This document shows positions 1-64,000 of a stretch of 64,000 nucleotides of DNA, in pieces. Location of the stretch: sequence record NZ_CP106960.1, one strand, 5' to 3'. This DNA comes from a plasmid. Under the pieces are notes generated by a model. That model was given only the letters and a program-made list of their open reading frames with translations. It made no database searches and was not told the DNA's origin. Both the position numbers and the translations under genes were made by a program. Positions within the stretch are counted from its first letter, which is position 1. The number at the start of each line of letters is the position of its first letter.

Positions 1-657
1 AAAACGATCCCCGAAGCCTATATTCCGGGCATCATGCGCCGAATCAACCAGCTCGACAGCGAAATGAAAACCAAAATCTATGACGAGCTGCACAACGTCA
101 GGGGCATTGATTTCATCTTCGAAGCGCTGGATACGCAGGACAGGGAACAACGTAAATTCGGCGTTCGCACGGTACTCAGCACCCAGTTTCTTACCGACTA
201 CCCCAAAAGCCTGCTCGACTCGGCCAATACCCTCTGGCTACTGCGCTATCGCCAGGAAGACATTCCGCTGCTGCGTGACAGCTTCAAGATACCGGAACAT
301 ACCCTGCACGCGTTTCTGCGCAGCCCGGCAGGGCCGGCAGCGGACGGCAGCGGCGTACCGATGCTGTGCATGATGCGCACGACCCAGGGGACGCTCGCCC
401 GGATTGTCCGCTTCACCCTCGGCCCGCTGGAACTGTGGTCCCTCAACTCAGATAAGAAAGACGGTGCGTTACGCCGTCATCTTTCAGGCGCGCTTGGCAG
501 CGCCCGGGCCCGCCAGTTGCTGGCCAAAAACTTTCCCCGGGGCTCTGCCAAAAAGGTCATTGAGTACCGGGAGCGCAATGCTGCCCCACGGGGCGACAAG
601 GGCGTCATCCAACAGATGGCGGAAGAAATGATTAACGAGCTGGGGTATGACCTTTGA
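1..657 (+). CDS. Conjugal transfer protein, C-terminal fragment (TraU-like of I-complex plasmids). The N-terminus lies upstream of the window.
   Basis: The ORF is open at the window start, on the same strand as and overlapping the downstream tra genes. The assignment rests on synteny and size against the R64-type order traU-traV-traW-traX-traY. Confidence 0.4.
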   Translation, partial: KTIPEAYIPGIMRRINQLDSEMKTKIYDELHNVRGIDFIFEALDTQDREQRKFGVRTVLSTQFLTDYPKSLLDSANTLWLLRYRQEDIPLLRDSFKIPEHTLHAFLRSPAGPAADGSGVPMLCMMRTTQGTLARIVRFTLGPLELWSLNSDKKDGALRRHLSGALGSARARQLLAKNFPRGSAKKVIEYRERNAAPRGDKGVIQQMAEEMINELGYDL

Positions 658-1226
658 TTTGTGCCATTCACCTGACGCCACGCTGCCGCCGCCCTGCGCG
701 GGGCCAGGTCAGCCTGACCCGCCTGATGATTGATGCTGACGGCGTGGAATATGCCCTGCCGTCACGTCATTTTCGCACGGACAATGCCCCGGACTCGCGG
801 GCGGTCTATGCGACCGATCGTCGGGCATCAACAGAAGCCTGTGGCGTACTGCTCTCATTTGAGGCTCCCACCCGCCAGCTGGTCACCACTGCCGTCTGGG
901 AGGTTCTGGAGCCGGGGGAGCCGGCGCGGGAATCCCGCCACGTAGTCCAGTGGCTGCTGCCCGGCAACACCATGCCGGTGATAAGCGACGACACCTGGCT
1001 GTGGCCTGACCGGCCGGACACGCCGCAGCTCAGTCCGGGAGACTGGCCGGTGCTGGACGTGAGACCACCGGCCCATGCGCGGGTGGCCCGCCGCGGCCTG
1101 ACCATCATCGATACCCGCAGCTCTGAGGGGCTGATCCGACGACGATTTCAGACCTTCCCGCTTGTCGCTCTTGAGCCCGGCATAAGCTCACCGCGTCTTC
1201 CCGATGTTCTCACCCGTTTTAACTGA
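654..1226 (+). CDS. TraV-like conjugal transfer protein (190 aa)
   Basis: Its start overlaps the upstream ORF's stop (ATGA). Size and position match TraV of I-complex plasmids. Confidence 0.4.
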   Translation: MICAIHLTPRCRRPARGQVSLTRLMIDADGVEYALPSRHFRTDNAPDSRAVYATDRRASTEACGVLLSFEAPTRQLVTTAVWEVLEPGEPARESRHVVQWLLPGNTMPVISDDTWLWPDRPDTPQLSPGDWPVLDVRPPAHARVARRGLTIIDTRSSEGLIRRRFQTFPLVALEPGISSPRLPDVLTRFN

Positions 1227-1238
1227 GCAGGAGCCCTT

Positions 1239-2441
1239 ATGATACAACGCCGCCTCCCCGTGCTGGCTCTGGCCATTACGGCCTGTTTGCCCACAATTGC
1301 CAGCGCGCTTTCGGTCAACGTGAACTCAAGTGTCCCGGTAACGCAACAGATCCTGCCTGAGATGGCGACCATCCAGGCGACGCTTGCCGAAATACTGAAG
1401 ATGCAGGTGTCCACCGGCACCGCCATCACGCAAAGCGCCGACAAAATGGCCACCATCATCAGCCAGGACGGCCAGGCCACCCGAAAGCAGATGATCTTCA
1501 GTAATGAGACACAGCGCCTCGAAGAGGCGCGCCAGAAATTTTCCGTGCCAGACTCCATATGCAGTGACTCCGCTTCCGGCGTGGCCGCGCAAAGCAAAAG
1601 TGCGGCGGGCAGCAGTGCCTCTAAGCTCTCTTCCGGGAGCGGAGTATCCAGCGCGGTGGTGCGCAATCGGATCGCCACCGCATCAAATGAGCAGGCCCGC
1701 GACGCCTTTGACGGGGCAAACGTGCATGCCGCGTACTGTACTTCTGCGGAATACGCCCGCTTCGGTGGTACCGGCATCTGCCCTGCCGTAAGCTCGTTAC
1801 CCGGAGGCGACAGCCAGGTTCGCTCCGTATACGGAGGTGCGGGTCCGGAAGGCCAGGCACCGGCACTGTCCTGGACTCAGGATCAGACCGATGCCGCCAT
1901 GGCCTACATGAAAAACACTGCCCGCCCTTCAGCTGGCCGCACGCCGGGAAAAGGCGAAGTCACCACCGTCACCGGAAGGACATATGTGGGCCTGCTCAAC
2001 GAATATAACGGCATCATCGATGCCGCTTCAGAGCCTCAGCTTTCGCTAATTGCAGACAGCAAACCCAGCGACACCACCCGCACCGCTCTTCAGGAGGCGC
2101 TGCAGTCTCCGTCAGCCGCGCAGTATTTTGACGAGGTGGCGTCACCGGAAGCGAAGGCGAAGGGCTACATGAGTCAGCGGGAGTTTGAGACCTTCGAAGC
2201 CGGGCGCCGGTATGCAAACACCGCCTATATTTCCGACCTACAGCAAATGGAAGGCGACAACCTGATGCGCGAGCTTATACGCACCACTGCGCAGATGAAC
2301 TGGCAGCTTAATGACCTCAAAGAGCAGCTGCGTAAGGGGAACGTGATTGATGGTCAGCTGCTTGCCGCCTTTGCCCGTCAGTCCTACGCGCCCCGCCTGA
2401 AACAACTCGAATCCGCCATGAACCAGGGAGGTGCGAAATGA
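1239..2441 (+). CDS. TraW-like conjugal transfer lipoprotein (400 aa)
   Basis: It has a signal peptide with a lipobox (LAITAC), Ser/Ala-rich periplasmic regions and an RBS upstream. Size matches R64 TraW (about 401 aa). Confidence 0.5.
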   Translation: MIQRRLPVLALAITACLPTIASALSVNVNSSVPVTQQILPEMATIQATLAEILKMQVSTGTAITQSADKMATIISQDGQATRKQMIFSNETQRLEEARQKFSVPDSICSDSASGVAAQSKSAAGSSASKLSSGSGVSSAVVRNRIATASNEQARDAFDGANVHAAYCTSAEYARFGGTGICPAVSSLPGGDSQVRSVYGGAGPEGQAPALSWTQDQTDAAMAYMKNTARPSAGRTPGKGEVTTVTGRTYVGLLNEYNGIIDAASEPQLSLIADSKPSDTTRTALQEALQSPSAAQYFDEVASPEAKAKGYMSQREFETFEAGRRYANTAYISDLQQMEGDNLMRELIRTTAQMNWQLNDLKEQLRKGNVIDGQLLAAFARQSYAPRLKQLESAMNQGGAK

Positions 2442-2983
2442 CGACAGACAGCACACCGGCACATAAAAAACGGCTATCCGGGCGCATTGCCTGGGGCGTG
2501 ATGAGCATTTTTCTGCCGGTGCAGGAGACCACGTGGTATCTGCGCTCCGCACGGCACATGACCGCCCGTAACCTGGCCCGTATGCGTCATGCTTATCCGG
2601 AACCCGCTGATAGCGGGGCCGCGCCACCGGTCTCGCCGGACTGGGAAAAGGCCGTGGCCGACTCAGGCTGTACGCCGGCGCAACTGGAGAAAAACTATCT
2701 CTCACTGCGCCGCCGCTGGCGTGTGCTTTTCTGGCTGATGGCCGTGCCGGTCCCCCTGTCGCTCCTGTTACCGGTGTTCAGCTCTGCAGGCATAACCGCG
2801 CACCAGGTCAGCACCATTCTGGTGCTGTTTGCCGGTGCTGGCGTGTCATGGTCGAGGGCACTCATTATCACCTACCGGCTGTGGCAGCTGCGAAGCCGCC
2901 GGGTGAGCCTTGCGGAGGGCGGAACCTTCCGGCATTTCCTGACGGAGACGCGGGCCGTCCGCAATGCCATTCGCGGAAGATAA
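2438..2983 (+). CDS. TraX-like membrane protein (181 aa)
   Basis: It is translationally coupled to the upstream gene (ATGA overlap), has hydrophobic helices, and fits by synteny. Confidence 0.4.
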   Translation: MTTDSTPAHKKRLSGRIAWGVMSIFLPVQETTWYLRSARHMTARNLARMRHAYPEPADSGAAPPVSPDWEKAVADSGCTPAQLEKNYLSLRRRWRVLFWLMAVPVPLSLLLPVFSSAGITAHQVSTILVLFAGAGVSWSRALIITYRLWQLRSRRVSLAEGGTFRHFLTETRAVRNAIRGR

Positions 2984-3046
2984 CCTGCCCTGCCCGTCAA
3001 TTTTTCTTTATGCCATTCCGGCATCCCGCATTTATCCGGAGCTACC

Positions 3047-5206
3047 GTGAAAAAATTCAATCGTGCGCTTTGCGCCGGCCTGCTTGTGCCTGTTCTGCCG
3101 GCCCGCGCAGGCACCTACGATGACATCGTGTCTGCCGCCACCAATGCACAGGACATCTCCCGCCAGGCACTGGTCACCATATTTGGTGACGTGGTGCTGA
3201 ACCCGATGTCAGCCGGCAATACCACGATGATCGGTAATCTTTTTGCCCTCTTTAACGGGATTATCGCCGTGCTAGCCGTGATTTGGTTCATCTTCATCGG
3301 TCTCAGGCACATCAATAAAACCGGGCACCAGGGCAAAGTCTTCAGCGGAGATCGTGACATCACCAGTACGCTCAGTACCGTGTCCGGTTTCTTTATGATC
3401 ATTCCGACAGCAAACGGCTGGAGCATGGCCCAGCTCATCATGCTGTGGGGCGCTTCCGTCATGGGAGTGGGCTCTGCGAACCTGATGGTAACGAAGGCGG
3501 CCAGCGATATTGCCAGCGGCTACTCGATGACCGTCCAGCCCACTCAGGCCTCCACCCGTACCTCCGCGCGTGGCATTTTTGAGATGCAGTTGTGTAAGCA
3601 TGCCATAAACATGGCGCTCGACGATTACAGCAGCACGGCCAGCTCCACCACGCCCAGAATGACGGAGGTATCAGGCTCAACAGGGGGCAATTACACGTAT
3701 CGTGTCACTAACGGCAGTGGTGTATGCGGCACGGCCAGCATTCCGGAACAGAAAACATCAAGCTCGTCGTCCAGCCTGGGCAGTTTCCTGAACCCCTTCA
3801 GCGACAGTGACACCCACGAAGTTGTCGCAGCCCAGCATAAGGCCATGGATGCGATGATCAAGGATATGGACGCGGCGGCCAGCGAGTTCCTGACAGGATT
3901 TATCAACAAGCGCGTCAATGGAAGCGGAACGATCCCGGATATTGAGACCCGTATTCAGCGGGCAGCCGGCACATACGAGCAGACGGTGCAGCGCGCCCTG
4001 CCGGCGCAGGGTGAACAGAACGGCATGCAGGACACGCTCAGGAATTACCTTGGTACATACGGCTGGGCCGCACTCGGAGCCTGGTACCAGACGTTTGCCA
4101 CGGCCAACCAGCGCCTGACGGAAGTGGCCAGCCGGGCACCGGCGACCAGCGGGATGTCATCGCTGGGTGAGATCGGTAGTGAGGATCTCTTTAACGCGCT
4201 GATGGGTGCCTACCGGGCACAGCTGCAAACTTCCAGTTACAGCCCACCGTTAGGAACAGTGATTAGCCAAAATGAGTTCGAGGCAGGAAATGGAAGCGAT
4301 ACTCAAAGCATTCTGATGAATTCAATTGCCCCTCAGTCTCAATGGCTTACAACAAAAATCGCGACAAGTTTCACTGGTACTGGAACAACCACGCAACAAG
4401 TTAATCCCCTGATAAAAATGAAAAATGTTGGAGACTATACCCTGATCGCTGCTGAGGGAACTCTGACATCATATACAGCTGCCAGAGTATTAGCGGCAAT
4501 GGGTGATGGTTCCCTGCTCGGTAAAGCGCTCGACCTTACAACCGGTGCAGTTAGTGGGATCAATAAGGGTCTGGATGCAATTTCGCCAGCTGTGTATTTC
4601 CTTCTGTTACTTATGTTCACCGCAGGGTTTACTCTTTCAATCTATCTACCGTTTATCCCGTTTATTTACTGGATGACGGGGATCGGTAACTGGATTGTTA
4701 GTGTTCTCGTTGGCTGCGCTGCAGGCCCCCTGTGGGGAGCTACTCATCTTGGTTCACAGCAAGATCGAGGTAGTCGCGCGGCATATGGCTACATTTATTT
4801 TATCGATACGATGATTCGCCCTACCTTGATGGTCTTTGGTTTTTTCTTTGCTTCGGTCGCTATTGTCGCTACTGGAACCATTCTGCATGCACTTTTTGGC
4901 GCTGCACTGGTCAATGTTCAGGCCAACTCTTTAACGGGGCTGTTTAGTCTGGCAGGCTTTTTAATGATATACGCGCGTATGTGCACAACGCTGGTATCGA
5001 GCATATTCGCATTACAAGCTTATTTACCAGATTACGTCATTTCATTCCTCGGTGGGCGAGACGCCGCAAATACTCTTGGCAGCATGTCTGGTTCAGTCAA
5101 AGATATGTTTGTGGGGGGTAGTAAGAACATCAGAAATACTCCTGGCGTAAATAGTAAATCTTTGAATGGACCTTCTGAAGCGAATAACGATGGAGTTAAA
5201 GGCTAA
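3047..5206 (+). CDS. TraY-like integral membrane transfer protein (719 aa, DotA-like)
   Basis: It has a signal peptide, multiple long hydrophobic segments and a Ser/Thr-rich central region. Size and position match TraY of IncI1. Confidence 0.5.
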   Translation: MKKFNRALCAGLLVPVLPARAGTYDDIVSAATNAQDISRQALVTIFGDVVLNPMSAGNTTMIGNLFALFNGIIAVLAVIWFIFIGLRHINKTGHQGKVFSGDRDITSTLSTVSGFFMIIPTANGWSMAQLIMLWGASVMGVGSANLMVTKAASDIASGYSMTVQPTQASTRTSARGIFEMQLCKHAINMALDDYSSTASSTTPRMTEVSGSTGGNYTYRVTNGSGVCGTASIPEQKTSSSSSSLGSFLNPFSDSDTHEVVAAQHKAMDAMIKDMDAAASEFLTGFINKRVNGSGTIPDIETRIQRAAGTYEQTVQRALPAQGEQNGMQDTLRNYLGTYGWAALGAWYQTFATANQRLTEVASRAPATSGMSSLGEIGSEDLFNALMGAYRAQLQTSSYSPPLGTVISQNEFEAGNGSDTQSILMNSIAPQSQWLTTKIATSFTGTGTTTQQVNPLIKMKNVGDYTLIAAEGTLTSYTAARVLAAMGDGSLLGKALDLTTGAVSGINKGLDAISPAVYFLLLLMFTAGFTLSIYLPFIPFIYWMTGIGNWIVSVLVGCAAGPLWGATHLGSQQDRGSRAAYGYIYFIDTMIRPTLMVFGFFFASVAIVATGTILHALFGAALVNVQANSLTGLFSLAGFLMIYARMCTTLVSSIFALQAYLPDYVISFLGGRDAANTLGSMSGSVKDMFVGGSKNIRNTPGVNSKSLNGPSEANNDGVKG

Positions 5207-5265
5207 AACATGGACAACTGAGCGCTGGGATTATAAGATGAAGAAAAAAGTTAAAGGATTTTCCC

Positions 5266-5898
5266 ATGATTGAACGTTTCCCGAAATGGTGGTTTTTCTA
5301 TCTCATCGCAAAGTCATTATTTTATGTTGCTGGAATATTAGGGTTAGTATTCTACGGGGTTATGTACCTTACGGTAGCTTTAACGCATCCAGATCCCACC
5401 CTCAGCACCTGGATTATCGGCATTGCATGCTGGGTTTTGTTGTTTGCGCCATTCGCAGTAAATCGTTTTATTGCCTCAAAACGCAAACAAAAAATCCAGG
5501 CAGTTATTGAGAAAGTGAAGCAAAGTGGATACTTCAACCCAGCCCGGAACGGAGAATACTTCTTGTTCTGGCAAAGCACCTATATCGGATTTGACTTTCA
5601 TCAAGGAACAATCCTGTACATCAGGATTTACCCCGGAAATGTTATGGATGTCATAGGTTTGGATGCCTATAGTCTTGTCCGAACTGAGGTGGATGGTAGT
5701 AAATTATGCCTATACACCAAGTTCGCGACGTTACCAATGATCCCACTTAAGACGGGCGCGGCATCCAGTATTGCCAATCATCTGCATGCCATGAGTCATA
5801 AAGGATATCGATATAGCTTTAACTTCAACGATGTGTTGAAAAAGAAATATCACGAAATGGAAAAAATCACAGGAGTGACCGTCCCTGAATTAATTTAA
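5266..5898 (+). CDS. ExcA-like entry-exclusion inner-membrane protein (210 aa)
   Basis: It has two N-terminal TM helices and sits between the traY-like and trbA-like genes, as excA does in R64. Confidence 0.4.
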   Translation: MIERFPKWWFFYLIAKSLFYVAGILGLVFYGVMYLTVALTHPDPTLSTWIIGIACWVLLFAPFAVNRFIASKRKQKIQAVIEKVKQSGYFNPARNGEYFLFWQSTYIGFDFHQGTILYIRIYPGNVMDVIGLDAYSLVRTEVDGSKLCLYTKFATLPMIPLKTGAASSIANHLHAMSHKGYRYSFNFNDVLKKKYHEMEKITGVTVPELI

Positions 5899-5923
5899 TT
5901 CAAATAATCACCTCGGATATTTT

Positions 5924-5948
5924 GCCGGAATAAACTCCGGCTTTTTTT
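5924..5948 (+). terminator. Rho-independent terminator after the excA-like gene
   Basis: A GC stem (gccgga...tccggc) is followed by a T7 tract. Confidence 0.5.
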
Positions 5949-6222
5949 CTTGTTAACTCACAAATCAGATCATTGTTCTGAAAATTCCGCTTAATGAAGT
6001 TAACACCAATAATTTGGTTAAAGCCTGATTGATATTTACTGACATAAATAAAAGGCGATCCATATCAGATCAACCTTTAGTTAATACCACGCCGATCAAT
6101 TAAACATCTTCTGTCGCCAGTATTGATATACACATTACCTTTTCTCTGAAGGCTGTTTTACTCATCATTCTGGTTATCCCTGTTATTACCGCCCTTCTTG
6201 TCATTGTTAAGGGAGTTTCTCC

Positions 6223-7434
6223 ATGACACCTTCTCACCCGGGTAATACCGACCCGATAGATATTTTCGGTGCATTCGCCATTCTGGGATTGATGCTGCTG
6301 CTTATTGCCTATCTTTTTTTGCCAGAATTTGTGTACTGGTCCTGCTTTATCCTGCACATATTCTGGGGCATGGTCGACTTTGGTCCCTTTCATACGTGGG
6401 CTGCGCCGCGCTACAACCTGCTGGCCATCACCGCAAACAACGCCGACAACATCAGCTATGAACAGTGGGTAAGCGTGTTGGAGCAGACCACGGGTATCAT
6501 GATGGTCTTCCTTATCCCCCTTTCCACGGTCTCATTGTGGAGCTGGGCCCGTCACCCGGCCCGCAACTGGTACACGCGCAGGGTACTCAACATCCGTACC
6601 CTGCCCTTCGCCATGGAAGCGATTTCGCCGGCTCTCGCCCCCATCCTCAGTGAAGGGGACCCGGCCCGGCTGCTGCTCGACAAACGTCGCCCGGAAAGGC
6701 GTCCGGCGCAAACGCCCGAAAGGTTTGCAGAAGAACATCAGCTCATCAGTAATATGCAGCTCGATGTTGCCCGCAGCCGCGCCGCCTTTGTCGCGCAGCT
6801 GGGGCGGCCGCTGACAACCTGGAAAAGCCTCGCCCCGCATGAAAAAGCCTTGTTCGCCATCTTCGGTCTTCAGTTCTTCCTCGACGACCGTCCTGCCGCT
6901 AAAGCCCTGATGGATGCCCTGAACCGCTCATGCCGTCTCAAAAGCCGCAGGGATAAAGGGAAATTCTCGCGCCCGGTTTATGCGCTGGCCCGCCCCGCGT
7001 TTAAGCGCGTTATTCGCAGTGAAGGTGCTGCAAAGTGGTTGCGTGAACACCGGTATGTCAGTAGCGGTCTTGTCTGGCTGTATGCCCATGATTTACGCCT
7101 GACGCCACCAAACTGGCTGTGGCTCAAGGGTGTGGACCGTACGCTCTTTTACGCCCTGCACAGGGCAAACACCACCAAAGGATTCATCGAAGGGGCCGGG
7201 ATCGTGGCCGTTGCACGGACAGAGGCCGAAGCCATTCGCCTTGGCCTACCCTGCCCGGAAACCTGTGTCGAAGAGGCCATCGACGGCCTGCGTACCGACA
7301 TGGTGTCCCTGGGTCTTATCTGGGATGAACCGCAGCCGGATCGCGACCATAAGCGTCGTATCCGGACCAACTGGTCGCTGACGGAGGATGTCATCACCCG
7401 TCCGGCTGAAGGGGATGAAGACTCTCCCTTCTGA
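6223..7434 (+). CDS. TrbA-like transfer protein (403 aa)
   Basis: It has N-terminal TM helices and fits by synteny (excA-trbA-trbB-trbC). Confidence 0.4.
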   Translation: MTPSHPGNTDPIDIFGAFAILGLMLLLIAYLFLPEFVYWSCFILHIFWGMVDFGPFHTWAAPRYNLLAITANNADNISYEQWVSVLEQTTGIMMVFLIPLSTVSLWSWARHPARNWYTRRVLNIRTLPFAMEAISPALAPILSEGDPARLLLDKRRPERRPAQTPERFAEEHQLISNMQLDVARSRAAFVAQLGRPLTTWKSLAPHEKALFAIFGLQFFLDDRPAAKALMDALNRSCRLKSRRDKGKFSRPVYALARPAFKRVIRSEGAAKWLREHRYVSSGLVWLYAHDLRLTPPNWLWLKGVDRTLFYALHRANTTKGFIEGAGIVAVARTEAEAIRLGLPCPETCVEEAIDGLRTDMVSLGLIWDEPQPDRDHKRRIRTNWSLTEDVITRPAEGDEDSPF

Positions 7435-7485
7435 GCGCCCTGCCCATCTCTTTTCTCATCAATTTTCTTTCTTCCGGAGTCCTGA

Positions 7486-8724
7486 ATGTCATCTGAATCA
7501 ACCTATTCCGTATTTCGCTGCAACGACAACCTCGTGGTCTTTCATCAACACGGACACGGTACCCCTCAGACACTGATCGTCTTTCGCGAGCCGAAGCGTA
7601 TGGCGCTTCACGATAAAAAACTGATAGCCGTTTACCCGTATTCAAATGATGCCGAGATCCTTCTTGACGACCCACGGCATGATTCAGCTCAGGTCCTGAA
7701 TGCCATCGCCCTGCAGTTCAGGGCTGACAGCAAAGCGGCGTTTAAACGCCGCCTGAAAGGCCTGGCCTGTGCAGTTTTCGGGGCACTTATTACCTCTGCC
7801 GTGTGGTATCTGGCGCCGGTTGATAAGGTTTCTGCCGGACAGTCTGTCACCTACAGTACGCCAGGGATCCCGCCGGTGCAGATGCCGGGGTCGCCAGTTC
7901 GTTCAGCACCACAAACCGACATATCCGGCATGGCTCTGGAAAAGGCCCCGCAAGAGACCTTAGCCGGCAGTGTTATCAGTCAGGCTGACACAACCGAATC
8001 ACAGCACATGCAGGAGATCCTGCAGAGCAACCGGAGCACATTACCGGCTTCCCCTTATGAGGCACTGCAACCGTCCGCACCCGTTGCCGTAACGCCAGCC
8101 CCGGGCGTCACCCCGGTGGCCACGCCAGCTGCGGCGAAGACAGAAACTGCGGGACAACCAACCCGCCAGCTGATGGCCGACGTCCTGAAGCGCAACGCCG
8201 ATCGCGGCATGTTTACCATTTCACTCTCGACAGGCCATGAACGCACGCTGTATGCCTTCCTCGATCCAACCTGTGCCGTCTGCAGAAGCATGGAGCCGGC
8301 CATCGAACAGCTGGCACAGCAGTACAACATGGTTATCTTCCCGGTATCTGTCGTCAATGACGGCGGCGATGCGGTAGAGAAAATTGTGCCGCTGCTCTGT
8401 GAGAAAGAGCCGGCCCTGCGGGCAGCCGGCTGGAGTGCTCTGTTCCGCGCGGATGCGGGAATGGCGGTACCGGGGCAGCAAGAAACCCTGCCAGTGGATG
8501 CAAAATGTGCGGCAGATGCCGCTGCCGTGGTGGCCGTTAACGATACCGGGTTCCGCAGGTTCGGCTTTGCGGGCACGCCAACCGTCCTGACCGACACCGG
8601 TATTCGTCTGGCTACCGGTATGCTGACTGACCCTGCGATGATCGATCGCTTCCTGAAAATCACCGATCCAATGACACCGGTTCAGGTTGACCGTTTCGTC
8701 AGTTCCCTCAGTACTCAGGAGTAA
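7486..8724 (+). CDS. trbB: TrbB-like thioredoxin-fold disulfide isomerase (412 aa)
   Basis: A CxxC motif (LDPTCAVCRS) sits in the C-terminal domain, consistent with a DsbC-like protein. Synteny agrees. Confidence 0.5.
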   Translation: MSSESTYSVFRCNDNLVVFHQHGHGTPQTLIVFREPKRMALHDKKLIAVYPYSNDAEILLDDPRHDSAQVLNAIALQFRADSKAAFKRRLKGLACAVFGALITSAVWYLAPVDKVSAGQSVTYSTPGIPPVQMPGSPVRSAPQTDISGMALEKAPQETLAGSVISQADTTESQHMQEILQSNRSTLPASPYEALQPSAPVAVTPAPGVTPVATPAAAKTETAGQPTRQLMADVLKRNADRGMFTISLSTGHERTLYAFLDPTCAVCRSMEPAIEQLAQQYNMVIFPVSVVNDGGDAVEKIVPLLCEKEPALRAAGWSALFRADAGMAVPGQQETLPVDAKCAADAAAVVAVNDTGFRRFGFAGTPTVLTDTGIRLATGMLTDPAMIDRFLKITDPMTPVQVDRFVSSLSTQE

Positions 8725-8727
8725 CTT

Positions 8728-11025
8728 ATGAATAACACGCCCGTAAACCAGGCAATGATGAAGCGCAGCGCCTGGCAGTCACCGCTACTGGAGATGCTGC
8801 GTGACCACCTACTGTATGCCGGTATCATGGCGGGCAGCCTGGTGGCGGGATTTATCTGGCCGCTGGCCATCCCGCTGTTGCTGTTTCTGGCCATCATCGC
8901 CAGCGTGAGCTTCAGCACCCACCGGTGGCGTATGCCGATGCGGATGCCCGTCCATCTGGACCGGGTGGATCCGTCGGAAGATCGCAAAACGCGTCGTAGC
9001 CTTTTCAGCGCATTTCCCACTCTGGTGCAATACGAGGCTATCCAGGAGCGAAAGGGTCGGGGCATTTTCTACCTGGGTTATCAGCGGATGCGCGATACCG
9101 GGCGCGAGCTGTGGCTCACCATAGATGACCTGACGCGCCATGTGATGTTCTTTGCCTCCACCGGTGGCGGAAAAACAGAGACTATCTATGCGTGGATGCT
9201 CAATTCCTTCTGCTGGGGACGCGGGTTTACCTTTGTTGACGGCAAGGCGCAGAACGATACGGCGCGCACCTGCTACTATCTGGCCCGCCGGTTCGGTCGC
9301 GAGGATGATGTAGAGTACATAAACTTCATGAACAGCGGCATGTCACGCAGTGAGATGATCCAGAACGGAGATAAAAGCCGACCTCAGTCACACCAGTGGA
9401 ATCCCTTCTGCTACAGCACTGAGGCTTTTGTTGCTGAAACAATGCAATCAATGTTGCCGACTAACGTACAGGGCGGTGAATGGCAGTCCCGCGCGATTGC
9501 AATGAACAAGGCACTGGTCTTTGGCACCAAATTTTATTGTGTCCGTGAAAACAAAAACATGTCACTGCAGCTGCTGCGCGAGTTTATGCCACTTGAGAAG
9601 CTGGCAGGGCTCTACTGCCGTGCCGTGGACGATCAGTGGCCTGAGGAAGCTGTCGCTCCGCTCTACAATTATCTGGTCGACGTCCCGGGCTTTGATATGT
9701 CTATGGTTCGCCAGCCCTCAGCCTGGACTGAAGAACCGCGTAAACAGCACAGCTACCTGACCGGCCAGTTCCTTGAAACCTTCAATACCTTTACCGAAAC
9801 GTTCGGGAACATCTTCGCTGAGGATGCCGGCGACATCGATATCCGCGACAGTATTCACAGCGATCGCATACTCCTGGTGTTGATTCCGGCCATGAACACG
9901 TCTCAGCACACAACATCCGCTCTTGGGAGAATGTTCGTAACCCAGCAGAGCATGATCCTGGCCCGCGACCTTGGACACAAGTTAGAGGGACTGGACTCCG
10001 AAGCACTTGAAATCACCAAATATAAAGGGGCTTTCCCTTACATGAACTACCTCGATGAGGTCGGTGCCTACTACACCGAGCGGATCGCGGTACAGGCCAC
10101 CCAGGTGCGTTCCCTGGACTTTTCTATCATCATGATGAGCCAGGACCAAGAGCGTATTGAAAGCCAGACCTCGGCCACCAATGTTGCCACCCTGATGCAG
10201 AACGCCGGAACCAAAGTCGCCGGTAAAATCGTCAGTGACGACAAGACGGCAAAAACAATCAGTAATGCCGCCGGTCAGGAAGCCAGGGCTAACATGGTGA
10301 GTCTGCAGCGTCAGGACGGCCTTATAGGAACCTCCTGGATCGATGGCAATCAGATCAACATTCAGATGGAGAACAAAATCAACGTTCAGGATCTGATTAC
10401 GCTGCAGCCCGGGGAGAACTACACTGTGTTTCAGGGCGACCCGGTACCGGGTGCCTCCTTCTATATCGAGCCAGAGGACAAAACCTGCGGTGAGCCGCTG
10501 ATTATTAACCGCTACATCACCATCAACCCTCCGGGACTGAAACAGCTGCGAAAACTGGTACCGCGTACAGCACAGCGCCGCCTGCCGACACCGGAGAACG
10601 TGAGCAAGATTATTGGGGTACTGACAGCCAAACCGTCCCGTCGCAAAAAGAAGTCAGGAGGAGAGCCGTGGAAAGTGATCGACACCTTCCAGCAGCGGCT
10701 GGCCAACCGCCAGGAAGCACACAACCTGATGACGGAATATGACATGGACCATAGCGGGCGAGAAAAAAGTCTGTGGGAGGAAGCACTGGAAGTTATTAGG
10801 AGCACAACCATGGCAGAACGTACCATTCGATACATTACGCTTAACCGCCCGGAACCAGAGCCTTCCGAGCCAGGTGACGAAGAAAACTCTCAGCCTCAAG
10901 AGGTCATTCTGAAAAATCTTACTCTCCCGGCTCCTGTTATCCGCCCGGCCCGGACAGGTAACGAACCACCTCAACAAATCTCCCCCCACATACCGCTCAG
11001 GCCAGAAATGGAGTGGCCTGAATGA
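8728..11025 (+). CDS. trbC: TrbC-like coupling/NTPase protein (765 aa; DotL/VirD4-like)
   Basis: It has N-terminal TM helices and a Walker A motif (FFASTGGGKTE). Size matches R64 TrbC (763 aa). It is the last gene before the convergent region. Confidence 0.55.
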   Translation: MNNTPVNQAMMKRSAWQSPLLEMLRDHLLYAGIMAGSLVAGFIWPLAIPLLLFLAIIASVSFSTHRWRMPMRMPVHLDRVDPSEDRKTRRSLFSAFPTLVQYEAIQERKGRGIFYLGYQRMRDTGRELWLTIDDLTRHVMFFASTGGGKTETIYAWMLNSFCWGRGFTFVDGKAQNDTARTCYYLARRFGREDDVEYINFMNSGMSRSEMIQNGDKSRPQSHQWNPFCYSTEAFVAETMQSMLPTNVQGGEWQSRAIAMNKALVFGTKFYCVRENKNMSLQLLREFMPLEKLAGLYCRAVDDQWPEEAVAPLYNYLVDVPGFDMSMVRQPSAWTEEPRKQHSYLTGQFLETFNTFTETFGNIFAEDAGDIDIRDSIHSDRILLVLIPAMNTSQHTTSALGRMFVTQQSMILARDLGHKLEGLDSEALEITKYKGAFPYMNYLDEVGAYYTERIAVQATQVRSLDFSIIMMSQDQERIESQTSATNVATLMQNAGTKVAGKIVSDDKTAKTISNAAGQEARANMVSLQRQDGLIGTSWIDGNQINIQMENKINVQDLITLQPGENYTVFQGDPVPGASFYIEPEDKTCGEPLIINRYITINPPGLKQLRKLVPRTAQRRLPTPENVSKIIGVLTAKPSRRKKKSGGEPWKVIDTFQQRLANRQEAHNLMTEYDMDHSGREKSLWEEALEVIRSTTMAERTIRYITLNRPEPEPSEPGDEENSQPQEVILKNLTLPAPVIRPARTGNEPPQQISPHIPLRPEMEWPE

Positions 11026-11053
11026 TATTTAGAGTATGATTGTTAAGTGTATA

Positions 11054-11079
11054 AAGGCCGCGAAAGCGGCCTTTTTTGT
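11054..11079 (+). terminator. Rho-independent terminator downstream of trbC
   Basis: The stem ggccgcgaaagcggcc is followed by TTTTTT. Confidence 0.6.
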
Positions 11080-11141
11080 CTGTGATTTGTTCTAAATAGA
11101 ACGTCAAAACGGCAGGCTTTGACGTGATTTCACGCAAGACG

Positions 11142-13031
11142 TTAATCCGCTTGCGGCCACATTTTAAGTGCAGCATTCCCTAGTAACGCACCACGTGCGA
11201 GAATTTGTTGCTCATCCCATCGGTCTATAGCGGTCAGAGGCACATTTAAACGCAGGCTGGTATGGGCAAGAAAAGCATCACGTTTTTTTAGAAAGTCTGA
11301 GTGTTGGAGGGAACGATTCACGCTGAGGTTAAGTAACGTCAGATTTCCCAAAGTTGCAATTACTTGCTGCCGTTTCCACACCAGTTCCTGAGCAGGCGTC
11401 AGCTCCGCACCTGCAAGAACTATCTGAGTAACTGCTGAAGCTTCTGTAATCGTAACAGATTGTCCGTTTTCGAGAGGCCAGTGGGAGAACCACTGCTGAG
11501 GCATGAGGTGATCGATATCGAGACTGGAAAGTTTAGGGACATCCGGTTCCTCTGTTTTAACCTGACGGCGGAGTTCCCCTTCAAGCTCTGTGAGCATCAT
11601 ACGCATCTTCGGCGTATCGAGCCTGCCGGGATAAAGCTGGGCGGTAGTACAGGCATTAAGGAATTCTGAGTCAGTCGGCCATCGAGAAGCCTCGCCATTC
11701 AGATTCTTTAGACTGTAGCGTAACTCAACACTGGAAACTTCAGTTTTAGCCAGGTGCCGTAAGACATTCATGAAAACGTTATTGTAGTTCTTGGGTGTAA
11801 GACCACATACGGCTCTTCGCACCACATATGAGACTAGATCATTAAACATGATTGTCTTTTCAGTGTCGGAGATGTCAGTGACCGAAATCAGAAGTGCGAG
11901 AGGGTGAATAGTCGTCACGTCATAGGCTGCAATACGACGGCCAAAGCGTGCGATAGGAGACGTACCACTATCACCGATCAGTTCTTTATATTGATGGGCA
12001 TAGCGATTGAGAAGTGCGACCTGCTGATCGGCCCGGTGCGCAGGCATATCCTTAGTGACGTAGTCCCGGAACTCGTTGTAAAGACGTGATAAATCCACTT
12101 CACTACGTTTTTCAGCTTGTAGCGTGGCGTGAATTAACCATTCCAGTCGGGGTTTATAAATTCGGCCACGTCGTTGATTTTCCGTCCAGTAGGGATCTTC
12201 AAATGATTTCCAGTCATTCTCATACAACATCCCAGCATCAATACCGTCACGCTCAGCGCGCATAAAGATGTAATTGCGAATGAGATCCGTCGCATGAAGT
12301 TCTGCCCCCCGACCATTTAACGTCTCAAAAATGATTTGAGCATCATCCTCTGCCTCTAAGGTTATGCTGATCATTTTTAGGTCAGTCAGTACTGCGTTAA
12401 TCAAAGCCTCTGCATTTGAGGCTAAAGAGTGCTCTTCTGCATTGATGAACTGAATAAAAGCATCACTAAAGAACCATAACGCTTCCAGTGAGGGTGGGTG
12501 ATTGAAGTGCTTACGCAGGGTGCCATGTTGAGTGAAGCTATCCGGATAGACATCGCGCAGATCATCTGCGGCGTCAACGTTGAGACTTTTAATAAAATCT
12601 TTTTGATCCCGGAATGTTGGCCAAAGTTTAAAACGTTCGACCTCCTCATTACGCATTGTTTCTTCGTTTGTGTTGCGTAAACAAGGCAATACGATCTTCT
12701 CCAGTCCGGAAAGGCCCGTTGCCCGAAGTGCAAGTCGGATGGAAGCAAGAATATACTGAAGTGTAGTCAGTCGCTGTTGACCATCAATGATGTGTAAAGT
12801 ATCAACCCCCAACAAGCTATCTCTGGATTGAGGTTCAAGCACGACGGCCCCAAGAAAATGAGGCGTTGGTTTTGTACCTGATAATCTGCTTTGCGCCTTA
12901 TCGAAAATATCTTCTAATAGTGCGGACCACTGGTCTCTTTGTGTCCATACATAGGCTCGTTGATAGAAGGGAACACAATATTGTCGGCGATCCTGGAATA
13001 TCTGATTAACTGTAAGCGGCTCTGATTTCAT
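11142..13031 (-). CDS. GmrSD-family nuclease-like protein (DUF262 N-terminal ParB/Srx-like NTPase domain plus DUF1524 His-Me finger nuclease domain), 629 aa
   Basis: The N-terminus carries DUF262 signatures (VPFYQRAYVW, IIDGQQRLTTL). The C-terminus carries the DUF1524 signature (DIDHLMPQQW, GNLTLLNLSVN). It is a single gene between trbC and nikB. Confidence 0.7.
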   Translation of the reverse strand: MKSEPLTVNQIFQDRRQYCVPFYQRAYVWTQRDQWSALLEDIFDKAQSRLSGTKPTPHFLGAVVLEPQSRDSLLGVDTLHIIDGQQRLTTLQYILASIRLALRATGLSGLEKIVLPCLRNTNEETMRNEEVERFKLWPTFRDQKDFIKSLNVDAADDLRDVYPDSFTQHGTLRKHFNHPPSLEALWFFSDAFIQFINAEEHSLASNAEALINAVLTDLKMISITLEAEDDAQIIFETLNGRGAELHATDLIRNYIFMRAERDGIDAGMLYENDWKSFEDPYWTENQRRGRIYKPRLEWLIHATLQAEKRSEVDLSRLYNEFRDYVTKDMPAHRADQQVALLNRYAHQYKELIGDSGTSPIARFGRRIAAYDVTTIHPLALLISVTDISDTEKTIMFNDLVSYVVRRAVCGLTPKNYNNVFMNVLRHLAKTEVSSVELRYSLKNLNGEASRWPTDSEFLNACTTAQLYPGRLDTPKMRMMLTELEGELRRQVKTEEPDVPKLSSLDIDHLMPQQWFSHWPLENGQSVTITEASAVTQIVLAGAELTPAQELVWKRQQVIATLGNLTLLNLSVNRSLQHSDFLKKRDAFLAHTSLRLNVPLTAIDRWDEQQILARGALLGNAALKMWPQAD

Positions 13032-13117
13032 GGGGTTCCTTTAATAATACTAAGTGATTTGAGAGCCTGAGAATCGGAGTCACCATCTTCAGGCAACCAG
13101 TTCCTTTCAACCCGGTC

Positions 13118-15817
13118 CTAACGAGGAGACGGTGGCTTCCAAGTATTCTGGTATGCAACATTATTATCTAGGGTGTGTATGCCCTGATTGACCATTTCAT
13201 CAAAGCGGCGCTCGCTCTCAACACGAAGCTGGTCTACGTCAGGACGGGAGATCTGATATTCACCCTCATCGCGATGATTGACGTTGTGCCATGCCACCAT
13301 TTTCGCAAATGCTGCATTGAACTGGTCATTGTTCCCTTCTGGTTCCATCGCAACGGTCGGGGACCGGCTGAAAAGAACCGGTGCAACTTTTACCATGTCA
13401 TGCTTAAGCACATCGTAATCCCCGTTGTTCTGGAAAATAACCCGATCGCCATAGTCAGTACAGATGTGTCGTCCCGTTTCCGGGTCCCTGAACTGAACAC
13501 GCCCGTTTTTCTTCAGCGACGCCCGCAGGCCAGGAACGCCGGAATAAACAGGCGTACCACCAGGCTCACAAATCACCACACACCGGTTATCCGTTGTGGC
13601 TTTCACAGCATTGCTGCGGCGATCCCGGTAATCCCATCCTCTCAGCTGCGATATCGCAGCCTTGTCACCTTTCAGCGCTTCAACTTCCACCCACTGCCGG
13701 TAAGACGGCGGATACCATTTCCCCTGCCCGATAAGTTCCAGACGTTCCGCTTTCACACTCTCTTTCAGCGCAATGAGTGCCTGCATGCGCTGCAGCTCCG
13801 CAATGTGATAATGCAGCTTCCGCACGAGCGGATCGCGTTGCTGCGCGCGGATACGTGCCTTACGCAGCCTGCACTCGTCATGTATCGCCTGCCAGCGTTC
13901 CCGGTTGCGTAAGTCCGGACGCTGCCAGTTCGCGCGCCAGGCTGAATAACGGGCCTTCAGATCGTCGCGCGCAGCAGCGCGTGCTTCCCGGCGCTGGCGA
14001 CGCAGTTCAGGGTCACGTTTCATGCCCGGGATATCGCGGTCGCTGACGGCAAGCTCAGGGTTATAACGGCTCACCGGCGCAACGCGTTCAAAGATATCTG
14101 ACGGCACACGAACAAACGCACCGGCATGCGGCTCTGCACGAGCAAGCGTCAGATCCGGATGGACATGGCTTGCTTTAACCGGCGTCTGGTCGTGGTTATA
14201 AGCATCCATCACCATCAGGCCCTGTTGCTCACGCATCAGCAGTAATCCCTGACGCGCCAGCAGTTCATGACCACGCTCCCAGGTGAATTCCCCGCTGCTG
14301 ATTAGCGCCTCTAAATCCTGACGGCAGTGTGACACCGCATAGCCCCACAGGCTTTCTTTGTCGGAGAAAATCTCACGCTTAAGCGCGCCCTGCGGACCCG
14401 AACCGGTGCGCAGTTTTGCCCATTCCCGATCGCTGACCGGGCGGGCTTCCAGTCCACCGCCGGCAAAACGTTCCGCCGGAGGTACCTGCCGGAAGATATC
14501 GTGAGGAACAGGCTGCCACCCTCCTTCATAGCTGTTCATGACTGCTTTCGTCAGCGCCGGCCAGACGCGTTCAGCGCGTACTGGCGTGCGCGTCTGATCG
14601 TAACCGTCACAGATAACCAGGCGGTCATGCTGTTCTTTCAGGTACAGACCGGAATGTGCCAGAAGTGCATGAACCGCCTGCATGGTGCGTTGCGCCGGGT
14701 TCTGATCGAGTGCGATAAGTGGCGCGCGCAGACGGGAGACAGCGTACTCATTCAGCGTCTCTTTTTCGGACATGCGTTCAGGACGGGACGGCATAGTAAC
14801 GGTATCCGGATCGTAGCGACCCACATCTGGTACCTGCGTGAAAATGTCCTGTGCGGGCGGCGTGAACTCGCCAAGTTTGCGGATAAGTTTTTCCGTGTTC
14901 CACGAATGACCAAACGCCGAAAGCGTCACGCCCGGACGTTCGCGATCCCAGCCGTCCTTCACTTTCAGCTCGCCGTTATCACTGGCGATAAACAGCCCTG
15001 CTTGCGCAAAACGCTGATGCAGTGAAGGCCAGTCTGTCACCGGTGCTTCGCGAAGACCCGCGACAGCGGTATCGGCAATGTACTCTTTCAGGCTCGGCTT
15101 GCGGCCGTGCTGCCAGGCGCTCTGACGGTCACGTTCGACTGACGTGCGGCGCACAATACGGTTATCCGGCGCAATGACATAGCAGCCATTGTCCGGTGAA
15201 AAGCCATGTTTAAGCTCCAGCTCGCGGCAGGCTTTGCTCAGTTTTTCCTGACTGTATGGCAGTCGGTTCAGGTAGCCGGTTTGAGGGTGAACCCGGTTTA
15301 CGGCAACGTGAACATGCAGGTTATCGGTATCGGTGTGAACAGCCGATACGAACTGGTGATCGCTCAGTCCGAGGCGGGAAAGTGAGTGGCGAACGGAGTC
15401 ATAAATCTGTTCCGGGCGCGGGCTTTCGTGTGACTGCCAGCTAAGAATGTAGTGGAACACCGGGTCACTTTTGTTATGGGCGAACTTCGCTTTGCGTGCC
15501 GCGAACTCCATCTCTTCAGCTGCACTTTCAATGGATGTGCAGTTGTGAAAACAGGTCACACCATAAAAATTCACCCACTCTCCGCCGTCCGGCATCACAT
15601 CCACCAGGGAGATAAATGACTCATCGCGCAGCTTTGTTGCGTAGTCAACAAGGCGGGAAAACCGGCTGCTGTGTGGCATGTCCGCTTTCGTACCGGATGC
15701 CCTGACGGCTTCCATCAGATCATCATCCTGCGGTTCATCACGCACGGAAACGTACGACACCAGGTCCCCGAAGGAGGACTTGCCGTCTTTTCGTTTCTTC
15801 GGAATGACCGGGATCAT
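13118..15817 (-). CDS. nikB: NikB relaxase (MobP family), 899 aa
   Basis: It is immediately downstream of nikA and oriT, 899 aa as in R64 NikB, and shows a relaxase N-terminal domain pattern. Confidence 0.8.
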   Translation of the reverse strand: MIPVIPKKRKDGKSSFGDLVSYVSVRDEPQDDDLMEAVRASGTKADMPHSSRFSRLVDYATKLRDESFISLVDVMPDGGEWVNFYGVTCFHNCTSIESAAEEMEFAARKAKFAHNKSDPVFHYILSWQSHESPRPEQIYDSVRHSLSRLGLSDHQFVSAVHTDTDNLHVHVAVNRVHPQTGYLNRLPYSQEKLSKACRELELKHGFSPDNGCYVIAPDNRIVRRTSVERDRQSAWQHGRKPSLKEYIADTAVAGLREAPVTDWPSLHQRFAQAGLFIASDNGELKVKDGWDRERPGVTLSAFGHSWNTEKLIRKLGEFTPPAQDIFTQVPDVGRYDPDTVTMPSRPERMSEKETLNEYAVSRLRAPLIALDQNPAQRTMQAVHALLAHSGLYLKEQHDRLVICDGYDQTRTPVRAERVWPALTKAVMNSYEGGWQPVPHDIFRQVPPAERFAGGGLEARPVSDREWAKLRTGSGPQGALKREIFSDKESLWGYAVSHCRQDLEALISSGEFTWERGHELLARQGLLLMREQQGLMVMDAYNHDQTPVKASHVHPDLTLARAEPHAGAFVRVPSDIFERVAPVSRYNPELAVSDRDIPGMKRDPELRRQRREARAAARDDLKARYSAWRANWQRPDLRNRERWQAIHDECRLRKARIRAQQRDPLVRKLHYHIAELQRMQALIALKESVKAERLELIGQGKWYPPSYRQWVEVEALKGDKAAISQLRGWDYRDRRSNAVKATTDNRCVVICEPGGTPVYSGVPGLRASLKKNGRVQFRDPETGRHICTDYGDRVIFQNNGDYDVLKHDMVKVAPVLFSRSPTVAMEPEGNNDQFNAAFAKMVAWHNVNHRDEGEYQISRPDVDQLRVESERRFDEMVNQGIHTLDNNVAYQNTWKPPSPR

Positions 15818-15837
15818 GATGCGCTGTTCTCTCCGCG

Positions 15838-16173
15838 TTAATCGTTATTCATCAGCTGCTTTCTGAGCGTGTTGGCCAGCTCAGTTATTGCCACAAGGAC
15901 CGTGGAATACTCCTTATCCCCGACCCGTTTCCCTTCAACAAAATGATGCTTCTGCAGTCGCCCCAGCCTCAGCAACTCGGTCAGAAAGCTGTCATCAATG
16001 GCCGGGATGACCTTCCTGTTCATCGCCGCGTTGCGGATAAATGCCGAAACGCTTTGCCCTGCCTGCTCTGCTTCCCGCTCAATCTGTTCTATTTCTTCGG
16101 GCGTAAATCTCAGGGTTTTGATAACGGTTTTCTGCCGTTTTTCACTGCCCCTTCGGGATGCTCTGTCGCTCAT
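15838..16173 (-). CDS. nikA: NikA relaxosome accessory protein (RHH), 111 aa
   Basis: It is a small basic ribbon-helix-helix protein adjacent to oriT and 4 bp upstream of nikB. Confidence 0.75.
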   Translation of the reverse strand: MSDRASRRGSEKRQKTVIKTLRFTPEEIEQIEREAEQAGQSVSAFIRNAAMNRKVIPAIDDSFLTELLRLGRLQKHHFVEGKRVGDKEYSTVLVAITELANTLRKQLMNND

Positions 16174-16189
16174 GCGTGCTCCTTACTCG

Positions 16190-16300
16190 GGTGTCGGGGC
16201 GGAGCCCTGACCAGGTGGCATTTGTAATATCGTGCGTGCGCGGTATTACAAATGCACATCCTGTCCCGTTTTCAAAGCCATTATACGCCTAACCGGTGTT
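16190..16300. promoter_or_regulatory. oriT: oriT (R64/ColIb type) with imperfect inverted repeat and nick region
   Basis: The sequence ggcatttgtaatatcgtgcgtgcgcggtattacaaatgcacatcctgtccc contains an inverted repeat (catttgtaata / tattacaaatg) followed by a nick-region-like sequence, directly upstream of nikA. Confidence 0.7.
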
Positions 16301-16416
16301 TTCGCCTAGCGTCGATTTGACGGCATGGGCAGTGCGGAGCACTGCCACTTTCTTTCAGCTAATGGTATGATTTGAATGTAAATTTGCGCATCAGTATGTG
16401 AAAGGAAAAAAACGAT

Positions 16417-16740
16417 ATGGCAGATAAGAAATGGTTCACAAGTGAAGACGTGGAACTGGCAAAAACGGCGCTGGATGAGCTGCCTGATTTGACCGAAAAA
16501 CGGCTGACGAAATCCGACGTTCTGGACAAGCTGAAAGACCAGATAATTTTGCTTTCAGGCAGCAAAGGTTATTCTGTCGAGGATATCCGTTCGGCTCTGG
16601 ACGGTGTGGGGATCCAGACCAGTGTTAAAGCCATACGCGAAATTTTAAGTGCGCAAAAGAAACAAACAGTAGCCACGGGGGGTTCCCGTCGCAGGACCAC
16701 GAAAAATCCCGCTCAGGCTCCGGTGACAGAAGGCAAGTAA
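16417..16740 (+). CDS. Hypothetical protein, first leading-region gene (107 aa)
   Basis: The ORF has an AGGA-type RBS. It is acidic and helical, with no recognisable domain. Confidence 0.4.
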   Translation: MADKKWFTSEDVELAKTALDELPDLTEKRLTKSDVLDKLKDQIILLSGSKGYSVEDIRSALDGVGIQTSVKAIREILSAQKKQTVATGGSRRRTTKNPAQAPVTEGK

Positions 16741-16901
16741 GCCATCAGGGAGAATTATCTTGTGGACGGAAGGGATTCAGTCACCACGGAAAGTGGTGGG
16801 ATAATTCCGGCAGATGGAGTTCCGGCACTGTCAGGTTCAGTACCTGTTTGTGCCGACAGGAAGGAAATAAAATGGCGGAGATGATCCCCGCCATTCATCA
16901 A

Positions 16902-17735
16902 TCAGGATTTCAGGGCTTTCATCATTTCAGCCATTCCCCATAACGCACGGTTCAGCTTCACATCCCCATCAATACCCGTCACGGCGCGCGTACGCTGGCG
17001 ACGCCCCTGCGCAGATTTCCCCAGCAACCCGCCTTTCGTCATATTCTCCTGAACGCGTTGATACGTCGTCCACAAATCATCTGCTTTGTCCTCATGACGA
17101 CGGACGGTCAGCACATCAGAAGTTGCCAGCGGAATATGCTTTCCTTCCGCGTTTTCATCATAGCGCCACCCTAACGCGGTCTGCGCAAAAATCTCCTGCT
17201 CATCACGCGACAGCACGGTATCTTTCATAATTTCGCGTGACTCTGTGATGCTGTCGAAAACATCCAGAACCTCGTAAGCGCCTTCAATGACCTGACCGAC
17301 AACGTCACCTTTGTGCGGGACACGGATTTCCCCGAACGTCTGGCCGCATACCATCCCGTTAGTACAGACGAAACGAAACATCCCCGGGATCATCTGATAG
17401 CTGCTGCTGCCATCGTGGCTGTTGAGCAGAATGATTTCCGGCACCTCTGCGCCTGCGATCTGCCCGGCACGGCGCAGACGCATCATGTGTTTGGTGTGAC
17501 CGCGCTTCCCTTCATCACGCGTGCGGGTCTGGCAGGCAAAGAACGGTAGGAAACCTTCTTCACGCAGCTTATCCAGAACGGTGATGGTTGGAATGTAGGT
17601 GTAACGTTCGCTACGTGAATCATGCTTGTCCTCTGAAAAAATGCTCGGGACAACGTGCATTAGCTCGTCATTGGTCAGTGCGCGCTCTTTACGGATGACG
17701 TTCATGGATGAAAAACGGGATGCTAAACGGGTCAT
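16902..17735 (-). CDS. DUF932-family (YafZ/YfjQ-like) leading-region protein
   Basis: It is about 280 aa with a conserved pattern typical of DUF932 proteins in plasmid leading regions and ICEs. The start is chosen at MTRLAS; the ORF extends to 17801. Confidence 0.5.
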   Translation of the reverse strand: MTRLASRFSSMNVIRKERALTNDELMHVVPSIFSEDKHDSRSERYTYIPTITVLDKLREEGFLPFFACQTRTRDEGKRGHTKHMMRLRRAGQIAGAEVPEIILLNSHDGSSSYQMIPGMFRFVCTNGMVCGQTFGEIRVPHKGDVVGQVIEGAYEVLDVFDSITESREIMKDTVLSRDEQEIFAQTALGWRYDENAEGKHIPLATSDVLTVRRHEDKADDLWTTYQRVQENMTKGGLLGKSAQGRRQRTRAVTGIDGDVKLNRALWGMAEMMKALKS

Positions 17736-18136
17736 ATCAATCTCCTCACATGTCACAAAAAAATCATTTCTGCCGTCGCCTTTTTGATGATGTATCACCA
17801 TCGCGGGAGGCCGTTTCCGTGATAAAGCGATCGCCCTGACCGTTCAGGAGACGATGCAAGGAGGCAATGCGAGGCCGCAGCGCAAGCGACCAGAGGGAGT
17901 GCGAACGGGTGAGAAGTGCGTACTTGCATCGTTTCCGGGTCAGGGCAGAGTCTTTCACGGGAAGAGGCAGCACGCGGTGAGCACCGGCGTCAAAAGGATG
18001 ATGCGGAAATTTCCCGGCGGGCGCCGCCCGACCCGGAACCGCCTGGCGGGTCCGGGTCGGGCGGCGCTGCCGGAACGGCAGCTGCAAGCCCGGGCGCCAG
18101 TGGTGAAGCATTACGCCCGGACAGACCTGTCTGCAA

Positions 18137-18709
18137 TTACCAGTCAAAAACCGGTGCGTTTTCCACTTCATCCCCCAGACCGGAGAAATGGATCATGCTG
18201 ATATCCGCCCGGCGAATGGCGCTGAAAATTAAAGCCCGCGCTTCGCGGGAAAGGCCCAGTTTTTTCAGGCGGAGTAAGGGTCTGGCGACAGCTTCCAGGC
18301 GAATGAGGTATCCCACATCCGTATCCATAATCCACCACCCTTCATGCTTCGTACGGCTCAAACCCTGCAACAAAAGATTGTCAGCTTCTGTCAGATGGTT
18401 AGCGCAGCATTCCATTACCGGGCGCAACATCATACCCGGCAGGGTGAGGGAATTACCCCAGCCCAGTGAATCAGTGATGTCATTCCATGACCATTTTTCA
18501 GTATCAGGTACGGGCAGCGCCAGTAACTGAAAAGGCACGCCCATTTTCTCCGCCATAAGCAGCCCTGTGCCGATCACGGCATCATCACGTTCCCCGATAT
18601 CGCAGCTGGCAATACGTTCGCCATCGAGAAAAATAGCCTCATCACCGTTATCAAGCTGAATACCTGTCACTCCGCGCGGAGCGTTCTGCAAGTAGCGTTT
18701 ACGCAACAT
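18137..18709 (-). CDS. Hypothetical protein (190 aa)
   Basis: A clean ORF in the leading region with no recognised domain. Confidence 0.4.
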   Translation of the reverse strand: MLRKRYLQNAPRGVTGIQLDNGDEAIFLDGERIASCDIGERDDAVIGTGLLMAEKMGVPFQLLALPVPDTEKWSWNDITDSLGWGNSLTLPGMMLRPVMECCANHLTEADNLLLQGLSRTKHEGWWIMDTDVGYLIRLEAVARPLLRLKKLGLSREARALIFSAIRRADISMIHFSGLGDEVENAPVFDW

Positions 18710-18761
18710 TTGTTTATCCCGTCAGAAGTTCAGAAGCCGCCCCTTTACGGGGCGGCGGTTA

Positions 18762-19001
18762 TCAGGCGCAGGCTCTGGATAATTCCAGTGACCGCAGAAG
18801 ATGTCCCAGTTCTGTGCAACTCATGGCCGGAATACGCACCGGCTGATGACGGCGCTCTGCTCGTGCAACAATCTTGCCCCATACTTTAGGACGGCGGGCG
18901 ATCGCCTCCGCAGGCACGGTTTCGTGGCGCTTGCGCGGATGACTGTTACGCCGGTTATTTACAAAATACTCGCGACATGCGAGGATGAATTGGTCTTTCA
19001 T
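18762..19001 (-). CDS. Small hypothetical protein (79 aa), paralog of 20904-21206
   Basis: It shares the C-terminal motif RIPAM-x5-GHxLRxLEL with the ORF at 20904-21206. Confidence 0.4.
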   Translation of the reverse strand: MKDQFILACREYFVNNRRNSHPRKRHETVPAEAIARRPKVWGKIVARAERRHQPVRIPAMSCTELGHLLRSLELSRACA

Positions 19002-19751
19002 AAAAAGTCTCCAGTACAGATTTTTTGTGAGTCCGGTCTGCTCGAACAGCCCGGAGTGAAGAAGCAGAGTTCGCGCTCTGCTTTTTTATTGCCTGAAATC
19101 CGGCAATATCCTGCGCGTCGTCTGACGCAAACCTCCCTAGTCGTCCGGCCTCTTCTGCCGTCGTCCTTTTCGGTTTTTTTGCAATGAGTGAAACGCCCTC
19201 ATTACGCTTATGCCCTGACGGGGCGACGACGAAAAGCAGGGGTGGAGGCCGGATTATTTGGAGCCTGCGAGAAAAAATCTGGCCGGAAAGCGACAGCGGC
19301 CCTTGCTGCACGGAGACGCTCCTTCAGCGTGCATAAGTAATGAGAGGCTTTCACGGCAACGACGGACAGGACGGCAGAAGACGCCGGAAACCCGGCGTTC
19401 CCTGGCGACCGCCGGGGCGGTCAGTGAAAGCGGCGCTGCCGGAACGGCAGCTGCAAGCGCAAGGGGTTCAGGCATCGCTTGCTATCCGAATGGACGGAGA
19501 CGCGAGCGGCTCCGCGTAGCGCGGTGGACACACGTCCACCACGCGAAGTGCAGGCGACGACCCGGCTACGACGGGGAGCCGAAGGTGCCCGCAGTGTAGT
19601 TCGCAAACAGAAAAACTCGTGCAAAACCATCACTGAAAGTCGTCGAAATATAAAATTAAAAAAGTGCAGATATTGCACTTTTATGGATTTATTTTTTGCA
19701 TAATTTCGCACTAAAATAAGTGCAGTTTTTGCAACTTTGGTGGGTTTCCAG

Positions 19752-20015
19752 ATGACGGGTTACGAGCTGCGTTTGTGGCGAAAAGGCATGGGCTGGAGCA
19801 GCGATAAAGCGGCGGAAGAGCTTGGCGTAAGCCTGCGCACCTGGAAAGAGTATGAACAGGCGGCAGAAGTAAAACGGGTCGTAGAACTTGCAACGGTTTC
19901 ACTGTCCCTCGCTGCGATCTTCCCCACGTGTAGGCTCCGAAAAACAACTAAAGAGCGTGTGCTTAACATGGTTCTTGCACTCCTGAACTCAGCGGGCCTG
20001 AAGGGGCCGCGCTGA
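19752..20015 (+). CDS. XRE-family helix-turn-helix transcriptional regulator (87 aa)
   Basis: It carries an HTH_XRE signature (YELRLWRKGMGWSSDKAAEELGVSLRTWKEYE). An AT-rich upstream region holds TGCAC-containing palindromes. Confidence 0.5.
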   Translation: MTGYELRLWRKGMGWSSDKAAEELGVSLRTWKEYEQAAEVKRVVELATVSLSLAAIFPTCRLRKTTKERVLNMVLALLNSAGLKGPR

Positions 20016-20034
20016 GCGCCGCCCCTGCCCTTCT

Positions 20035-20865
20035 TCAGGCGGCAACGCCTGCGTTGCGCATAAAGTCCATCATGGCCTTGATCCTGCGCTGGCTGTTAAG
20101 CCTTTCTTCGAAGTTATTCAGGTAATAAGCAGGCGTATATCGCACCAGTTTAAACTGCTTCGTCAGGGTGTTGCCTGTAACCACCTCGGCAGCGATTCCC
20201 AGCAACGAAAGCTGTATAAACGCCATATCAGCCGCAATCGGATCGATATCGATACAGCTGGCAAACAGGTGAGCCGATGGATTGACGTCAGCCTCAAGCA
20301 GGCATTCAGCATAGGCAATAATCATCCCGGCAGAGCCGCAGGCCGGATCGCTTATTGTGGCGATACCCTCCCGTGCTATTTTTTCCTGAATACCGGGGAT
20401 CAGCATCCGAGCCATCATCGACTGGACGTAATACGGCGTAAAGTATTGCCCCATCCCGCCCGATCCCAGCTCCAGCTCCATGAAAATCGAGCCAATAAAA
20501 TCATGAAATTTTGCATCCAGAGAGTAATACATCAGGGTGAACAGCTCCTGAAGGTTGCGGATATCGGCTGCATCATACCGGGTCAGGATCTTACGACAGT
20601 ACTCCGCTTTCTCCGGTGTTTTAAGACCCACGATGTCCACTTCCCTGGCGGCCAGCCTGATAAAGTCGCTGAAAACATCCCAGCGGTGAAGGTGTCGGGC
20701 GGTCTGATTGAACAGACGAATAAACTGCTTTCGCGCCGTGTCGATAGACATCAGGCGCGGCGCGGCCGGAGGCTGAGGAACGACCGGCGCCGGCTGCACG
20801 GCAGTGCGGACGGCGTCGCTGTGTTTTACCTGGTCAAAGAAGTCTGCAAAGCTCATCTGGGACAC
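20035..20865 (-). CDS. HsdM-like N6-adenine DNA methyltransferase homolog, short (276 aa) with a degenerate catalytic motif
   Basis: GQYFTP and motif I (DPACGSAGM) are intact, as is the HsdM-like region IDIDPIAADMAFIQLSLLG...GNTL. Motif IV reads TPAY instead of NPPF/Y, and the protein ends soon after. Confidence 0.55.
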   Translation of the reverse strand: MSQMSFADFFDQVKHSDAVRTAVQPAPVVPQPPAAPRLMSIDTARKQFIRLFNQTARHLHRWDVFSDFIRLAAREVDIVGLKTPEKAEYCRKILTRYDAADIRNLQELFTLMYYSLDAKFHDFIGSIFMELELGSGGMGQYFTPYYVQSMMARMLIPGIQEKIAREGIATISDPACGSAGMIIAYAECLLEADVNPSAHLFASCIDIDPIAADMAFIQLSLLGIAAEVVTGNTLTKQFKLVRYTPAYYLNNFEERLNSQRRIKAMMDFMRNAGVAA

Positions 20866-20903
20866 GTTTTTCTCCTGCCGCCCCGTCAGGGGCGGCGTTT
20901 TTA

Positions 20904-21206
20904 TCAGTTAAAGGCGCGTTTCAGTTCGAGCGTGCGCAGGACGTGACCCCAGTCGCTTCCGCACATGGCGGGAATGCGAATGCGGCGTTTCTTTTTAAGG
21001 CAGTGCGCGATATGACGACCGAACGCCCGCAGGGTCGGATCGACCTCGGCACTCGGAATGTCTTCCCGGTTGTGGCGGGTTTGTTTGCGTGTAACCGACG
21101 CCGGGGACTGGACAGACAGCGCGGAGGATGTAACAATCTGGACTTCACTGAATTGCATGGTTTGTTCCTTTTGGTGATGGCCGGATTTTCGTTTCGAGGC
21201 GTACAA
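20904..21206 (-). CDS. Small hypothetical protein, paralog of 18762-19001
   Basis: Shares the C-terminal motif RIPAMCGSDWGHVLRTLEL. The start may be at the internal MQFSEV. Confidence 0.4.
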   Translation of the reverse strand: MYASKRKSGHHQKEQTMQFSEVQIVTSSALSVQSPASVTRKQTRHNREDIPSAEVDPTLRAFGRHIAHCLKKKRRIRIPAMCGSDWGHVLRTLELKRAFN

Positions 21207-21242
21207 TCCGGCGTGGATGAAGCAGGCGTAAGCCTGCTTTTT

Positions 21243-21602
21243 TCATTTCTGGCTCAGGCTCTCAGGGCAGAACACCGCTTTCACTTTCGCCACGATATCG
21301 GCGTGGTTCAGGTTGCTGAAGTCACGCAGACGGAAATAGCGCTTACCAAAACGCGCAAAAATGTCCGTGACGTTCCCGCAAATCATTTCTGCCATCATGA
21401 AGGTTTCCGTGTCCTGGGCGGTGTCACAGCTCCAGTTGATCATTGGTGGGCGCAGACCCGCCGCGTCGTGGAACTTGTTCACGTCGATCTCGACAGGTGC
21501 GAGAAGCGCCTTCGTCTCACGGCTGCGCCAGTACGCATGCTCAGCTTCGGCGGTGGCGTTCATATCCAGAGAGGCGAATGAATCAGTTGTCTGTAAATGC
21601 AT
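21243..21602 (-). CDS. Hypothetical leading-region protein (119 aa)
   Basis: The ORF lies immediately downstream (minus sense) of repeat B1. Confidence 0.45.
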   Translation of the reverse strand: MHLQTTDSFASLDMNATAEAEHAYWRSRETKALLAPVEIDVNKFHDAAGLRPPMINWSCDTAQDTETFMMAEMICGNVTDIFARFGKRYFRLRDFSNLNHADIVAKVKAVFCPESLSQK

Positions 21603-21627
21603 GGTTTGTCTCCTTTTCAGTTTTCAC

Positions 21628-22150
21628 ATCACCCGTTGAGTTACGGGAGCCGCGGTTTTGACGTTTTGCGGGAACCTGCTGAAGTTTCCCGGGGGATAAA
21701 ACATCACCCGTTTGAGAACCTTCGCCGCAGGTGCGTAAACGCCACGGGCCGAGGCAGATGTCCGGGGCGGACGCCTGAAGTTTTCGCATGCGAAAAGTTT
21801 TGGTGGTCGTGCGCCAGCATTCACCCTGGACAGCCAGGAGGACTGTGGTGTTCTCAGCACCCGGCGGAGGGACTCAAAGGGGTGAAAAGGGACCGGACGG
21901 AATGGGCAGGGGCCCGCCGCAATGACGGAAAGCCGCGCGCGGCGAAACGGCGTTGCCCCCTACATCACGGCGCGTCTTCTGGTGACGGGATGCAGGGAGC
22001 GCAGGAACGGCGCGACTGAGCGGCGCAGCCGGAACGGCTGCTGCAAGCGATAAGGGGTTGCGTCAGGATGGAAACCCGCTGCCCCGGAGGGGCCGGGCAG
22101 AGACGGCGAAGCTGGCTCTGTGCGTAGCATGACAGCCGCCCGGACGCCCA
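21628..22150. repeat. GC-rich leading-region repeat B1 (about 520 bp), Frpo/ssi-like
   Basis: It is near-identical to 26701-27222 and contains hairpins such as gcagccggaacggctgc. Confidence 0.7.
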
Positions 22151-22429
22151 GTGTAGAAAAGAAAAGACGATGAAACGAATTAGGTACTATGCCCTGATCG
22201 ACGGGAGACTCTGTAGGGGGATAGTGCCCGACGCCAGGGAGTGGAGCGACGCGCCGCAGGCGCGTTGCCCTGCCCCGTTCGGCCTTCCGGTTTGTTCATG
22301 CGAGCGGTCGCGACCGTAAGGAAAAAGGGGCTGCCGGTAAACCGGCACCCCCTTCATAAAGGCGCTTGTGGTAAATTAGATCACACCAGAAGCCCTGAAA
22401 AGGCGGGGTTTCCCCCGCCTCACAGGTTG

Positions 22430-22588
22430 CTACTTACCGGATTCGTAGGCTAGCACGGCAGCGACCTCCCGTTTTCCGTCCTTTAAGCGAATTTCGCAAA
22501 GCGATTTCCGCGTCAGGTAAGTGAATGCCAGCAGTGTGAGACACACTATCAGTACGCACCAGATAACGGTACTTCGCGGCAGTTTCAT
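22430..22588 (-). CDS. hok: Hok/Gef/PndA-family membrane toxin (52 aa)
   Basis: The sequence [52 protein letters not shown] is a canonical Hok-family sequence. An overlapping upstream reading frame (mok-like) runs 22430-22645. Confidence 0.85.
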
Positions 22589-22833
22589 AGCCTTCTTCTC
22601 CTTGCGCAGAGCGCAGTAAGCGGCTAATCTAGATGTGTCTAGCATGTAGATCGGCCTCGGGTTAATTTGAAAAAAATTACTCGGGGCTTTTCTCTTTCTG
22701 CCTCACAGCATCCAAACCACTGAAACGTATGAGGCAAAAAGCCTCAAGCGCCAACGCCATTATATCCTTCTGTCGATGTTCTGCCCAGGAATACCCGCCT
22801 GAAACCCGGATAAATCCTCACCTTTTTTCGGCA

Positions 22834-23064
22834 TTATTCCCCGTTACCGGTTCCGTTTGCCCACTCGTCGATCTGCTCATCCAGCGCCTTCAGATGCTGA
22901 TCAACGCTTTCAGCAAGCCGCTCGCTTTCCGTCTCCAGCCAGCCGCTAAGTCCGTCCCATTGACATGACATTTTATTCAGCTTTTCTAACATGCTTTGCA
23001 GCTGTCTACGCTGTCTGCGTGCTGTCTTCAGCTCTGCTTTACAGGGATTGTTTCTTATGGCCAT
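22834..23064 (-). CDS. Small coiled-coil hypothetical protein (76 aa)
   Basis: The ORF is immediately upstream of psiA. Confidence 0.35.
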   Translation of the reverse strand: MAIRNNPCKAELKTARRQRRQLQSMLEKLNKMSCQWDGLSGWLETESERLAESVDQHLKALDEQIDEWANGTGNGE

Positions 23065-23786
23065 ACCGACCTCAGCGTAATTTTATTCGGTACCATCCAG
23101 CGCTCCAGCTCTTTCGCCACCGGTGACGCGTTCTCCGCCACATCCCGCACGTCAGCAACGATTTCATACGCCCGGTCGTACCAGCTTCTGACCAGATGAG
23201 AGAGCGACGGACAGCGTTCTGTCCATGCCCACAGCATCCGCTGCATGTCATAGTCCCGGACATCTTGCTGCGACCACGATTCATACCATGCCTGGAGCGT
23301 TTCCGGCGTCTGGAATGCCAGATCGATCTCAGCCTGACCGACCAGATTCTGGTACGCATCCTCTTTCTCGCGCGCGCGCCGAGTTTCCTGACGGGTGTAC
23401 AGGTCCGCTTCTCGCCTGTCCCGCTTTACCCTGCGATCGCTCAGACTGAATGCCTTCTCAGGAAACATGATTTGCACCAGTCGCGTATCCAGCGGCGCAT
23501 AGCAGTGGCGACCCCGCGAGCGAATCAGGGTATCAAACGCTTCCTCATAGCGTACCAGGGGGGTCTTGTCCTCTTTCAGCCAGTAGACCCCCGGCACCTG
23601 ATTGATTGATCGAGTACTTAACTTACTGCTGCCGGTCAGAATCCGGAAAAATGCACGAGCATAGGGATACGGCTGCCGGGAACGACGACCAGAATTTTCC
23701 GTCTCCTCTTCCACGATCATGATGGCGCGTAGAGCCGCTTCACGCTCGGGCCGCTGCGTGACGAGTGAGAGATGACGCGGGATCAT
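23055..23786 (-). CDS. psiA: PsiA (plasmid SOS inhibition protein A), 243 aa
   Basis: Size and position immediately downstream of psiB fit PsiA. Confidence 0.6.
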   Translation of the reverse strand: MIPRHLSLVTQRPEREAALRAIMIVEEETENSGRRSRQPYPYARAFFRILTGSSKLSTRSINQVPGVYWLKEDKTPLVRYEEAFDTLIRSRGRHCYAPLDTRLVQIMFPEKAFSLSDRRVKRDRREADLYTRQETRRAREKEDAYQNLVGQAEIDLAFQTPETLQAWYESWSQQDVRDYDMQRMLWAWTERCPSLSHLVRSWYDRAYEIVADVRDVAENASPVAKELERWMVPNKITLRSVWP

Positions 23787-24211
23787 AATTTCACCTCATG
23801 CTTCAGGAAGGCGATGATGTCGGAAGGGATATAGCCATCACGGTGGCGTACATCTGCCACACTCAGGGCGTGATTCAGTTCTGACACGTTGAAATAGTCG
23901 CACTGGCGAACGCAAACCACGTGATGGCCCTTTCCTGACATCATCAACAGAAGCCACTGGTCACTGGCCTCTCCCGGACTGCACAGCACCATCTGAAAGA
24001 GACCGTGGGTCGGTGCGAAACGGACCTGAACCGGGAACAGCCCACCGAACTCGCTACCGTACTCCCCGAGAATGTCCCAGTTATCCGGGAGTCTCAGCGC
24101 CACCATTACGGTATGAGTCAGTTCGCGGCGGAAGGAATAGCCTGCCGAGCGGGCAGTTTCGAAATCATCGGCGGTCATCTCTGCCAGGCTGAAATTTGTT
24201 GTGCTCATCAT
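23783..24211 (-). CDS. psiB: PsiB (plasmid SOS inhibition protein B), 142 aa
   Basis: It matches F PsiB in conserved blocks (RRELTH, DNW..GEYGSEFGG.FPVQVRF.P.H, LCSPG). Confidence 0.8.
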   Translation of the reverse strand: MMSTTNFSLAEMTADDFETARSAGYSFRRELTHTVMVALRLPDNWDILGEYGSEFGGLFPVQVRFAPTHGLFQMVLCSPGEASDQWLLLMMSGKGHHVVCVRQCDYFNVSELNHALSVADVRHRDGYIPSDIIAFLKHEVKL

Positions 24212-24249
24212 GTTCTCCTTATTGCCGCCCCGAAGGGCGGCACTCCTTA

Positions 24250-26265
24250 TCAGGCAGCCAGTGTGGTGTTGTCAGCGTCGGTTTCGGTGTCAACGGAAGC
24301 GGTCTCTTTCACAGCGTCAGACTGCGGACCCTGTAGCCATGCCGGAACCCAGCGGGTATCTTTCAGCCAGAACTCAGCATGTTCCGCCGCGTCGCCCTTT
24401 TTCATTTTCTCGGCGTCCTTCGCTGCCCCGACACTTCCGGCATCATTCATTGCGGCCACAATCTGGCTGTGCGTGAGGCTGCTGAAATATCCCACTTTTG
24501 TTGGTTGCCACCAGTCACGCAGATGGAAGCCAATCGCCTTTTCCAGATCGTCGAGTGGGCTGCGCGACGTATGCCCCATATCGCGGGTCTGAACACCGTC
24601 AACGGAACAGGCCGTGCAATACGCCATGAGCGACATCAGCAAATCACCTTTCAGGCTAAAGAAGGTTGTGAAATCCTTACGCCATCCTTCCGGCAGCAGT
24701 TCTTCCAGTCGGGCCTGTTCTGTCATCAGCGCGGTGTAAGCGAGGCCCTCATTTCCGGATGGGGCTTCGCGCGTCAGCGAGTAGTGCGAGACGTTAACGC
24801 TGATCCCGAAAGGATGCTTTTGTGGGCTGTAGCCGGAGAAAACGCTACAGCACATACGCCAGACCATCAGGGGAACGGCTTTTTCAGGCTGTTGCATCAG
24901 CGCAGCCTGGACAGCGAGAGTACGCTCAGATGACATTTTGGTGAGTAGCGGAACGCTGATCCCTTCTGCGGCATCGGGCTGACTTACATATGTGACGCTG
25001 CCTGACGCTTTCTTATCTTCATTCTCTGCGTCATCCTCCGGCAGATCAGCCTTACGGCACACGCCACGCTGCACGTACAGCTCACCCTCCATAAAGCTGG
25101 CTACCACGCCAGCATTCGACTTAAGCGCATCAGTCCATCCACGCACTTCTGCGGCATGTTCAATGAGGTTCATTTCGCTCAGGGCGGCGTAAGCCTCGTC
25201 ACTGTTCTCGTCGAGTGCATTAAGCTGATCGGTCAGTTCATCCAGACGACGGCTGTCATCCGGGTTGTATACCGCATCCGGCACCGGAAGCAGCAGGTAG
25301 TCGTTATCATTTGTACCGTAACGGCTAATTCTGGACGGACGGCCCATCGCCCATGCCCAGCCCTCTTTCTGCTGGATTTCGAGGGCAATTTTGTCCAGTT
25401 TTTCGGCCATCAGGGTGTCAACAAGCAGCCTGTCGACGGTCCCGTCGCCCTCCTGCGCGCTGAATAAATCTTCACGGACCACACCACCTGCCAGCTCGTA
25501 CGCCTCACGACCGATGAAGCCAAAACGGGCATCCGTAACGGCGATTTCACTCTCGGTGATCTGCCTTTTGACTAAATGGGCTGACGCACAGGAATAAGTC
25601 GCCATCAGGTTTTCATACACGGCGACCTGACGAACCTGATCGCTTTCAAGGCACAGCGCCTGACACTGCTCCATATCAAGCTTGTCTTCTGCCAGCAGTT
25701 TCAGCAGTGACGGTGCGAGGGTGGCGAGTTTCAGCATGCGCTGTACATGGCGGGAGCCGAACCCCAGTTCATCACCAATCTGCGAAGCGGTTTTGCCCAT
25801 CTCAGCCAGGGTGCGGAAGCTCGTGATTTGCTCTGCCGGGTGCATTGCCACACGCTGCTCATTTTCCGCATGAGATGCCGCAGCGGCGATTTCGCGCGAT
25901 ACGCGTTTAACAGGCACCACGTCGTCCGGCTGGATCAGGTTGTCTTCAAGGAGCAGCGCAAGGGCCGTGGTACGGCGACCGCCACAGGCCACGCCGGATT
26001 TACAGTCTGGCATATCATGGACAACGAGGTTCTGAAGCAGACCAATCGCAGCAATGGACGCAGCCAGTCCGCGAACGCTCTCCTTTGAATAGGGAATGGT
26101 TCTGGCATTCAGGTCTGAAATGACCAGATTTTTGACTTTCTCATACTCGATCGGTGTGGCATCGAGGATGGATTTCAGCACCTCCGGCGCGATGGCCTGC
26201 GCAGGGCTGGCTTTCTTACGGCTGGATTGTTTAGGGCTTTTTGCTTTAGACTCGGCAACTGACAT
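24250..26265 (-). CDS. ParB-like nuclease-domain protein of the leading region (671 aa; YubM/YdcA-like)
   Basis: It has an N-terminal ParB/Srx-like domain (VISDLNARTIPYSKE, GLLQNLVV) and a long acidic C-terminus. Confidence 0.6.
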   Translation of the reverse strand: MSVAESKAKSPKQSSRKKASPAQAIAPEVLKSILDATPIEYEKVKNLVISDLNARTIPYSKESVRGLAASIAAIGLLQNLVVHDMPDCKSGVACGGRRTTALALLLEDNLIQPDDVVPVKRVSREIAAAASHAENEQRVAMHPAEQITSFRTLAEMGKTASQIGDELGFGSRHVQRMLKLATLAPSLLKLLAEDKLDMEQCQALCLESDQVRQVAVYENLMATYSCASAHLVKRQITESEIAVTDARFGFIGREAYELAGGVVREDLFSAQEGDGTVDRLLVDTLMAEKLDKIALEIQQKEGWAWAMGRPSRISRYGTNDNDYLLLPVPDAVYNPDDSRRLDELTDQLNALDENSDEAYAALSEMNLIEHAAEVRGWTDALKSNAGVVASFMEGELYVQRGVCRKADLPEDDAENEDKKASGSVTYVSQPDAAEGISVPLLTKMSSERTLAVQAALMQQPEKAVPLMVWRMCCSVFSGYSPQKHPFGISVNVSHYSLTREAPSGNEGLAYTALMTEQARLEELLPEGWRKDFTTFFSLKGDLLMSLMAYCTACSVDGVQTRDMGHTSRSPLDDLEKAIGFHLRDWWQPTKVGYFSSLTHSQIVAAMNDAGSVGAAKDAEKMKKGDAAEHAEFWLKDTRWVPAWLQGPQSDAVKETASVDTETDADNTTLAA

Positions 26266-26337
26266 AGTTAATACCTCCGGTGTTAATGATTGTCCGGCCC
26301 TGCGGAGTGACCGCTCCGGCAGGGCACCTTCATACTG

Positions 26338-26661
26338 CTATTTTCTGAATCCGTAGCTTGCAAGTGCGCGATTCATCCACGCCCCGCCATCTTTCTGGAA
26401 ATTCCATACACGCTCTTTCAACATCCCGTCTTCATCACGGACAACAAGCTGAAAATGCGTTTTCTGATCGTTCTCAATACCGACGTTGGTGTACTGCGCC
26501 GCAACAGCCCTCGCCTCTTCTCGGGTAAATGCCCCTTCAGGCAGCACCACAGGCGCGGTGGCAACGTCAGCGTTCAGCAATGCCGCTAGTTCAAGTTCTT
26601 CAGCGGTCGGTTCGCGTAGCGACACGGACTGATTCAGAAATTCCTGTAATGTTTTGCCCAC
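26338..26661 (-). CDS. Hypothetical protein (107 aa)
   Basis: The ORF lies directly downstream (minus sense) of repeat B2. Confidence 0.4.
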
Positions 26662-26700
26662 TGCATTTCTCCTGATAAAAGGGTCTGGCCTTTAAAACCC

Positions 26701-27222
26701 ATCACCCGTTGAGTTACGGGAGCCGCGGTTTTGACGTTTTGCGGGAACCTGCTGAAGTTTCCCGGGGGATAAAACATCACCCGTTTGAGAACCTTCGCCG
26801 CAGGTGCGTCAACGCCACGGGCCGAGGCAGATGTCCGGGGCGGACGCCTGAAGTTTTCGCATGCGAAAAGTTTTGGTGGCCGTGCGCCAGCATTCACCCT
26901 GGACAGCCAGGAGGACTGTGGTGTTCTCAGCACCCGGCGGAGGGACTCAAAGGGGTGAAAAAGGACCGGACGGAATGGGCAGGGGCCCGCCGCAATGACG
27001 GAAAGCCGCGCGCGGCGAAACGGCGTTGCCCCCTACATCACGGCGCGGTTTCCGGCGACGGGATGCAGGGAGCGCAGGAACGGCGCGACTGAGCGGCGCA
27101 GCCGGAACGGCTGCTGCAAGCGATAAGGGGTTGCGTCAGGATGGAAACCCGCTGCCCCGGAGGGGCCGGGCAGAGACGGCGCAGCCGGCTCTGTGCGGAG
27201 CATGACAGCCGCCCGGACGCCC
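26701..27222. repeat. GC-rich leading-region repeat B2, Frpo/ssi-like
   Basis: Near-identical to 21628-22150. Confidence 0.7.
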
Positions 27223-27272
27223 GGGGCAGCAAAAAAAAGCCGGAAAAACTAACTGTTATCTTGCTGAAAATT

Positions 27273-27527
27273 TTATTTTTTATTCGCTTCAGCCATCTCA
27301 GCATATTGCGGGTCGCTCGCTTTCGGCAACTGCAGGCTCAGCTGGCGGTAGTGGCGCAGCCTTTCCATAAAATACTCGCGAAGATGCACCGGCTGCTCGC
27401 GCGCGATAATTTCAGGTACCACCGGCTGATTCAGGCGCTCTTTAAACGCGACGCCCGACGCGGCCAGATCTACCGCCACCTTGTCCTGATCCTCTTTTGA
27501 TAGTTTTGAAAGATTAATTTCGCTCAT
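27273..27527 (-). CDS. Hypothetical protein (84 aa)
   Basis: ORF in the leading region. Confidence 0.35.
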   Translation of the reverse strand: MSEINLSKLSKEDQDKVAVDLAASGVAFKERLNQPVVPEIIAREQPVHLREYFMERLRHYRQLSLQLPKASDPQYAEMAEANKK

Positions 27528-27684
27528 ATTTTTACCTTGTTAATTTTTTTACTGACCTGCGCTGCCAGATCATGCAGGGCGGCGTGTCGCGGCGCCGAAG
27601 GCGCAGTGACAGCCGCCGGCAGGCAAGGCCTGCCCGGGTTTTCCCACGGGCTGACAGGCGGAGGTGCCGCCTGCCTGGATCACC

Positions 27685-27873
27685 TTAACGTTGATCCTGC
27701 CGGATAAACTGTCCGCCTATGTATACCGCAGACTGGCAGCTCATAAAATGGCAAATTTCGTCGATCACTTCTTCGGTTCTCAGCTCCCGTAATCCGGCCT
27801 CACGGCGGCCGGCGTTAATTCGTTTTTTGTACTGACGCAGGATGTCACGGGTTTGTGTATCAAGTTTCATCAT
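27685..27873 (-). CDS. Small hypothetical protein (62 aa)
   Basis: The ORF lies upstream of ardA; confidence is low. Confidence 0.25.
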   Translation of the reverse strand: MMKLDTQTRDILRQYKKRINAGRREAGLRELRTEEVIDEICHFMSCQSAVYIGGQFIRQDQR

Positions 27874-27914
27874 TCTGTCCTTTTATGCAGGGGGACTATC
27901 CCCCTGCCCTTAAA

Positions 27915-28415
27915 TCAGTTCTGAAAAACGTGGCCTTCCAGGAACACCAGACCGTTCATAAACATATCCCGGCCGTAAGCATCATAATCAAAGTAACCGC
28001 GCAGCGATTCAGGCACCTCATTAAGCAAGCCGTGCTCCTGCACGTAGTCATACGCATAATCTTCCTCGCTTGCGGCTTCACCACACCAGGCATCTTCAAA
28101 CGCGTCGTAATCACATTCACCGGTGAACTCCACCCAGGCAATGAAAGCCTCGTCCTTACCGTCATCAACCGCGCGCTTGTAGGCCTCAATAAAAGCCCAG
28201 TCAACCGAGCTTTCTGAAGCAAATTTATCCGGAATGCCCTCCCAGTCCTGGAACATCAGTTCCGGATCGGATTCGTTTGCGTGCAACGCATGGCATGCCT
28301 CCATAAAATCTGACTTATCGTCAAAATCGGTGAGATCGAACCATTTACCGAAGAGACTGCCGCAGTTGTATTTGTGGTAAGTACCAACATAAATCGCCGG
28401 GGTGGTAGTGCTCAT
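27915..28415 (-). CDS. ardA: ArdA antirestriction protein (DNA mimic), 166 aa
   Basis: The sequence MSTTTPAIYVGTYHKYNCGSLFGKWFDLTDFDDKSDFMEACHALH is a canonical ArdA N-terminus, and the C-terminus is acidic. Confidence 0.9.
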   Translation of the reverse strand: MSTTTPAIYVGTYHKYNCGSLFGKWFDLTDFDDKSDFMEACHALHANESDPELMFQDWEGIPDKFASESSVDWAFIEAYKRAVDDGKDEAFIAWVEFTGECDYDAFEDAWCGEAASEEDYAYDYVQEHGLLNEVPESLRGYFDYDAYGRDMFMNGLVFLEGHVFQN

Positions 28416-28455
28416 AAAAATCCTCCGTTGCCAGTGTCGTCTGAGTTCCGGCTTA

Positions 28456-28681
28456 CGCCGTGCCGACACGACAGCCCGACTTCGAGCGGAAGATGCAAGG
28501 GCGACACCGCAGGCCGCAGCGCAGATAAAAGCGAGGACGTTCTGGACGGTTCTCCCGCGAAACCTGAGCGGGAGAACGACGGGAAGAACGGCATCAGGCG
28601 TAAAAATCTGCGACCGGGCGAGGATGGCGGCGAAGCGACCCCTTGCATCTGGAGCGTTCGGGCTAAAGTGAAGGCACGGCG
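28456..28681. repeat. Leading-region repeat A1 (about 226 bp), Frpo/ssi-like, upstream of ardA
   Basis: It contains the perfect hairpin ctcccgcgaaacctgagcgggag. Copies recur at 29618-29843 and 30771-30995. Confidence 0.7.
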
Positions 28682-28804
28682 TTAGCCGCAGACCGCACGG
28701 ATGTTTTTGCCTGCGTGGCCGTAACATCGTGGAGGTCACGCCGGTAAAGCGGAGCGTGCGACATCCTTTTTGCTTAAAAGCGGGGCGCTCTGCCCCGCCT
28801 CAAT

Positions 28805-29584
28805 TCAGGCTGCGATCCGGATCCCGGAAAATGATTTCATCATCACATCGATTTCCGCTCGGGCTGTTTTCACAACATCCCGTAACCAGTGGCGGTCAAA
28901 CCAGACACGTGACGGGCTGTCAGGATGCCGAAGGGCATAGGGAACATGCGTCTGGCCGACGGTGCGCCCGTTACACTCCAGGCGGATCTGCAGACGGCGG
29001 AAGGTTTCTTTCTCGTCGAGCACGGCTTTCAGCCTGGCATCCAGCGTATCGTTGTCCCATTCAGCATCGTCCTGAACCTGCTCCACCTCTGTCACCGTCA
29101 GGGTGAAATTGCGTGTGCGGCGGGTCAGTACCAGCGGTTCTGTGGCAGGCCGCAGCGCTTCGGTCAGGCGATACCCTGCCGACGCCACGCAGCTGCAGAC
29201 GTGATTGATTTCGTCTCGCAGTGCTTTCAGCAGGCAGAGGATTTGTGGCGTATTCATCCCGGCAGGACAGTTGTCGTATTCCAGTGAAATGGTTCCGGCA
29301 TGTGCCTTTCGGTGCCCCAGCGAGTTCCTGTAAAGGCGAACGACCAGTTCGCTTCTGTGGATCAGCGGCAGCAGCATCTGCACTGCCTGTTCGCTCATTA
29401 ATCCCCGCAGGGCGATTTCAGGTAACAGTCGCTGCAGTTGCGCGGCATCGAGCTGGCCATAAAACGCCACGCCCTCCCCACGCGAGTAATTCAGGCTGGT
29501 ATCGATATCCATCGTGGCTGGCCAGCCACGCGAAACCAGTGTGTTGCGGGTATGGCGGTGCATAAAGCGATAAGCGGTGGTCAT
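28805..29584 (-). CDS. Hypothetical leading-region protein (259 aa)
   Basis: The ORF is downstream (minus sense) of repeat A2. Confidence 0.45.
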   Translation of the reverse strand: MTTAYRFMHRHTRNTLVSRGWPATMDIDTSLNYSRGEGVAFYGQLDAAQLQRLLPEIALRGLMSEQAVQMLLPLIHRSELVVRLYRNSLGHRKAHAGTISLEYDNCPAGMNTPQILCLLKALRDEINHVCSCVASAGYRLTEALRPATEPLVLTRRTRNFTLTVTEVEQVQDDAEWDNDTLDARLKAVLDEKETFRRLQIRLECNGRTVGQTHVPYALRHPDSPSRVWFDRHWLRDVVKTARAEIDVMMKSFSGIRIAA

Positions 29585-29617
29585 GATGTTCTCCTTATAC
29601 TGATGCGGCGACGTCTT

Positions 29618-29843
29618 CGCCGTGCCGACACGACAGCCCGACTTCGAGCGGAAGATGCAAGGGCGACACCGCAGGCCGCAGCGCAGATAAAAGCGAGGAC
29701 GTTCTGGACGGTTCTCCCGCGAAACCTGAGCGGGAGAACGACGGGAAGAACGGCATCAGGCGTAAAAATCTGCGACCGGGCGAGGATGGCGGCAAAGCGA
29801 ACCCTTGCATCTGGAGCGTTCGGGCTAAAGTGAAGGCACGGCG
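29618..29843. repeat. Leading-region repeat A2
   Basis: Near-identical to A1. Confidence 0.7.
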
Positions 29844-29939
29844 CTGATATCCGCCGCGCTGGCGCGGCATAAAAAGCGGAGTAAACGACATCCTTGTGCG
29901 TTGAAAATACCGGCCAGCAAATCCTGGCCGGGCATAGCG

Positions 29940-30275
29940 TTATCGGGTGTACTCCTGCCATTCCATATCAAATCTGTCCCTGACCACCGGCAATTCGGGC
30001 GTACCGGTGACGATCCAACTGTCGAGGAACTTCAGTCCACGCAGCAATGTATTTTCAACTTCATCCAGTAACACTATGCTGCTGAACCAGACCTTTCTCT
30101 CAGGAAATAGCCAGCAGTGATCTGCGCTGTCCTCTTTCACATCTGGCCACCAGGTTCGCCCCATAGACATGGCGCCAGCTTCGGCCAGGGCAAGATTTTC
30201 AGCTTCAATAAGCATATAAACATCGGTTTCAGTGCAGTGGGTTTCGGTCTGAAATCCTGTCAGCCAGGTGTTCAT
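29940..30275 (-). CDS. Hypothetical protein (111 aa)
   Basis: Its start overlaps the stop of the upstream ORF 30272-30784 (operon-like). Confidence 0.4.
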   Translation of the reverse strand: MNTWLTGFQTETHCTETDVYMLIEAENLALAEAGAMSMGRTWWPDVKEDSADHCWLFPERKVWFSSIVLLDEVENTLLRGLKFLDSWIVTGTPELPVVRDRFDMEWQEYTR

Positions 30276-30784
30276 AGGTCTTTTACCTCATTGATGGCAA
30301 ACCGCAGGTGATCCCAGTTAAATCCATAGTTAGCATCGTGCGCGTAATAAGCGCGCTCCATCGCCGCTGCAATCGTCGCGCTATCAAGCGAGCTATCGAC
30401 CGCAAGAAAATCATCTTCAAGCCAGAATGTGCCGGTGCAGAGCGCGTCCTGGGGGTATTCCTGCAGACGGGTCATCATTCCTCCCACAGTCATCTCTCGC
30501 CGCAAAATATGGGACGGGGTAAGCACAGAATCTGCGACATCGTTCCAGCACCATTCTTCATCATCGGGTACAGACTGCTGAATGGTCTGGAGCTGCACAC
30601 CCGGCATCCTGGAAAGTCGTTCCAGCACATCCCCCAGATACAGTCTTTCACCGCTACCGTCTTCACTTCCCAGGTAATGGTTATTGAGATAGACGGCAAA
30701 CTCGCCATTATCGAGATCAATACAGGTCAGTCTGAACATTACGCTCTCATCCTCATTCGGCACCCAGTTGCGCCGTGCCGACAC
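30272..30784 (-). CDS. Hypothetical protein (170 aa)
   Basis: The ORF is downstream (minus sense) of repeat A3. Confidence 0.4.
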   Translation of the reverse strand: MSARRNWVPNEDESVMFRLTCIDLDNGEFAVYLNNHYLGSEDGSGERLYLGDVLERLSRMPGVQLQTIQQSVPDDEEWCWNDVADSVLTPSHILRREMTVGGMMTRLQEYPQDALCTGTFWLEDDFLAVDSSLDSATIAAAMERAYYAHDANYGFNWDHLRFAINEVKDL

Positions 30785-30995
30785 GACAGCCCGACTTCGA
30801 GCGGAAGATGCAAGGGCGACACCGCAGGCCGCAGCGCAGATAAAAGCGATGACGTTCTGGACGGTTCTCCCGCGAAAATTGAGCGGGAGAACGACGGGAA
30901 GAACGGCATCAGGCTTAAAATTTGCGACCGGGCGAGGATGGCGGCGAAGCGAACCCTTGCATCTGCAGCGTTCGGGCTAAAGTGAAGGCACGGCG
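30771..30995. repeat. Leading-region repeat A3
   Basis: Near-identical to A1 and A2. It is the last backbone element before the AT-rich island. Confidence 0.7.
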
Positions 30996-31221
30996 CTGAT
31001 ATCTGCCGCCCTGGCGCGGCATAAAAAGCGGAGCAAGCGACGTCTTTCATAAGGCACCAAATTTGAGATACTGCATCATAGCGGTGCCTGTTATGTATAT
31101 ATTTTTTGGTAAGAAACTTGTTATAGTCGGTAGACTGTAGTGAAATTTTTGTTCAACCTTCTGAAGTTTTTTCTTATTATCATTCCTAATGCAGATATAT
31201 TATTAATTAACAGGATTTTTT

Positions 31222-31899
31222 ATGGCCGGAAGAGAAGATGGTTTAAAGGCACTTTTTGACACGCGATTTATAAGCGCTTGCAGCTACTTTAAAGGCATGG
31301 AAGTTAGAATGCCACTGAATGGGCTAGATCAATTTTTTAATGCGGACACTTTATTTTCAACATTCGATAAATTTTTCATAGTTGAATTTAAATCTTATCA
31401 ATCCAGCCTGAATGCAGAAAGAAAGAAGCCTACGGCTTGCCAAATTTGTTGCGACTTACCTGTTAGCCCTACAATAATACCTTTACATGATGCCTGTCAC
31501 TTTGCTATGTGGGGGAATATAGAAGAGACTTTGCTCTACGGAAATTACGACATATACAGAAAATGCGTCTGCAATTCATCTGTATTACCTACGTGCCGAG
31601 GGGCTGCGCAGTCCATGTTTTCACCAAACCCTAAACATTACGATGTTCTTGCCAGATTAGCAGGGCGAAACAACGCAGGATTAAATGCAGATGACTTTCT
31701 GATTTATCTTGAATGGCTACTTGGCAGGAGAGGAGGAAGTGGCGAAGGTCGTGGAGATTTCAATGCAGCAATATATGCGACATCAACTACTCATGCTGTT
31801 AATGGAGTTCCGTTCAAAAGCATGGCTAGCCTACAACGGTGGTCGAAGGGGGTTCGCCCAGGCAAACGGAATGATGACTGGGATAGCTTCAGTTTTTAG
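31222..31899 (+). CDS. Orphan Cys-rich hypothetical protein (225 aa) in an AT-rich island
   Basis: An ORF in a markedly AT-rich segment with an AT-rich upstream region and no recognisable domain. Confidence 0.4.
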   Translation: MAGREDGLKALFDTRFISACSYFKGMEVRMPLNGLDQFFNADTLFSTFDKFFIVEFKSYQSSLNAERKKPTACQICCDLPVSPTIIPLHDACHFAMWGNIEETLLYGNYDIYRKCVCNSSVLPTCRGAAQSMFSPNPKHYDVLARLAGRNNAGLNADDFLIYLEWLLGRRGGSGEGRGDFNAAIYATSTTHAVNGVPFKSMASLQRWSKGVRPGKRNDDWDSFSF

Positions 31900-31923
31900 A
31901 TAATATTCATTTTATGACGATCT

Positions 31924-32212
31924 GGGTAATGACTCCAACTTACTGATAGTGTTTTATGTTCAGATAATGCCCGATGACCTTGTCATGCAGCTCCACCGAT
32001 TTTGAGAACGACAGTGACTTCCGTCCCAGCCTTGCCAGATGTTGTCTCAGATTCAGGTTATGTCGCTCAATGCGCTGAGTGTAACGCTTGCTGATAACGT
32101 GCAGCTTTCCCTTCAGGCGGGATTCATACAGCGGCCAGCCATCCGTCATCCATACCACGACCTCAAAGGCCGACAGCAGGCCCAGAAGACGCTCCAGCGT
32201 GGCCAACGTGCG
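31924..32212 (-). mobile_element. Truncated, divergent IS1 remnant (3' end: right IR and insB C-terminus)
   Basis: It begins ggtaatgactccaacttactgatagtg (an IS1 terminal IR). The encoded InsB C-terminus is about 90% identical to the full IS1 copies at 36679 and 60068. Confidence 0.8.
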
Positions 32213-32310
32213 TTACCTAACAATAAACCTGTTTAAATATCCAGATAAAAACATTCAATCTGGGTCAAATGAGTGATACAGTTTCACCCATAAGACCCAA
32301 TGGAGGCAAT

Positions 32311-33744
32311 ATGTCTGAATTTGAATTACTGGCGCAGGATCTGCTTGAGAAAGCAGAAGCGGAAGAACAACTGCGACAGGAAAATGATAAAAAGCTGCTC
32401 GGGCAGGTGCTGGAAATCTATGACCAGAAGTACGTGGCTGAACTGCTTAGAAAAGTTGGTAAAAATGAGTGGAGTCGCGAGACTCTTAATCGCTGGATTA
32501 ATGGTAAGTGCTCACCTAAGACGCTGACGTTAGCCGAAGAGGAACTTCTACGAAAAATGCTTCCGGAAGCGCCTGCACATCACCCTGACTATGCCTTCCG
32601 GTTTATTGACCTGTTTGCTGGGATTGGAGGTATACGGAAGGGCTTCGAAACCATCGGTGGCCAGTGCGTTTTTACCAGTGAATGGAATAAAGAGGCTGTG
32701 CGCACATATAAAGCTAACTGGTTTAACGATGCTCAGGAACACACTTTCAATCTCGATATTCGGGAAGTCACGCTCAGTGATAAACCTGAAGTACCTGAAA
32801 ACGATGCCTATGCTTACATTAATGAGCATGTGCCGGATCATGATGTACTTCTAGCAGGTTTCCCCTGTCAACCGTTCAGCCTTGCGGGCGTAAGCAAGAA
32901 AAACTCGCTCGGGCGCGCGCATGGTTTCGAATGTGAGGCTCAGGGAACGCTTTTCTTCGATGTGGCGCGTATTATACGCGCAAAAAAACCTGCCATCTTT
33001 GTTCTTGAAAACGTTAAAAACCTGAAGAGCCATGACAAGGGTAAAACCTTTAAAGTCATCATGGATACCCTCGACGAACTGGGCTATGAAGTTGCGGATG
33101 CAGCTGAGATGGGCAAAAACGATCCTAAAGTTATCGACGGAAAGCACTTTTTACCTCAGCACCGAGAACGTATCGTTTTGGTCGGTTTCCGTCGTGATCT
33201 GAACATTCACCAGGGCTTTACCCTGCGCGATATTAGTCGTTTTTATCCGGAACAGCGTCCGTCATTTGGCGAACTGCTGGAACCCGTGGTTGACAGCAAA
33301 TATATACTGACGCCGAAACTCTGGGAGTATCTCTATAACTACGCCAAAAAGCACGCAGCTAAGGGTAACGGATTCGGTTTTGGCCTCGTTAATCCTGAAA
33401 ATAAAGAAAGCATTGCCCGTACGCTTTCTGCTCGCTATCACAAAGACGGGTCTGAAATTCTGATAGACCGTGGCTGGGATATGGCCACAGGTGAAACAGA
33501 CTTCGCGAACGAAGAAAATCAGGCGCATCGGCCCCGCAGGCTGACTCCACGAGAGTGCGCGCGCCTTATGGGTTTTGAAAAAGTAGATGGCAGGCCTTTT
33601 CGCATTCCTGTGTCAGACACTCAGTCGTACAGGCAGTTCGGTAACTCCGTAGTGGTGCCCGTGTTTGAAGCCGTAGCCAAACTGCTTGAACCTTATATCC
33701 TGAAAGCGGTTAATGCCGATTCGTGCAAGGTTGAACGAATCTGA
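32311..33744 (+). CDS. ecoRIIM: EcoRII-type cytosine-5 DNA methyltransferase (Dcm-like, CCWGG), 477 aa
   Basis: It has C5-MTase motifs [15 protein letters not shown] (I), [11 protein letters not shown] (IV), ENVKNL (VI) and [10 protein letters not shown] (X), and is near-collinear with E. coli Dcm. Confidence 0.85.
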
Positions 33745-33777
33745 TCGCTCCTCCCGGTATTTATGCCGGGAGATAAT

Positions 33778-34992
33778 CTATGGAATATCTGCGTAAAGCC
33801 CTGTCAGCTCAGCAATAAACGCACCTAGCGTCATTAGCTCAGCTCTCACCGCCTCCGGGTATTTTTTGTGCAGCGATGATGGCACGACCAATCTGACACC
33901 CGACTCCCGCATCTCCCGATATTGAGCCAGAGAAACTCCCTCTTGGAGTGTAAACAGATGCACCTGATGAATTTTATCGGCCTCATTCAGTATCTGACGC
34001 CAGCGATCCTTACAGGTAGTCTTGACTGCCAGCATGCGCAGATTTTCTACGGGAAACTCAGTATCGTGGTAAGCCCCTGCGGAAGGGAAAAGGAAATCGG
34101 GTTTTTTATTACCTTCTGTGATGGCCTGCGTCGCAAAGTGTCGCAGGCCGTGCTCAATGAATAGATGCTCCAGGTGCAGTTCCAGCGACTTCCCGGCTCT
34201 GGATTTACGGCGATTGCTGACAGAATTGGCCAGCGCAATAAATTCATCCACAGAGCCAAATCCTTTCCGGATGATATCCAGAACATGCAGTTCCTCAACC
34301 AATAGAAATATGTCGTACTCCACGCGCCGGCGGTCAAGAAGTTGCTCATCCGGATCAAGGGAATTTTTCACATAATGGCTGGCTGCATACTGAATAATTT
34401 CACTTCCCGACGGAAAGCGCAGGTGCCAGTCTTCAGGTAGAATATATTTATGATTTACTGGCGCTTGCTGTAGAGATAGTCCGCCTAGAATCTGTCCTGC
34501 GGGGCCGGATATAAGCGCTCCGGGTATAACTTCACCAATAGCGGTCTCAATGACGTCCTCTTCATCAGTGCTGGCGCATACCCAAATATTTACTTCCTTA
34601 CAGTCCCCCCCTTGCTCATCAAGCTTGAAAGCCAGGAGCGTCAGAGCCCCTGTATTTTCAGGATTCTGAAGTGGGCTGCCTCTACCCCAGCGGGTAATCC
34701 TTTTTTCATTCCGGGTTTTACCAAAATGACGGCTGTTATAATAAATTGCCCGGGCTTCGCTGTCAGGGCAATCATGCGATGACACATGTGCGGTGAGAAA
34801 AACCGAAGGGTTCAGTTCACGGGTATGGTTGATAGACGGAAAGAGTTTTTCAACGATACCTGAAGGGATATAAAGCCCTACCTGGTGACCACCTGTTGCG
34901 CCGGTATCGTTGGCGGAAAGGCGTTTGATGTAGACGAAGTAATTCTCACATGCGATCTCAAGTAGCCAGTTGTGGAAAACCGACATAAGCAT
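33778..34992 (-). CDS. ecoRIIR: EcoRII-type restriction endonuclease (404 aa)
   Basis: It is convergent with the methylase across a 33 bp gap. Size and sequence blocks match my recollection of R.EcoRII (SVFHNWLLEIACENYFVYIKRLSANDTGATGGHQ...). Confidence 0.8.
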   Translation of the reverse strand: MLMSVFHNWLLEIACENYFVYIKRLSANDTGATGGHQVGLYIPSGIVEKLFPSINHTRELNPSVFLTAHVSSHDCPDSEARAIYYNSRHFGKTRNEKRITRWGRGSPLQNPENTGALTLLAFKLDEQGGDCKEVNIWVCASTDEEDVIETAIGEVIPGALISGPAGQILGGLSLQQAPVNHKYILPEDWHLRFPSGSEIIQYAASHYVKNSLDPDEQLLDRRRVEYDIFLLVEELHVLDIIRKGFGSVDEFIALANSVSNRRKSRAGKSLELHLEHLFIEHGLRHFATQAITEGNKKPDFLFPSAGAYHDTEFPVENLRMLAVKTTCKDRWRQILNEADKIHQVHLFTLQEGVSLAQYREMRESGVRLVVPSSLHKKYPEAVRAELMTLGAFIAELTGLYADIP

Positions 34993-35231
34993 CCCCTGTT
35001 ACCCTGAAACTCTACTCACCATTTTTTCATGATTATATACAAACAGCCAGAAAGGCTGTTACAGACGATTTGATCTGCAACCTATTGGTTAAATTAATGT
35101 ATCAAAAACGATGGTTTTTGTGACAGTCTTGAAAAGTCCTGACTTCTCCCGAAAAATGACTCCCCTCATGTAACAAAACTCGTTACTGTATCAACATAAC
35201 AATAACCCCATAACTAATTAGCGAGAAAAGA

Positions 35232-35801
35232 ATGAAAATCGGCTATGCACGTAAATCTACGCATCTTCAGGATGTGGCGCACCAGGTTGACGAACTAACA
35301 AAAGCTGGATGTGAGCAAATCTATCAGGATCAGACCTCACGTAGCGGCCCCAAGCGCGACAAAAAAGGTGCGCCGGAACTGGAGAACTGCCTGAAAGCAT
35401 TGCGCGAGGGAGATACCCTAGTAGTTTGGGCACTAGATCGGCTCGGCGGTTCATTGGGTCAAGTCATTACTTTACTCGACGACCTGAAGAAACGCGGAAT
35501 AACTTTCATAGCCATCAAGGACAGAATAGACACAAATGCGCCAGTTATAGGGGAAATCTATACTCATCTGATGGCGATATTCTCTAGCTTTGAACGCAAC
35601 CGCAATATTGAAAGAACGCGCTCAGGCCTTGCAGCTGCACGCGCAAGGGGCCGTGTGGGAGGGAGAAAACCGTCACTTTCTGAAGAAGATGTTAAACAAA
35701 TTAGAATCTTACTTGCTGATCCTGAAATGACAGTTGGTGCAGTTGCTAAGCGCTTCAACGTTTCTCGCATGACTATTTATCGCTACACCACAAAATCATG
35801 A
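35232..35801 (+). CDS. Serine recombinase (resolvase/invertase family), 189 aa
   Basis: It has an N-terminal catalytic motif (GYARKST), LDRLGGS, an E-helix (ERNRNIERTRSGL) and a C-terminal HTH. Confidence 0.7.
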   Translation: MKIGYARKSTHLQDVAHQVDELTKAGCEQIYQDQTSRSGPKRDKKGAPELENCLKALREGDTLVVWALDRLGGSLGQVITLLDDLKKRGITFIAIKDRIDTNAPVIGEIYTHLMAIFSSFERNRNIERTRSGLAAARARGRVGGRKPSLSEEDVKQIRILLADPEMTVGAVAKRFNVSRMTIYRYTTKS

Positions 35802-36733
35802 ATGACCGCAGCATGGCGGTTTTATTTTCTTATGCCCGTCAGGGCATGGAAGGCGACCACGCCGGACTTAAACGGGCACCGGCCGCAAATCGCCGGAAAC
35901 CGCAACGCTGACCGTATCGCCCGGCCCAGCCCCTCCCTGCAAAGCCATAACCCAGCCCGCCGCCACGCAGCTGCCGCACGTCCCCCACGGTGGTGCGCAG
36001 TGGGCGCCGCGCGCCTGCGCGCGGGAACGGCGGCCCGCCTTCGGGTCGCGGCGCCGTACTGCGCGTTAGCGGCCGCACGCGGCCGGTTACGGGGGACACT
36101 ACGCCATACGACCAGCGACCCGCTGAGCTGCACAATCCACGGATAACACAAGCTACATACATGTCGATATGGGAATCGGCCCACCTTGCCGGGCTGCGTA
36201 ATTGCATCGGACTTGACTACCCATTTGCATTTTACTTGGTGACCGTTTGCAGATTACTTGACCATCACCAACTAAATCTGTCCCATTAGATTTAGTTGGC
36301 GTAAGGCCTTACATCTTAACGGCTGCTGTGTGCCAACAGCGGAAGTTGCTAACCGGATTTTTACTGAAGCTTGAGCAGCGATGCCACTTACTGATGCCTA
36401 TCAGTAATGGGGCTCTTGATGATTCAAATAAAAAAGATTAAATTGATTGAGATTATTCCTATTTTATTGATCGTTTTCGCATGAGCTTGGAAAACCATGA
36501 ATCAGATCTTCACTATATAAAACAACGAACTATGGAGGAAGCGTGGGCGGCGAAACTAAGAATATTGATGAGATTGCAGGTATCATTTCCAGTAGAATTT
36601 TTGATGAATTAGGCTGGAAAACCCAAAAAACAACGGATATAAGTTGGGACTGTTGTTTGAGATCTCATCTAAACGCTAGGTGATGCTGCCAACTTACTGA
36701 TTTAGTGTATGATGGTGTTTTTGAGGTGCTCCA

Positions 36734-37009
36734 GTGGCTTCTGTTTCTATCAGCTGTCCCTCCTGTTCAGCTACTGACGGGGTGGTGCGTAACGGCAAAA
36801 GCACCGCCGGACATCAGCGCTATCTCTGCTCTCACTGCCGTAAAACATGGCAACTGCAGTTCACTTACACCGCTTCTCAACCCGGTACGCACCAGAAAAT
36901 CATTGATATGGCCATGAATGGCGTTGGATGCCGGGCAACCGCCCGCATTATGGGCGTTGGCCTCAACACGATTTTCCGCCATTTAAAAAACTCAGGCCGC
37001 AGTCGGTAA
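36734..37009 (+). CDS. insA: IS1 InsA
   Basis: A 91 aa zinc-finger protein ([16 protein letters not shown]...). Confidence 0.9.
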
Positions 37010-37431
37010 CCTCGCGCATACAGCCGGGCAGTGACGTCATCGTCTGCGCGGAAATGGACGAACAGTGGGGATACGTCGGGGCTAAATCGCGCCAGCGCTG
37101 GCTGTTTTACGCGTATGACAGGCTCCGGAAGACGGTTGTTGCGCACGTATTCGGTGAACGCACTATGGCGACGCTGGGGCGTCTTATGAGCCTGCTGTCA
37201 CCCTTTGACGTGGTGATATGGATGACGGATGGCTGGCCGCTGTATGAATCCCGCCTGAAGGGAAAGCTGCACGTAATCAGCAAGCGATATACGCAGCGAA
37301 TTGAGCGGCATAACCTGAATCTGAGGCAGCACCTGGCACGGCTGGGACGGAAGTCGCTGTCGTTCTCAAAATCGGTGGAGCTGCATGACAAAGTCATCGG
37401 GCATTATCTGAACATAAAACACTATCAATAA
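36928..37431 (+). CDS. insB: IS1 InsB' (transposase made by an InsAB' frameshift fusion)
   Basis: The ORF is in the -1 frame relative to insA. The sequence is a canonical InsB. Confidence 0.9.
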
Positions 37432-37446
37432 GTTGGAGTCATTACC

Positions 37447-38214
37447 CTGCGGGCGTTGCCGGCGGGTTTATTGCTCGTGATGATCGTCCGACAGATTCCA
37501 ACGGGAATCTGGTGGATGCGCATCTTCATCCTCGGCGCACTTAATATTTCGCTATTCTGGAGCTTGTTGTTTATTTCGGTCTACCGCCTGCCGGGCGGGG
37601 TCGCGGCGACGGTAGGCGCTGTGCAGCCGCTGATGGTCGTGTTCATCTCTGCCGCTCTGCTAGGTAGCCCGATACGATTGATGGCGGTCCTGGGGGCTAT
37701 TTGCGGAACTGCGGGCGTGGCGCTGTTGGTGTTGACACCAAACGCAGCGCTAGATCCTGTCGGCGTCGCAGCGGGCCTGGCGGGGGCGGTTTCCATGGCG
37801 TTCGGAACCGTGCTGACCCGCAAGTGGCAACCTCCCGTGCCTCTGCTCACCTTTACCGCCTGGCAACTGGCGGCCGGAGGACTTCTGCTCGTTCCAGTAG
37901 CTTTAGTGTTTGATCCGCCAATCCCGATGCCTACAGGAACCAATGTTCTCGGCCTGGCGTGGCTCGGCCTGATCGGAGCGGGTTTAACCTACTTCCTTTG
38001 GTTCCGGGGGATCTCGCGACTCGAACCTACAGTTGTTTCCTTACTGGGCTTTCTCAGCCCGGGGACCGCCGTGTTGCTAGGATGGTTGTTCTTGGATCAG
38101 ACGCTGAGTGCGCTTCAAATCATCGGCGTCCTGCTCGTGATCGGGAGTATCTGGCTGGGCCAACGTTCCAACCGCACTCCTAGGGCGCGTATAGCTTGCC
38201 GGAAGTCGCCTTGA
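37447..38214 (+). pseudogene. 5'-truncated pecM-like EamA/DMT-family transporter gene (cut by IS1)
   Basis: The multi-TM protein has no start codon, begins at the IS1 boundary, and is convergent with tetA(A) as in the Tn1721 tet module. Confidence 0.7.
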
Positions 38215-38245
38215 CCCGCATGGCATAGGCCTATCGTTTCCACGA

Positions 38246-39445
38246 TCAGCGATCGGCTCGTTGCCCTGCGCCGCTCCAAAGCCCGCGACGCAGCGCCGGC
38301 AGGCAGAGCAAGTAGAGGGCAGCGCCTGCAATCCATGCCCACCCGTTCCACGTTGTTATAGAAGCCGCATAGATCGCCGTGAAGAGGAGGGGTCCGACGA
38401 TCGAGGTCAGGCTGGTGAGCGCCGCCAGTGAGCCTTGCAGCTGCCCCTGACGTTCCTCATCCACCTGCCTGGACAACATTGCTTGCAGCGCCGGCATTCC
38501 GATGCCACCCGAAGCAAGCAGGACCATGATCGGGAACGCCATCCATCCCCGTGTCGCGAAGGCAAGCAGGATGTAGCCTGTGCCGTCGGCAATCATTCCG
38601 AGCATGAGTGCCCGCCTTTCGCCGAGCCGGGCGGCTACAGGGCCGGTGATCATTGCCTGGGCGAGTGAATGCAGAATGCCAAATGCGGCAAGCGAAATGC
38701 CGATCGTGGTCGCGTCCCAGTGAAAGCGATCCTCGCCGAAAATGACCCAAAGCGCGGCCGGCACCTGTCCGACAAGTTGCATGATGAAGAAGACCGCCAT
38801 CAGGGCGGCGACGACGGTCATGCCCCGGGCCCACCGGAACGAAGCGAGCGGGTTGAGAGCCTCCCGGCGTAACGGCCGGCGTTCGCCTTTGTGCGACTCC
38901 GGCAAAAGGAAACAGCCCGTCAGGAAATTGAGGCCGTTCAAGGCTGCCGCGGCGAAGAACGGAGCGTGGGGGGAGAAACCGCCCATCAGCCCACCGAGCA
39001 CAGGTCCCGCGACCATCCCGAACCCGAAACAGGCGCTCATGAAGCCGAAGTGCCGCGCGCGCTCATCGCCATCAGTGATATCGGCAATATAAGCGCCGGC
39101 TACCGCCCCAGTCGCCCCGGTGATGCCGGCCACGATCCGCCCGATATAGAGAACCCAAAGGAAAGGCGCCGTCGCCATGATGGCGTAGTCGACAGCAGCG
39201 CCGGCCAGCGAGACGAGCAAGACCGGCCGCCGCCCGAAACGATCCGACAGCGCGCCCAGCACAGGTGCGCAGGCAAATTGCATCAACGCATACAGCGCCA
39301 GCAGAATGCCATAGTGGGCGGTGACGTCGTTCGAGTGAACCAGATCGCGCAGGAGGCCCGGCAGCACCGGCATAATCAGGCCGATGCCGACAGCGTCGAG
39401 CGCGACAGTGCTCAGAATTACGATCAGGGGTCTGTTGGGTTTCAC
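38246..39445 (-). CDS. tetA(A): Tetracycline efflux MFS transporter TetA, class A (399 aa, GTG start)
   Basis: The sequence is collinear with TetA(A) of Tn1721/RK2 (KPNRPLIVILSTVALDAVGIGLIMPVLPGLL...). Confidence 0.95.
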   Translation of the reverse strand: MKPNRPLIVILSTVALDAVGIGLIMPVLPGLLRDLVHSNDVTAHYGILLALYALMQFACAPVLGALSDRFGRRPVLLVSLAGAAVDYAIMATAPFLWVLYIGRIVAGITGATGAVAGAYIADITDGDERARHFGFMSACFGFGMVAGPVLGGLMGGFSPHAPFFAAAALNGLNFLTGCFLLPESHKGERRPLRREALNPLASFRWARGMTVVAALMAVFFIMQLVGQVPAALWVIFGEDRFHWDATTIGISLAAFGILHSLAQAMITGPVAARLGERRALMLGMIADGTGYILLAFATRGWMAFPIMVLLASGGIGMPALQAMLSRQVDEERQGQLQGSLAALTSLTSIVGPLLFTAIYAASITTWNGWAWIAGAALYLLCLPALRRGLWSGAGQRADR

Positions 39446-39550
39446 GTCTGGCCTCCGGACCAGCCTCCGCTGGTCCGATTGAACGCGCGGATTCTTTATC
39501 ACTGATAAGTTGGTGGACATATTATGTTTATCAGTGATAAAGTGTCAAGC
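39446..39550. promoter_or_regulatory. tetA/tetR divergent promoter-operator region
   Basis: The 105 bp intergenic region contains palindromic operator-like sequences (cactgataagttggtggac / tttatcactgataaa). Confidence 0.7.
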
Positions 39551-40201
39551 ATGACAAAGTTGCAGCCGAATACAGTGATCCGTGCCGCCCTGGACCTGTT
39601 GAACGAGGTCGGCGTAGACGGTCTGACGACACGCAAACTGGCGGAACGGTTGGGGGTTCAGCAGCCGGCGCTTTACTGGCACTTCAGGAACAAGCGGGCG
39701 CTGCTCGACGCACTGGCCGAAGCCATGCTGGCGGAGAATCATACGCATTCGGTGCCGAGAGCCGACGACGACTGGCGCTCATTTCTGATCGGGAATGCCC
39801 GCAGCTTCAGGCAGGCGCTGCTCGCCTACCGCGATGGCGCGCGCATCCATGCCGGCACGCGACCGGGCGCACCGCAGATGGAAACGGCCGACGCGCAGCT
39901 TCGCTTCCTCTGCGAGGCGGGTTTTTCGGCCGGGGACGCCGTCAATGCGCTGATGACAATCAGCTACTTCACTGTTGGGGCCGTGCTTGAGGAGCAGGCC
40001 GGCGACAGCGATGCCGGCGAGCGCGGCGGCACCGTTGAACAGGCTCCGCTCTCGCCGCTGTTGCGGGCCGCGATAGACGCCTTCGACGAAGCCGGTCCGG
40101 ACGCAGCGTTCGAGCAGGGACTCGCGGTGATTGTCGATGGATTGGCGAAAAGGAGGCTCGTTGTCAGGAACGTTGAAGGACCGAGAAAGGGTGACGATTG
40201 A
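39551..40201 (+). CDS. tetR(A): Tetracycline repressor TetR, class A (216 aa)
   Basis: MTKLQPNTVIRAALDLLNEVGVDGLTTRKLAERLGVQQPALYWHF is a canonical TetR(A) sequence. Confidence 0.95.
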   Translation: MTKLQPNTVIRAALDLLNEVGVDGLTTRKLAERLGVQQPALYWHFRNKRALLDALAEAMLAENHTHSVPRADDDWRSFLIGNARSFRQALLAYRDGARIHAGTRPGAPQMETADAQLRFLCEAGFSAGDAVNALMTISYFTVGAVLEEQAGDSDAGERGGTVEQAPLSPLLRAAIDAFDEAGPDAAFEQGLAVIVDGLAKRRLVVRNVEGPRKGDD

Positions 40202-40539
40202 TCAGGACCGCTGCCGGAGCGCAACCCACTCACTACAGCAGAGCCATGTAGACAACATCCCCTCCCCCTTTCCACCGCGTCAGACGCCCGTAGCAGCCCG
40301 CTACGGGCTTTTTCATGCCCTGCCCTAGCGTCCAAGCCTCACGGCCGCGCTCGGCCTCTCTGGCGGCCTTCTGGCGCTCCTGCTGCGGCGTCCGCTCGTG
40401 GGCCGTGGCGCGGGTCCGCGCGCCGGCCTCGTGCGCCTGGCGCTCGCGGGCGAGGTCCAGGGCGGCCGTCTTCACGTTCTGCCTTGCGCAGATGAGATAG
40501 ATCTAGCGTGGACTCAAGGCTCTCGCGAATGGCTCGCGT

Positions 40540-41440
40540 TGGAAACTTTCATTGACACTTGAGGGGCACCGCAGGGAAATTCTCGTCCTTGCGAGAACCG
40601 GCTATGTCGTGCTGCGCATCGAGCCTGCGCCCTTGGCTTGTCTCGCCCCTCTCCGCGTCGCTACGGGGCTTCCAGCGCCTTTCCGACGCTCACCGGGCTG
40701 GTTGCCCTCGCCGCTGGGCTGGCGGCCGTCTATGGCCCTGCAAACGCGCCAGAAACGCCGTCGAAGCCGTGTGCGAGACACCGCGGCCGCCGGCGTTGTG
40801 GATACCTCGCGGAAAACTTGGCCCTCACTGACAGATGAGGGGCGGACGTTGACACTTGAGGGGCCGACTCACCCGGCGCGGCGTTGACAGATGAGGGGCA
40901 GGCTCGATTTCGGCCGGCGACGTGGAGCTGGCCAGCCTCGCAAATCGGCGAAAACGCCTGATTTTACGCGAGTTTCCCACAGATGATGTGGACAAGCCTG
41001 GGGATAAGTGCCCTGCGGTATTGACACTTGAGGGGCGCGACTACTGACAGATGAGGGGCGCGATCCTTGACACTTGAGGGGCAGAGTGCTGACAGATGAG
41101 GGGCGCACCTATTGACATTTGAGGGGCTGTCCACAGGCAGAAAATCCAGCATTTGCAAGGGTTTCCGCCCGTTTTTCGGCCACCGCTAACCTGTCTTTTA
41201 ACCTGCTTTTAAACCAATATTTATAAACCTTGTTTTTAACCAGGGCTGCGCCCTGTGCGCGTGACCGCGCACGCCGAAGGGGGGTGCCCCCCCTTCTCGA
41301 ACCCTCCCGGCCCGCTAACGCGGGCCTCCCATCCCCCCAGGGGCTGCGCCCCTCGGCCGCGAACGGCCTCACCCCAAAAATGGCAGCGCCTACGGCGCTG
41401 ACTCTTTCGTTGACCAGGCGCAAGCGCCTGGAAATGCTCA
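40540..41440. other. oriV: RK2/RP4-type oriV relic (iterons, A+T-rich region, GC-rich region)
   Basis: At least eight 17 bp iterons of the TGACA(C/G)(T/A)TGAGGGGC type lie at about 40551, 40843, 40877, 41021, 41045, 41068, 41092 and 41115. An AT-rich stretch (41160-41235) and a GC-rich block follow. The module sits adjacent to tetR(A), as in RK2. Confidence 0.85.
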
Positions 41441-41445
41441 ATTAG

Positions 41446-41483
41446 GGGGCACCTCAGAAAACGGAAAATAAAGCACGCTAAGG
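41446..41483. repeat. Tn21 38 bp terminal inverted repeat (mer end)
   Basis: The sequence is gggggcacctcagaaaacggaaaataaagcacgctaag. Confidence 0.9.
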
Positions 41484-41912
41484 CATAGCTGACCTTGCCA
41501 GGCCTGCTTCGCCCTGTAGTGACGCGATCAACGGGCAGGAAACATTCCCCTTTCGTGCATGGCAGGCGCACACGAGTTCAGACAGCACGGTTTCCATGCG
41601 CGCCAAGTCGGCCATCTTCTCGCGCACGTCCTTGAGCTTGTGTTCGGCCAGGCTGCTGGCCTCCTCGCAGTGGGTGCCATCGTCGAGCCGCAACAGCTCG
41701 GCAATCTCGTCCAGACTGAACCCCAGCCGCTGTGCCGATTTCACGAATTTCACCCGAACCACGTCCGCCTCCCCATAGCGGCGGATGCTGCCGTAAGGCT
41801 TGTCCGGTTCCCGCAACAGGCCCTTGCGCTGATAGAAGCGGATTGTCTCCACGTTGACCCCGGCCGCCTTGGCAAAAACGCCAATGGTCAGGTTTTCCAA
41901 ATTATTTTCCAT
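41478..41912 (-). CDS. merR: MerR mercuric resistance regulator (144 aa)
   Basis: Tn21-type MerR, transcribed divergently from merT. Confidence 0.95.
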
Positions 41913-41983
41913 ATCGCTTGACTCCGTACATGAGTACGGAAGTAAGGTTACGCTATCCAATCCAAATTCAAAAGGGCCAACGT

Positions 41984-42334
41984 ATGTCTGAACCACAAAA
42001 CGGGCGCGGTGCGCTCTTCGCCGGCGGGCTGGCCGCCATTCTTGCATCGACCTGCTGCCTGGGGCCGCTAGTACTGGTCGCCCTGGGCTTCTCCGGTGCT
42101 TGGATCGGCAACCTGACGGTGCTGGAACCCTATCGACCGTTGTTCATCGGCGCGGCGCTAGTGGCGCTGTTCTTCGCCTGGAAGCGGATTTACCGGCCCG
42201 TGCAGGCATGCAAGCCAGGTGAGGTCTGCGCGATTCCGCAGGTGCGCGCCACCTACAAGCTGATTTTCTGGATCGTGGCCGTGCTGGTCCTGGTCGCGCT
42301 TGGATTTCCCTATGTCGTTCCATTTTTCTATTAA
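41984..42334 (+). CDS. merT: MerT mercuric transport protein
   Basis: 116 aa, with the CC motif in TM1. Confidence 0.95.
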
Positions 42335-42347
42335 CCAGGAGTTCATC

Positions 42348-42623
42348 ATGAAGAAACTGTTTGCCTCCCTTGCCCTCGCCGCCGCTGTTGCCCCGGTGTG
42401 GGCCGCTACCCAGACCGTCACGCTAGCGGTTCCCGGCATGACTTGCGCCGCCTGCCCGATCACAGTCAAGAAAGCGCTCTCCAAGGTCGAAGGCGTGAGC
42501 AAGGTCGATGTGGGCTTCGAGAAGCGCGAGGCCGTCGTCACTTTTGACGACACCAAGGCCAGCGTACAGAAGCTGACCAAGGCCACCGCAGACGCCGGCT
42601 ATCCGTCCAGCGTCAAGCAGTGA
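42348..42623 (+). CDS. merP: MerP periplasmic mercury-binding protein
   Basis: Signal peptide plus the GMTCAAC motif. Confidence 0.95.
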   Translation: MKKLFASLALAAAVAPVWAATQTVTLAVPGMTCAACPITVKKALSKVEGVSKVDVGFEKREAVVTFDDTKASVQKLTKATADAGYPSSVKQ

Positions 42624-42658
42624 GCCAGCAAGCCAACGACAACAGCGAGAGCCGCTTC

Positions 42659-43081
42659 ATGGGACTGATGACACGCATTGCCGATAAAACCGGCGCGCTC
42701 GGCAGCGTCGTTTCCGCGATGGGCTGCGCCGCCTGCTTTCCAGCCCTCGCCAGCTTCGGCGCGGCCATCGGGCTGGGCTTCTTGAGCCAGTACGAGGGAC
42801 TGTTCATCAGCCGCCTGCTGCCGCTGTTTGCCGCGCTGGCCTTCCTGGCGAACGCGCTGGGTTGGTTCAGTCATCGGCAATGGCTGCGCAGTCTGCTCGG
42901 CATGATCGGCCCGGCCATCGTGTTTGCGGCCACGGTCTGGCTGCTCGGCAACTGGTGGACGGCGAACCTGATGTACGTCGGCCTGGCCTTGATGATTGGG
43001 GTGTCGATCTGGGACTTCGTGTCGCCGGCGCATCGCCGTTGCGGACCGGACGGCTGCGAACTCCCCGCCAAGCGCTTGTGA
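42659..43081 (+). CDS. merC: MerC mercury transporter
   Basis: 140 aa, Tn21-type. Confidence 0.9.
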   Translation: MGLMTRIADKTGALGSVVSAMGCAACFPALASFGAAIGLGFLSQYEGLFISRLLPLFAALAFLANALGWFSHRQWLRSLLGMIGPAIVFAATVWLLGNWWTANLMYVGLALMIGVSIWDFVSPAHRRCGPDGCELPAKRL

Positions 43082-44827
<1,746 letters not shown>

Positions 44828-44844
44828 GGACAAGGAGGTGTGCG

Positions 44845-45207
44845 ATGAGCGCCTACACGGTATCGCAACTGGCCCATAACGCTGGGGTGAGCGTACATAT
44901 CGTGCGCGACTACCTGGTGCGCGGCTTGTTACGGCCGGTGGCCTGCACCACGGGCGGCTACGGCGTGTTCGACGATGCGGCCTTGCAACGGCTGTGCTTC
45001 GTGCGCGCGGCCTTCGAGGCGGGTATCGGCCTGGATGCCCTGGCGCGGCTGTGCCGTGCGCTCGACGCAGCGGACGGCGCACAAGCCGCAGCGCAGCTTG
45101 CCGTGCTGCGCCAGTTGGTCGAGCGGCGGCGCGCGGCGTTGGCCCATCTGGACGCGCAACTGGCCTCCATGCCAGCCGAGCGGGCGCACGAGGAGGCATT
45201 GCCGTGA
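44845..45207 (+). CDS. merD: MerD co-regulator
   Basis: 121 aa, MerR-like HTH. Confidence 0.9.
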
Positions 45208-45440
45208 ACGCCCCTGACAAACTGCCGCCCGAGACGCGCCAACCCGTTTCCGGCTACCTGTGGGGTGCGCTGGCCGTGTTGACCTGCCCCTGCCATCTGC
45301 CGATTCTCGCCGCCGTGCTGGCCGGGACGACCGCCGGTGCCTTCCTTGGCGAGCATTGGGGTGTTGCCGCGCTCGCGCTGACCGGCTTGTTCGTTCTGGC
45401 CGTAACGCGGCTGCTGCGCGCCTTCCGGGGCGGATCATGA
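45204..45440 (+). CDS. merE: MerE (GTG start, 78 aa)
   Basis: A small membrane protein with a CPC motif. Confidence 0.85.
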
Positions 45441-46077
45441 CGAGTTCGCAGCCCGCCGGATGGACGGCGGCCGAGTTGGCGCAGGCGGCGGCGCGCGGAC
45501 AGCTTGACCTGCATTACCAGCCGCTGGTCGATCTGCGCGATCACCGGATCGCTGGCGCGGAAGCGTTGATGCGCTGGCGGCATCCGAGGCTTGGCCTGTT
45601 GCCGCCCGGCCAGTTCCTGCCGCTGGCCGAGTCGTTCGGCCTGATGCCGGAAATAGGCGCGTGGGTGCTGGGCGAGGCCTGTCGCCAGATGCACAAGTGG
45701 CAAGGACCGGCATGGCAACCGTTCCGTCTTGCCATCAATGTGTCCGCCAGCCAGGTTGGGCCAACGTTCGACGACGAGGTAAAGCGGGTGCTGGCCGATA
45801 TGGCCCTGCCCGCCGAGCTTCTGGAGATCGAACTGACCGAATCGGTCGCATTCGGCAATCCAGCCCTGTTCGCCAGTTTCGACGCCTTGCGCGCCATCGG
45901 CGTGCGCTTCGCCGCCGACGACTTCGGCACCGGCTATTCCTGCCTGCAACATCTGAAATGCTGCCCCATCACCACATTGAAAATCGACCAATCCTTTGTC
46001 GCCAGGCTCCCGGATGATGCCCGTGACCAAACTATCGTGCGGGCGGTGATCCAGCTCGCGCACGGGCTGGGCATGGA
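45437..46077 (+). pseudogene. urf2: urf2 (EAL-domain protein) 5' part, interrupted by class 1 integron insertion
   Basis: An EAL domain (QPLVDL, ELTES, DDFGTGYS) is interrupted at IRt (46078). The 3' part resumes after IRi (58482). Confidence 0.85.
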
Positions 46078-46102
46078 TGTCATTTTCAGAAGACGACTGC
46101 AC
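46078..46102. repeat. Class 1 integron / Tn402 25 bp inverted repeat IRt
   Basis: The sequence tgtcattttcagaagacgactgcac. The 5 bp ATGGA directly before it is repeated after IRi. Confidence 0.85.
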
Positions 46103-46218
46103 CAGTTGATTGGGCGTAATGGCTGTTGTGCAGCCAGCTCCTGACAGTTCAATATCAGAAGTGATCTGCACCAATCTCGACTATGCTCAATACTCGTGTG
46201 CACCAAAGCGAGGTGAGC

Positions 46219-47470
46219 ATGGCGACGGACACCCCACGGATTCCAGAACAAGGCGTGGCCACTCTGCCTGATGAGGCTTGGGAGCGTGCGCGCCGTCGTG
46301 CGGAGATCATCAGTCCGTTGGCGCAGTCGGAGACGGTCGGGCACGAAGCGGCCGATATGGCGGCTCAGGCGCTGGGCTTGTCTCGGCGCCAGGTATACGT
46401 TCTGATCCGGCGTGCCCGGCAAGGCAGCGGCCTCGTGACGGATCTGGTGCCCGGCCAGTCCGGTGGAGGTAAAGGTAAGGGGCGCTTGCCGGAACCGGTC
46501 GAGCGCGTCATCCACGAGCTACTGCAAAAGCGGTTCCTGACCAAGCAGAAGCGCAGCCTAGCGGCCTTTCACCGCGAAGTCACTCAGGTGTGCAAGGCTC
46601 AAAAACTGCGAGTGCCGGCGCGCAATACCGTGGCCTTACGGATCGCTAGCCTTGACCCGCGCAAGGTCATCCGCCGGCGGGAAGGCCAGGATGCCGCTCG
46701 TGACCTACAAGGTGTGGGCGGCGAGCCTCCTGCCGTGACCGCGCCGCTGGAGCAGGTGCAGATAGACCATACGGTCATCGACCTGATCGTGGTCGATGAC
46801 CGCGACCGGCAACCTATTGGCCGCCCGTACCTGACCCTCGCCATCGACGTGTTCACCCGCTGCGTGCTCGGCATGGTCGTCACGCTGGAAGCGCCGTCTG
46901 CCGTTTCGGTTGGCCTGTGCCTCGTGCATGTCGCCTGCGACAAGCGCCCTTGGCTGGAAGGACTGAACGTGGAAATGGATTGGCAGATGAGCGGCAAGCC
47001 CTTGCTGCTCTACCTAGACAACGCGGCCGAGTTCAAGAGCGAGGCCCTGCGCCGGGGTTGCGAGCAGCATGGCATCCGGCTGGACTATCGCCCGCTGGGA
47101 CAGCCGCACTATGGCGGCATCGTGGAACGGATCATCGGCACGGCGATGCAGATGATTCACGACGAACTGCCGGGAACGACCTTCTCCAACCCTGACCAGC
47201 GCGGCGACTACGATTCCGAAAACAAGGCCGCCCTGACGCTGCGCGAGCTAGAGCGCTGGCTCACATTGGCGGTCGGCACCTACCACGGTTCGGTGCACAA
47301 CGGCCTGCTCCAACCGCCGGCCGCGCGCTGGGCCGAGGCCGTGGCGCGTGTCGGCGTACCGGCCGTCGTCACACGCGCTACTTCGTTCCTGGTCGATTTT
47401 CTGCCGATCCTCCGGCGCACGCTGACCCGCACCGGCTTTGTCATCGACCACATCCACTACTACGCCGATG
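46219..47470 (+). pseudogene. tniA: tniA (Tn402 transposase) 5' part, interrupted by the IS26 composite element
   Basis: The TniA N-terminus (MATDTPRIPEQGVATLPDEAWERARRR...) reads up to IS26 IRL at 47471. The C-terminal coding part resumes at 52784. Confidence 0.9.
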
Positions 47471-48290
47471 GGCACTGTTGCAAATAGTCGGTGGTGATAA
47501 ACTTATCATCCCCTTTTGCTGATGGAGCTGCACATGAACCCATTCAAAGGCCGGCATTTTCAGCGTGACATCATTCTGTGGGCCGTACGCTGGTACTGCA
47601 AATACGGCATCAGTTACCGTGAGCTGCAGGAGATGCTGGCTGAACGCGGAGTGAATGTCGATCACTCCACGATTTACCGCTGGGTTCAGCGTTATGCGCC
47701 TGAAATGGAAAAACGGCTGCGCTGGTACTGGCGTAACCCTTCCGATCTTTGCCCGTGGCACATGGATGAAACCTACGTGAAGGTCAATGGCCGCTGGGCG
47801 TATCTGTACCGGGCCGTCGACAGCCGGGGCCGCACTGTCGATTTTTATCTCTCCTCCCGTCGTAACAGCAAAGCTGCATACCGGTTTCTGGGTAAAATCC
47901 TCAACAACGTGAAGAAGTGGCAGATCCCGCGATTCATCAACACGGATAAAGCGCCCGCCTATGGTCGCGCGCTTGCTCTGCTCAAACGCGAAGGCCGGTG
48001 CCCGTCTGACGTTGAACACCGACAGATTAAGTACCGGAACAACGTGATTGAATGCGATCATGGCAAACTGAAACGGATAATCGGCGCCACGCTGGGATTT
48101 AAATCCATGAAGACGGCTTACGCCACCATCAAAGGTATTGAGGTGATGCGTGCACTACGCAAAGGCCAGGCCTCAGCATTTTATTATGGTGATCCCCTGG
48201 GCGAAATGCGCCTGGTAAGCAGAGTTTTTGAAATGTAAGGCCTTTGAATAAGACAAAAGGCTGCCTCATCGCTAACTTTGCAACAGTGCC
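47471..48290 (+). mobile_element. IS26: IS26 (820 bp), copy 1
   Basis: 14 bp terminal IRs (ggcactgttgcaaa / tttgcaacagtgcc) enclose a tnp26 ORF. Confidence 0.97.
47534..48238 (+). CDS. tnpA: IS26 transposase Tnp26 (234 aa)
   Basis: MNPFKGRHFQRDIILWAVRWYCKYGISYRELQEMLAERGV... is a canonical IS6-family sequence. Confidence 0.97.
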   Translation: MNPFKGRHFQRDIILWAVRWYCKYGISYRELQEMLAERGVNVDHSTIYRWVQRYAPEMEKRLRWYWRNPSDLCPWHMDETYVKVNGRWAYLYRAVDSRGRTVDFYLSSRRNSKAAYRFLGKILNNVKKWQIPRFINTDKAPAYGRALALLKREGRCPSDVEHRQIKYRNNVIECDHGKLKRIIGATLGFKSMKTAYATIKGIEVMRALRKGQASAFYYGDPLGEMRLVSRVFEM

Positions 48291-48427
48291 AATTTATGAG
48301 TAAAGGATTATGTCCACGATAAGCACCTGGGTCGATTCCTGGGAGGCGGCCATGAGGGTAGGGAAGCGCCGTCCCGTCAAGTCAGCGTAATGCTCTGCCA
48401 GTGTTACAACCAATTAACCAATTCTGA

Positions 48428-49243
48428 TTAGAAAAACTCATCGAGCATCAAATGAAACTGCAATTTATTCATATCAGGATTATCAATACCATATTTTTGA
48501 AAAAGCCGTTTCTGTAATGAAGGAGAAAACTCACCGAGGCAGTTCCATAGGATGGCAAGATCCTGGTATCGGTCTGCGATTCCGACTCGTCCAACATCAA
48601 TACAACCTATTAATTTCCCCTCGTCAAAAATAAGGTTATCAAGTGAGAAATCACCATGAGTGACGACTGAATCCGGTGAGAATGGCAAAAGCTTATGCAT
48701 TTCTTTCCAGACTTGTTCAACAGGCCAGCCATTACGCTCGTCATCAAAATCACTCGCATCAACCAAACCGTTATTCATTCGTGATTGCGCCTGAGCGAGA
48801 CGAAATACGCGATCGCTGTTAAAAGGACAATTACAAACAGGAATCGAATGCAACCGGCGCAGGAACACTGCCAGCGCATCAACAATATTTTCACCTGAAT
48901 CAGGATATTCTTCTAATACCTGGAATGCTGTTTTCCCGGGGATCGCAGTGGTGAGTAACCATGCATCATCAGGAGTACGGATAAAATGCTTGATGGTCGG
49001 AAGAGGCATAAATTCCGTCAGCCAGTTTAGTCTGACCATCTCATCTGTAACATCATTGGCAACGCTACCTTTGCCATGTTTCAGAAACAACTCTGGCGCA
49101 TCGGGCTTCCCATACAATCGATAGATTGTCGCACCTGATTGCCCGACATTATCGCGAGCCCATTTATACCCATATAAATCAGCATCCATGTTGGAATTTA
49201 ATCGCGGCCTCGAGCAAGACGTTTCCCGTTGAATATGGCTCAT
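48428..49243 (-). CDS. aph(3')-Ia: Aminoglycoside 3'-phosphotransferase APH(3')-Ia (kanamycin/neomycin resistance), 271 aa
   Basis: MSHIQRETSCSRPRLNSNMDADLYGYKWARDNVGQSGATIYRLYGKPDAPELFLKHGKGSVANDVTDEM... is the Tn903-type sequence. Confidence 0.97.
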   Translation of the reverse strand: MSHIQRETSCSRPRLNSNMDADLYGYKWARDNVGQSGATIYRLYGKPDAPELFLKHGKGSVANDVTDEMVRLNWLTEFMPLPTIKHFIRTPDDAWLLTTAIPGKTAFQVLEEYPDSGENIVDALAVFLRRLHSIPVCNCPFNSDRVFRLAQAQSRMNNGLVDASDFDDERNGWPVEQVWKEMHKLLPFSPDSVVTHGDFSLDNLIFDEGKLIGCIDVGRVGIADRYQDLAILWNCLGEFSPSLQKRLFQKYGIDNPDMNKLQFHLMLDEFF

Positions 49244-49306
49244 AACACCCCTTGTATTACTGTTTATGTAAGCAGACAGTTTTATTGTTCATGATGATAT
49301 ATTTTT

Positions 49307-50962
49307 CCTAGATTCTACGTCAGTACTTCAAAAAGCATAATCAAAGCCTTGATAAATATGCATTCCTTCGAAATTCAGCTTTCACCCATTGGGTGAAAGA
49401 AAAGTGCTCAAAAATATGTTAAATTATCAGCTTTTATGACTCGATATATGGTAAAATAATAGTAAGAAAAGTAGTAAAAAGGGGTTCTAATTATGATTAA
49501 TAAAATTGATTTCAAAGCTAAGAATCTAACATCAAATGCAGGTCTTTTTCTGCTCCTTGAGAATGCAAAAAGCAATGGGATTTTTGATTTTATTGAAAAT
49601 GACCTCGTATTTGATAATGACTCAACAAATAAAATCAAGATGAATCATATAAAGACCATGCTCTGCGGTCACTTCATTGGCATTGATAAGTTAGAACGTC
49701 TAAAGCTACTTCAAAATGATCCCCTCGTCAACGAGTTTGATATTTCCGTAAAAGAACCTGAAACAGTGTCACGGTTTCTAGGAAACTTCAACTTCAAGAC
49801 AACCCAAATGTTTAGAGACATTAATTTTAAAGTCTTTAAAAAACTGCTCACTAAAAGTAAATTGACATCCATTACGATTGATATTGATAGTAGTGTAATT
49901 AACGTAGAAGGTCATCAAGAAGGTGCGTCAAAAGGATATAATCCTAAGAAACTGGGAAACCGATGCTACAATATCCAATTTGCATTTTGCGACGAATTAA
50001 AAGCATATGTTACCGGATTTGTAAGAAGTGGCAATACTTACACTGCAAACGGTGCTGCGGAAATGATCAAAGAAATTGTTGCTAACATCAAATCAGACGA
50101 TTTAGAAATTTTATTTCGAATGGATAGTGGCTACTTTGATGAAAAAATTATCGAAACGATAGAATCTCTTGGATGCAAATATTTAATTAAAGCCAAAAGT
50201 TATTCTACACTCACCTCACAAGCAACGAATTCATCAATTGTATTCGTTAAAGGAGAAGAAGGTAGAGAAACTACAGAACTGTATACAAAATTAGTTAAAT
50301 GGGAAAAAGACAGAAGATTTGTCGTATCTCGCGTACTGAAACCAGAAAAAGAAAGAGCACAATTATCACTTTTAGAAGGTTCCGAATACGACTACTTTTT
50401 CTTTGTAACAAATACTACCTTGCTTTCTGAAAAAGTAGTTATATACTATGAAAAGCGTGGTAATGCTGAAAACTATATCAAAGAAGCCAAATACGACATG
50501 GCGGTGGGTCATCTCTTGCTAAAGTCATTTTGGGCGAATGAAGCCGTGTTTCAAATGATGATGCTTTCATATAACCTATTTTTGTTGTTCAAGTTTGATT
50601 CCTTGGACTCTTCAGAATACAGACAGCAAATAAAGACCTTTCGTTTGAAGTATGTATTTCTTGCAGCAAAAATAATCAAAACCGCAAGATATGTAATCAT
50701 GAAGTTGTCGGAAAACTATCCGTACAAGGGAGTGTATGAAAAATGTCTGGTATAATAAGAATATCATCAATAAAATTGAGTGTTGCTCTGTGGATAACTT
50801 GCAGAGTTTATTAAGTATCATTGCAGCAAAGATGAAATCAATGATTTATCAAAAATGATTGAAAGGTGGTTGTAAATAATGTTACAATGTGTGAGAAGCA
50901 GTCTAAATTCTTCGTGAAATAGTGATTTTTGAAGCTAATAAAAAACACACGTGGAATTTAGG
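49307..50962 (+). mobile_element. ISEcp1: ISEcp1 (IS1380 family, 1656 bp)
   Basis: IRL cctagattctacgtcagtac and IRR ...acacgtggaatttagg enclose a 420 aa transposase. Confidence 0.95.
49493..50755 (+). CDS. tnpA: ISEcp1 transposase (420 aa)
   Basis: MINKIDFKAKNLTSNAGLFLLLENAKSNGIFDF... is an IS1380-family DDE transposase. Confidence 0.95.
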   Translation: MINKIDFKAKNLTSNAGLFLLLENAKSNGIFDFIENDLVFDNDSTNKIKMNHIKTMLCGHFIGIDKLERLKLLQNDPLVNEFDISVKEPETVSRFLGNFNFKTTQMFRDINFKVFKKLLTKSKLTSITIDIDSSVINVEGHQEGASKGYNPKKLGNRCYNIQFAFCDELKAYVTGFVRSGNTYTANGAAEMIKEIVANIKSDDLEILFRMDSGYFDEKIIETIESLGCKYLIKAKSYSTLTSQATNSSIVFVKGEEGRETTELYTKLVKWEKDRRFVVSRVLKPEKERAQLSLLEGSEYDYFFFVTNTTLLSEKVVIYYEKRGNAENYIKEAKYDMAVGHLLLKSFWANEAVFQMMMLSYNLFLLFKFDSLDSSEYRQQIKTFRLKYVFLAAKIIKTARYVIMKLSENYPYKGVYEKCLV

Positions 50963-51244
50963 TATTTGTATTGAGGATGTCAGTAAACGGGATGACATGG
51001 CTGAAGTTGAGATTATAAATAAGACATGGCTTCATGATTCGGGAGTGGTTATTCGTTGTTCTCGCGAAAATGAATTGGTTAGATATTCATCAAATTCCTG
51101 TCCAGAATGCAGCATTAGATGGCATGTCGTTGATGCGGTAGGTCAGGATATTCGTCCACTGGAGAAAACGTTTCACAATGCTTGCCAGGAGTCGTACTGG
51201 TTAAAAGTAAATCGTCAAACGCATCTCCCGGTGTAAACGCTGAA

Positions 51245-51889
51245 CTAACCAATCACAGCGATGCCAAGCCGCTCCATGAGCAACGATGCCTGGTAGCTGT
51301 CTAACTTAACGCCTTGTAAATCAACACCCCGAATATCTAAGTCACCTAACTCCGAATTGGTCAGATCGCAATGTGTGAAGTTTGCTGCTCGCCAGTCGAA
51401 AGTCGAAAACTCGCCGCCGGAGAGATCTGAACCACTGAACGTCGCACCCAGTACCTGAGTCCCCATCCAGCGGTTTTCCCACAGCTCACACTTTTCCAAC
51501 ACGACTTTCGAAAAATTGGCGTAGCTTAGATTAGTATTAGTGATATATGCGCTGCAAAACCAGGTGCGCGTGGTGATCATATTCATAAAGCTTGCACCGC
51601 GGAAATCTGCGCCTTGTGCGCGGCAGTGGCGAATTTCAATGCCCAAGGCACTGACGTTGCGGAAATCTGCCATTGATAAATCACAGCTTTTGAAAATGGC
51701 ATCTTTCAGCATTGCGCGACTAAAATTGCACCCTTTCTGACTTTCGCGATCATAGAACTGGCAGCCGATAAATTCAGTGCCGCTCAGGTCGGCACCTGAA
51801 AAATCGCAGTTAAAAAATGTACTATTTTCAACTTTCTCACCGGTGAAGCGATTTCTGTCAATTTTTTCGCCAACTAATGCCAGAGTCAT
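51245..51889 (-). CDS. qnrB19: QnrB-family pentapeptide-repeat quinolone resistance protein (214 aa, QnrB19-like)
   Basis: The sequence begins MTLALVGEKIDRNRFTGEKVENSTFFNCDFSGADLSGTEFIGCQFYDRESQKGCNFSRAMLKDAIF and shows pentapeptide-repeat periodicity. Confidence 0.9.
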   Translation of the reverse strand: MTLALVGEKIDRNRFTGEKVENSTFFNCDFSGADLSGTEFIGCQFYDRESQKGCNFSRAMLKDAIFKSCDLSMADFRNVSALGIEIRHCRAQGADFRGASFMNMITTRTWFCSAYITNTNLSYANFSKVVLEKCELWENRWMGTQVLGATFSGSDLSGGEFSTFDWRAANFTHCDLTNSELGDLDIRGVDLQGVKLDSYQASLLMERLGIAVIG

Positions 51890-51963
51890 ATCTATGCCTG
51901 TGTTTTTATACAGTAATGACGCCATGGTAAACCTTATGACGTTATGCGTCAAACCCGCCAGTA

Positions 51964-52783
51964 GGCACTGTTGCAAATAGTCGGTGGTGATAAACTTATC
52001 ATCCCCTTTTGCTGATGGAGCTGCACATGAACCCATTCAAAGGCCGGCATTTTCAGCGTGACATCATTCTGTGGGCCGTACGCTGGTACTGCAAATACGG
52101 CATCAGTTACCGTGAGCTGCAGGAGATGCTGGCTGAACGCGGAGTGAATGTCGATCACTCCACGATTTACCGCTGGGTTCAGCGTTATGCGCCTGAAATG
52201 GAAAAACGGCTGCGCTGGTACTGGCGTAACCCTTCCGATCTTTGCCCGTGGCACATGGATGAAACCTACGTGAAGGTCAATGGCCGCTGGGCGTATCTGT
52301 ACCGGGCCGTCGACAGCCGGGGCCGCACTGTCGATTTTTATCTCTCCTCCCGTCGTAACAGCAAAGCTGCATACCGGTTTCTGGGTAAAATCCTCAACAA
52401 CGTGAAGAAGTGGCAGATCCCGCGATTCATCAACACGGATAAAGCGCCCGCCTATGGTCGCGCGCTTGCTCTGCTCAAACGCGAAGGCCGGTGCCCGTCT
52501 GACGTTGAACACCGACAGATTAAGTACCGGAACAACGTGATTGAATGCGATCATGGCAAACTGAAACGGATAATCGGCGCCACGCTGGGATTTAAATCCA
52601 TGAAGACGGCTTACGCCACCATCAAAGGTATTGAGGTGATGCGTGCACTACGCAAAGGCCAGGCCTCAGCATTTTATTATGGTGATCCCCTGGGCGAAAT
52701 GCGCCTGGTAAGCAGAGTTTTTGAAATGTAAGGCCTTTGAATAAGACAAAAGGCTGCCTCATCGCTAACTTTGCAACAGTGCC
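51964..52783 (+). mobile_element. IS26: IS26 (820 bp), copy 2, direct orientation
   Basis: Identical to copy 1. It is followed by CGCCGATG, the same 8 bp found before copy 1. Confidence 0.97.
52027..52731 (+). CDS. tnpA: IS26 transposase Tnp26
   Basis: Identical to 47534-48238. Confidence 0.97.
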   Translation: MNPFKGRHFQRDIILWAVRWYCKYGISYRELQEMLAERGVNVDHSTIYRWVQRYAPEMEKRLRWYWRNPSDLCPWHMDETYVKVNGRWAYLYRAVDSRGRTVDFYLSSRRNSKAAYRFLGKILNNVKKWQIPRFINTDKAPAYGRALALLKREGRCPSDVEHRQIKYRNNVIECDHGKLKRIIGATLGFKSMKTAYATIKGIEVMRALRKGQASAFYYGDPLGEMRLVSRVFEM

Positions 52784-53219
52784 CGCCGATGCGCTCAAGC
52801 CGTGGATTGCGCGGCGTGAACGCTGGCCGTCCTTTCTGATCCGGCGCGATCCGCGCGACATCAGCCGTATCTGGGTCCTGGAACCGGAGGGACAGCATTA
52901 CCTGGAAATTCCCTACCGTACCTTGTCGCATCCGGCTGTCACCCTCTGGGAACAACGGCAGGCGCTGGCGAAACTGCGGCAGCAAGGGCGCGAACAGGTG
53001 GATGAGTCGGCGCTGTTCCGCATGATCGGCCAGATGCGTGAGATTGTGACCAGCGCGCAGAAGGCCACACGCAAGGCGCGGCGTGACGCGGATCGCCGCC
53101 AGCACCTCAAGACATCAGCTCGGCCGGACAAGCCCGTTCCGCCGGATACGGATATTGCCGACCCGCAGGCAGACAACTTGCCACCCGCCAAACCGTTCGA
53201 CCAGATTGAGGAGTGGTAG
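52784..53219 (+). pseudogene. tniA: tniA 3' part (continuation after the IS26 composite insertion)
   Basis: It is in frame with the TniA C-terminus (...PFDQIEEW stop) and resumes exactly after the 8 bp duplication. Confidence 0.9.
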
Positions 53220-53221
53220 CC

Positions 53222-53797
53222 GTGGACGAATATCCCATCATCGACCTGTCCCACCTGCTGCCGGCGGCCCAGGGCTTGGCCCGTCTTCCGGCGGACGAGC
53301 GCATCCAGCGCCTTCGCGCCGACCGCTGGATCGGCTATCCGCGCGCAGTCGAGGCGCTGAACCGGCTGGAAGCCCTTTATGCGTGGCCAAACAAGCAACG
53401 CATGCCCAACCTGCTGCTGGTTGGCCCGACCAACAATGGCAAGTCGATGATCGTCGAGAAGTTCCGCCGCACCCACCCGGCCAGCTCCGACGCCGACCAG
53501 GAGCACATCCCGGTGTTGGTCGTGCAGATGCCGTCCGAGCCGTCCGTGATCCGCTTCTACGTCGCGCTGCTCGCCGCGATGGGCGCGCCGCTGCGCCCAC
53601 GCCCACGGTTGCCGGAAATGGAGCAACTGGCTCTGGCACTGCTGCGCAAGGTCGGCGTGCGCATGCTGGTGATTGTCGACAACCTCTCGCGCAACCAAGA
53701 CATCGCGGTCGGACTGCAAGTGATCTTGAAGCCACGGGCCCGTCCCACCCCGACATGGACCTCGATGCCCGAACGGACGTTAGATTTCGAGTTCTAG
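53222..53797 (+). pseudogene. tniB: tniB-delta (truncated Tn402 TniB ATPase gene)
   Basis: The TniB N-terminus carries a Walker A motif (GPTNNGKS). The ORF is truncated and runs into orf5 of the 3'-CS. Confidence 0.8.
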
Positions 53798-54280
53798 GCG
53801 TTCTGCGATGAAGGTTGGATCCCAGCCGGGATTGAAAGTGTCGACGTGGGTGAATCCGAGCCGCTCGTATAGGCCACGCAGGTTCGGGTGGCAGTCGAGC
53901 CGCAGCTTGGCGCACCCCTGCGTTCGCGCGGCATGGCGGCAAGCCTCGATCAGCGCGGAGCTGACACCCCGGCCCGCATGTGTCCGTCGCACCGCGAGCT
54001 TGTGCAGATATGCGGCCTCCCCCTTGAGGGCGTCGGGCCAGAACTCGGGATCCTCGGCCGACAAGGTGCAACAGCCGACGATGCCGTCGCTGCAACTCGC
54101 GACTAGGAGCTCGGATCTCAGGACGAAGGTCTCCGCGAATGTCCGGTCGATCCGCGCGACGTCCCAGGCGGGCGTTCCCTTGGCGGACATCCACGCCGCA
54201 GCGTCGTGCATCAGCCGCACAACCTCGTCGATATCACCCGAGCAGGCGACCCGAACGTTCGGAGGCTCCTCGCTGTCCAT
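53780..54280 (-). CDS. orf5: orf5 GNAT-family acetyltransferase of the class 1 integron 3'-CS (166 aa)
   Basis: It lies downstream of sul1. The product is GNAT-like. Confidence 0.85.
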   Translation of the reverse strand: MDSEEPPNVRVACSGDIDEVVRLMHDAAAWMSAKGTPAWDVARIDRTFAETFVLRSELLVASCSDGIVGCCTLSAEDPEFWPDALKGEAAYLHKLAVRRTHAGRGVSSALIEACRHAARTQGCAKLRLDCHPNLRGLYERLGFTHVDTFNPGWDPTFIAERLELEI

Positions 54281-54407
54281 TCGCTCCCCTGGCGCGGTAT
54301 GAACCGCCGCCTCATAGTGCAGTTTGATCCTGACGAGCCCAGCATGTCTGCGCCCACCTTCGCGGAACCTGACCAGGGTCCGCTAGCGGGCGGCCGGAAG
54401 GTGAATG

Positions 54408-55247
54408 CTAGGCATGATCTAACCCTCGGTCTCTGGCGTCGCGACTGCGAAATTTCGCGAGGGTTTCCGAGAAGGTGATTGCGCTTCGCAGATCTCCAGG
54501 CGCGTGGGTGCGGACGTAGTCAGCGCCATTGCCGATCGCGTGAAGTTCCGCCGCAAGGCTCGCTGGACCCAGATCCTTTACAGGAAGGCCAACGGTGGCG
54601 CCCAAGAAGGATTTCCGCGACACCGAGACCAATAGCGGAAGCCCCAACGCCGACTTCAGCTTTTGAAGGTTCGACAGCACGTGCAGCGATGTTTCCGGTG
54701 CGGGGCTCAAGAAAAATCCCATCCCCGGATCGAGGATGAGCCGGTCGGCAGCGACCCCGCTCCGTCGCAAGGCGGAAACCCGCGCCTCGAAGAACCGCAC
54801 AATCTCGTCGAGCGCGTCTTCGGGTCGAAGGTGACCGGTGCGGGTGGCGATGCCATCCCGCTGCGCTGAGTGCATAACCACCAGCCTGCAGTCCGCCTCA
54901 GCAATATCGGGATAGAGCGCAGGGTCAGGAAATCCTTGGATATCGTTCAGGTAGCCCACGCCGCGCTTGAGCGCATAGCGCTGGGTTTCCGGTTGGAAGC
55001 TGTCGATTGAAACACGGTGCATCTGATCGGACAGGGCGTCTAAGAGCGGCGCAATACGTCTGATCTCATCGGCCGGCGATACAGGCCTCGCGTCCGGATG
55101 GCTGGCGGCCGGTCCGACATCCACGACGTCTGATCCGACTCGCAGCATTTCGATCGCCGCGGTGACAGCGCCGGCGGGGTCTAGCCGCCGGCTCTCATCG
55201 AAGAAGGAGTCCTCGGTGAGATTCAGAATGCCGAACACCGTCACCAT
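54408..55247 (-). CDS. sul1: Sul1 sulfonamide-resistant dihydropteroate synthase (279 aa)
   Basis: [28 protein letters not shown]... is a canonical Sul1 sequence. Confidence 0.97.
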
Positions 55248-55588
55248 GGCGTCGGCCTCCGCAGCGACTTCCACGATGGGGATCGGGCGAGCAAAAAGGC
55301 AGCAATTATGAGCCCCATACCTACAAAGCCCCACGCATCAAGCTTTTGCCCATGAAGCAACCAGGCAATGGCTGTAATTATGACGACGCCGAGTCCCGAC
55401 CAGACTGCATAAGCAACACCGACAGGGATGGATTTCAGAACCAGAGAAAGAAAATAAAATGCGATGCCATAACCGATTATGACAACGGCGGAAGGGGCAA
55501 GCTTAGTAAAGCCCTCGCTAGATTTTAATGCGGATGTTGCGATTACTTCGCCAACTATTGCGATAACAAGAAAAAGCCAGCCTTTCAT
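55241..55588 (-). CDS. qacEdelta1: QacEdelta1 SMR efflux protein (115 aa)
   Basis: [27 protein letters not shown]... with a C-terminus altered as in the 3'-CS. Confidence 0.95.
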
Positions 55589-55751
55589 GATATATCTCCC
55601 AATTTGTGTAGGGCTTATTATGCACGCTTAAAAATAATAAAAGCAGACTTGACCTGATAGTTTGGCTGTGAGCAATTATGTGCTTAGTGCATCTAACGCT
55701 TGAGTTAAGCCGCGCCGCGAAGCGGCGTCGGCTTGAACGAATTGTTAGACA

Positions 55752-56543
55752 TTATTTGCCGACTACCTTGGTGATCTCGCCTTTCACGTAGTGAACAAAT
55801 TCTTCCAACTGATCTGCGCGCGAGGCCAAGCGATCTTCTTCTTGTCCAAGATAAGCCTGTCTAGCTTCAAGTATGACGGGCTGATACTGGGCCGGCAGGC
55901 GCTCCATTGCCCAGTCGGCAGCGACATCCTTCGGCGCGATTCTGCCGGTTACTGCGCTGTACCAAATGCGGGACAACGTAAGCACTACATTTCGCTCATC
56001 GCCAGCCCAGTCGGGCGGCGAGTTCCATAGCGTTAAGGTTTCATTTAGCGCCTCAAATAGATCCTGTTCAGGAACCGGATCAAAGAGTTCCTCCGCCGCT
56101 GGACCTACCAAGGCAACGCTATGTTCTCTTGCTTTTGTCAGCAAGATAGCCAGATCAATGTCGATCGTGGCTGGCTCGAAGATACCTGCAAGAATGTCAT
56201 TGCGCTGCCATTCTCCAAATTGCAGTTCGCGCTTAGCTGGATAACGCCACGGAATGATGTCGTCGTGCACAACAATGGTGACTTCTACAGCGCGGAGAAT
56301 CTCGCTCTCTCCAGGGGAAGCCGAAGTTTCCAAAAGGTCGTTGATCAAAGCTCGCCGCGTTGTTTCATCAAGCCTTACGGTCACCGTAACCAGCAAATCA
56401 ATATCACTGTGTGGCTTCAGGCCGCCATCCACTGCGGAGCCGTACAAATGTACGGCCAGCAACGTCGGTTCGAGATGGCGCTCGATGACGCCAACTACCT
56501 CTGATAGTTGAGTCGATACTTCGGCGATCACCGCTTCCCTCAT
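55752..56543 (-). CDS. aadA1: AadA1 aminoglycoside (3'')(9) adenylyltransferase (263 aa), integron cassette
   Basis: MREAVIAEVSTQLSEVVGVIERHLEPTLLAVHLYGSAVDGGLKPHSDIDLLVTV... The attC lies in 55589-55751. Confidence 0.95.
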   Translation of the reverse strand: MREAVIAEVSTQLSEVVGVIERHLEPTLLAVHLYGSAVDGGLKPHSDIDLLVTVTVRLDETTRRALINDLLETSASPGESEILRAVEVTIVVHDDIIPWRYPAKRELQFGEWQRNDILAGIFEPATIDIDLAILLTKAREHSVALVGPAAEELFDPVPEQDLFEALNETLTLWNSPPDWAGDERNVVLTLSRIWYSAVTGRIAPKDVAADWAMERLPAQYQPVILEARQAYLGQEEDRLASRADQLEEFVHYVKGEITKVVGK

Positions 56544-56635
56544 GATGTTTAACGCCTGGCACAGCGGATCGCAAACCTGGCGCGGCTTTTGGTACAAAAG
56601 GCGTGACAGGTTTGCGAATCCGTTGCTGCCACTTG

Positions 56636-57109
56636 TTAACCCTTTTGCCAGATTTGGTAACTATAATTTATGTTAGAGGCGAAGTCTTGGGTAAAAACTG
56701 GCCTAAAATTGCTGGGGATTTCAGGAAAGTAAACATCACCTTCCGGCTCGATGTCTATTGTAGATATATGTAGTGTATCTACTTGATCGATCAGGCTTTT
56801 GTATATCTCCCCACCACCTGAAACAATGACATGATCCGTTATTTTCTTTAGGTTGGTTAAAGCATCTTTAATTGATGGAAAGATCACTACGTTCTCATTG
56901 TCAGATGTAAAACTTGAACGTGTTACGACCGCATACTTTCGGTTGGGTAATGCTCCCATTGATTCAAAAGTCTTGCGTCCAACCAACAGCCATTGGTTAT
57001 AGGTAATAGCTTTAAACAGGAGCTGTTCACCTTTGGCACTCCATGGAATATCAGGGCCATTCCCGATAACTCCATTCTTCGATATAGCTACCATTAGTGA
57101 TAGTTTCAC
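56636..57109 (-). CDS. dfrA1: DfrA1 trimethoprim-resistant dihydrofolate reductase (157 aa), integron cassette
   Basis: [52 protein letters not shown]... The attC lies in 56544-56635. Confidence 0.95.
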
Positions 57110-57265
57110 AATTCTTCCTCAGAGGTTAACTTTGTTTTAGGGCGACTGCCCTGCTGCGTAACATCGTTGCTGCTCCATAACATCAAACATCGACCCACGG
57201 CGTAACGCGCTTGCTGCTTGGATGCCCGAGGCATAGACTGTACAAAAAAACAGTCATAACAAGCC
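57110..57265. promoter_or_regulatory. attI1: attI1 recombination site and 5'-CS promoter region
   Basis: It lies between intI1 and the first cassette and contains gttaacc/gttagg-type core sequences. Confidence 0.7.
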
Positions 57266-58279
57266 ATGAAAACCGCCACTGCGCCGTTACCACCGCTGCG
57301 TTCGGTCAAGGTTCTGGACCAGTTGCGTGAGCGCATACGCTACTTGCATTACAGCTTACGAACCGAACAGGCTTATGTCCACTGGGTTCGTGCCTTCATC
57401 CGTTTCCACGGTGTGCGTCACCCGGCAACCTTGGGCAGCAGCGAAGTCGAGGCATTTCTGTCCTGGCTGGCGAACGAGCGCAAGGTTTCGGTCTCCACGC
57501 ATCGTCAGGCATTGGCGGCCTTGCTGTTCTTCTACGGCAAGGTGCTGTGCACGGATCTGCCCTGGCTTCAGGAGATCGGAAGACCTCGGCCGTCGCGGCG
57601 CTTGCCGGTGGTGCTGACCCCGGATGAAGTGGTTCGCATCCTCGGTTTTCTGGAAGGCGAGCATCGTTTGTTCGCCCAGCTTCTGTATGGAACGGGCATG
57701 CGGATCAGTGAGGGTTTGCAACTGCGGGTCAAGGATCTGGATTTCGATCACGGCACGATCATCGTGCGGGAGGGCAAGGGCTCCAAGGATCGGGCCTTGA
57801 TGTTACCCGAGAGCTTGGCACCCAGCCTGCGCGAGCAGCTGTCGCGTGCACGGGCATGGTGGCTGAAGGACCAGGCCGAGGGCCGCAGCGGCGTTGCGCT
57901 TCCCGACGCCCTTGAGCGGAAGTATCCGCGCGCCGGGCATTCCTGGCCGTGGTTCTGGGTTTTTGCGCAGCACACGCATTCGACCGATCCACGGAGCGGT
58001 GTCGTGCGTCGCCATCACATGTATGACCAGACCTTTCAGCGCGCCTTCAAACGTGCCGTAGAACAAGCAGGCATCACGAAGCCCGCCACACCGCACACCC
58101 TCCGCCACTCGTTCGCGACGGCCTTGCTCCGCAGCGGTTACGACATTCGAACCGTGCAGGATCTGCTCGGCCATTCCGACGTCTCTACGACGATGATTTA
58201 CACGCATGTGCTGAAAGTTGGCGGTGCCGGAGTGCGCTCACCGCTTGATGCGCTGCCGCCCCTCACTAGTGAGAGGTAG
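57266..58279 (+). CDS. intI1: Class 1 integron integrase IntI1 (337 aa)
   Basis: [53 protein letters not shown]... It is divergent from the cassettes. Confidence 0.97.
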
Positions 58280-58456
58280 GGCAGCGCAAGTCAATCCTGG
58301 CGGATTCACTACCCCTGCGCGAAGGCCATCGGTGCCGCATCGAACGGCCGGTTGCGGAAAGTCCTCCCTGCGTCCGCTGATGGCCGGCAGCAGCCCGTCG
58401 TTGCCTGATGGATCCAACCCCTCCGCTGCTATAGTGCAGTCGGCTTCTGACGTTCA

Positions 58457-58481
58457 GTGCAGCCGTCTTCTGAAAACGACA
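58457..58481. repeat. Class 1 integron inverted repeat IRi
   Basis: The sequence gtgcagccgtcttctgaaaacgaca, followed by ATGGA (the 5 bp direct repeat matching 46073-46077). Confidence 0.85.
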
Positions 58482-58832
58482 ATGGAGGTGGTAGCCGAGG
58501 GTGTGGAAACACCCGACTGCCTTGCGTGGTTGCGGCAGGCGGGTTGCGACACGGTGCAGGGTTTCCTGTTCGCCAGGCCGATGCCGGCGGCGGCCTTCGT
58601 CGGCTTCGTCAACCAATGGAGGAACACCACCATGAACGCCAATGAACCGAGCACCAGTTGCTGCGTGTGCTGCAAGGAAATCCCGCTCGATGCCGCCTTC
58701 ACGCCGGAAGGGGCCGAGTACGTGGAGCATTTCTGCGGGCTGGAGTGCTATCAGCGCTTCCAGGCGCGGGCCAGCACTGCGACCGAAACCAGCGTCAAAC
58801 CGGACGCTTGTGATTCGCCGCCGTCAGGTTGA
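58482..58832 (+). pseudogene. urf2: urf2 3' part (tnpM region of Tn21)
   Basis: It continues the EAL-domain reading frame after IRi and is upstream of the res site and tnpR. Confidence 0.75.
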
Positions 58833-58957
58833 GGCATACCCTAACCTGATGTCAGATGCCATGTGTAAATTGCGTCAGGATAGGATTGAATTTTGAATTT
58901 ATTGACATATCTCGTTGAAGGTCATAGAGTCTTCCCTGACATTTTGCAGGGAATTCC

Positions 58958-59518
58958 ATGACTGGACAGCGCATTGGGTATATCAGGGTCAGCACCTTCG
59001 ACCAGAACCCGGAACGGCAACTGGAAGGCGTCAAGGTTGATCGCGCTTTTAGCGACAAGGCATCCGGCAAGGATGTCAAGCGTCCGCAACTGGAAGCGCT
59101 GATAAGCTTCGCCCGCACCGGCGACACCGTGGTGGTGCATAGCATGGATCGCCTGGCGCGCAATCTCGATGATTTGCGCCGGATCGTGCAAACGCTGACA
59201 CAACGCGGCGTGCATATCGAATTCGTCAAGGAACACCTCAGTTTTACTGGCGAAGACTCTCCGATGGCGAACCTGATGCTCTCGGTGATGGGCGCGTTCG
59301 CCGAGTTCGAGCGCGCCCTGATCCGCGAGCGTCAGCGCGAGGGTATTGCGCTCGCCAAGCAACGCGGGGCTTACCGTGGCAGGAAGAAATCCCTGTCGTC
59401 TGAGCGTATTGCCGAACTGCGCCAACGTGTCGAGGCTGGCGAGCAAAAGACCAAGCTTGCTCGTGAATTCGGAATCAGTCGCGAAACCCTGTATCAATAC
59501 TTGAGAACGGATCAGTAA
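58958..59518 (+). CDS. tnpR: Tn21 resolvase TnpR (186 aa)
   Basis: [48 protein letters not shown]... is a serine recombinase. Confidence 0.95.
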
Positions 59519-59520
59519 AT

Positions 59521-60067
59521 ATGCCACGTCGTTCCATCCTGTCCGCCGCCGAGCGGGAAAGCCTGCTGGCGTTGCCGGACTCCAAGGACGACCTGATCCG
59601 ACATTACACATTCAACGATACCGACCTCTCGATCATCCGACAGCGGCGCGGGCCAGCCAATCGGCTGGGCTTCGCGGTGCAGCTCTGTTACCTGCGCTTT
59701 CCCGGCGTCATCCTGGGCGTCGATGAACTACCGTTCCCGCCCTTGTTGAAGCTGGTCGCCGACCAGCTCAAGGTCGGCGTCGAAAGCTGGAACGAGTACG
59801 GCCAGCGGGAGCAGACCCGGCGCGAGCACCTGAGCGAGCTGCAAACCGTGTTCGGTTTCCGGCCCTTCACCATGAGCCATTACCGGCAGGCCGTCCAGAT
59901 GCTGACCGAGCTGGCGATGCAAACCGACAAAGGCATCGTGCTGGCCAGCGCCTTGATCGGGCACCTGCGGCGGCAGTCGGTCATTCTGCCCGCCCTCAAC
60001 GCCGTCGAGCGGGCGAGTGCCGAGGCGATCACCCGTGCTAACCGGCGCATCTACGACGCCTTGGCCG
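59521..60067 (+). pseudogene. tnpA: Tn21 tnpA, 3'-truncated by IS1 (only the first 183 codons)
   Basis: The N-terminus of the Tn3-family transposase ([31 protein letters not shown]...) ends at IS1 IRL (60068). Confidence 0.9.
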
Positions 60068-60835
60068 GGTGATGCTGCCAACTTACTGATTTAGTGTATG
60101 ATGGTGTTTTTGAGGTGCTCCAGTGGCTTCTGTTTCTATCAGCTGTCCCTCCTGTTCAGCTACTGACGGGGTGGTGCGTAACGGCAAAAGCACCGCCGGA
60201 CATCAGCGCTATCTCTGCTCTCACTGCCGTAAAACATGGCAACTGCAGTTCACTTACACCGCTTCTCAACCCGGTACGCACCAGAAAATCATTGATATGG
60301 CCATGAATGGCGTTGGATGCCGGGCAACCGCCCGCATTATGGGCGTTGGCCTCAACACGATTTTCCGCCATTTAAAAAACTCAGGCCGCAGTCGGTAACC
60401 TCGCGCATACAGCCGGGCAGTGACGTCATCGTCTGCGCGGAAATGGACGAACAGTGGGGATACGTCGGGGCTAAATCGCGCCAGCGCTGGCTGTTTTACG
60501 CGTATGACAGGCTCCGGAAGACGGTTGTTGCGCACGTATTCGGTGAACGCACTATGGCGACGCTGGGGCGTCTTATGAGCCTGCTGTCACCCTTTGACGT
60601 GGTGATATGGATGACGGATGGCTGGCCGCTGTATGAATCCCGCCTGAAGGGAAAGCTGCACGTAATCAGCAAGCGATATACGCAGCGAATTGAGCGGCAT
60701 AACCTGAATCTGAGGCAGCACCTGGCACGGCTGGGACGGAAGTCGCTGTCGTTCTCAAAATCGGTGGAGCTGCATGACAAAGTCATCGGGCATTATCTGA
60801 ACATAAAACACTATCAATAAGTTGGAGTCATTACC
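60068..60835 (+). mobile_element. IS1: IS1 (768 bp), copy 2, direct orientation relative to copy 1
   Basis: Identical to 36679-37446, with insA at 60123-60398 and insB' at 60317-60820. Confidence 0.95.
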
Positions 60836-61244
60836 AGGGCTGGCCAGCTATTTTTTTGCAGAATCTGGAGTCCACGGGTTGCCGTCAGAAGTGTGTATAG
60901 ATCCATTGCTTTCTCCTTTTTACCTTTATCAAAAAATTTCTTTTGCCGTCCTCCTTTCGGAGGTTGGTCGTTATCTCCCGCCATGAGCGAAGGGAGGCAA
61001 CGTGCCATGAGGTAAAAGTCATGCCCCGGATGCAAAGCCGCAGCGCAAGCGACTGACCAAGGGGAAGGAGTGCGAACGGGTGCCGCAGCTGGCGGCTTGA
61101 ATTTTGCCGGCACGGTGCGACCTTTTAAGCGATGGCAGGAGATAACCAGCACACGGAGTCTGGGAGACAAATGGTGGTTTTGGCGATAAGCAGCAGAGCT
61201 AAGCTGTAAATCAAAACTTGAAAGTGCGCTCAATAAGTCAATAA

Positions 61245-61264
61245 TACTGTATATAAAAACAGTA
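61245..61264. promoter_or_regulatory. LexA (SOS) box overlapping the first ATG of the umuD-like gene
   Basis: The sequence tactgtatataaaaacagta matches the CTGT-N8-ACAG consensus. Confidence 0.8.
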
Positions 61265-61275
61265 TGGAGGTAACT

Positions 61276-61704
61276 ATGTTTGACTTAATGCATGCAGCGC
61301 GCGAACCGGATTTCACAGCAATTCCACTTTATATTGACCGTTGCCCGGCGGGGTTCCCATCACCGGCACAAGACTACGTCGAAGCAGAACTCGACCTCAA
61401 TCAATACTGTATTTCCCGGCCTAGCTCGACATACTTTGTGCGGGCCATCGGTAACTCTATGACAGATATTGGGCTGCACTCTGGAGATCTATTGATCGTG
61501 GATAAAGGCGAACAGGCGCGCCACGGCGACATAGTCATTGCTGAAGTTGAGGGAGAATTTACGGTTAAAAGGCTACTACTAAAACCGCGACTTGGGCTGC
61601 AGGCAATGAACCCTACCTACCCTACCCTATGGCCAGACCCTGAGCACCTCCAGATATTCGGCGTCGTAACCGCCTTTGTACACAAAACCCGGGGACATGA
61701 CTGA
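61276..61704 (+). CDS. UmuD/MucA/ImpA-like S24 peptidase subunit of error-prone polymerase (142 aa)
   Basis: It is collinear with UmuD (GFPSPAQDYVE..LDLNQ; SMTDIGL..GDLLIVD; GEFTVKRL). A GGAGG RBS precedes the ATG at 61276, and the alternative ATG at 61264 lies inside the LexA box. Confidence 0.8.
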   Translation: MFDLMHAAREPDFTAIPLYIDRCPAGFPSPAQDYVEAELDLNQYCISRPSSTYFVRAIGNSMTDIGLHSGDLLIVDKGEQARHGDIVIAEVEGEFTVKRLLLKPRLGLQAMNPTYPTLWPDPEHLQIFGVVTAFVHKTRGHD

Positions 61705-62975
61705 TGTTCGCGCTGGCAGATGTAAACAGCTTCTACGCGAGCTGCGAGAAGGTTTTCCGTCCGGACCTGAGAAATAAACCTATTGTCTGCCTTAGTAATA
61801 ATGATGGCTGCGTGATCGCACGCTCGAAAGAAGCAAAGCAGCTGGGTATCAAAATGGGGATCCCCTGGTTCCAGCTGAAAGCAATGAAGTTCCCTGAGCC
61901 CGTCATCACGTTCTCCAGTAACTACGAGCTGTACGCCAGCATGAGCAACCGGGTCATGGCACATTTGGAAGAGCTGGCACCATGCGTGGAACAGTATTCA
62001 ATTGACGAAATGTTTCTATATATCAAAGGAATAGATAGATGCATCAATTTTGAAGACTTTGGCCGGCAGGTGCGCGAACACGTCCTAAGCGGAACAGGAC
62101 TGACGGTCGGTGTCGGTATGGGGCCAACGAAAACGTTGGCCAAGTCTGCACAATGGGCTTCAAAAGAGTGGCCACAATTTGGAGGGGTGCTGGCCCTAAC
62201 CATCGACAATCCCCGACGGACGGAAAAACTGCTTTCTTTGCAGCCGGTAGAGGAGATTTGGGGCGTTGGGCGCCGCATAGGCAAAAAATTGAATACGTTC
62301 GGTGTAACAACTGCTTTGCAGCTTGCCCGCATGAACCCTGCCTTTGTACGCAAAAACTTTACCGTGGTGCTGGAGCGAACCGTGCGTGAACTGAACGGTG
62401 AGGCCTGTATATCTCTTGAAGAGACACCGCCTGCAAAGCAGCAGATAGTCTGCAGCCGTTCATTCGGGGAGCGCATCACCACTTACGAATCACTGCGGCA
62501 GGCTATTTGCCAGTACGCTGAACGCGCGGCCGAAAAGCTACGGGGGGAGCAACAGTTCTGCCGGCACATATCGGTGTTTATCAAAACTTCCCCTTTCGCA
62601 GTCAACGAAGCGTATCACGGCAACGTGGCCAGCGAAAAACTTCTCCTACCTACCCGTGATACCCGGGACATCATTAATGCCGCAGTTAAGGCCCTTGACC
62701 GTATCTGGCTCGATGGGCATCGATATGCAAAGGCAGGCGTAATACTTAATGACTTCACCCCCTCGGGAGTAGCACAGTTAAATCTGTTCGATGACATTAA
62801 GCCGCAGAAGCGAAGCGAGGAGTTAATGAAAGCCCTGGATGGCATAAACCATTCAGGGCTCGGGAGGGTATGGTTTGCTGGTCGCGGAATTGCGCCAGAA
62901 TGGCAAATGAAAAGAGAGATGCTTTCCCCGGCATATACGACCAGATGGTCTGATATCCCCAGAGCCTCAATTTGA
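61704..62975 (+). CDS. UmuC/MucB/ImpB-like Y-family DNA polymerase subunit (423 aa)
   Basis: MFALADVNSFYASCEKVFRPDLRNKPIVCLSNNDGCVIARSKEAK is a canonical UmuC N-terminus. It is translationally coupled to the upstream gene (TGATG). Confidence 0.85.
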   Translation: MFALADVNSFYASCEKVFRPDLRNKPIVCLSNNDGCVIARSKEAKQLGIKMGIPWFQLKAMKFPEPVITFSSNYELYASMSNRVMAHLEELAPCVEQYSIDEMFLYIKGIDRCINFEDFGRQVREHVLSGTGLTVGVGMGPTKTLAKSAQWASKEWPQFGGVLALTIDNPRRTEKLLSLQPVEEIWGVGRRIGKKLNTFGVTTALQLARMNPAFVRKNFTVVLERTVRELNGEACISLEETPPAKQQIVCSRSFGERITTYESLRQAICQYAERAAEKLRGEQQFCRHISVFIKTSPFAVNEAYHGNVASEKLLLPTRDTRDIINAAVKALDRIWLDGHRYAKAGVILNDFTPSGVAQLNLFDDIKPQKRSEELMKALDGINHSGLGRVWFAGRGIAPEWQMKREMLSPAYTTRWSDIPRASI

Positions 62976-62978
62976 GTA

Positions 62979-63368
62979 TCACATAAAGTTTTTCATTTTC
63001 TTTCGAGCCTCGTCCAGGCGTTGCTGCTCATCATCTTCAACAGCTTCAGGCTGGGGCGCGGGGGCTAACTGCCCCGCCCCCAGTTCTGCCAGTATGTCTC
63101 GAATATTGGCCTGTGAAGGTTTCCATCCCGTAGTCTGGCTGAGCAACCCAACCAGCTGATCCGCTGTGAAGTCATGGTTCAGCAATATCGTGAGTAAACC
63201 AGGAAGCCGCGAATCAAGCTGATGAAGGGCTAACCCGGAGATAAGCGCCCTTCGATACAGTTCTCCCCTCTCGTTCCGTGGGACAGACTCGATAATGTCT
63301 AATGACAAGTTGTCTGCTGCCTGTTCCGGATGAAGATAAACAGTAAACTTCTTCCGTTCTTCACTCAC
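62979..63368 (-). CDS. ParR/StbB-like partition adaptor protein (129 aa)
   Basis: A small protein immediately downstream of an actin-like ATPase gene on the same strand. Confidence 0.5.
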   Translation of the reverse strand: MSEERKKFTVYLHPEQAADNLSLDIIESVPRNERGELYRRALISGLALHQLDSRLPGLLTILLNHDFTADQLVGLLSQTTGWKPSQANIRDILAELGAGQLAPAPQPEAVEDDEQQRLDEARKKMKNFM

Positions 63369-63372
63369 AGCA

Positions 63373-64000
63373 TTACTCCCCTTTAAATGCGGCGATTGCT
63401 TCTACAAGTGACGTTTGAGGAGAGTCCATCATCACAACTTTGGAACCCAGGTGATGCCATGCGGCTTTAATCGCATCCTCGATCAGCGGGGCACCTCCGC
63501 CAACAATGTAAACCCGGTTCACGTGACGGAACTCGGCAAGGTCATCGACAACACGGGCTCCAAGGTTAGCAATCGCGCTTTCGATAGTATCTAGTACAAG
63601 TGCGATTTTGCTTTCATCATTCACAATCTGGCGAACAAAGTCAGGATCTTTACGCTGCTTGATTAGCTCATCAGCGATCATAGAACTCGTATCACTGGAT
63701 GCCATTTTTAATGCTGTGAGTGCAGCGTTCGTCACCATTGATACGCCAATATCTGAATTTCCGTGAATCGCACTAACCGAATCGAACTGACCAACGATAA
63801 CGCCAACATCGAGAGTCGTGCCGCCAAGGTCAATCACAAGAGATTTTTCGTACTGCCCCACATTATCTTTAACCAGGCGAGCAAATACGGCAGGCAGTGA
63901 TTCTGGCATGACTTCAACATGCTCAATGGTAAACACCTCACCTTTGTTCAGCTTTACCGGACGCATCAGGTTGTCGATTTTACGTTGAATATTGAGCTCA
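63373..64000 (-). CDS. ParM/StbA-like actin-type segregation ATPase, C-terminal part (the N-terminus lies beyond the window end)
   Basis: It shows actin/Hsp70-fold motifs (VIDLGGTTLDV, VYIVGGGAPL). The ORF is open at the window end. Confidence 0.6.
   Translation of the reverse strand, partial: ELNIQRKIDNLMRPVKLNKGEVFTIEHVEVMPESLPAVFARLVKDNVGQYEKSLVIDLGGTTLDVGVIVGQFDSVSAIHGNSDIGVSMVTNAALTALKMASSDTSSMIADELIKQRKDPDFVRQIVNDESKIALVLDTIESAIANLGARVVDDLAEFRHVNRVYIVGGGAPLIEDAIKAAWHHLGSKVVMMDSPQTSLVEAIAAFKGE

Follow-up and report, generated by a model that had tools for sequence, protein, structure and literature searches.

What does a stand-alone gene of 629 codons do between the relaxase gene nikB and trbC of a conjugative plasmid, and does it belong to the transfer backbone or to later cargo? 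The gene, here called gmrSD, lies in a 64,000-nucleotide stretch of the plasmid record NZ_CP106960.1 (hereafter the window; Table 1); the conjugative plasmid carries mer, tet(A), aph(3')-Ia, and a class 1 integron. An exact-sequence look-up found its product in NCBI as WP_231070075.1 / WJT05530.1, under the deposited name 'DUF262 domain-containing protein (plasmid) [Leclercia adecarboxylata]'. This annotation goes no further than the domain; orthology to a prototype enzyme supplies a concrete, testable function. The coordinates agree with an earlier, sequence-only reading that placed a stand-alone gene between convergent trbC and nikB, with these two genes as its neighbors. nikB matches the Pfam families Relaxase and TraI_middle (run on the identical gene in L006), and its product shares 62% amino acid identity with IncI1 NikB; the trbC product shares 66% with IncI1 TrbC.

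Table 1. Features of the nikB–trbC region (positions are those of the window; a point marks features given without strand)
Feature	Position	Strand	Description	Source
gmrSD ORF	11142..13031	-	629 aa, ATG start; predicted single-chain Type IV (modification-dependent) restriction endonuclease	ORF list
N-terminal DUF262 / GmrS domain	12264..13010	-	predicted ParB/Srx-like NTPase; residues 8-256; YQR = residues 23-25	
C-terminal DUF1524 / GmrD domain	11181..11681	-	predicted His-Me finger (HNH) nuclease; residues 451-617	
DGQQR motif	12771..12785	-	residues 83-87; putative NTP gamma-phosphate and hydrolysis motif, by analogy	
Catalytic residues	11466..11513	-	D507-H508 (11508-11513), N522 (11466-11468); numbering as Eco94GmrSD	
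nikB	13118..15817	-	MOBP relaxase, 899 aa; upstream of gmrSD, same strand	ORF list
Spacer, nikB stop to gmrSD start	13032..13117	-	86 nt	sequence read, promoter/terminator scan
Terminator-like hairpin of gmrSD	11101..11125	-	ACGTCAAAGCCTGCCGTTTTGACGT then T-rich tail; 17 nt past stop codon	
GC-rich hairpin	11053..11074	.	AAAGGCCGCGAAAGCGGCCTTT; left cargo junction	terminator scan, four-way alignment
Segment differing from p707804-1FII	11078..13217	.	cargo module and last ~100 nt of nikB	BLAST breakpoints
trbC	8728..11025	+	765 aa; convergent with gmrSD and nikB	ORF; annotated trbC in relatives

Profile searches support the claim that a single ORF of 629 aa holds both DUF262 and DUF1524 halves. 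PF03235 (GmrSD_N) matches the N-terminal domain with E 8.5e-35 (121 bits vs. a cutoff of 33), and PF07510 (GmrSD_C) matches the C-terminal domain with E 8.7e-20 (71.5 bits vs. a cutoff of 23); at E-values this low, a chance match is ruled out. The PADLOC model mREase_IV (PDLC03655) matches the protein from end to end (1–629 of 629; 1133 bits), and a search of NCBIfam with the protein matched no family. The AlphaFold model has a mean pLDDT of 82, and its fold in the N-terminal domain matches the corresponding domains of DndI and SspE.

Every motif named from the letters alone (YQR, DGQQR, DxxH, and GNLTLL..N) is found in the translation. YQR stands in the context VPFYQRAYVW and DGQQR in IIDGQQRLTT (HIIDGQQRLTTL at residues 80–91); the GmrD domain reads LDIDHLMPQ (containing D507-H508), LGNLTLLNLSVN, FLKKR, and a W..W tail motif. 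GmrSD proteins have been defined by an N-terminal (I/V)(I/V)DGQQRLTT motif and by the C-terminal motifs (I/L/V)(E/D)H(I/L/V)xPQ, L(G/A)NLxLLxxxN, and NxxFxxKK (Machnicka 2015, PMC4619093); the third of these DUF1524 motifs reads HSDFLKKR here, with H replacing the N of NxxFxxKK. Across an alignment of 25 homologs, D83, G84, Q85, and Q86 are invariant and R87 is nearly invariant (at least 90%), and D507 and H508 are invariant in homolog alignment A3. The role of DGQQR has been demonstrated for Q101/R102 of BrxU (PMC8565348) and for R87 of DndI (PMC11662687), and the substitutions D507A, H508A, and N522A each abolish cleavage by Eco94GmrSD (PMC4437046).

Comparison with Eco94GmrSD, whose sequence was taken from the supplement of PMC4437046, yields 474 identical residues of 629 (75.4%) between two proteins of 629 aa, with zero gaps; 472 of 629 residues are identical to UTI89GmrSD. 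DGQQR (83–87), D507, H508, and N522 occupy the same positions in the plasmid protein and in Eco94GmrSD / EcoCT596 GmrSD. By sequence, then, gmrSD is an ortholog of the biochemically characterized prototype, Eco94GmrSD / CT596 GmrSD, beyond mere membership in its family, and its product is probably a functional Type IV restriction endonuclease of the single-chain GmrSD kind, orthologous to this E. coli CT596/Eco94 enzyme. The substrates of prototype GmrSD are 5hmC and glc-5hmC DNA (PMC4437046). Because the orthology extends without gaps at 75% identity, phage DNA containing hydroxymethylcytosine (hmC) or glucosyl-hydroxymethylcytosine (glc-hmC) is the likely substrate of the plasmid enzyme as well; by analogy, it most likely restricts such DNA in an NTP-dependent and modification-dependent manner. 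Eco94GmrSD is likewise a stand-alone gene without a methylase partner, carried on a mobile element; however, it is prophage-borne beside tail-fiber genes (PMC4437046), whereas the plasmid copy is flanked by nikB and trbC of a conjugative plasmid.

The plasmid copy differs from Eco94GmrSD by 155 substitutions, and identity drops to 55–68% in residues 251–400, residues 501–550, and the C-terminal tail. Three of the substitutions (C517H, N528I, N535T) fall at residues whose mutation gave partial activity in Eco94GmrSD, and E273D and K280P fall in the ExEx(4)ExK motif that was marked as important in the study of that enzyme. The UTI89 (UT) enzyme, which shares its length of 629 aa and its motifs with the plasmid copy, is 93% identical to Eco94GmrSD, yet has another phage range in vivo and is inactive in vitro (PMC4437046); phage range and IPI* immunity thus differ between the UT and CT/Eco94 enzymes despite 93% identity, so that specificity at 75% identity is unreadable from sequence. 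Substrate range and inhibitor sensitivity of the plasmid copy may therefore depart from those of the prototype.

That gmrSD encodes an active GmrSD-clade enzyme whose substrate has shifted (to another hypermodified base, or to a broader set of 5mC, hmC, and glc-hmC as in BrxU) is unlikely, though the divergent regions would accommodate this reading, as would the finding that close GmrSD variants neither share one phage range nor respond alike to the internal-protein inhibitors of T4 (PMC4437046, PMC12373910). BrxU, from the Escherichia fergusonii plasmid pEFER (PMC8565348), is also a plasmid-borne DUF262-DUF1524 Type IV enzyme; it is NTP-dependent, shares the DGQQR motif and the DH..N nuclease with plasmid gmrSD, and also cuts 5mC DNA (PMC8565348). 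A system directed at unmodified DNA is complemented by BrxU, namely BREX, and another would be complemented by gmrSD, namely an EcoRII-type restriction–modification (R-M) system. However, BrxU is embedded in its BREX operon, whereas gmrSD is flanked by no BREX genes, and BrxU (7P9K) has no sequence match to the gmrSD protein by phmmer or hmmsearch at E ≤ 1; Foldseek returned a weak match to the gmrSD model (E 0.03). The catalytic and NTPase motifs equal those of the prototype, and the plasmid encodes its own m5C methylase: the window contains a single complete R-M system, a self-contained EcoRII-type methylase and endonuclease pair at 32269–34992, 19 kb from gmrSD. If both genes are expressed, m5C at CCWGG must be tolerated. 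Because this methylase sits on the same plasmid, gmrSD presumably tolerates EcoRII-type m5C sites (CCWGG being assigned from family membership). The prototype did not cut Dcm-methylated lambda DNA in Mg2+ buffer; in Mn2+ buffer this DNA only smeared, an effect that the authors attributed to relaxed (star) activity (PMC4437046 and its supplement).

Among solved structures, DndI (9JFL) and SspE (6JIV, 7DRS), rather than BrxU, come nearest to the gmrSD protein in both sequence and fold. DndI 9JFL gives a profile E-value of 2.2e-15 against the gmrSD protein and a Foldseek E-value of 1.6e-10; phmmer gave E 2.4e-6 within the N-terminal domain only, and identity in the structural alignment with DndI is ~14%. 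DndI and SspE share with gmrSD a two-domain architecture, a DGQQR NTPase, and an HNH-type nickase or nuclease; they differ in sensing phosphorothioates, in being partnered with dnd or ssp modification genes, and in targeting unmarked rather than modified DNA. Could gmrSD likewise encode an effector that recognizes host DNA by its phosphorothioate marks and introduces nicks into foreign DNA lacking them? The P-x-Y-Q patch, which is the phosphorothioate sensor in DndI, is present as VPFYQR; however, the PxYQR motif is general across DUF262 proteins, ~14% identity to DndI compares with 75% to GmrSD, and the homologs stand alone in varied contexts. Neither dnd nor ssp genes were seen in the window by a Pfam survey of part of the large ORFs together with the annotations of matching plasmids. 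DndI is toxic without phosphorothioate marks (PMC11662687), an ill fit for a lone gene on a broad-host plasmid. Such an effector can be given almost no credence. Membership in a DndI-like clade, considered when a single-sequence search of solved structures had missed BrxU, was dropped on the gap-free 75% identity to Eco94GmrSD.

The nikB–trbC junction was compared among related plasmids. p707804-1FII, a 98% identical Leclercia plasmid with the closest backbone, has two other genes in the slot, and homology to it stops at 11077; the last ~100 nt of nikB, which also differ, encode a hypervariable NikB tail (NikB tail comparison). The slot is empty in pE61_003 (a 93% relative; nikB–trbC gap 72 nt) and in IncI1 pRK1 (36 nt), in keeping with the sequence-only reading, which had trbC and nikB as close neighbors in R64-type backbones, and the IncI1 junction is uninterrupted in 798 of 1044 matching E. 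coli records. Since neither IncI1 nor either of the two closest backbones has gmrSD, the idea of a ubiquitous backbone gene was rejected. The impression, first gained by eye, that the gene is AT-richer than its flanks is borne out by composition (GC 0.467 and GC3 0.435, vs. 0.566 and 0.599 for nikB and 0.547 and 0.655 for trbC). gmrSD is acquired cargo, not a conserved backbone gene. The insertion is evident against the empty slots; the flanks of the insert hold two short, chance-level direct repeats only and zero inverted repeats, with no transposon or integron signature.

An Ewingella chromosome carries a copy that is 89% identical at the nucleotide level, both flanks included; on the left side, homology to this locus stops at 11053. 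The terminator-like hairpin past the gmrSD stop codon is conserved in the Ewingella copy and arrived together with gmrSD. The GC-rich hairpin at the left cargo junction is the trbC terminator in relatives with an empty slot or other cargo, and it recurs 3' of gmrSD in Ewingella.

In related plasmids, the slot holds SoFic, a YafO-like toxin, a PBECR2 nuclease, a DUF2971 protein (DUF2971/PDC-S31-like gene), or bacteriocin-export genes; a scan of genome contigs with NikB gave six loci, among which the content varies, a sample too small for frequencies. The junction looks like a general cargo slot, and the data hold no functional tie between gmrSD and the relaxosome. This bears on whether gmrSD might be an exclusion nuclease directed at competitor plasmids or foreign-methylated DNA, a role that would account for its nearness to the relaxosome genes. 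gmrSD does adjoin nikB inside the transfer region, and PFLU4242 of Pseudomonas fluorescens SBW25, likened to gmrSD by architecture rather than by sequence, is a stand-alone DUF262-DUF1524 protein that interacts genetically with plasmids, causing plasmid fitness costs and SOS induction (PMC8544851). However, PFLU4242 is chromosomal and harms resident plasmids, whereas gmrSD is plasmid cargo; unrelated cargo in the slots of sister plasmids indicates that position reflects a permissive site and not a relaxosome function, and the contexts of gmrSD homologs are prophages and chromosomal islands rather than transfer regions. hmC and glc-hmC, the substrates of the prototype, are not known to occur in plasmid DNA. 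Given these substrates, the Dcm+ lambda DNA left uncut in Mg2+ buffer, and the plasmid's own m5C methylase, a role against competing plasmids, as the sequence-only reading had proposed, is highly improbable.

The 86-nt spacer contains a Shine–Dalgarno sequence that is a good match (AAAGGAACCCC-ATG) and a single weak promoter-like site (TTCTCA-18-TATTAT, 13073–13044). This site was rejected as the gene's own promoter: it lies so near the ATG that almost no leader is left, and the promoter scan of the region found 4 sites vs. 4.2 expected from shuffles, which is chance level. No terminator-like hairpin was found in the spacer by the terminator scan, making read-through from nikAB possible.

A silent or decaying passenger without current function for the plasmid would suit the want of a convincing promoter and the early end of donor-like homology upstream, which reaches 48 nt before the ATG by BLAST (13079), with weaker alignable similarity to Ewingella to ~85 nt. 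Against this stand the Shine–Dalgarno sequence, the terminator-free path from nikB, an intact frame of 629 codons with all catalytic residues present, and the record of selection. Comparison with the Ewingella and Yersinia copies gives gmrSD dN/dS values of 0.107 and 0.057, respectively (0.06–0.11 overall); the gene is under purifying selection. The identical protein is kept on at least 21 contigs (31 index blocks) from independent samples, and nikB, the gene, and trbC are arranged in this order in all six displayed loci with the identical protein, human-gut metagenomes among them. That gmrSD is such a passenger is extremely improbable.

Beyond these plasmids, the Yersinia homolog adjoins a type I R-M system in an integrase island, and the E. 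coli homolog adjoins prophage tail-fiber genes. A search of the phage collection by tblastn gave no match at E ≤ 1e-20, which indicates that no deposited phage genome carries a close copy, although the copies of E. coli are located within prophage regions. PLSDB contains a copy of the prototype clade (at least 60% identity) in only 2 of 72,556 records, neither a typical conjugative plasmid; among catalogued plasmids, GmrSD of this clade is all but missing.

From prototype GmrSD and BrxU, we infer a mechanism in which the N-terminal DUF262 domain would bind and hydrolyze NTP or dNTP via DGQQR, thereby licensing the C-terminal His-Me finger nuclease (D507-H508-N522) for DNA cleavage. Cleavage would be limited to DNA with hypermodified cytosine (5-hydroxymethylcytosine or glucosyl-hmC), the marks of T-even-type phages; as these would be absent from host and plasmid DNA, a partner methylase would be unnecessary. 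gmrSD came as a self-contained module of ~2 kb, comprising a ribosome-binding site, the ORF, and its own terminator. It occupies the short gap where the nikAB and trbABC transfer operons converge, a place that can take up cargo while the backbone genes stay unbroken. Expression is probably at least partly by nikAB read-through. Whichever host receives the plasmid would gain protection from T4-like phages, and gmrSD, acting on hypermodified DNA, would complement the EcoRII-type system of the plasmid, whose target is unmodified DNA.

gmrSD is largely an ordinary phage-defense cargo gene in an unusual place, and current understanding is not overturned. The cargo genes of the slot are mostly co-oriented with nikB, so that they could be expressed by read-through of the relaxase operon. 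It is a tentative, rather doubtful proposal that I-complex-type conjugative plasmids share a conserved hotspot for cargo at the convergent nikB/trbC junction, which would preferentially take up single-gene defense or toxin modules. If this is true, host immunity would be tied to transfer-gene expression, and layered restriction, EcoRII-type against unmodified and GmrSD against hypermodified DNA, would travel with multidrug resistance. The variable slot offers a small, tractable case of cargo gain at an operon tail without mobile-element scars, and the natural 75% variant should be useful for work on the arms race between GmrSD and T4 internal proteins. A resistance plasmid with predicted immunity to T4-like phages is relevant to phage therapy and to the persistence of resistance plasmids under phage pressure.

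The 629-codon gmrSD gene opens with an ATG in the ORF list, and the ORF coordinates agree with its earlier placement between trbC and nikB. Both halves of the GmrSD architecture proposed in the sequence-only reading were recovered by Pfam profiles, PF03235 (GmrSD_N) at residues 8–256 (E 8.5e-35) and PF07510 (GmrSD_C) at residues 451–617 (E 8.7e-20), each well over the gathering score. PADLOC mREase_IV (PDLC03655; profile length 629) covers residues 1–629 at 1133 bits; NCBIfam, searched with the same protein, returned no model. The YQR, DGQQR, DxxH, and GNLTLL..N-type motifs cited from the translation were all found (VPFYQRAYVW, HIIDGQQRLTTL, LDIDHLMPQ, and LGNLTLLNLSVN), and the gene is indeed AT-richer (GC 0.467, GC3 0.435) than nikB (0.566/0.599) and trbC (0.547/0.655). 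The initial observation was thus confirmed throughout.

Homology searches place the protein in a large family whose length is kept at ~630 aa. The nearest cluster representative is from Ewingella americana (92% identical), with homologs at 75–80% in Salmonella, Yersinia, Kosakonia, Serratia, Klebsiella, and E. coli; an exact match is already deposited at NCBI (WP_231070075.1 / WJT05530.1). Reference sequences for Eco94GmrSD, CT596 GmrSD, and UTI89 GmrSD were taken from supplementary Figure S1 of PMC4437046. In an ungapped residue-by-residue comparison, the window protein is identical to Eco94GmrSD, a 629-aa enzyme with catalytic residues D507-H508-N522 (He et al. 2015, PMC4437046), at 474/629 positions (75.4%), and to the UTI89 enzyme at 472/629. 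D83-G-Q-Q-R87, D505, and the catalytic D507, H508, and N522 carry the same numbering in both the window protein and the prototype. In Eco94GmrSD, D507A, H508A, and N522A abolish cleavage, while C517A, N528A, and N535A merely lower it (PMC4437046); the window protein has H, I, and T at the last three positions, which are non-essential. This gap-free identity and shared catalytic numbering establish orthology between the window gene and the founding GmrSD enzyme, a closer tie than possession of the same two domains. A homolog at ~72% nucleotide identity occurs in 304 of 5426 complete E. coli genomes, chromosomal in every case; as the E. coli copy L002 matches Eco94GmrSD at 625/629 residues, this homolog represents the prototype clade.

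An AlphaFold2 model of the protein (alignment of 25 homologs; mean pLDDT 82, pTM 0.77) gave significant Foldseek matches in the PDB to DUF262–DUF1524 proteins only: DndI (9JFL, E 1.6e-10) and SspE (7DRR, 7DRS, and 6JIV, E 1e-8 to 6e-8). The SspE C-terminal-domain entry 7DRI scored E 0.05, and the match to BrxU (7P9K) was weak (E 0.03). PDB sequence searches ranked DndI first (phmmer 2.4e-6, profile 2.2e-15) and SspE next; BrxU was absent from both at E ≤ 1, and the prototype GmrSD clade has no solved structure. DndI and SspE are phosphorothioate sensors that work with dnd or ssp genes (PMC11662687), and their resemblance raises phosphorothioate sensing as a role for the window protein. This is unlikely: identity to DndI is ~14%, as against 75% to GmrSD, and neither a partial Pfam survey of the window's large ORFs nor the annotation of matching plasmids showed any dnd or ssp genes in the window. 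The likeness therefore reflects an architecture in common, and not a function.

Comparison with related backbones identifies gmrSD as an insertion between trbC and nikB. Plasmid p707804-1FII (NZ_MH909330.1, Leclercia adecarboxylata) is 98.3% identical over 91% of the window's first 25 kb, but its homology ends at 11077 and restarts at 13218; pE61_003 (NZ_CP042496.1), 92.8% identical to the same 25 kb, has an empty slot of 72 nt between the nikB and trbC stops. That the two genes are close neighbours in such backbones, as stated in the sequence-only reading, holds: the slot measures 36 nt in IncI1 pRK1 and 220 nt in another I-complex plasmid, and the IncI1 junction is uninterrupted in 798 of 1044 matching E. 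coli records. With the slot empty or otherwise filled in relatives, gmrSD is cargo.

At the nucleotide level, the insert is closest to a chromosomal locus of Ewingella americana (L012); the stretch of 89.3% identity, window 13079-11053, takes in 48 nt 5′ of the ATG, the ORF, and two hairpins. The first (11125-11101) is terminator-like and gmrSD's own; the second (11053-11074; AAAGGCCGCGAAAGCGGCCTTT; GGCCGC-TTTC-GCGGCC) is the trbC terminator in empty-slot and other-cargo plasmids too, and has a counterpart 3′ of the chromosomal Ewingella gmrSD (L012 ~9955-9980). It may be a recombination joint or merely a common terminator. A repeat search found no direct or inverted repeats flanking the insert. 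At the NikB C-terminus (13118-13217), the last ~25 residues are hypervariable among relaxases otherwise 85–96% identical, invariably ending W-x-P-P-S/T-P-R/L; the homology break against the 98% backbone falls inside this tail.

The slot appears, in a small sample of plasmids, to be a general, recurrent cargo site at the operon tails, its genes mostly co-oriented with nikB (features below). The Citrobacter SoFic matches PADLOC at 364 bits and Pfam Fic and Fic_N.

Coordinates of features in the window and in the nikB–trbC slots of comparison loci
Feature	Coordinates	Strand	Remarks
trbC	8728-11025	+	neighbour of gmrSD on one side
gmrSD	11142-13031	-	629 aa
nikB	13118-15817	-	other neighbour; same direction as gmrSD
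DUF932	16902-17801
DUF5983	18137-18709
short N6-methylase-like protein	20035-20865
PsiA	23055-23786
ParB-HTH protein	24250-26265		671 aa
ArdA-domain protein	27915-28739
multidrug-resistance region	~31900-49300 and 51245-58279
C5-cytosine methylase	32269-33744	+	491 aa; Pfam 1.2e-78; PADLOC MTase_II 778 bits
EcoRII endonuclease	33778-34992	-	404 aa; EcoRII-N + EcoRII-C; PADLOC REase_II 875 bits
resolvase	35232-35801		in mer/tet(A)/aph(3')-Ia block
pentapeptide-repeat (Qnr-like) protein	51245-52036
pterin-binding sul-type enzyme	54408-55334
AadA-type (aadA)	55752-56597
class 1 integron integrase	57266-58279
UmuC/ImpB-family translesion polymerase	61704-62975		right end of window
ParM-type partition ATPase	63373-63966		right end of window
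p707804-1FII slot	L001 6524-8056		two unrelated hypothetical genes, 77 and 257 aa
Enterobacter cloacae slot	L020 11695-12449		89-aa secreted protein
Citrobacter slot	L021/L022 11698-14224		SoFic + 264-aa protein + 89-aa protein
C. pasteurii slot	L023 11695-12968		protein with YafO-like toxin domain
Leclercia / Escherichia slot	L024, L025 (L024 11701-12670)		PBECR2 nuclease-like protein; trbC truncated
IncI1 pHN257-F slot	L026 4119-4937		DUF2971 protein; PADLOC PDC-S31 matches weak
IncI1 p2RM8082 slot	L027 ~51-5000		ABC transporter / HlyD / CPBP cluster, bacteriocin-export-like

Fic or SoFic-like genes also lie near gmrSD homologs in Ewingella (L012 5660-6736) and Yersinia (L018 398-1015), and SoFic fills the slot itself in Citrobacter plasmids (L021 11796-12947); this recurrence may mean that single-gene defence cargo is drawn from a common pool. 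In Yersinia enterocolitica, the homolog (80% identical) adjoins a complete type I R-M system (hsdR, hsdM, hsdS; L018/L019 1412-7321) on an island that also holds AlpA, integrase, and RadC, a typical defence-island setting.

At least 21 contigs (31 index blocks) encode the identical protein; all six loci shown, human-gut metagenomes among them, have the nikB–gene–trbC order. A silent passenger gene is an unlikely reading, as the frame is intact and dN/dS (0.107 against the Ewingella copy, 0.057 against the Yersinia copy) indicates purifying selection. The start codon lies 86 nt past the nikB stop, in a spacer with a good Shine-Dalgarno sequence. A scan found no terminator-like hairpin between the genes; the spacer's single promoter-like site (TTCTCA-18-TATTAT, 13073-13044, ending 12 nt 5′ of the ATG) comes from a region where such sites match shuffle expectation, and similarity to the Ewingella locus extends 48 nt upstream by BLAST, weaker but alignable to ~85 nt. 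Read-through from nikAB is therefore a more likely source of transcription than an own promoter.

Eco94GmrSD cuts glc-5hmC and 5hmC DNA with NTP stimulation and restricts T4 lacking IPI >10^6-fold (PMC4437046); in BrxU, the DH..N domain cleaves only after the DGQQR domain has bound and hydrolysed NTP (PMC8565348). By orthology, the N-terminal domain of the plasmid enzyme would hydrolyse NTP first, and the His-Me finger would then cleave hmC-type hypermodified phage DNA. Such bases are absent from host and plasmid DNA, so gmrSD would need no protective methylase on reaching a new host, which fits its lone carriage on a conjugative plasmid. The main alternative is a Type IV enzyme whose substrate has shifted. 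UTI89 GmrSD, at 93% identity to the prototype, nonetheless has a different phage range and was inactive in vitro (PMC4437046), which places a real caveat on the specificity of the window enzyme, and T4 internal proteins match GmrSD variants one-to-one (PMC12373910). A plasmid exclusion or competition nuclease, also raised in the sequence-only reading, is unlikely: the substrate speaks against it, as do the unrelated genes that fill this slot elsewhere and the occurrence of homologs in prophages and chromosomal islands.

An EcoRII-type methylase and endonuclease lie convergently at the resistance block's left-hand edge, so the plasmid carries both classical and modification-dependent restriction. 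If the two systems are expressed together, m5C at the methylase's sites, predicted as CCWGG from EcoRII family membership, has to be tolerated by GmrSD. Such tolerance agrees with the prototype leaving Dcm+ lambda DNA uncut in Mg2+ buffer (PMC4437046), an in silico answer to the earlier question of Dcm methylation. The pairing resembles BREX with BrxU on pEFER (PMC8565348): one system acts on unmodified DNA and the other on hypermodified DNA escaping the first.

Many enterobacterial plasmids (E. coli, Klebsiella) match the mer, tet(A), and aph(3')-Ia block at 99–100% identity; the block also includes an EAL-domain protein and a DDE transposase, and a class 1 integron-like set follows. Leading-region-style genes occupy 16400-30000, across oriT from nikA; if orientation is as in R64, few genes would enter the recipient after gmrSD.

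Both the GmrSD family and its mechanism are already known, as is its occurrence on mobile elements, and a full-length defence-database model already covers the window protein. Copies at ≥60% identity occur in only 2 of 72,556 PLSDB records (one of 1.3 Mb that resembles a chromosome, the other of 19 kb from E. albertii), and none was found among deposited phage genomes (phage collection, tblastn, E ≤ 1e-20). The novelty is modest and lies in the location of a prototype-clade GmrSD, carried by a conjugative plasmid with multidrug resistance in a recurrent nikB/trbC cargo slot.

Follow-up and report, generated by a model that had tools for sequence, protein, structure and literature searches.

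Genes and repeats of the leading region

The stretch of DNA analysed here (the window, 64,000 nt) belongs to a Leclercia plasmid of IncI1-like (MOBP) type. In the oriT region, identity with the IncI1 oriT of pESBL amounts to 81%, with almost the same nick region and the same orientation relative to the leading genes of each plasmid. The nick motif CACATCCTG/T, in which we take the slash to mark the nick by analogy with R64/RP4-type oriTs, was found on the + strand at ~16263. Therefore, the + strand is the transferred one, with its 5' end at ~16263/16264, so that the repeats described below lie in the leading region and the + strand is the template of every gene below them (Table 1).

Table 1. 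Hairpins, associated motifs and genes of the window.
Feature	Coordinates	Strand	Remarks
nikA and nikB	13118-16173	minus	Adjoin oriT
oriT core	16218-16275	+	Inverted repeat catttgtaata...tattacaaatg, then nick motif gCACATCCTG/TCCCG
DUF932 gene	16902-17801	minus	
Hairpin C	17810-17970	+	Short, family A type without apical insert; 5' of DUF932 gene
Mini-hairpin GCTGCCG-GAA-CGGCAGC	18066-18082	+	3' of hairpin C; 17-nt motif common to family B tail
79-aa ORF and DUF5983 gene	18137-19001	minus	
Hairpin D	19144-19392	+	249 nt; 5' of 79-aa ORF and DUF5983 gene
Mini-hairpin GCTGCCG-GAA-CGGCAGC	19435-19451	+	3' of hairpin D
119-aa ORF, 84-aa ORF and N6-methylase operon	20035-21602	minus	Below B1
B1 core	21627-21965	+	Class 1 (Frpo/ssiD-type) hairpin; positional equivalent of F Frpo1
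B1 3' tail	21966-22160	+	Conserved module of small GC-rich hairpins
Mini-hairpin GCAGCCG-GAA-CGGCTGC	22025-22041	+	In B1 tail
DUF905, parB-like, psiB, psiA, hok/sok	22430-26577	minus	Below B2
B2 core	26700-27038	+	Class 1 hairpin; positional equivalent of F Frpo2
B2 3' tail	27039-27233	+	GAA mini-hairpin at 27098-27114
ardA	27915-28415	minus	ATG at 28415, ~40 nt below A1
A1	28455-28683	+	Class 2 (ssp2-type) hairpin, 5' of ardA; TTGCAT 28643-28648, TAAAGT 28664-28669
Flank motif	28749-28768	+	66 nt 3' of A1
Terminator gcggggc-agag-gccccgc-tttt	~28778-28803		Between cassettes
259-aa ORF	28805-29584	minus	Below A2
A2	29617-29844	+	TTGCAT 29805-29810, TAAAGT 29826-29831
Flank motif	29876-29895		32 nt 3' of A2
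Terminator ccggccag-gatttg-ctggccgg-tatttt	29910-29931		Between cassettes
155-aa and 111-aa ORFs	29940-30739	minus	Below A3
A3	30770-30996	+	TTGCAT 30957-30962, TAAAGT 30978-30983
Flank motif	31028-31047		32 nt 3' of A3
IS1 transposase	60317-60820		
Hairpin E	~60965-61145	+	Short, family A type

Two families of repeats were present at the places given by an earlier note on this DNA, each copy just 5' of minus-strand genes as that note had it. Family A consists of three direct copies in succession, 1.15 kb apart and ~96-99% identical (BLAST identities to copy 1 of 99.1% and 96.5%), with a GC content of 62-63% compared to 55% for the window. A value of 74% obtained for A3 in an ungapped comparison was an artefact of a 1-nt indel. 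Below each copy, at a distance of 30-45 nt, there is a start codon preceded by a good ribosome-binding site, and the genes below two of the three copies had no Pfam match. The GTG start of a "170-aa" ORF (30784) falls within A3 itself, and its true start is likely the ATG at 30739, giving 155 aa. A2 and A3 have ~45 nt of 3' flank in common, and the flank motif GCGGAG-N4-CGACATCCTT accompanies the three copies (three matches vs. 0.02 expected by chance). Family A matched at least 5000 plasmid records, in which it is hardly ever annotated as a gene.

Family B comprises two copies, 97.4% identical, that lie on either side of hok/sok (Rfam RF01794), 5073 nt from each other. The repeated unit, 534 nt (21627-22160 and 26700-27233), is slightly longer than the 520 nt claimed before, and it is composite: a promoter core of ~340 nt is followed by a separate conserved 3' module of 195 nt, whose inclusion accounts for the length of the unit. 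About 100 nt of this tail are also found beside both Frpo copies of F, and 60 nt beside two of the three ssi copies of pESBL. Chance would give 0.02 occurrences of the GAA mini-hairpin pattern; four were found, all of them on the + strand.

Profile scans of the 64 kb revealed no further full copies of either family. Three regions previously taken for partial copies correspond to separate hairpins: 17855-18130 covers the short hairpin C, which aligns with family A and is kept in Lelliottia, plus the 17-nt motif of the family B tail; 19290-19470 covers the 3' arm of a different hairpin, D, plus the same motif; and 60990-61110 falls in the central part of E, again a short hairpin. In the closest relative, collinearity places hairpin E 1.8 kb after A3 and before a gene of ~255 aa, which IS1 has cut to 24 codons here, thus leaving E an orphan. 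The 3' end of A3 is also the left edge of a 29.8-kb stretch absent from this relative.

Folding, strand asymmetry and promoter boxes

No shuffled version of A1, the B1 core or hairpins C, D and E folded as well as the real sequence. The DNA-fold z-score was -6.2 for A1 and -4.3 for both D and E; hairpin C reached -42.0 kcal/mol (z -4.8) on the + strand and -32.7 on its complement, and the B1 core -87.6 (z -3.7) vs. -72.2 (z -1.4). Both stems quoted in the earlier note were found, ctcccgc-gaaacctga-gcgggag being the apical hairpin of family A (~28554-28576 in A1) and gcagccg-gaac-cggctgc belonging to the 3' part of family B (22025-22041). Fold energy by itself says little here, since either strand of an inverted repeat can fold; the case for the strand is made by energy asymmetry, G.T pairs and box polarity together. 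The + strand was the more stable in 10 of 10 elements, by 6.7-17 kcal/mol, and G.T pairs are retained in the hairpins where the other strand would have C.A mismatches. The earlier note had considered that the transferred strand might be the one unable to form promoter-like hairpins; these two asymmetries and the position of the nick motif argue for the opposite.

In family A, both boxes lie on the 3' arm, a -35 TTGCAT and a -10 TAAAGT separated by 15 nt. The -10 exists only in the hairpin, where TAAAGT stands opposite ACGACA of the 5' arm; the duplex form reads TTGCAT-N19-TGTCGT, with TGTCGT in place of a -10. A box created only by folding, which the earlier note had proposed to look for, is thus present in family A. 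In family B, a conserved TTGnnn-N17-TAnnnT was not found on either arm, so that its promoter anatomy is presumed from homology. Among the short hairpins, C carries on its 3' arm TTGCAT, a 16-nt spacer and a weak -10 (CAGAGT), E had no convincing -10 box at the expected place, and the sole canonical motif of D, TTGCAA-N18-TACGCT, is on the 5' arm. Hairpin D, present only in close relatives among the loci compared and with no detectable similarity to class 1 or class 2, is a candidate for a further single-strand promoter. No canonical duplex promoter was detected between any hairpin and its gene.

The conservation of family A was analysed in 17 homologues, in which 97% of the cells were paired. 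Compensatory changes affected 19 of 47 pairs, compared to 10.2 ± 1.5 in shuffles (none of 500 reached 19) and 1-4 in slid controls, and they keep the hairpin down to ~45% identity. TTG is almost always kept in the -35 box and TAnnnT always in the -10 box, the spacer shows no indels, the -35 pairs remain paired when changed, and the -11 A is unpaired in every case, within a mismatch bubble. A spacer of 15 nt is short for sigma-70, yet it is invariant in the family, validated members included.

Relation to described single-strand promoters

The assignment to Frpo/ssi-type single-strand promoters made by the earlier note was supported for both families. The note had missed that these are two already-named classes, that family B is composite and that the whole of it is in print. 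Over 343 nt, the B core and F ssiD share 70% identity (E 2.5e-32); the core is likewise on the transferred strand, and family B is 72% identical to published Frpo' candidates. This type (F Frpo1/Frpo2, "class 1", "ssp1") shares with the ssi types of ColIb-P9/pESBL and with family B an invariant core, TGTCCGGGG ... CCCTGGAC. As here, F has two copies ~5 kb apart around DUF905, parB-like, psiB, psiA and hok/sok; the copies are more alike here (97%) than in F (92%), F has the longer apical A/T-rich hairpin, and there is no ssb gene below B2.

Family A aligns along its length with the pESBL hairpins 5' of klcA and ardA and with the F intergenic hairpin 5' of a klcA/ardB homologue. These are class 2 promoters, whose validation in pESBL and F dates from 2025-26, with start sites determined by 5'-RACE (PMC12672017). 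Wen et al. (NAR 2025) call them "class 2", Fraikin et al. (2026 preprint) ssp2 and Samuel et al. (Nature 2024) Frpo'4, and a codon-usage paper (NAR 2026) has "Frpo3". In F, ssp2 is a roadblock that stalls complementary-strand synthesis at the stem end without need of transcription (bioRxiv 10.64898/2026.01.09.698686). Overall identity of family A to the validated elements is only ~60%, and local BLAST similarity modest (71-72% over ~130 nt); family A forms a separate Klebsiella/Enterobacter/Leclercia branch of class 2. The architecture agrees along the whole element, with the same clamp (GCCGTGCC/GGCACGGC), a bubble at the -10, TTGCAT in paired form, a spacer of 15 nt, the motifs GCCGCAGC and GACCGGGTGA and, at the apex, the CCGCGAAACCTGAGCGG hairpin. 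A position above anti-restriction genes (ardA here, klcA/ardB and ardA in pESBL/F) is also shared. The differences concern the -10 box, TAAAGT here vs. TAAGAT in pESBL/F, and the number of full copies, three in tandem cassettes vs. one in F and two in pESBL.

Hairpins C and E have GCCGCAGCGCAAGCGAC, GTGCGAACGGGTG and a paired TTGCAT-type -35 in common with Frpo*1/Frpo*3 (Samuel et al. 2024) and with a pESBL hairpin that precedes the DUF1281/M.EcoGIX operon and may be the "class 3" of Wen or ssp3. The pESBL, insect and Enterobacter short forms retain TTGnnn-N15-TAnnnT, whereas the -10 is weak in C and lacking in E.

The M13/f1 minus-strand origin and the sso of rolling-circle plasmids are also single-stranded hairpins read by sigma-70 RNA polymerase as promoter mimics; their transcript is no more than a short primer RNA, with no gene under their control, and they have no sequence similarity to the present repeats.

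Proposed function and alternatives

The repeats are very probably single-strand DNA promoters of the two known classes, carried on the transferred strand of an IncI1-like leading region. During conjugation, the + strand would enter the recipient 5' end first and, ahead of complementary-strand synthesis, each repeat would fold on itself into a long imperfect hairpin whose stem imitates a duplex sigma-70 promoter. In family A the 3' arm would supply the non-template strand, with a fully paired -35, the fixed spacer and a -10 whose -11 A is kept unpaired by a 3-nt mismatch bubble, and a GC clamp (GGCACGGCG/CGCCGTGCC) would shut the base. Host RNA polymerase would then start near the hairpin base, for A1 at ~28459-28463 on the template arm, and proceed along the 5' flank with the + strand as template, transcribing ardA, the 259-aa gene or the 155/111-aa pair. 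Synthesis of the complementary strand would abolish the hairpin and, the duplex form having no -10 box, put an end to expression. The family B core would serve the psiB-psiA operon and the methylase operon in the same way. Judging from their homologues in F, class 1 transcripts likely prime complementary-strand synthesis as well, and class 2 hairpins likely stall it, lengthening the window of single-stranded expression. The finding is in itself ordinary, the repeats being copies of promoter kinds already described, which let a conjugative plasmid turn on anti-defence genes while still single-stranded in its new host.

It is improbable that the hairpins are mainly replicative, as ssi priming sites or roadblocks in which the boxes only recruit RNA polymerase as a primase. 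Frpo was discovered as an ssi, with transcripts that serve as primers for DNA synthesis, the halt at F ssp2 is independent of transcription, and the family A hairpins are long, GC-rich and set in close succession; however, the copies occur only in the gene-feeding orientation and close above start codons with good ribosome-binding sites. Besides, both roles are compatible, and the true rival to single-strand promoters is the replication-only version.

Very little weight can be given to an action in RNA, as structured 5' leaders or as REP-like 3' stabilisers or terminators, with the DNA hairpin as an incidental product. The repeats are intergenic and structured, any inverted repeat folds in RNA too, and real intrinsic terminators lie between the cassettes. 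Nevertheless, the minus-strand sequence that the RNA would contain is the less stable one in every element, by 7-17 kcal/mol, and turns the conserved G.T pairs into C.A mismatches, and nothing at the RNA level would call for TTG to be near-invariant and TAnnnT invariant at a fixed spacing. Furthermore, with a start at the hairpin base family A would not be co-transcribed with its gene, and no Rfam match was found at the repeats.

Hardly more credible are selfish or neutral repeats, MITE-like or duplication remnants spread within and between plasmids without function for them: the copies are widespread, more alike within the plasmid (96-99%) than Lelliottia orthologues (85-93%), and one marks a rearrangement breakpoint exactly at the A3 end, but their one-way orientation always above start codons, the compensatory upkeep of the hairpin, the conserved promoter positions and boxes and the experimentally validated homologues all argue against it, the likeness within the plasmid being better explained by gene conversion among copies that are functional.

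Related plasmids carry different promoter-gene cassettes and differ by whole units of this kind, which supports the cassette-like modularity suggested before, at least as a pattern. The insect-metagenome candidates Frpo'4 and Frpo*3 also contain a string resembling the family A flank motif.

Transferred strand and position of the repeats

The region matched plasmids of Leclercia, Lelliottia and Enterobacter carrying a MOBP relaxase, with NZ_MH909330 as the best match (98.7%). Beyond nikA, an inverted repeat was followed on the + strand by gCACATCCTGTCCCG, the oriT nick motif. Identity of this stretch to the oriT of pESBL, an IncI1 plasmid, was 81%, with an almost unchanged nick region, and the two plasmids agree in how it is oriented towards nikA and the leading genes. 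In oriTs of the R64/RP4 type, the relaxase cuts after ATCCTG and keeps hold of the downstream DNA by its 5' end. The orientation of the nick motif and this cut position make the + strand the transferred one, entering from ~16264 towards higher coordinates. Nearly all genes of the leading region are encoded by the minus strand and have the entering + strand as their template; outward from oriT they include those for DUF932, DUF5983, an N6-methylase, hok/sok, PsiA, PsiB, a ParB-like protein, DUF905, the theta subunit and ArdA. The features of the region are collected in the table.

Features of the leading region and of the adjoining 29.8-kb stretch (window coordinates)
Feature	Position	Strand	Remark
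nikB	13118-15817	minus	
nikA	15838-16173	minus	
oriT nick motif	~16263	+	
Leading region	~16264 to ~31 kb		
Hairpin C	17810-17970	+	
GAA-loop mini-hairpin	18066-18082	+	3' of C
Hairpin D	19144-19392	+	249 nt, z -4.3; above 79-aa and DUF5983 genes
GAA-loop mini-hairpin	19435-19451	+	3' of D
B1	21627-22160	+	family B
GAA-loop mini-hairpin	22025-22041	+	3' of B1
hok/sok	22430-22753		sok match 22586-22753
B2	26700-27233	+	family B
GAA-loop mini-hairpin	27098-27114	+	3' of B2
ORF overlapping repeat	28374-28685	+	
A1	28455-28683	+	family A
Family A flank motif	28749-28768		3' of A1
Intrinsic terminator	~28778-28803		between cassettes
259-aa gene	28805-29584	minus	
ORF overlapping repeat	29595-29891	minus	
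A2	29617-29844	+	family A
Family A flank motif	29876-29895		3' of A2
Intrinsic terminator	29910-29931		between cassettes
111-aa gene	29940-30275	minus	
155-aa gene	30272-30739	minus	
A3	30770-30996	+	family A
29.8-kb stretch	30997-60834		
Family A flank motif	31028-31047		3' of A3
EcoRII-type methylase	32269-33744		in 29.8-kb stretch
EcoRII-type endonuclease	33778-34992		in 29.8-kb stretch
Class 1 integron attI	57105-57176		in 29.8-kb stretch
Tn3-family fragment	59521-60072		in 29.8-kb stretch
IS1 transposase	60317-60820		right edge of 29.8-kb stretch
Hairpin E	60965-61145	+	
umuD/umuC-like pair	61264-62975	+	

An earlier note had described two families of hairpin-bearing repeats here and had read them as Frpo/ssi-type single-strand promoters. 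Three copies of family A (96-99% identical) and two of family B (534 nt each, 97.4% identical, 5073 nt apart) were found where the note had placed them, together with both stems that it quoted, one in each family. As it had stated, the copies were located 5' of minus-strand genes. Each ended 30-45 nt above a start codon with a good ribosome-binding site. Profile scans of the whole window detected no further full copies of A or B, and what had been listed as partial copies turned out to be the separate hairpins C, D and E rather than fragments of either family. The promoter reading gained support. By sequence comparison, both families are assigned to already published classes, A to class 2 and B to class 1.

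Two start codons required correction. The GTG that opens the reported 170-aa ORF lies inside A3; the likely start is the ATG at 30739 in the same frame, for a product of 155 aa. Likewise, a 274-aa ORF drawn over ardA was an over-extension of a gene of ~166 aa starting at 28415. ORFs overlapping the repeats, such as the two included in the table, are best explained as artefacts and not as coding, because substitutions follow the compensation of paired stems and the conserved string AAGGATG is without its ATG in copy 3.

All ten elements analysed (A1 to A3, the cores and the full units of B1 and B2, and hairpins C, D and E) folded better on the + strand than on its complement, by 6.7-17 kcal/mol and, for the full B units, by 25-32 kcal/mol; G.T pairs were conserved in both families. 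A consensus scanner, which allows spacers of 16-18 nt only, found no canonical duplex promoter between the hairpins and their genes. When Rfam covariance models were run over the whole window the repeats were unmatched, and the only matches were to sok and to the attI/aminoglycoside leader.

Family A as class 2 hairpins

Family A aligned end to end with the hairpins that precede klcA and ardA in pESBL and the klcA/ardB homologue in F, with common motifs throughout. BLAST gave 71-72% identity over ~130 nt with the F and IncI copies, IncI plasmids of E. coli were matched at E values of 7e-7 to 9e-6, and identity to the characterised class 2 members was ~60% overall. The homology to class 2 is distant but clear, and family A is a distant branch of the class; at least 5000 plasmid records contain this branch, the majority of them from Klebsiella, and it is hardly ever annotated there as a gene. 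Class 2 single-strand promoters were named by Wen et al. (PMC12672017), who mapped their start sites by 5' RACE. The F copy, named Frpo3 by another group, corresponds to ssp2 of Fraikin et al. (bioRxiv 10.64898/2026.01.09.698686), which stalls complementary-strand synthesis until it is melted by UvrD, a roadblock known for F only. This F copy was 86% identical to Frpo'4 of Samuel et al.

The hairpin itself (-73.5 kcal/mol and z -6.2 for A1) was 97% paired across an alignment of 17 sequences reaching down to ~45% identity, in which compensatory changes were detected at 19 of the 47 pairs compared to 10.2 ± 1.5 in shuffles and 1-4 with the partners slid. The 3' arm carries TTGCAT and TAAAGT separated by exactly 15 nt; in the same alignment TTG was nearly invariant, TAnnnT was invariant and the spacer was free of any indel. 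The consensus scanner missed these boxes because of its limited spacer range. The -35 hexamer was always paired, also where its bases change, and so was the T that opens the -10 box. The -11 A and the two bases after it were invariably part of a mismatch bubble, facing GAC or AAA.

The search proposed in the earlier note, for promoter boxes formed solely in the hairpin, had a positive outcome in family A: in the duplex form the sense strand reads TTGCAT-N19-TGTCGT, which contains no -10 box, so that the promoter would exist solely in the hairpin. Its polarity is also right: with the 3' arm as non-template the polymerase would leave through the base of the hairpin, run into the 5' flank and transcribe the gene below. 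Homology, a position on the transferred strand, above a gene and 12-15 kb 3' of the nick, and -35 and -10 boxes rebuilt by the hairpin all point to class 2. A1 to A3 are predicted to be ssDNA-specific promoters and, by homology with F, these stable hairpins may also act as roadblocks.

The apical 17-mer of family A, CCGCGAAACCTGAGCGG, was used in a contig scan of 596 Gb that yielded 86 stretches, approximately the number expected by chance from our own arithmetic, almost all of them in unrelated GC-rich genomes. The real matches were four loci in three genomes, namely Escherichia ruysiae (two loci), an Apirhabdus plasmid and Erwinia dacicola.

Family B as class 1 hairpins, and hairpin D

The family B repeat comprises a core of ~340 nt and a distinct module formed by its last 195 nt. 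The core was 70% identical over 343-357 nt to ssiD of F, the original Frpo (E values of 2.5e-32 for one copy and 8.7e-32 for the other), and was also homologous to the Frpo' candidates of Samuel et al. 2024. The invariant core of the F and ColIb/pESBL types was kept: the 5' arm contributes TGTCCGGGG and the 3' arm CCCTGGAC, and a small bubble of unpaired CATTC is also part of it. The B1 core folded at -87.6 kcal/mol on the + strand (z -3.7) versus -72.2 kcal/mol on the complement (z -1.4). A consensus structure from 13 F-type copies contained 71 pairs, 7 of them compensatory and many with one-sided changes that G.T pairing tolerates; most of the variation could be accommodated by G.T pairs when the + strand is folded.

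B2 precedes an operon encoding DUF905, a ParB-like protein, PsiB and PsiA, and B1 precedes the next operon towards oriT, with hok/sok in between. This layout is that of F, with two class 1 copies, the psiB/psiA operon and hok/sok between them. The hok/sok module was recognised through the Rfam sok model (97.8 bits), and in F flmAB is located between Frpo1 and Frpo2; for F, Couturier et al. suggested that this arrangement protects from deletions caused by recombination between repeats.

Homology, location on the transferred strand above conserved leading operons and a stable stem-loop argue for class 1. Family B is a predicted ssDNA promoter, whose activity and primer-RNA role are assigned by homology. 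A TTGnnn-N15-19-TAnnnT arrangement common to the class 1 copies was found in neither arm. The candidates for the boxes were the invariant CCCTGGACA in the 3' arm and TTGAGA-N17/18-TAAACG in the 5' arm, where B2 reads TCAACG. The A/T-rich 'UP-like' hairpin at the apex cannot hold the boxes in every case, since some homologues lack it. The pair TTGAGA-N17-CATACT, read in the 5' arm of the older ssiD entry for F, was also discarded, since the F reference reads CATCACT and B2 is mutated there. In a comparison with the F reference (NC_002483, 15652-16002), the D90178 entry for ssiD reads GGGGCATACTGCC where both Frpo copies of the reference read GGGGCATCACTGCC; because of this difference in both copies, the tempting -10 box CATACT is probably a sequencing error.

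Hairpin D resembled neither class 1 nor class 2 and, among the loci compared, occurred in close relatives only. Its sole canonical box pair, TTGCAA-N18-TACGCT, is in the 5' arm and is directed towards the loop. Assignment to class 3 was rejected, as D did not align with the sequence that lies above the methylase operon in pESBL or in F.

Companion motifs, cassettes and genes below the hairpins

A mini-hairpin with a GAA loop, GCNNCCG-GAA-CGGNNGC, occurred four times in the window and on the + strand only, compared to 0.02 expected by chance, each time ~40-100 nt 3' of its promoter hairpin. The motif also adjoins single-strand promoters in sequences from F, pESBL, Klebsiella, Apirhabdus and Salmonella, with the compensatory stem variants GCAGCCG, GCTGCCG and GCGACCG. 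Each family A copy was in turn followed, 32-66 nt to its 3' side, by GCGGAG-N4-CGAC(A/G)TC(C/T)TT (three matches versus 0.02 expected by chance), and a string resembling it comes after Frpo'4 and Frpo*3, candidates from insect metagenomes. This flank motif was considered as the start of a conserved ORF and rejected because copy 3 reads ACG for ATG. The literature searched offered no explanation for either motif or for hairpin D.

In each unit a hairpin heads one or several genes, and an intrinsic terminator completes it. Lelliottia carries the ardA and 259-aa units and lacks the third, Enterobacter cloacae pOP-I has all three, and E. chengduensis lacks the 111-aa gene and has an extra unit (DUF1380, a hypothetical gene and a methylase) with its own short hairpin containing TTGCGA-N15-TAGCGT. 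Across plasmids, one hairpin class was found above ardA, klcA, a methylase operon and uncharacterised genes. These differences by whole units support the cassette-like arrangement noted earlier as a pattern, separately from any mechanism of shuffling. When window 28455-30996 was compared with Lelliottia (L092 11494-12884), identity among the family A copies of the window (96-98%) exceeded that of A2 to its positional orthologue (85%), which suggests gene conversion among the copies within the plasmid; A1 was 93% identical to its own orthologue, and copies within pESBL and within p21254 were likewise near-identical (99%).

It is conceivable, although we consider it improbable, that the hairpins are also cassette joints, with units of hairpin, gene(s) and terminator being gained, lost or swapped by recombination at the hairpins and conserved flanks, and the copies being homogenised by gene conversion. 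Were this so, the flanks would be the GAA-loop mini-hairpin beside B, C and D, its place beside each A copy being taken by the GCGGAG..CGACATCCTT motif; the leading region would be an integron-like platform for anti-defence genes, and the companion motifs would be a functional, so far undescribed part of the unit, for example nucleation or priming sites.

Single-strand promoter hairpins decide which plasmid genes act in the first minutes in a new cell and thus affect the establishment of a resistance plasmid in restricting hosts; the early genes here include functions for anti-restriction (ardA) and SOS inhibition (psiB) and a methylase. The 259-, 155- and 111-aa genes below A2 and A3 had no Pfam match and, given their promoters and neighbours, are candidates for new anti-defence functions. 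Nothing changes in the current picture of single-strand promoter function; the modest added value lies, besides the annotation, in the comparative evidence for the anatomy of class 2 promoters and in the companion motifs. The practical value is one of annotation, with three candidate anti-defence genes, two corrected start codons and eight intergenic hairpins, unannotated in thousands of plasmid records, that can now carry the label of candidate single-strand promoter (two of class 1, three of class 2, and C, D and E as unclassed candidates).

Beyond A3, the 29.8-kb stretch replaces 1.7 kb of the closest relative, NZ_MH909330, with its left edge exactly at the 3' end of A3 and IS1 at its right edge. 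It carries an EcoRII-type restriction-modification pair, a class 1 integron attI and a Tn3-family fragment, lengthens the distance between oriT and hairpin E by 30 kb, and reduces the gene of E to 24 codons. Just past hairpin E, a umuD/umuC-like pair closes the ancestral leading region, which fits the remark of Samuel et al. that umu-like operons often flank anti-defence islands.
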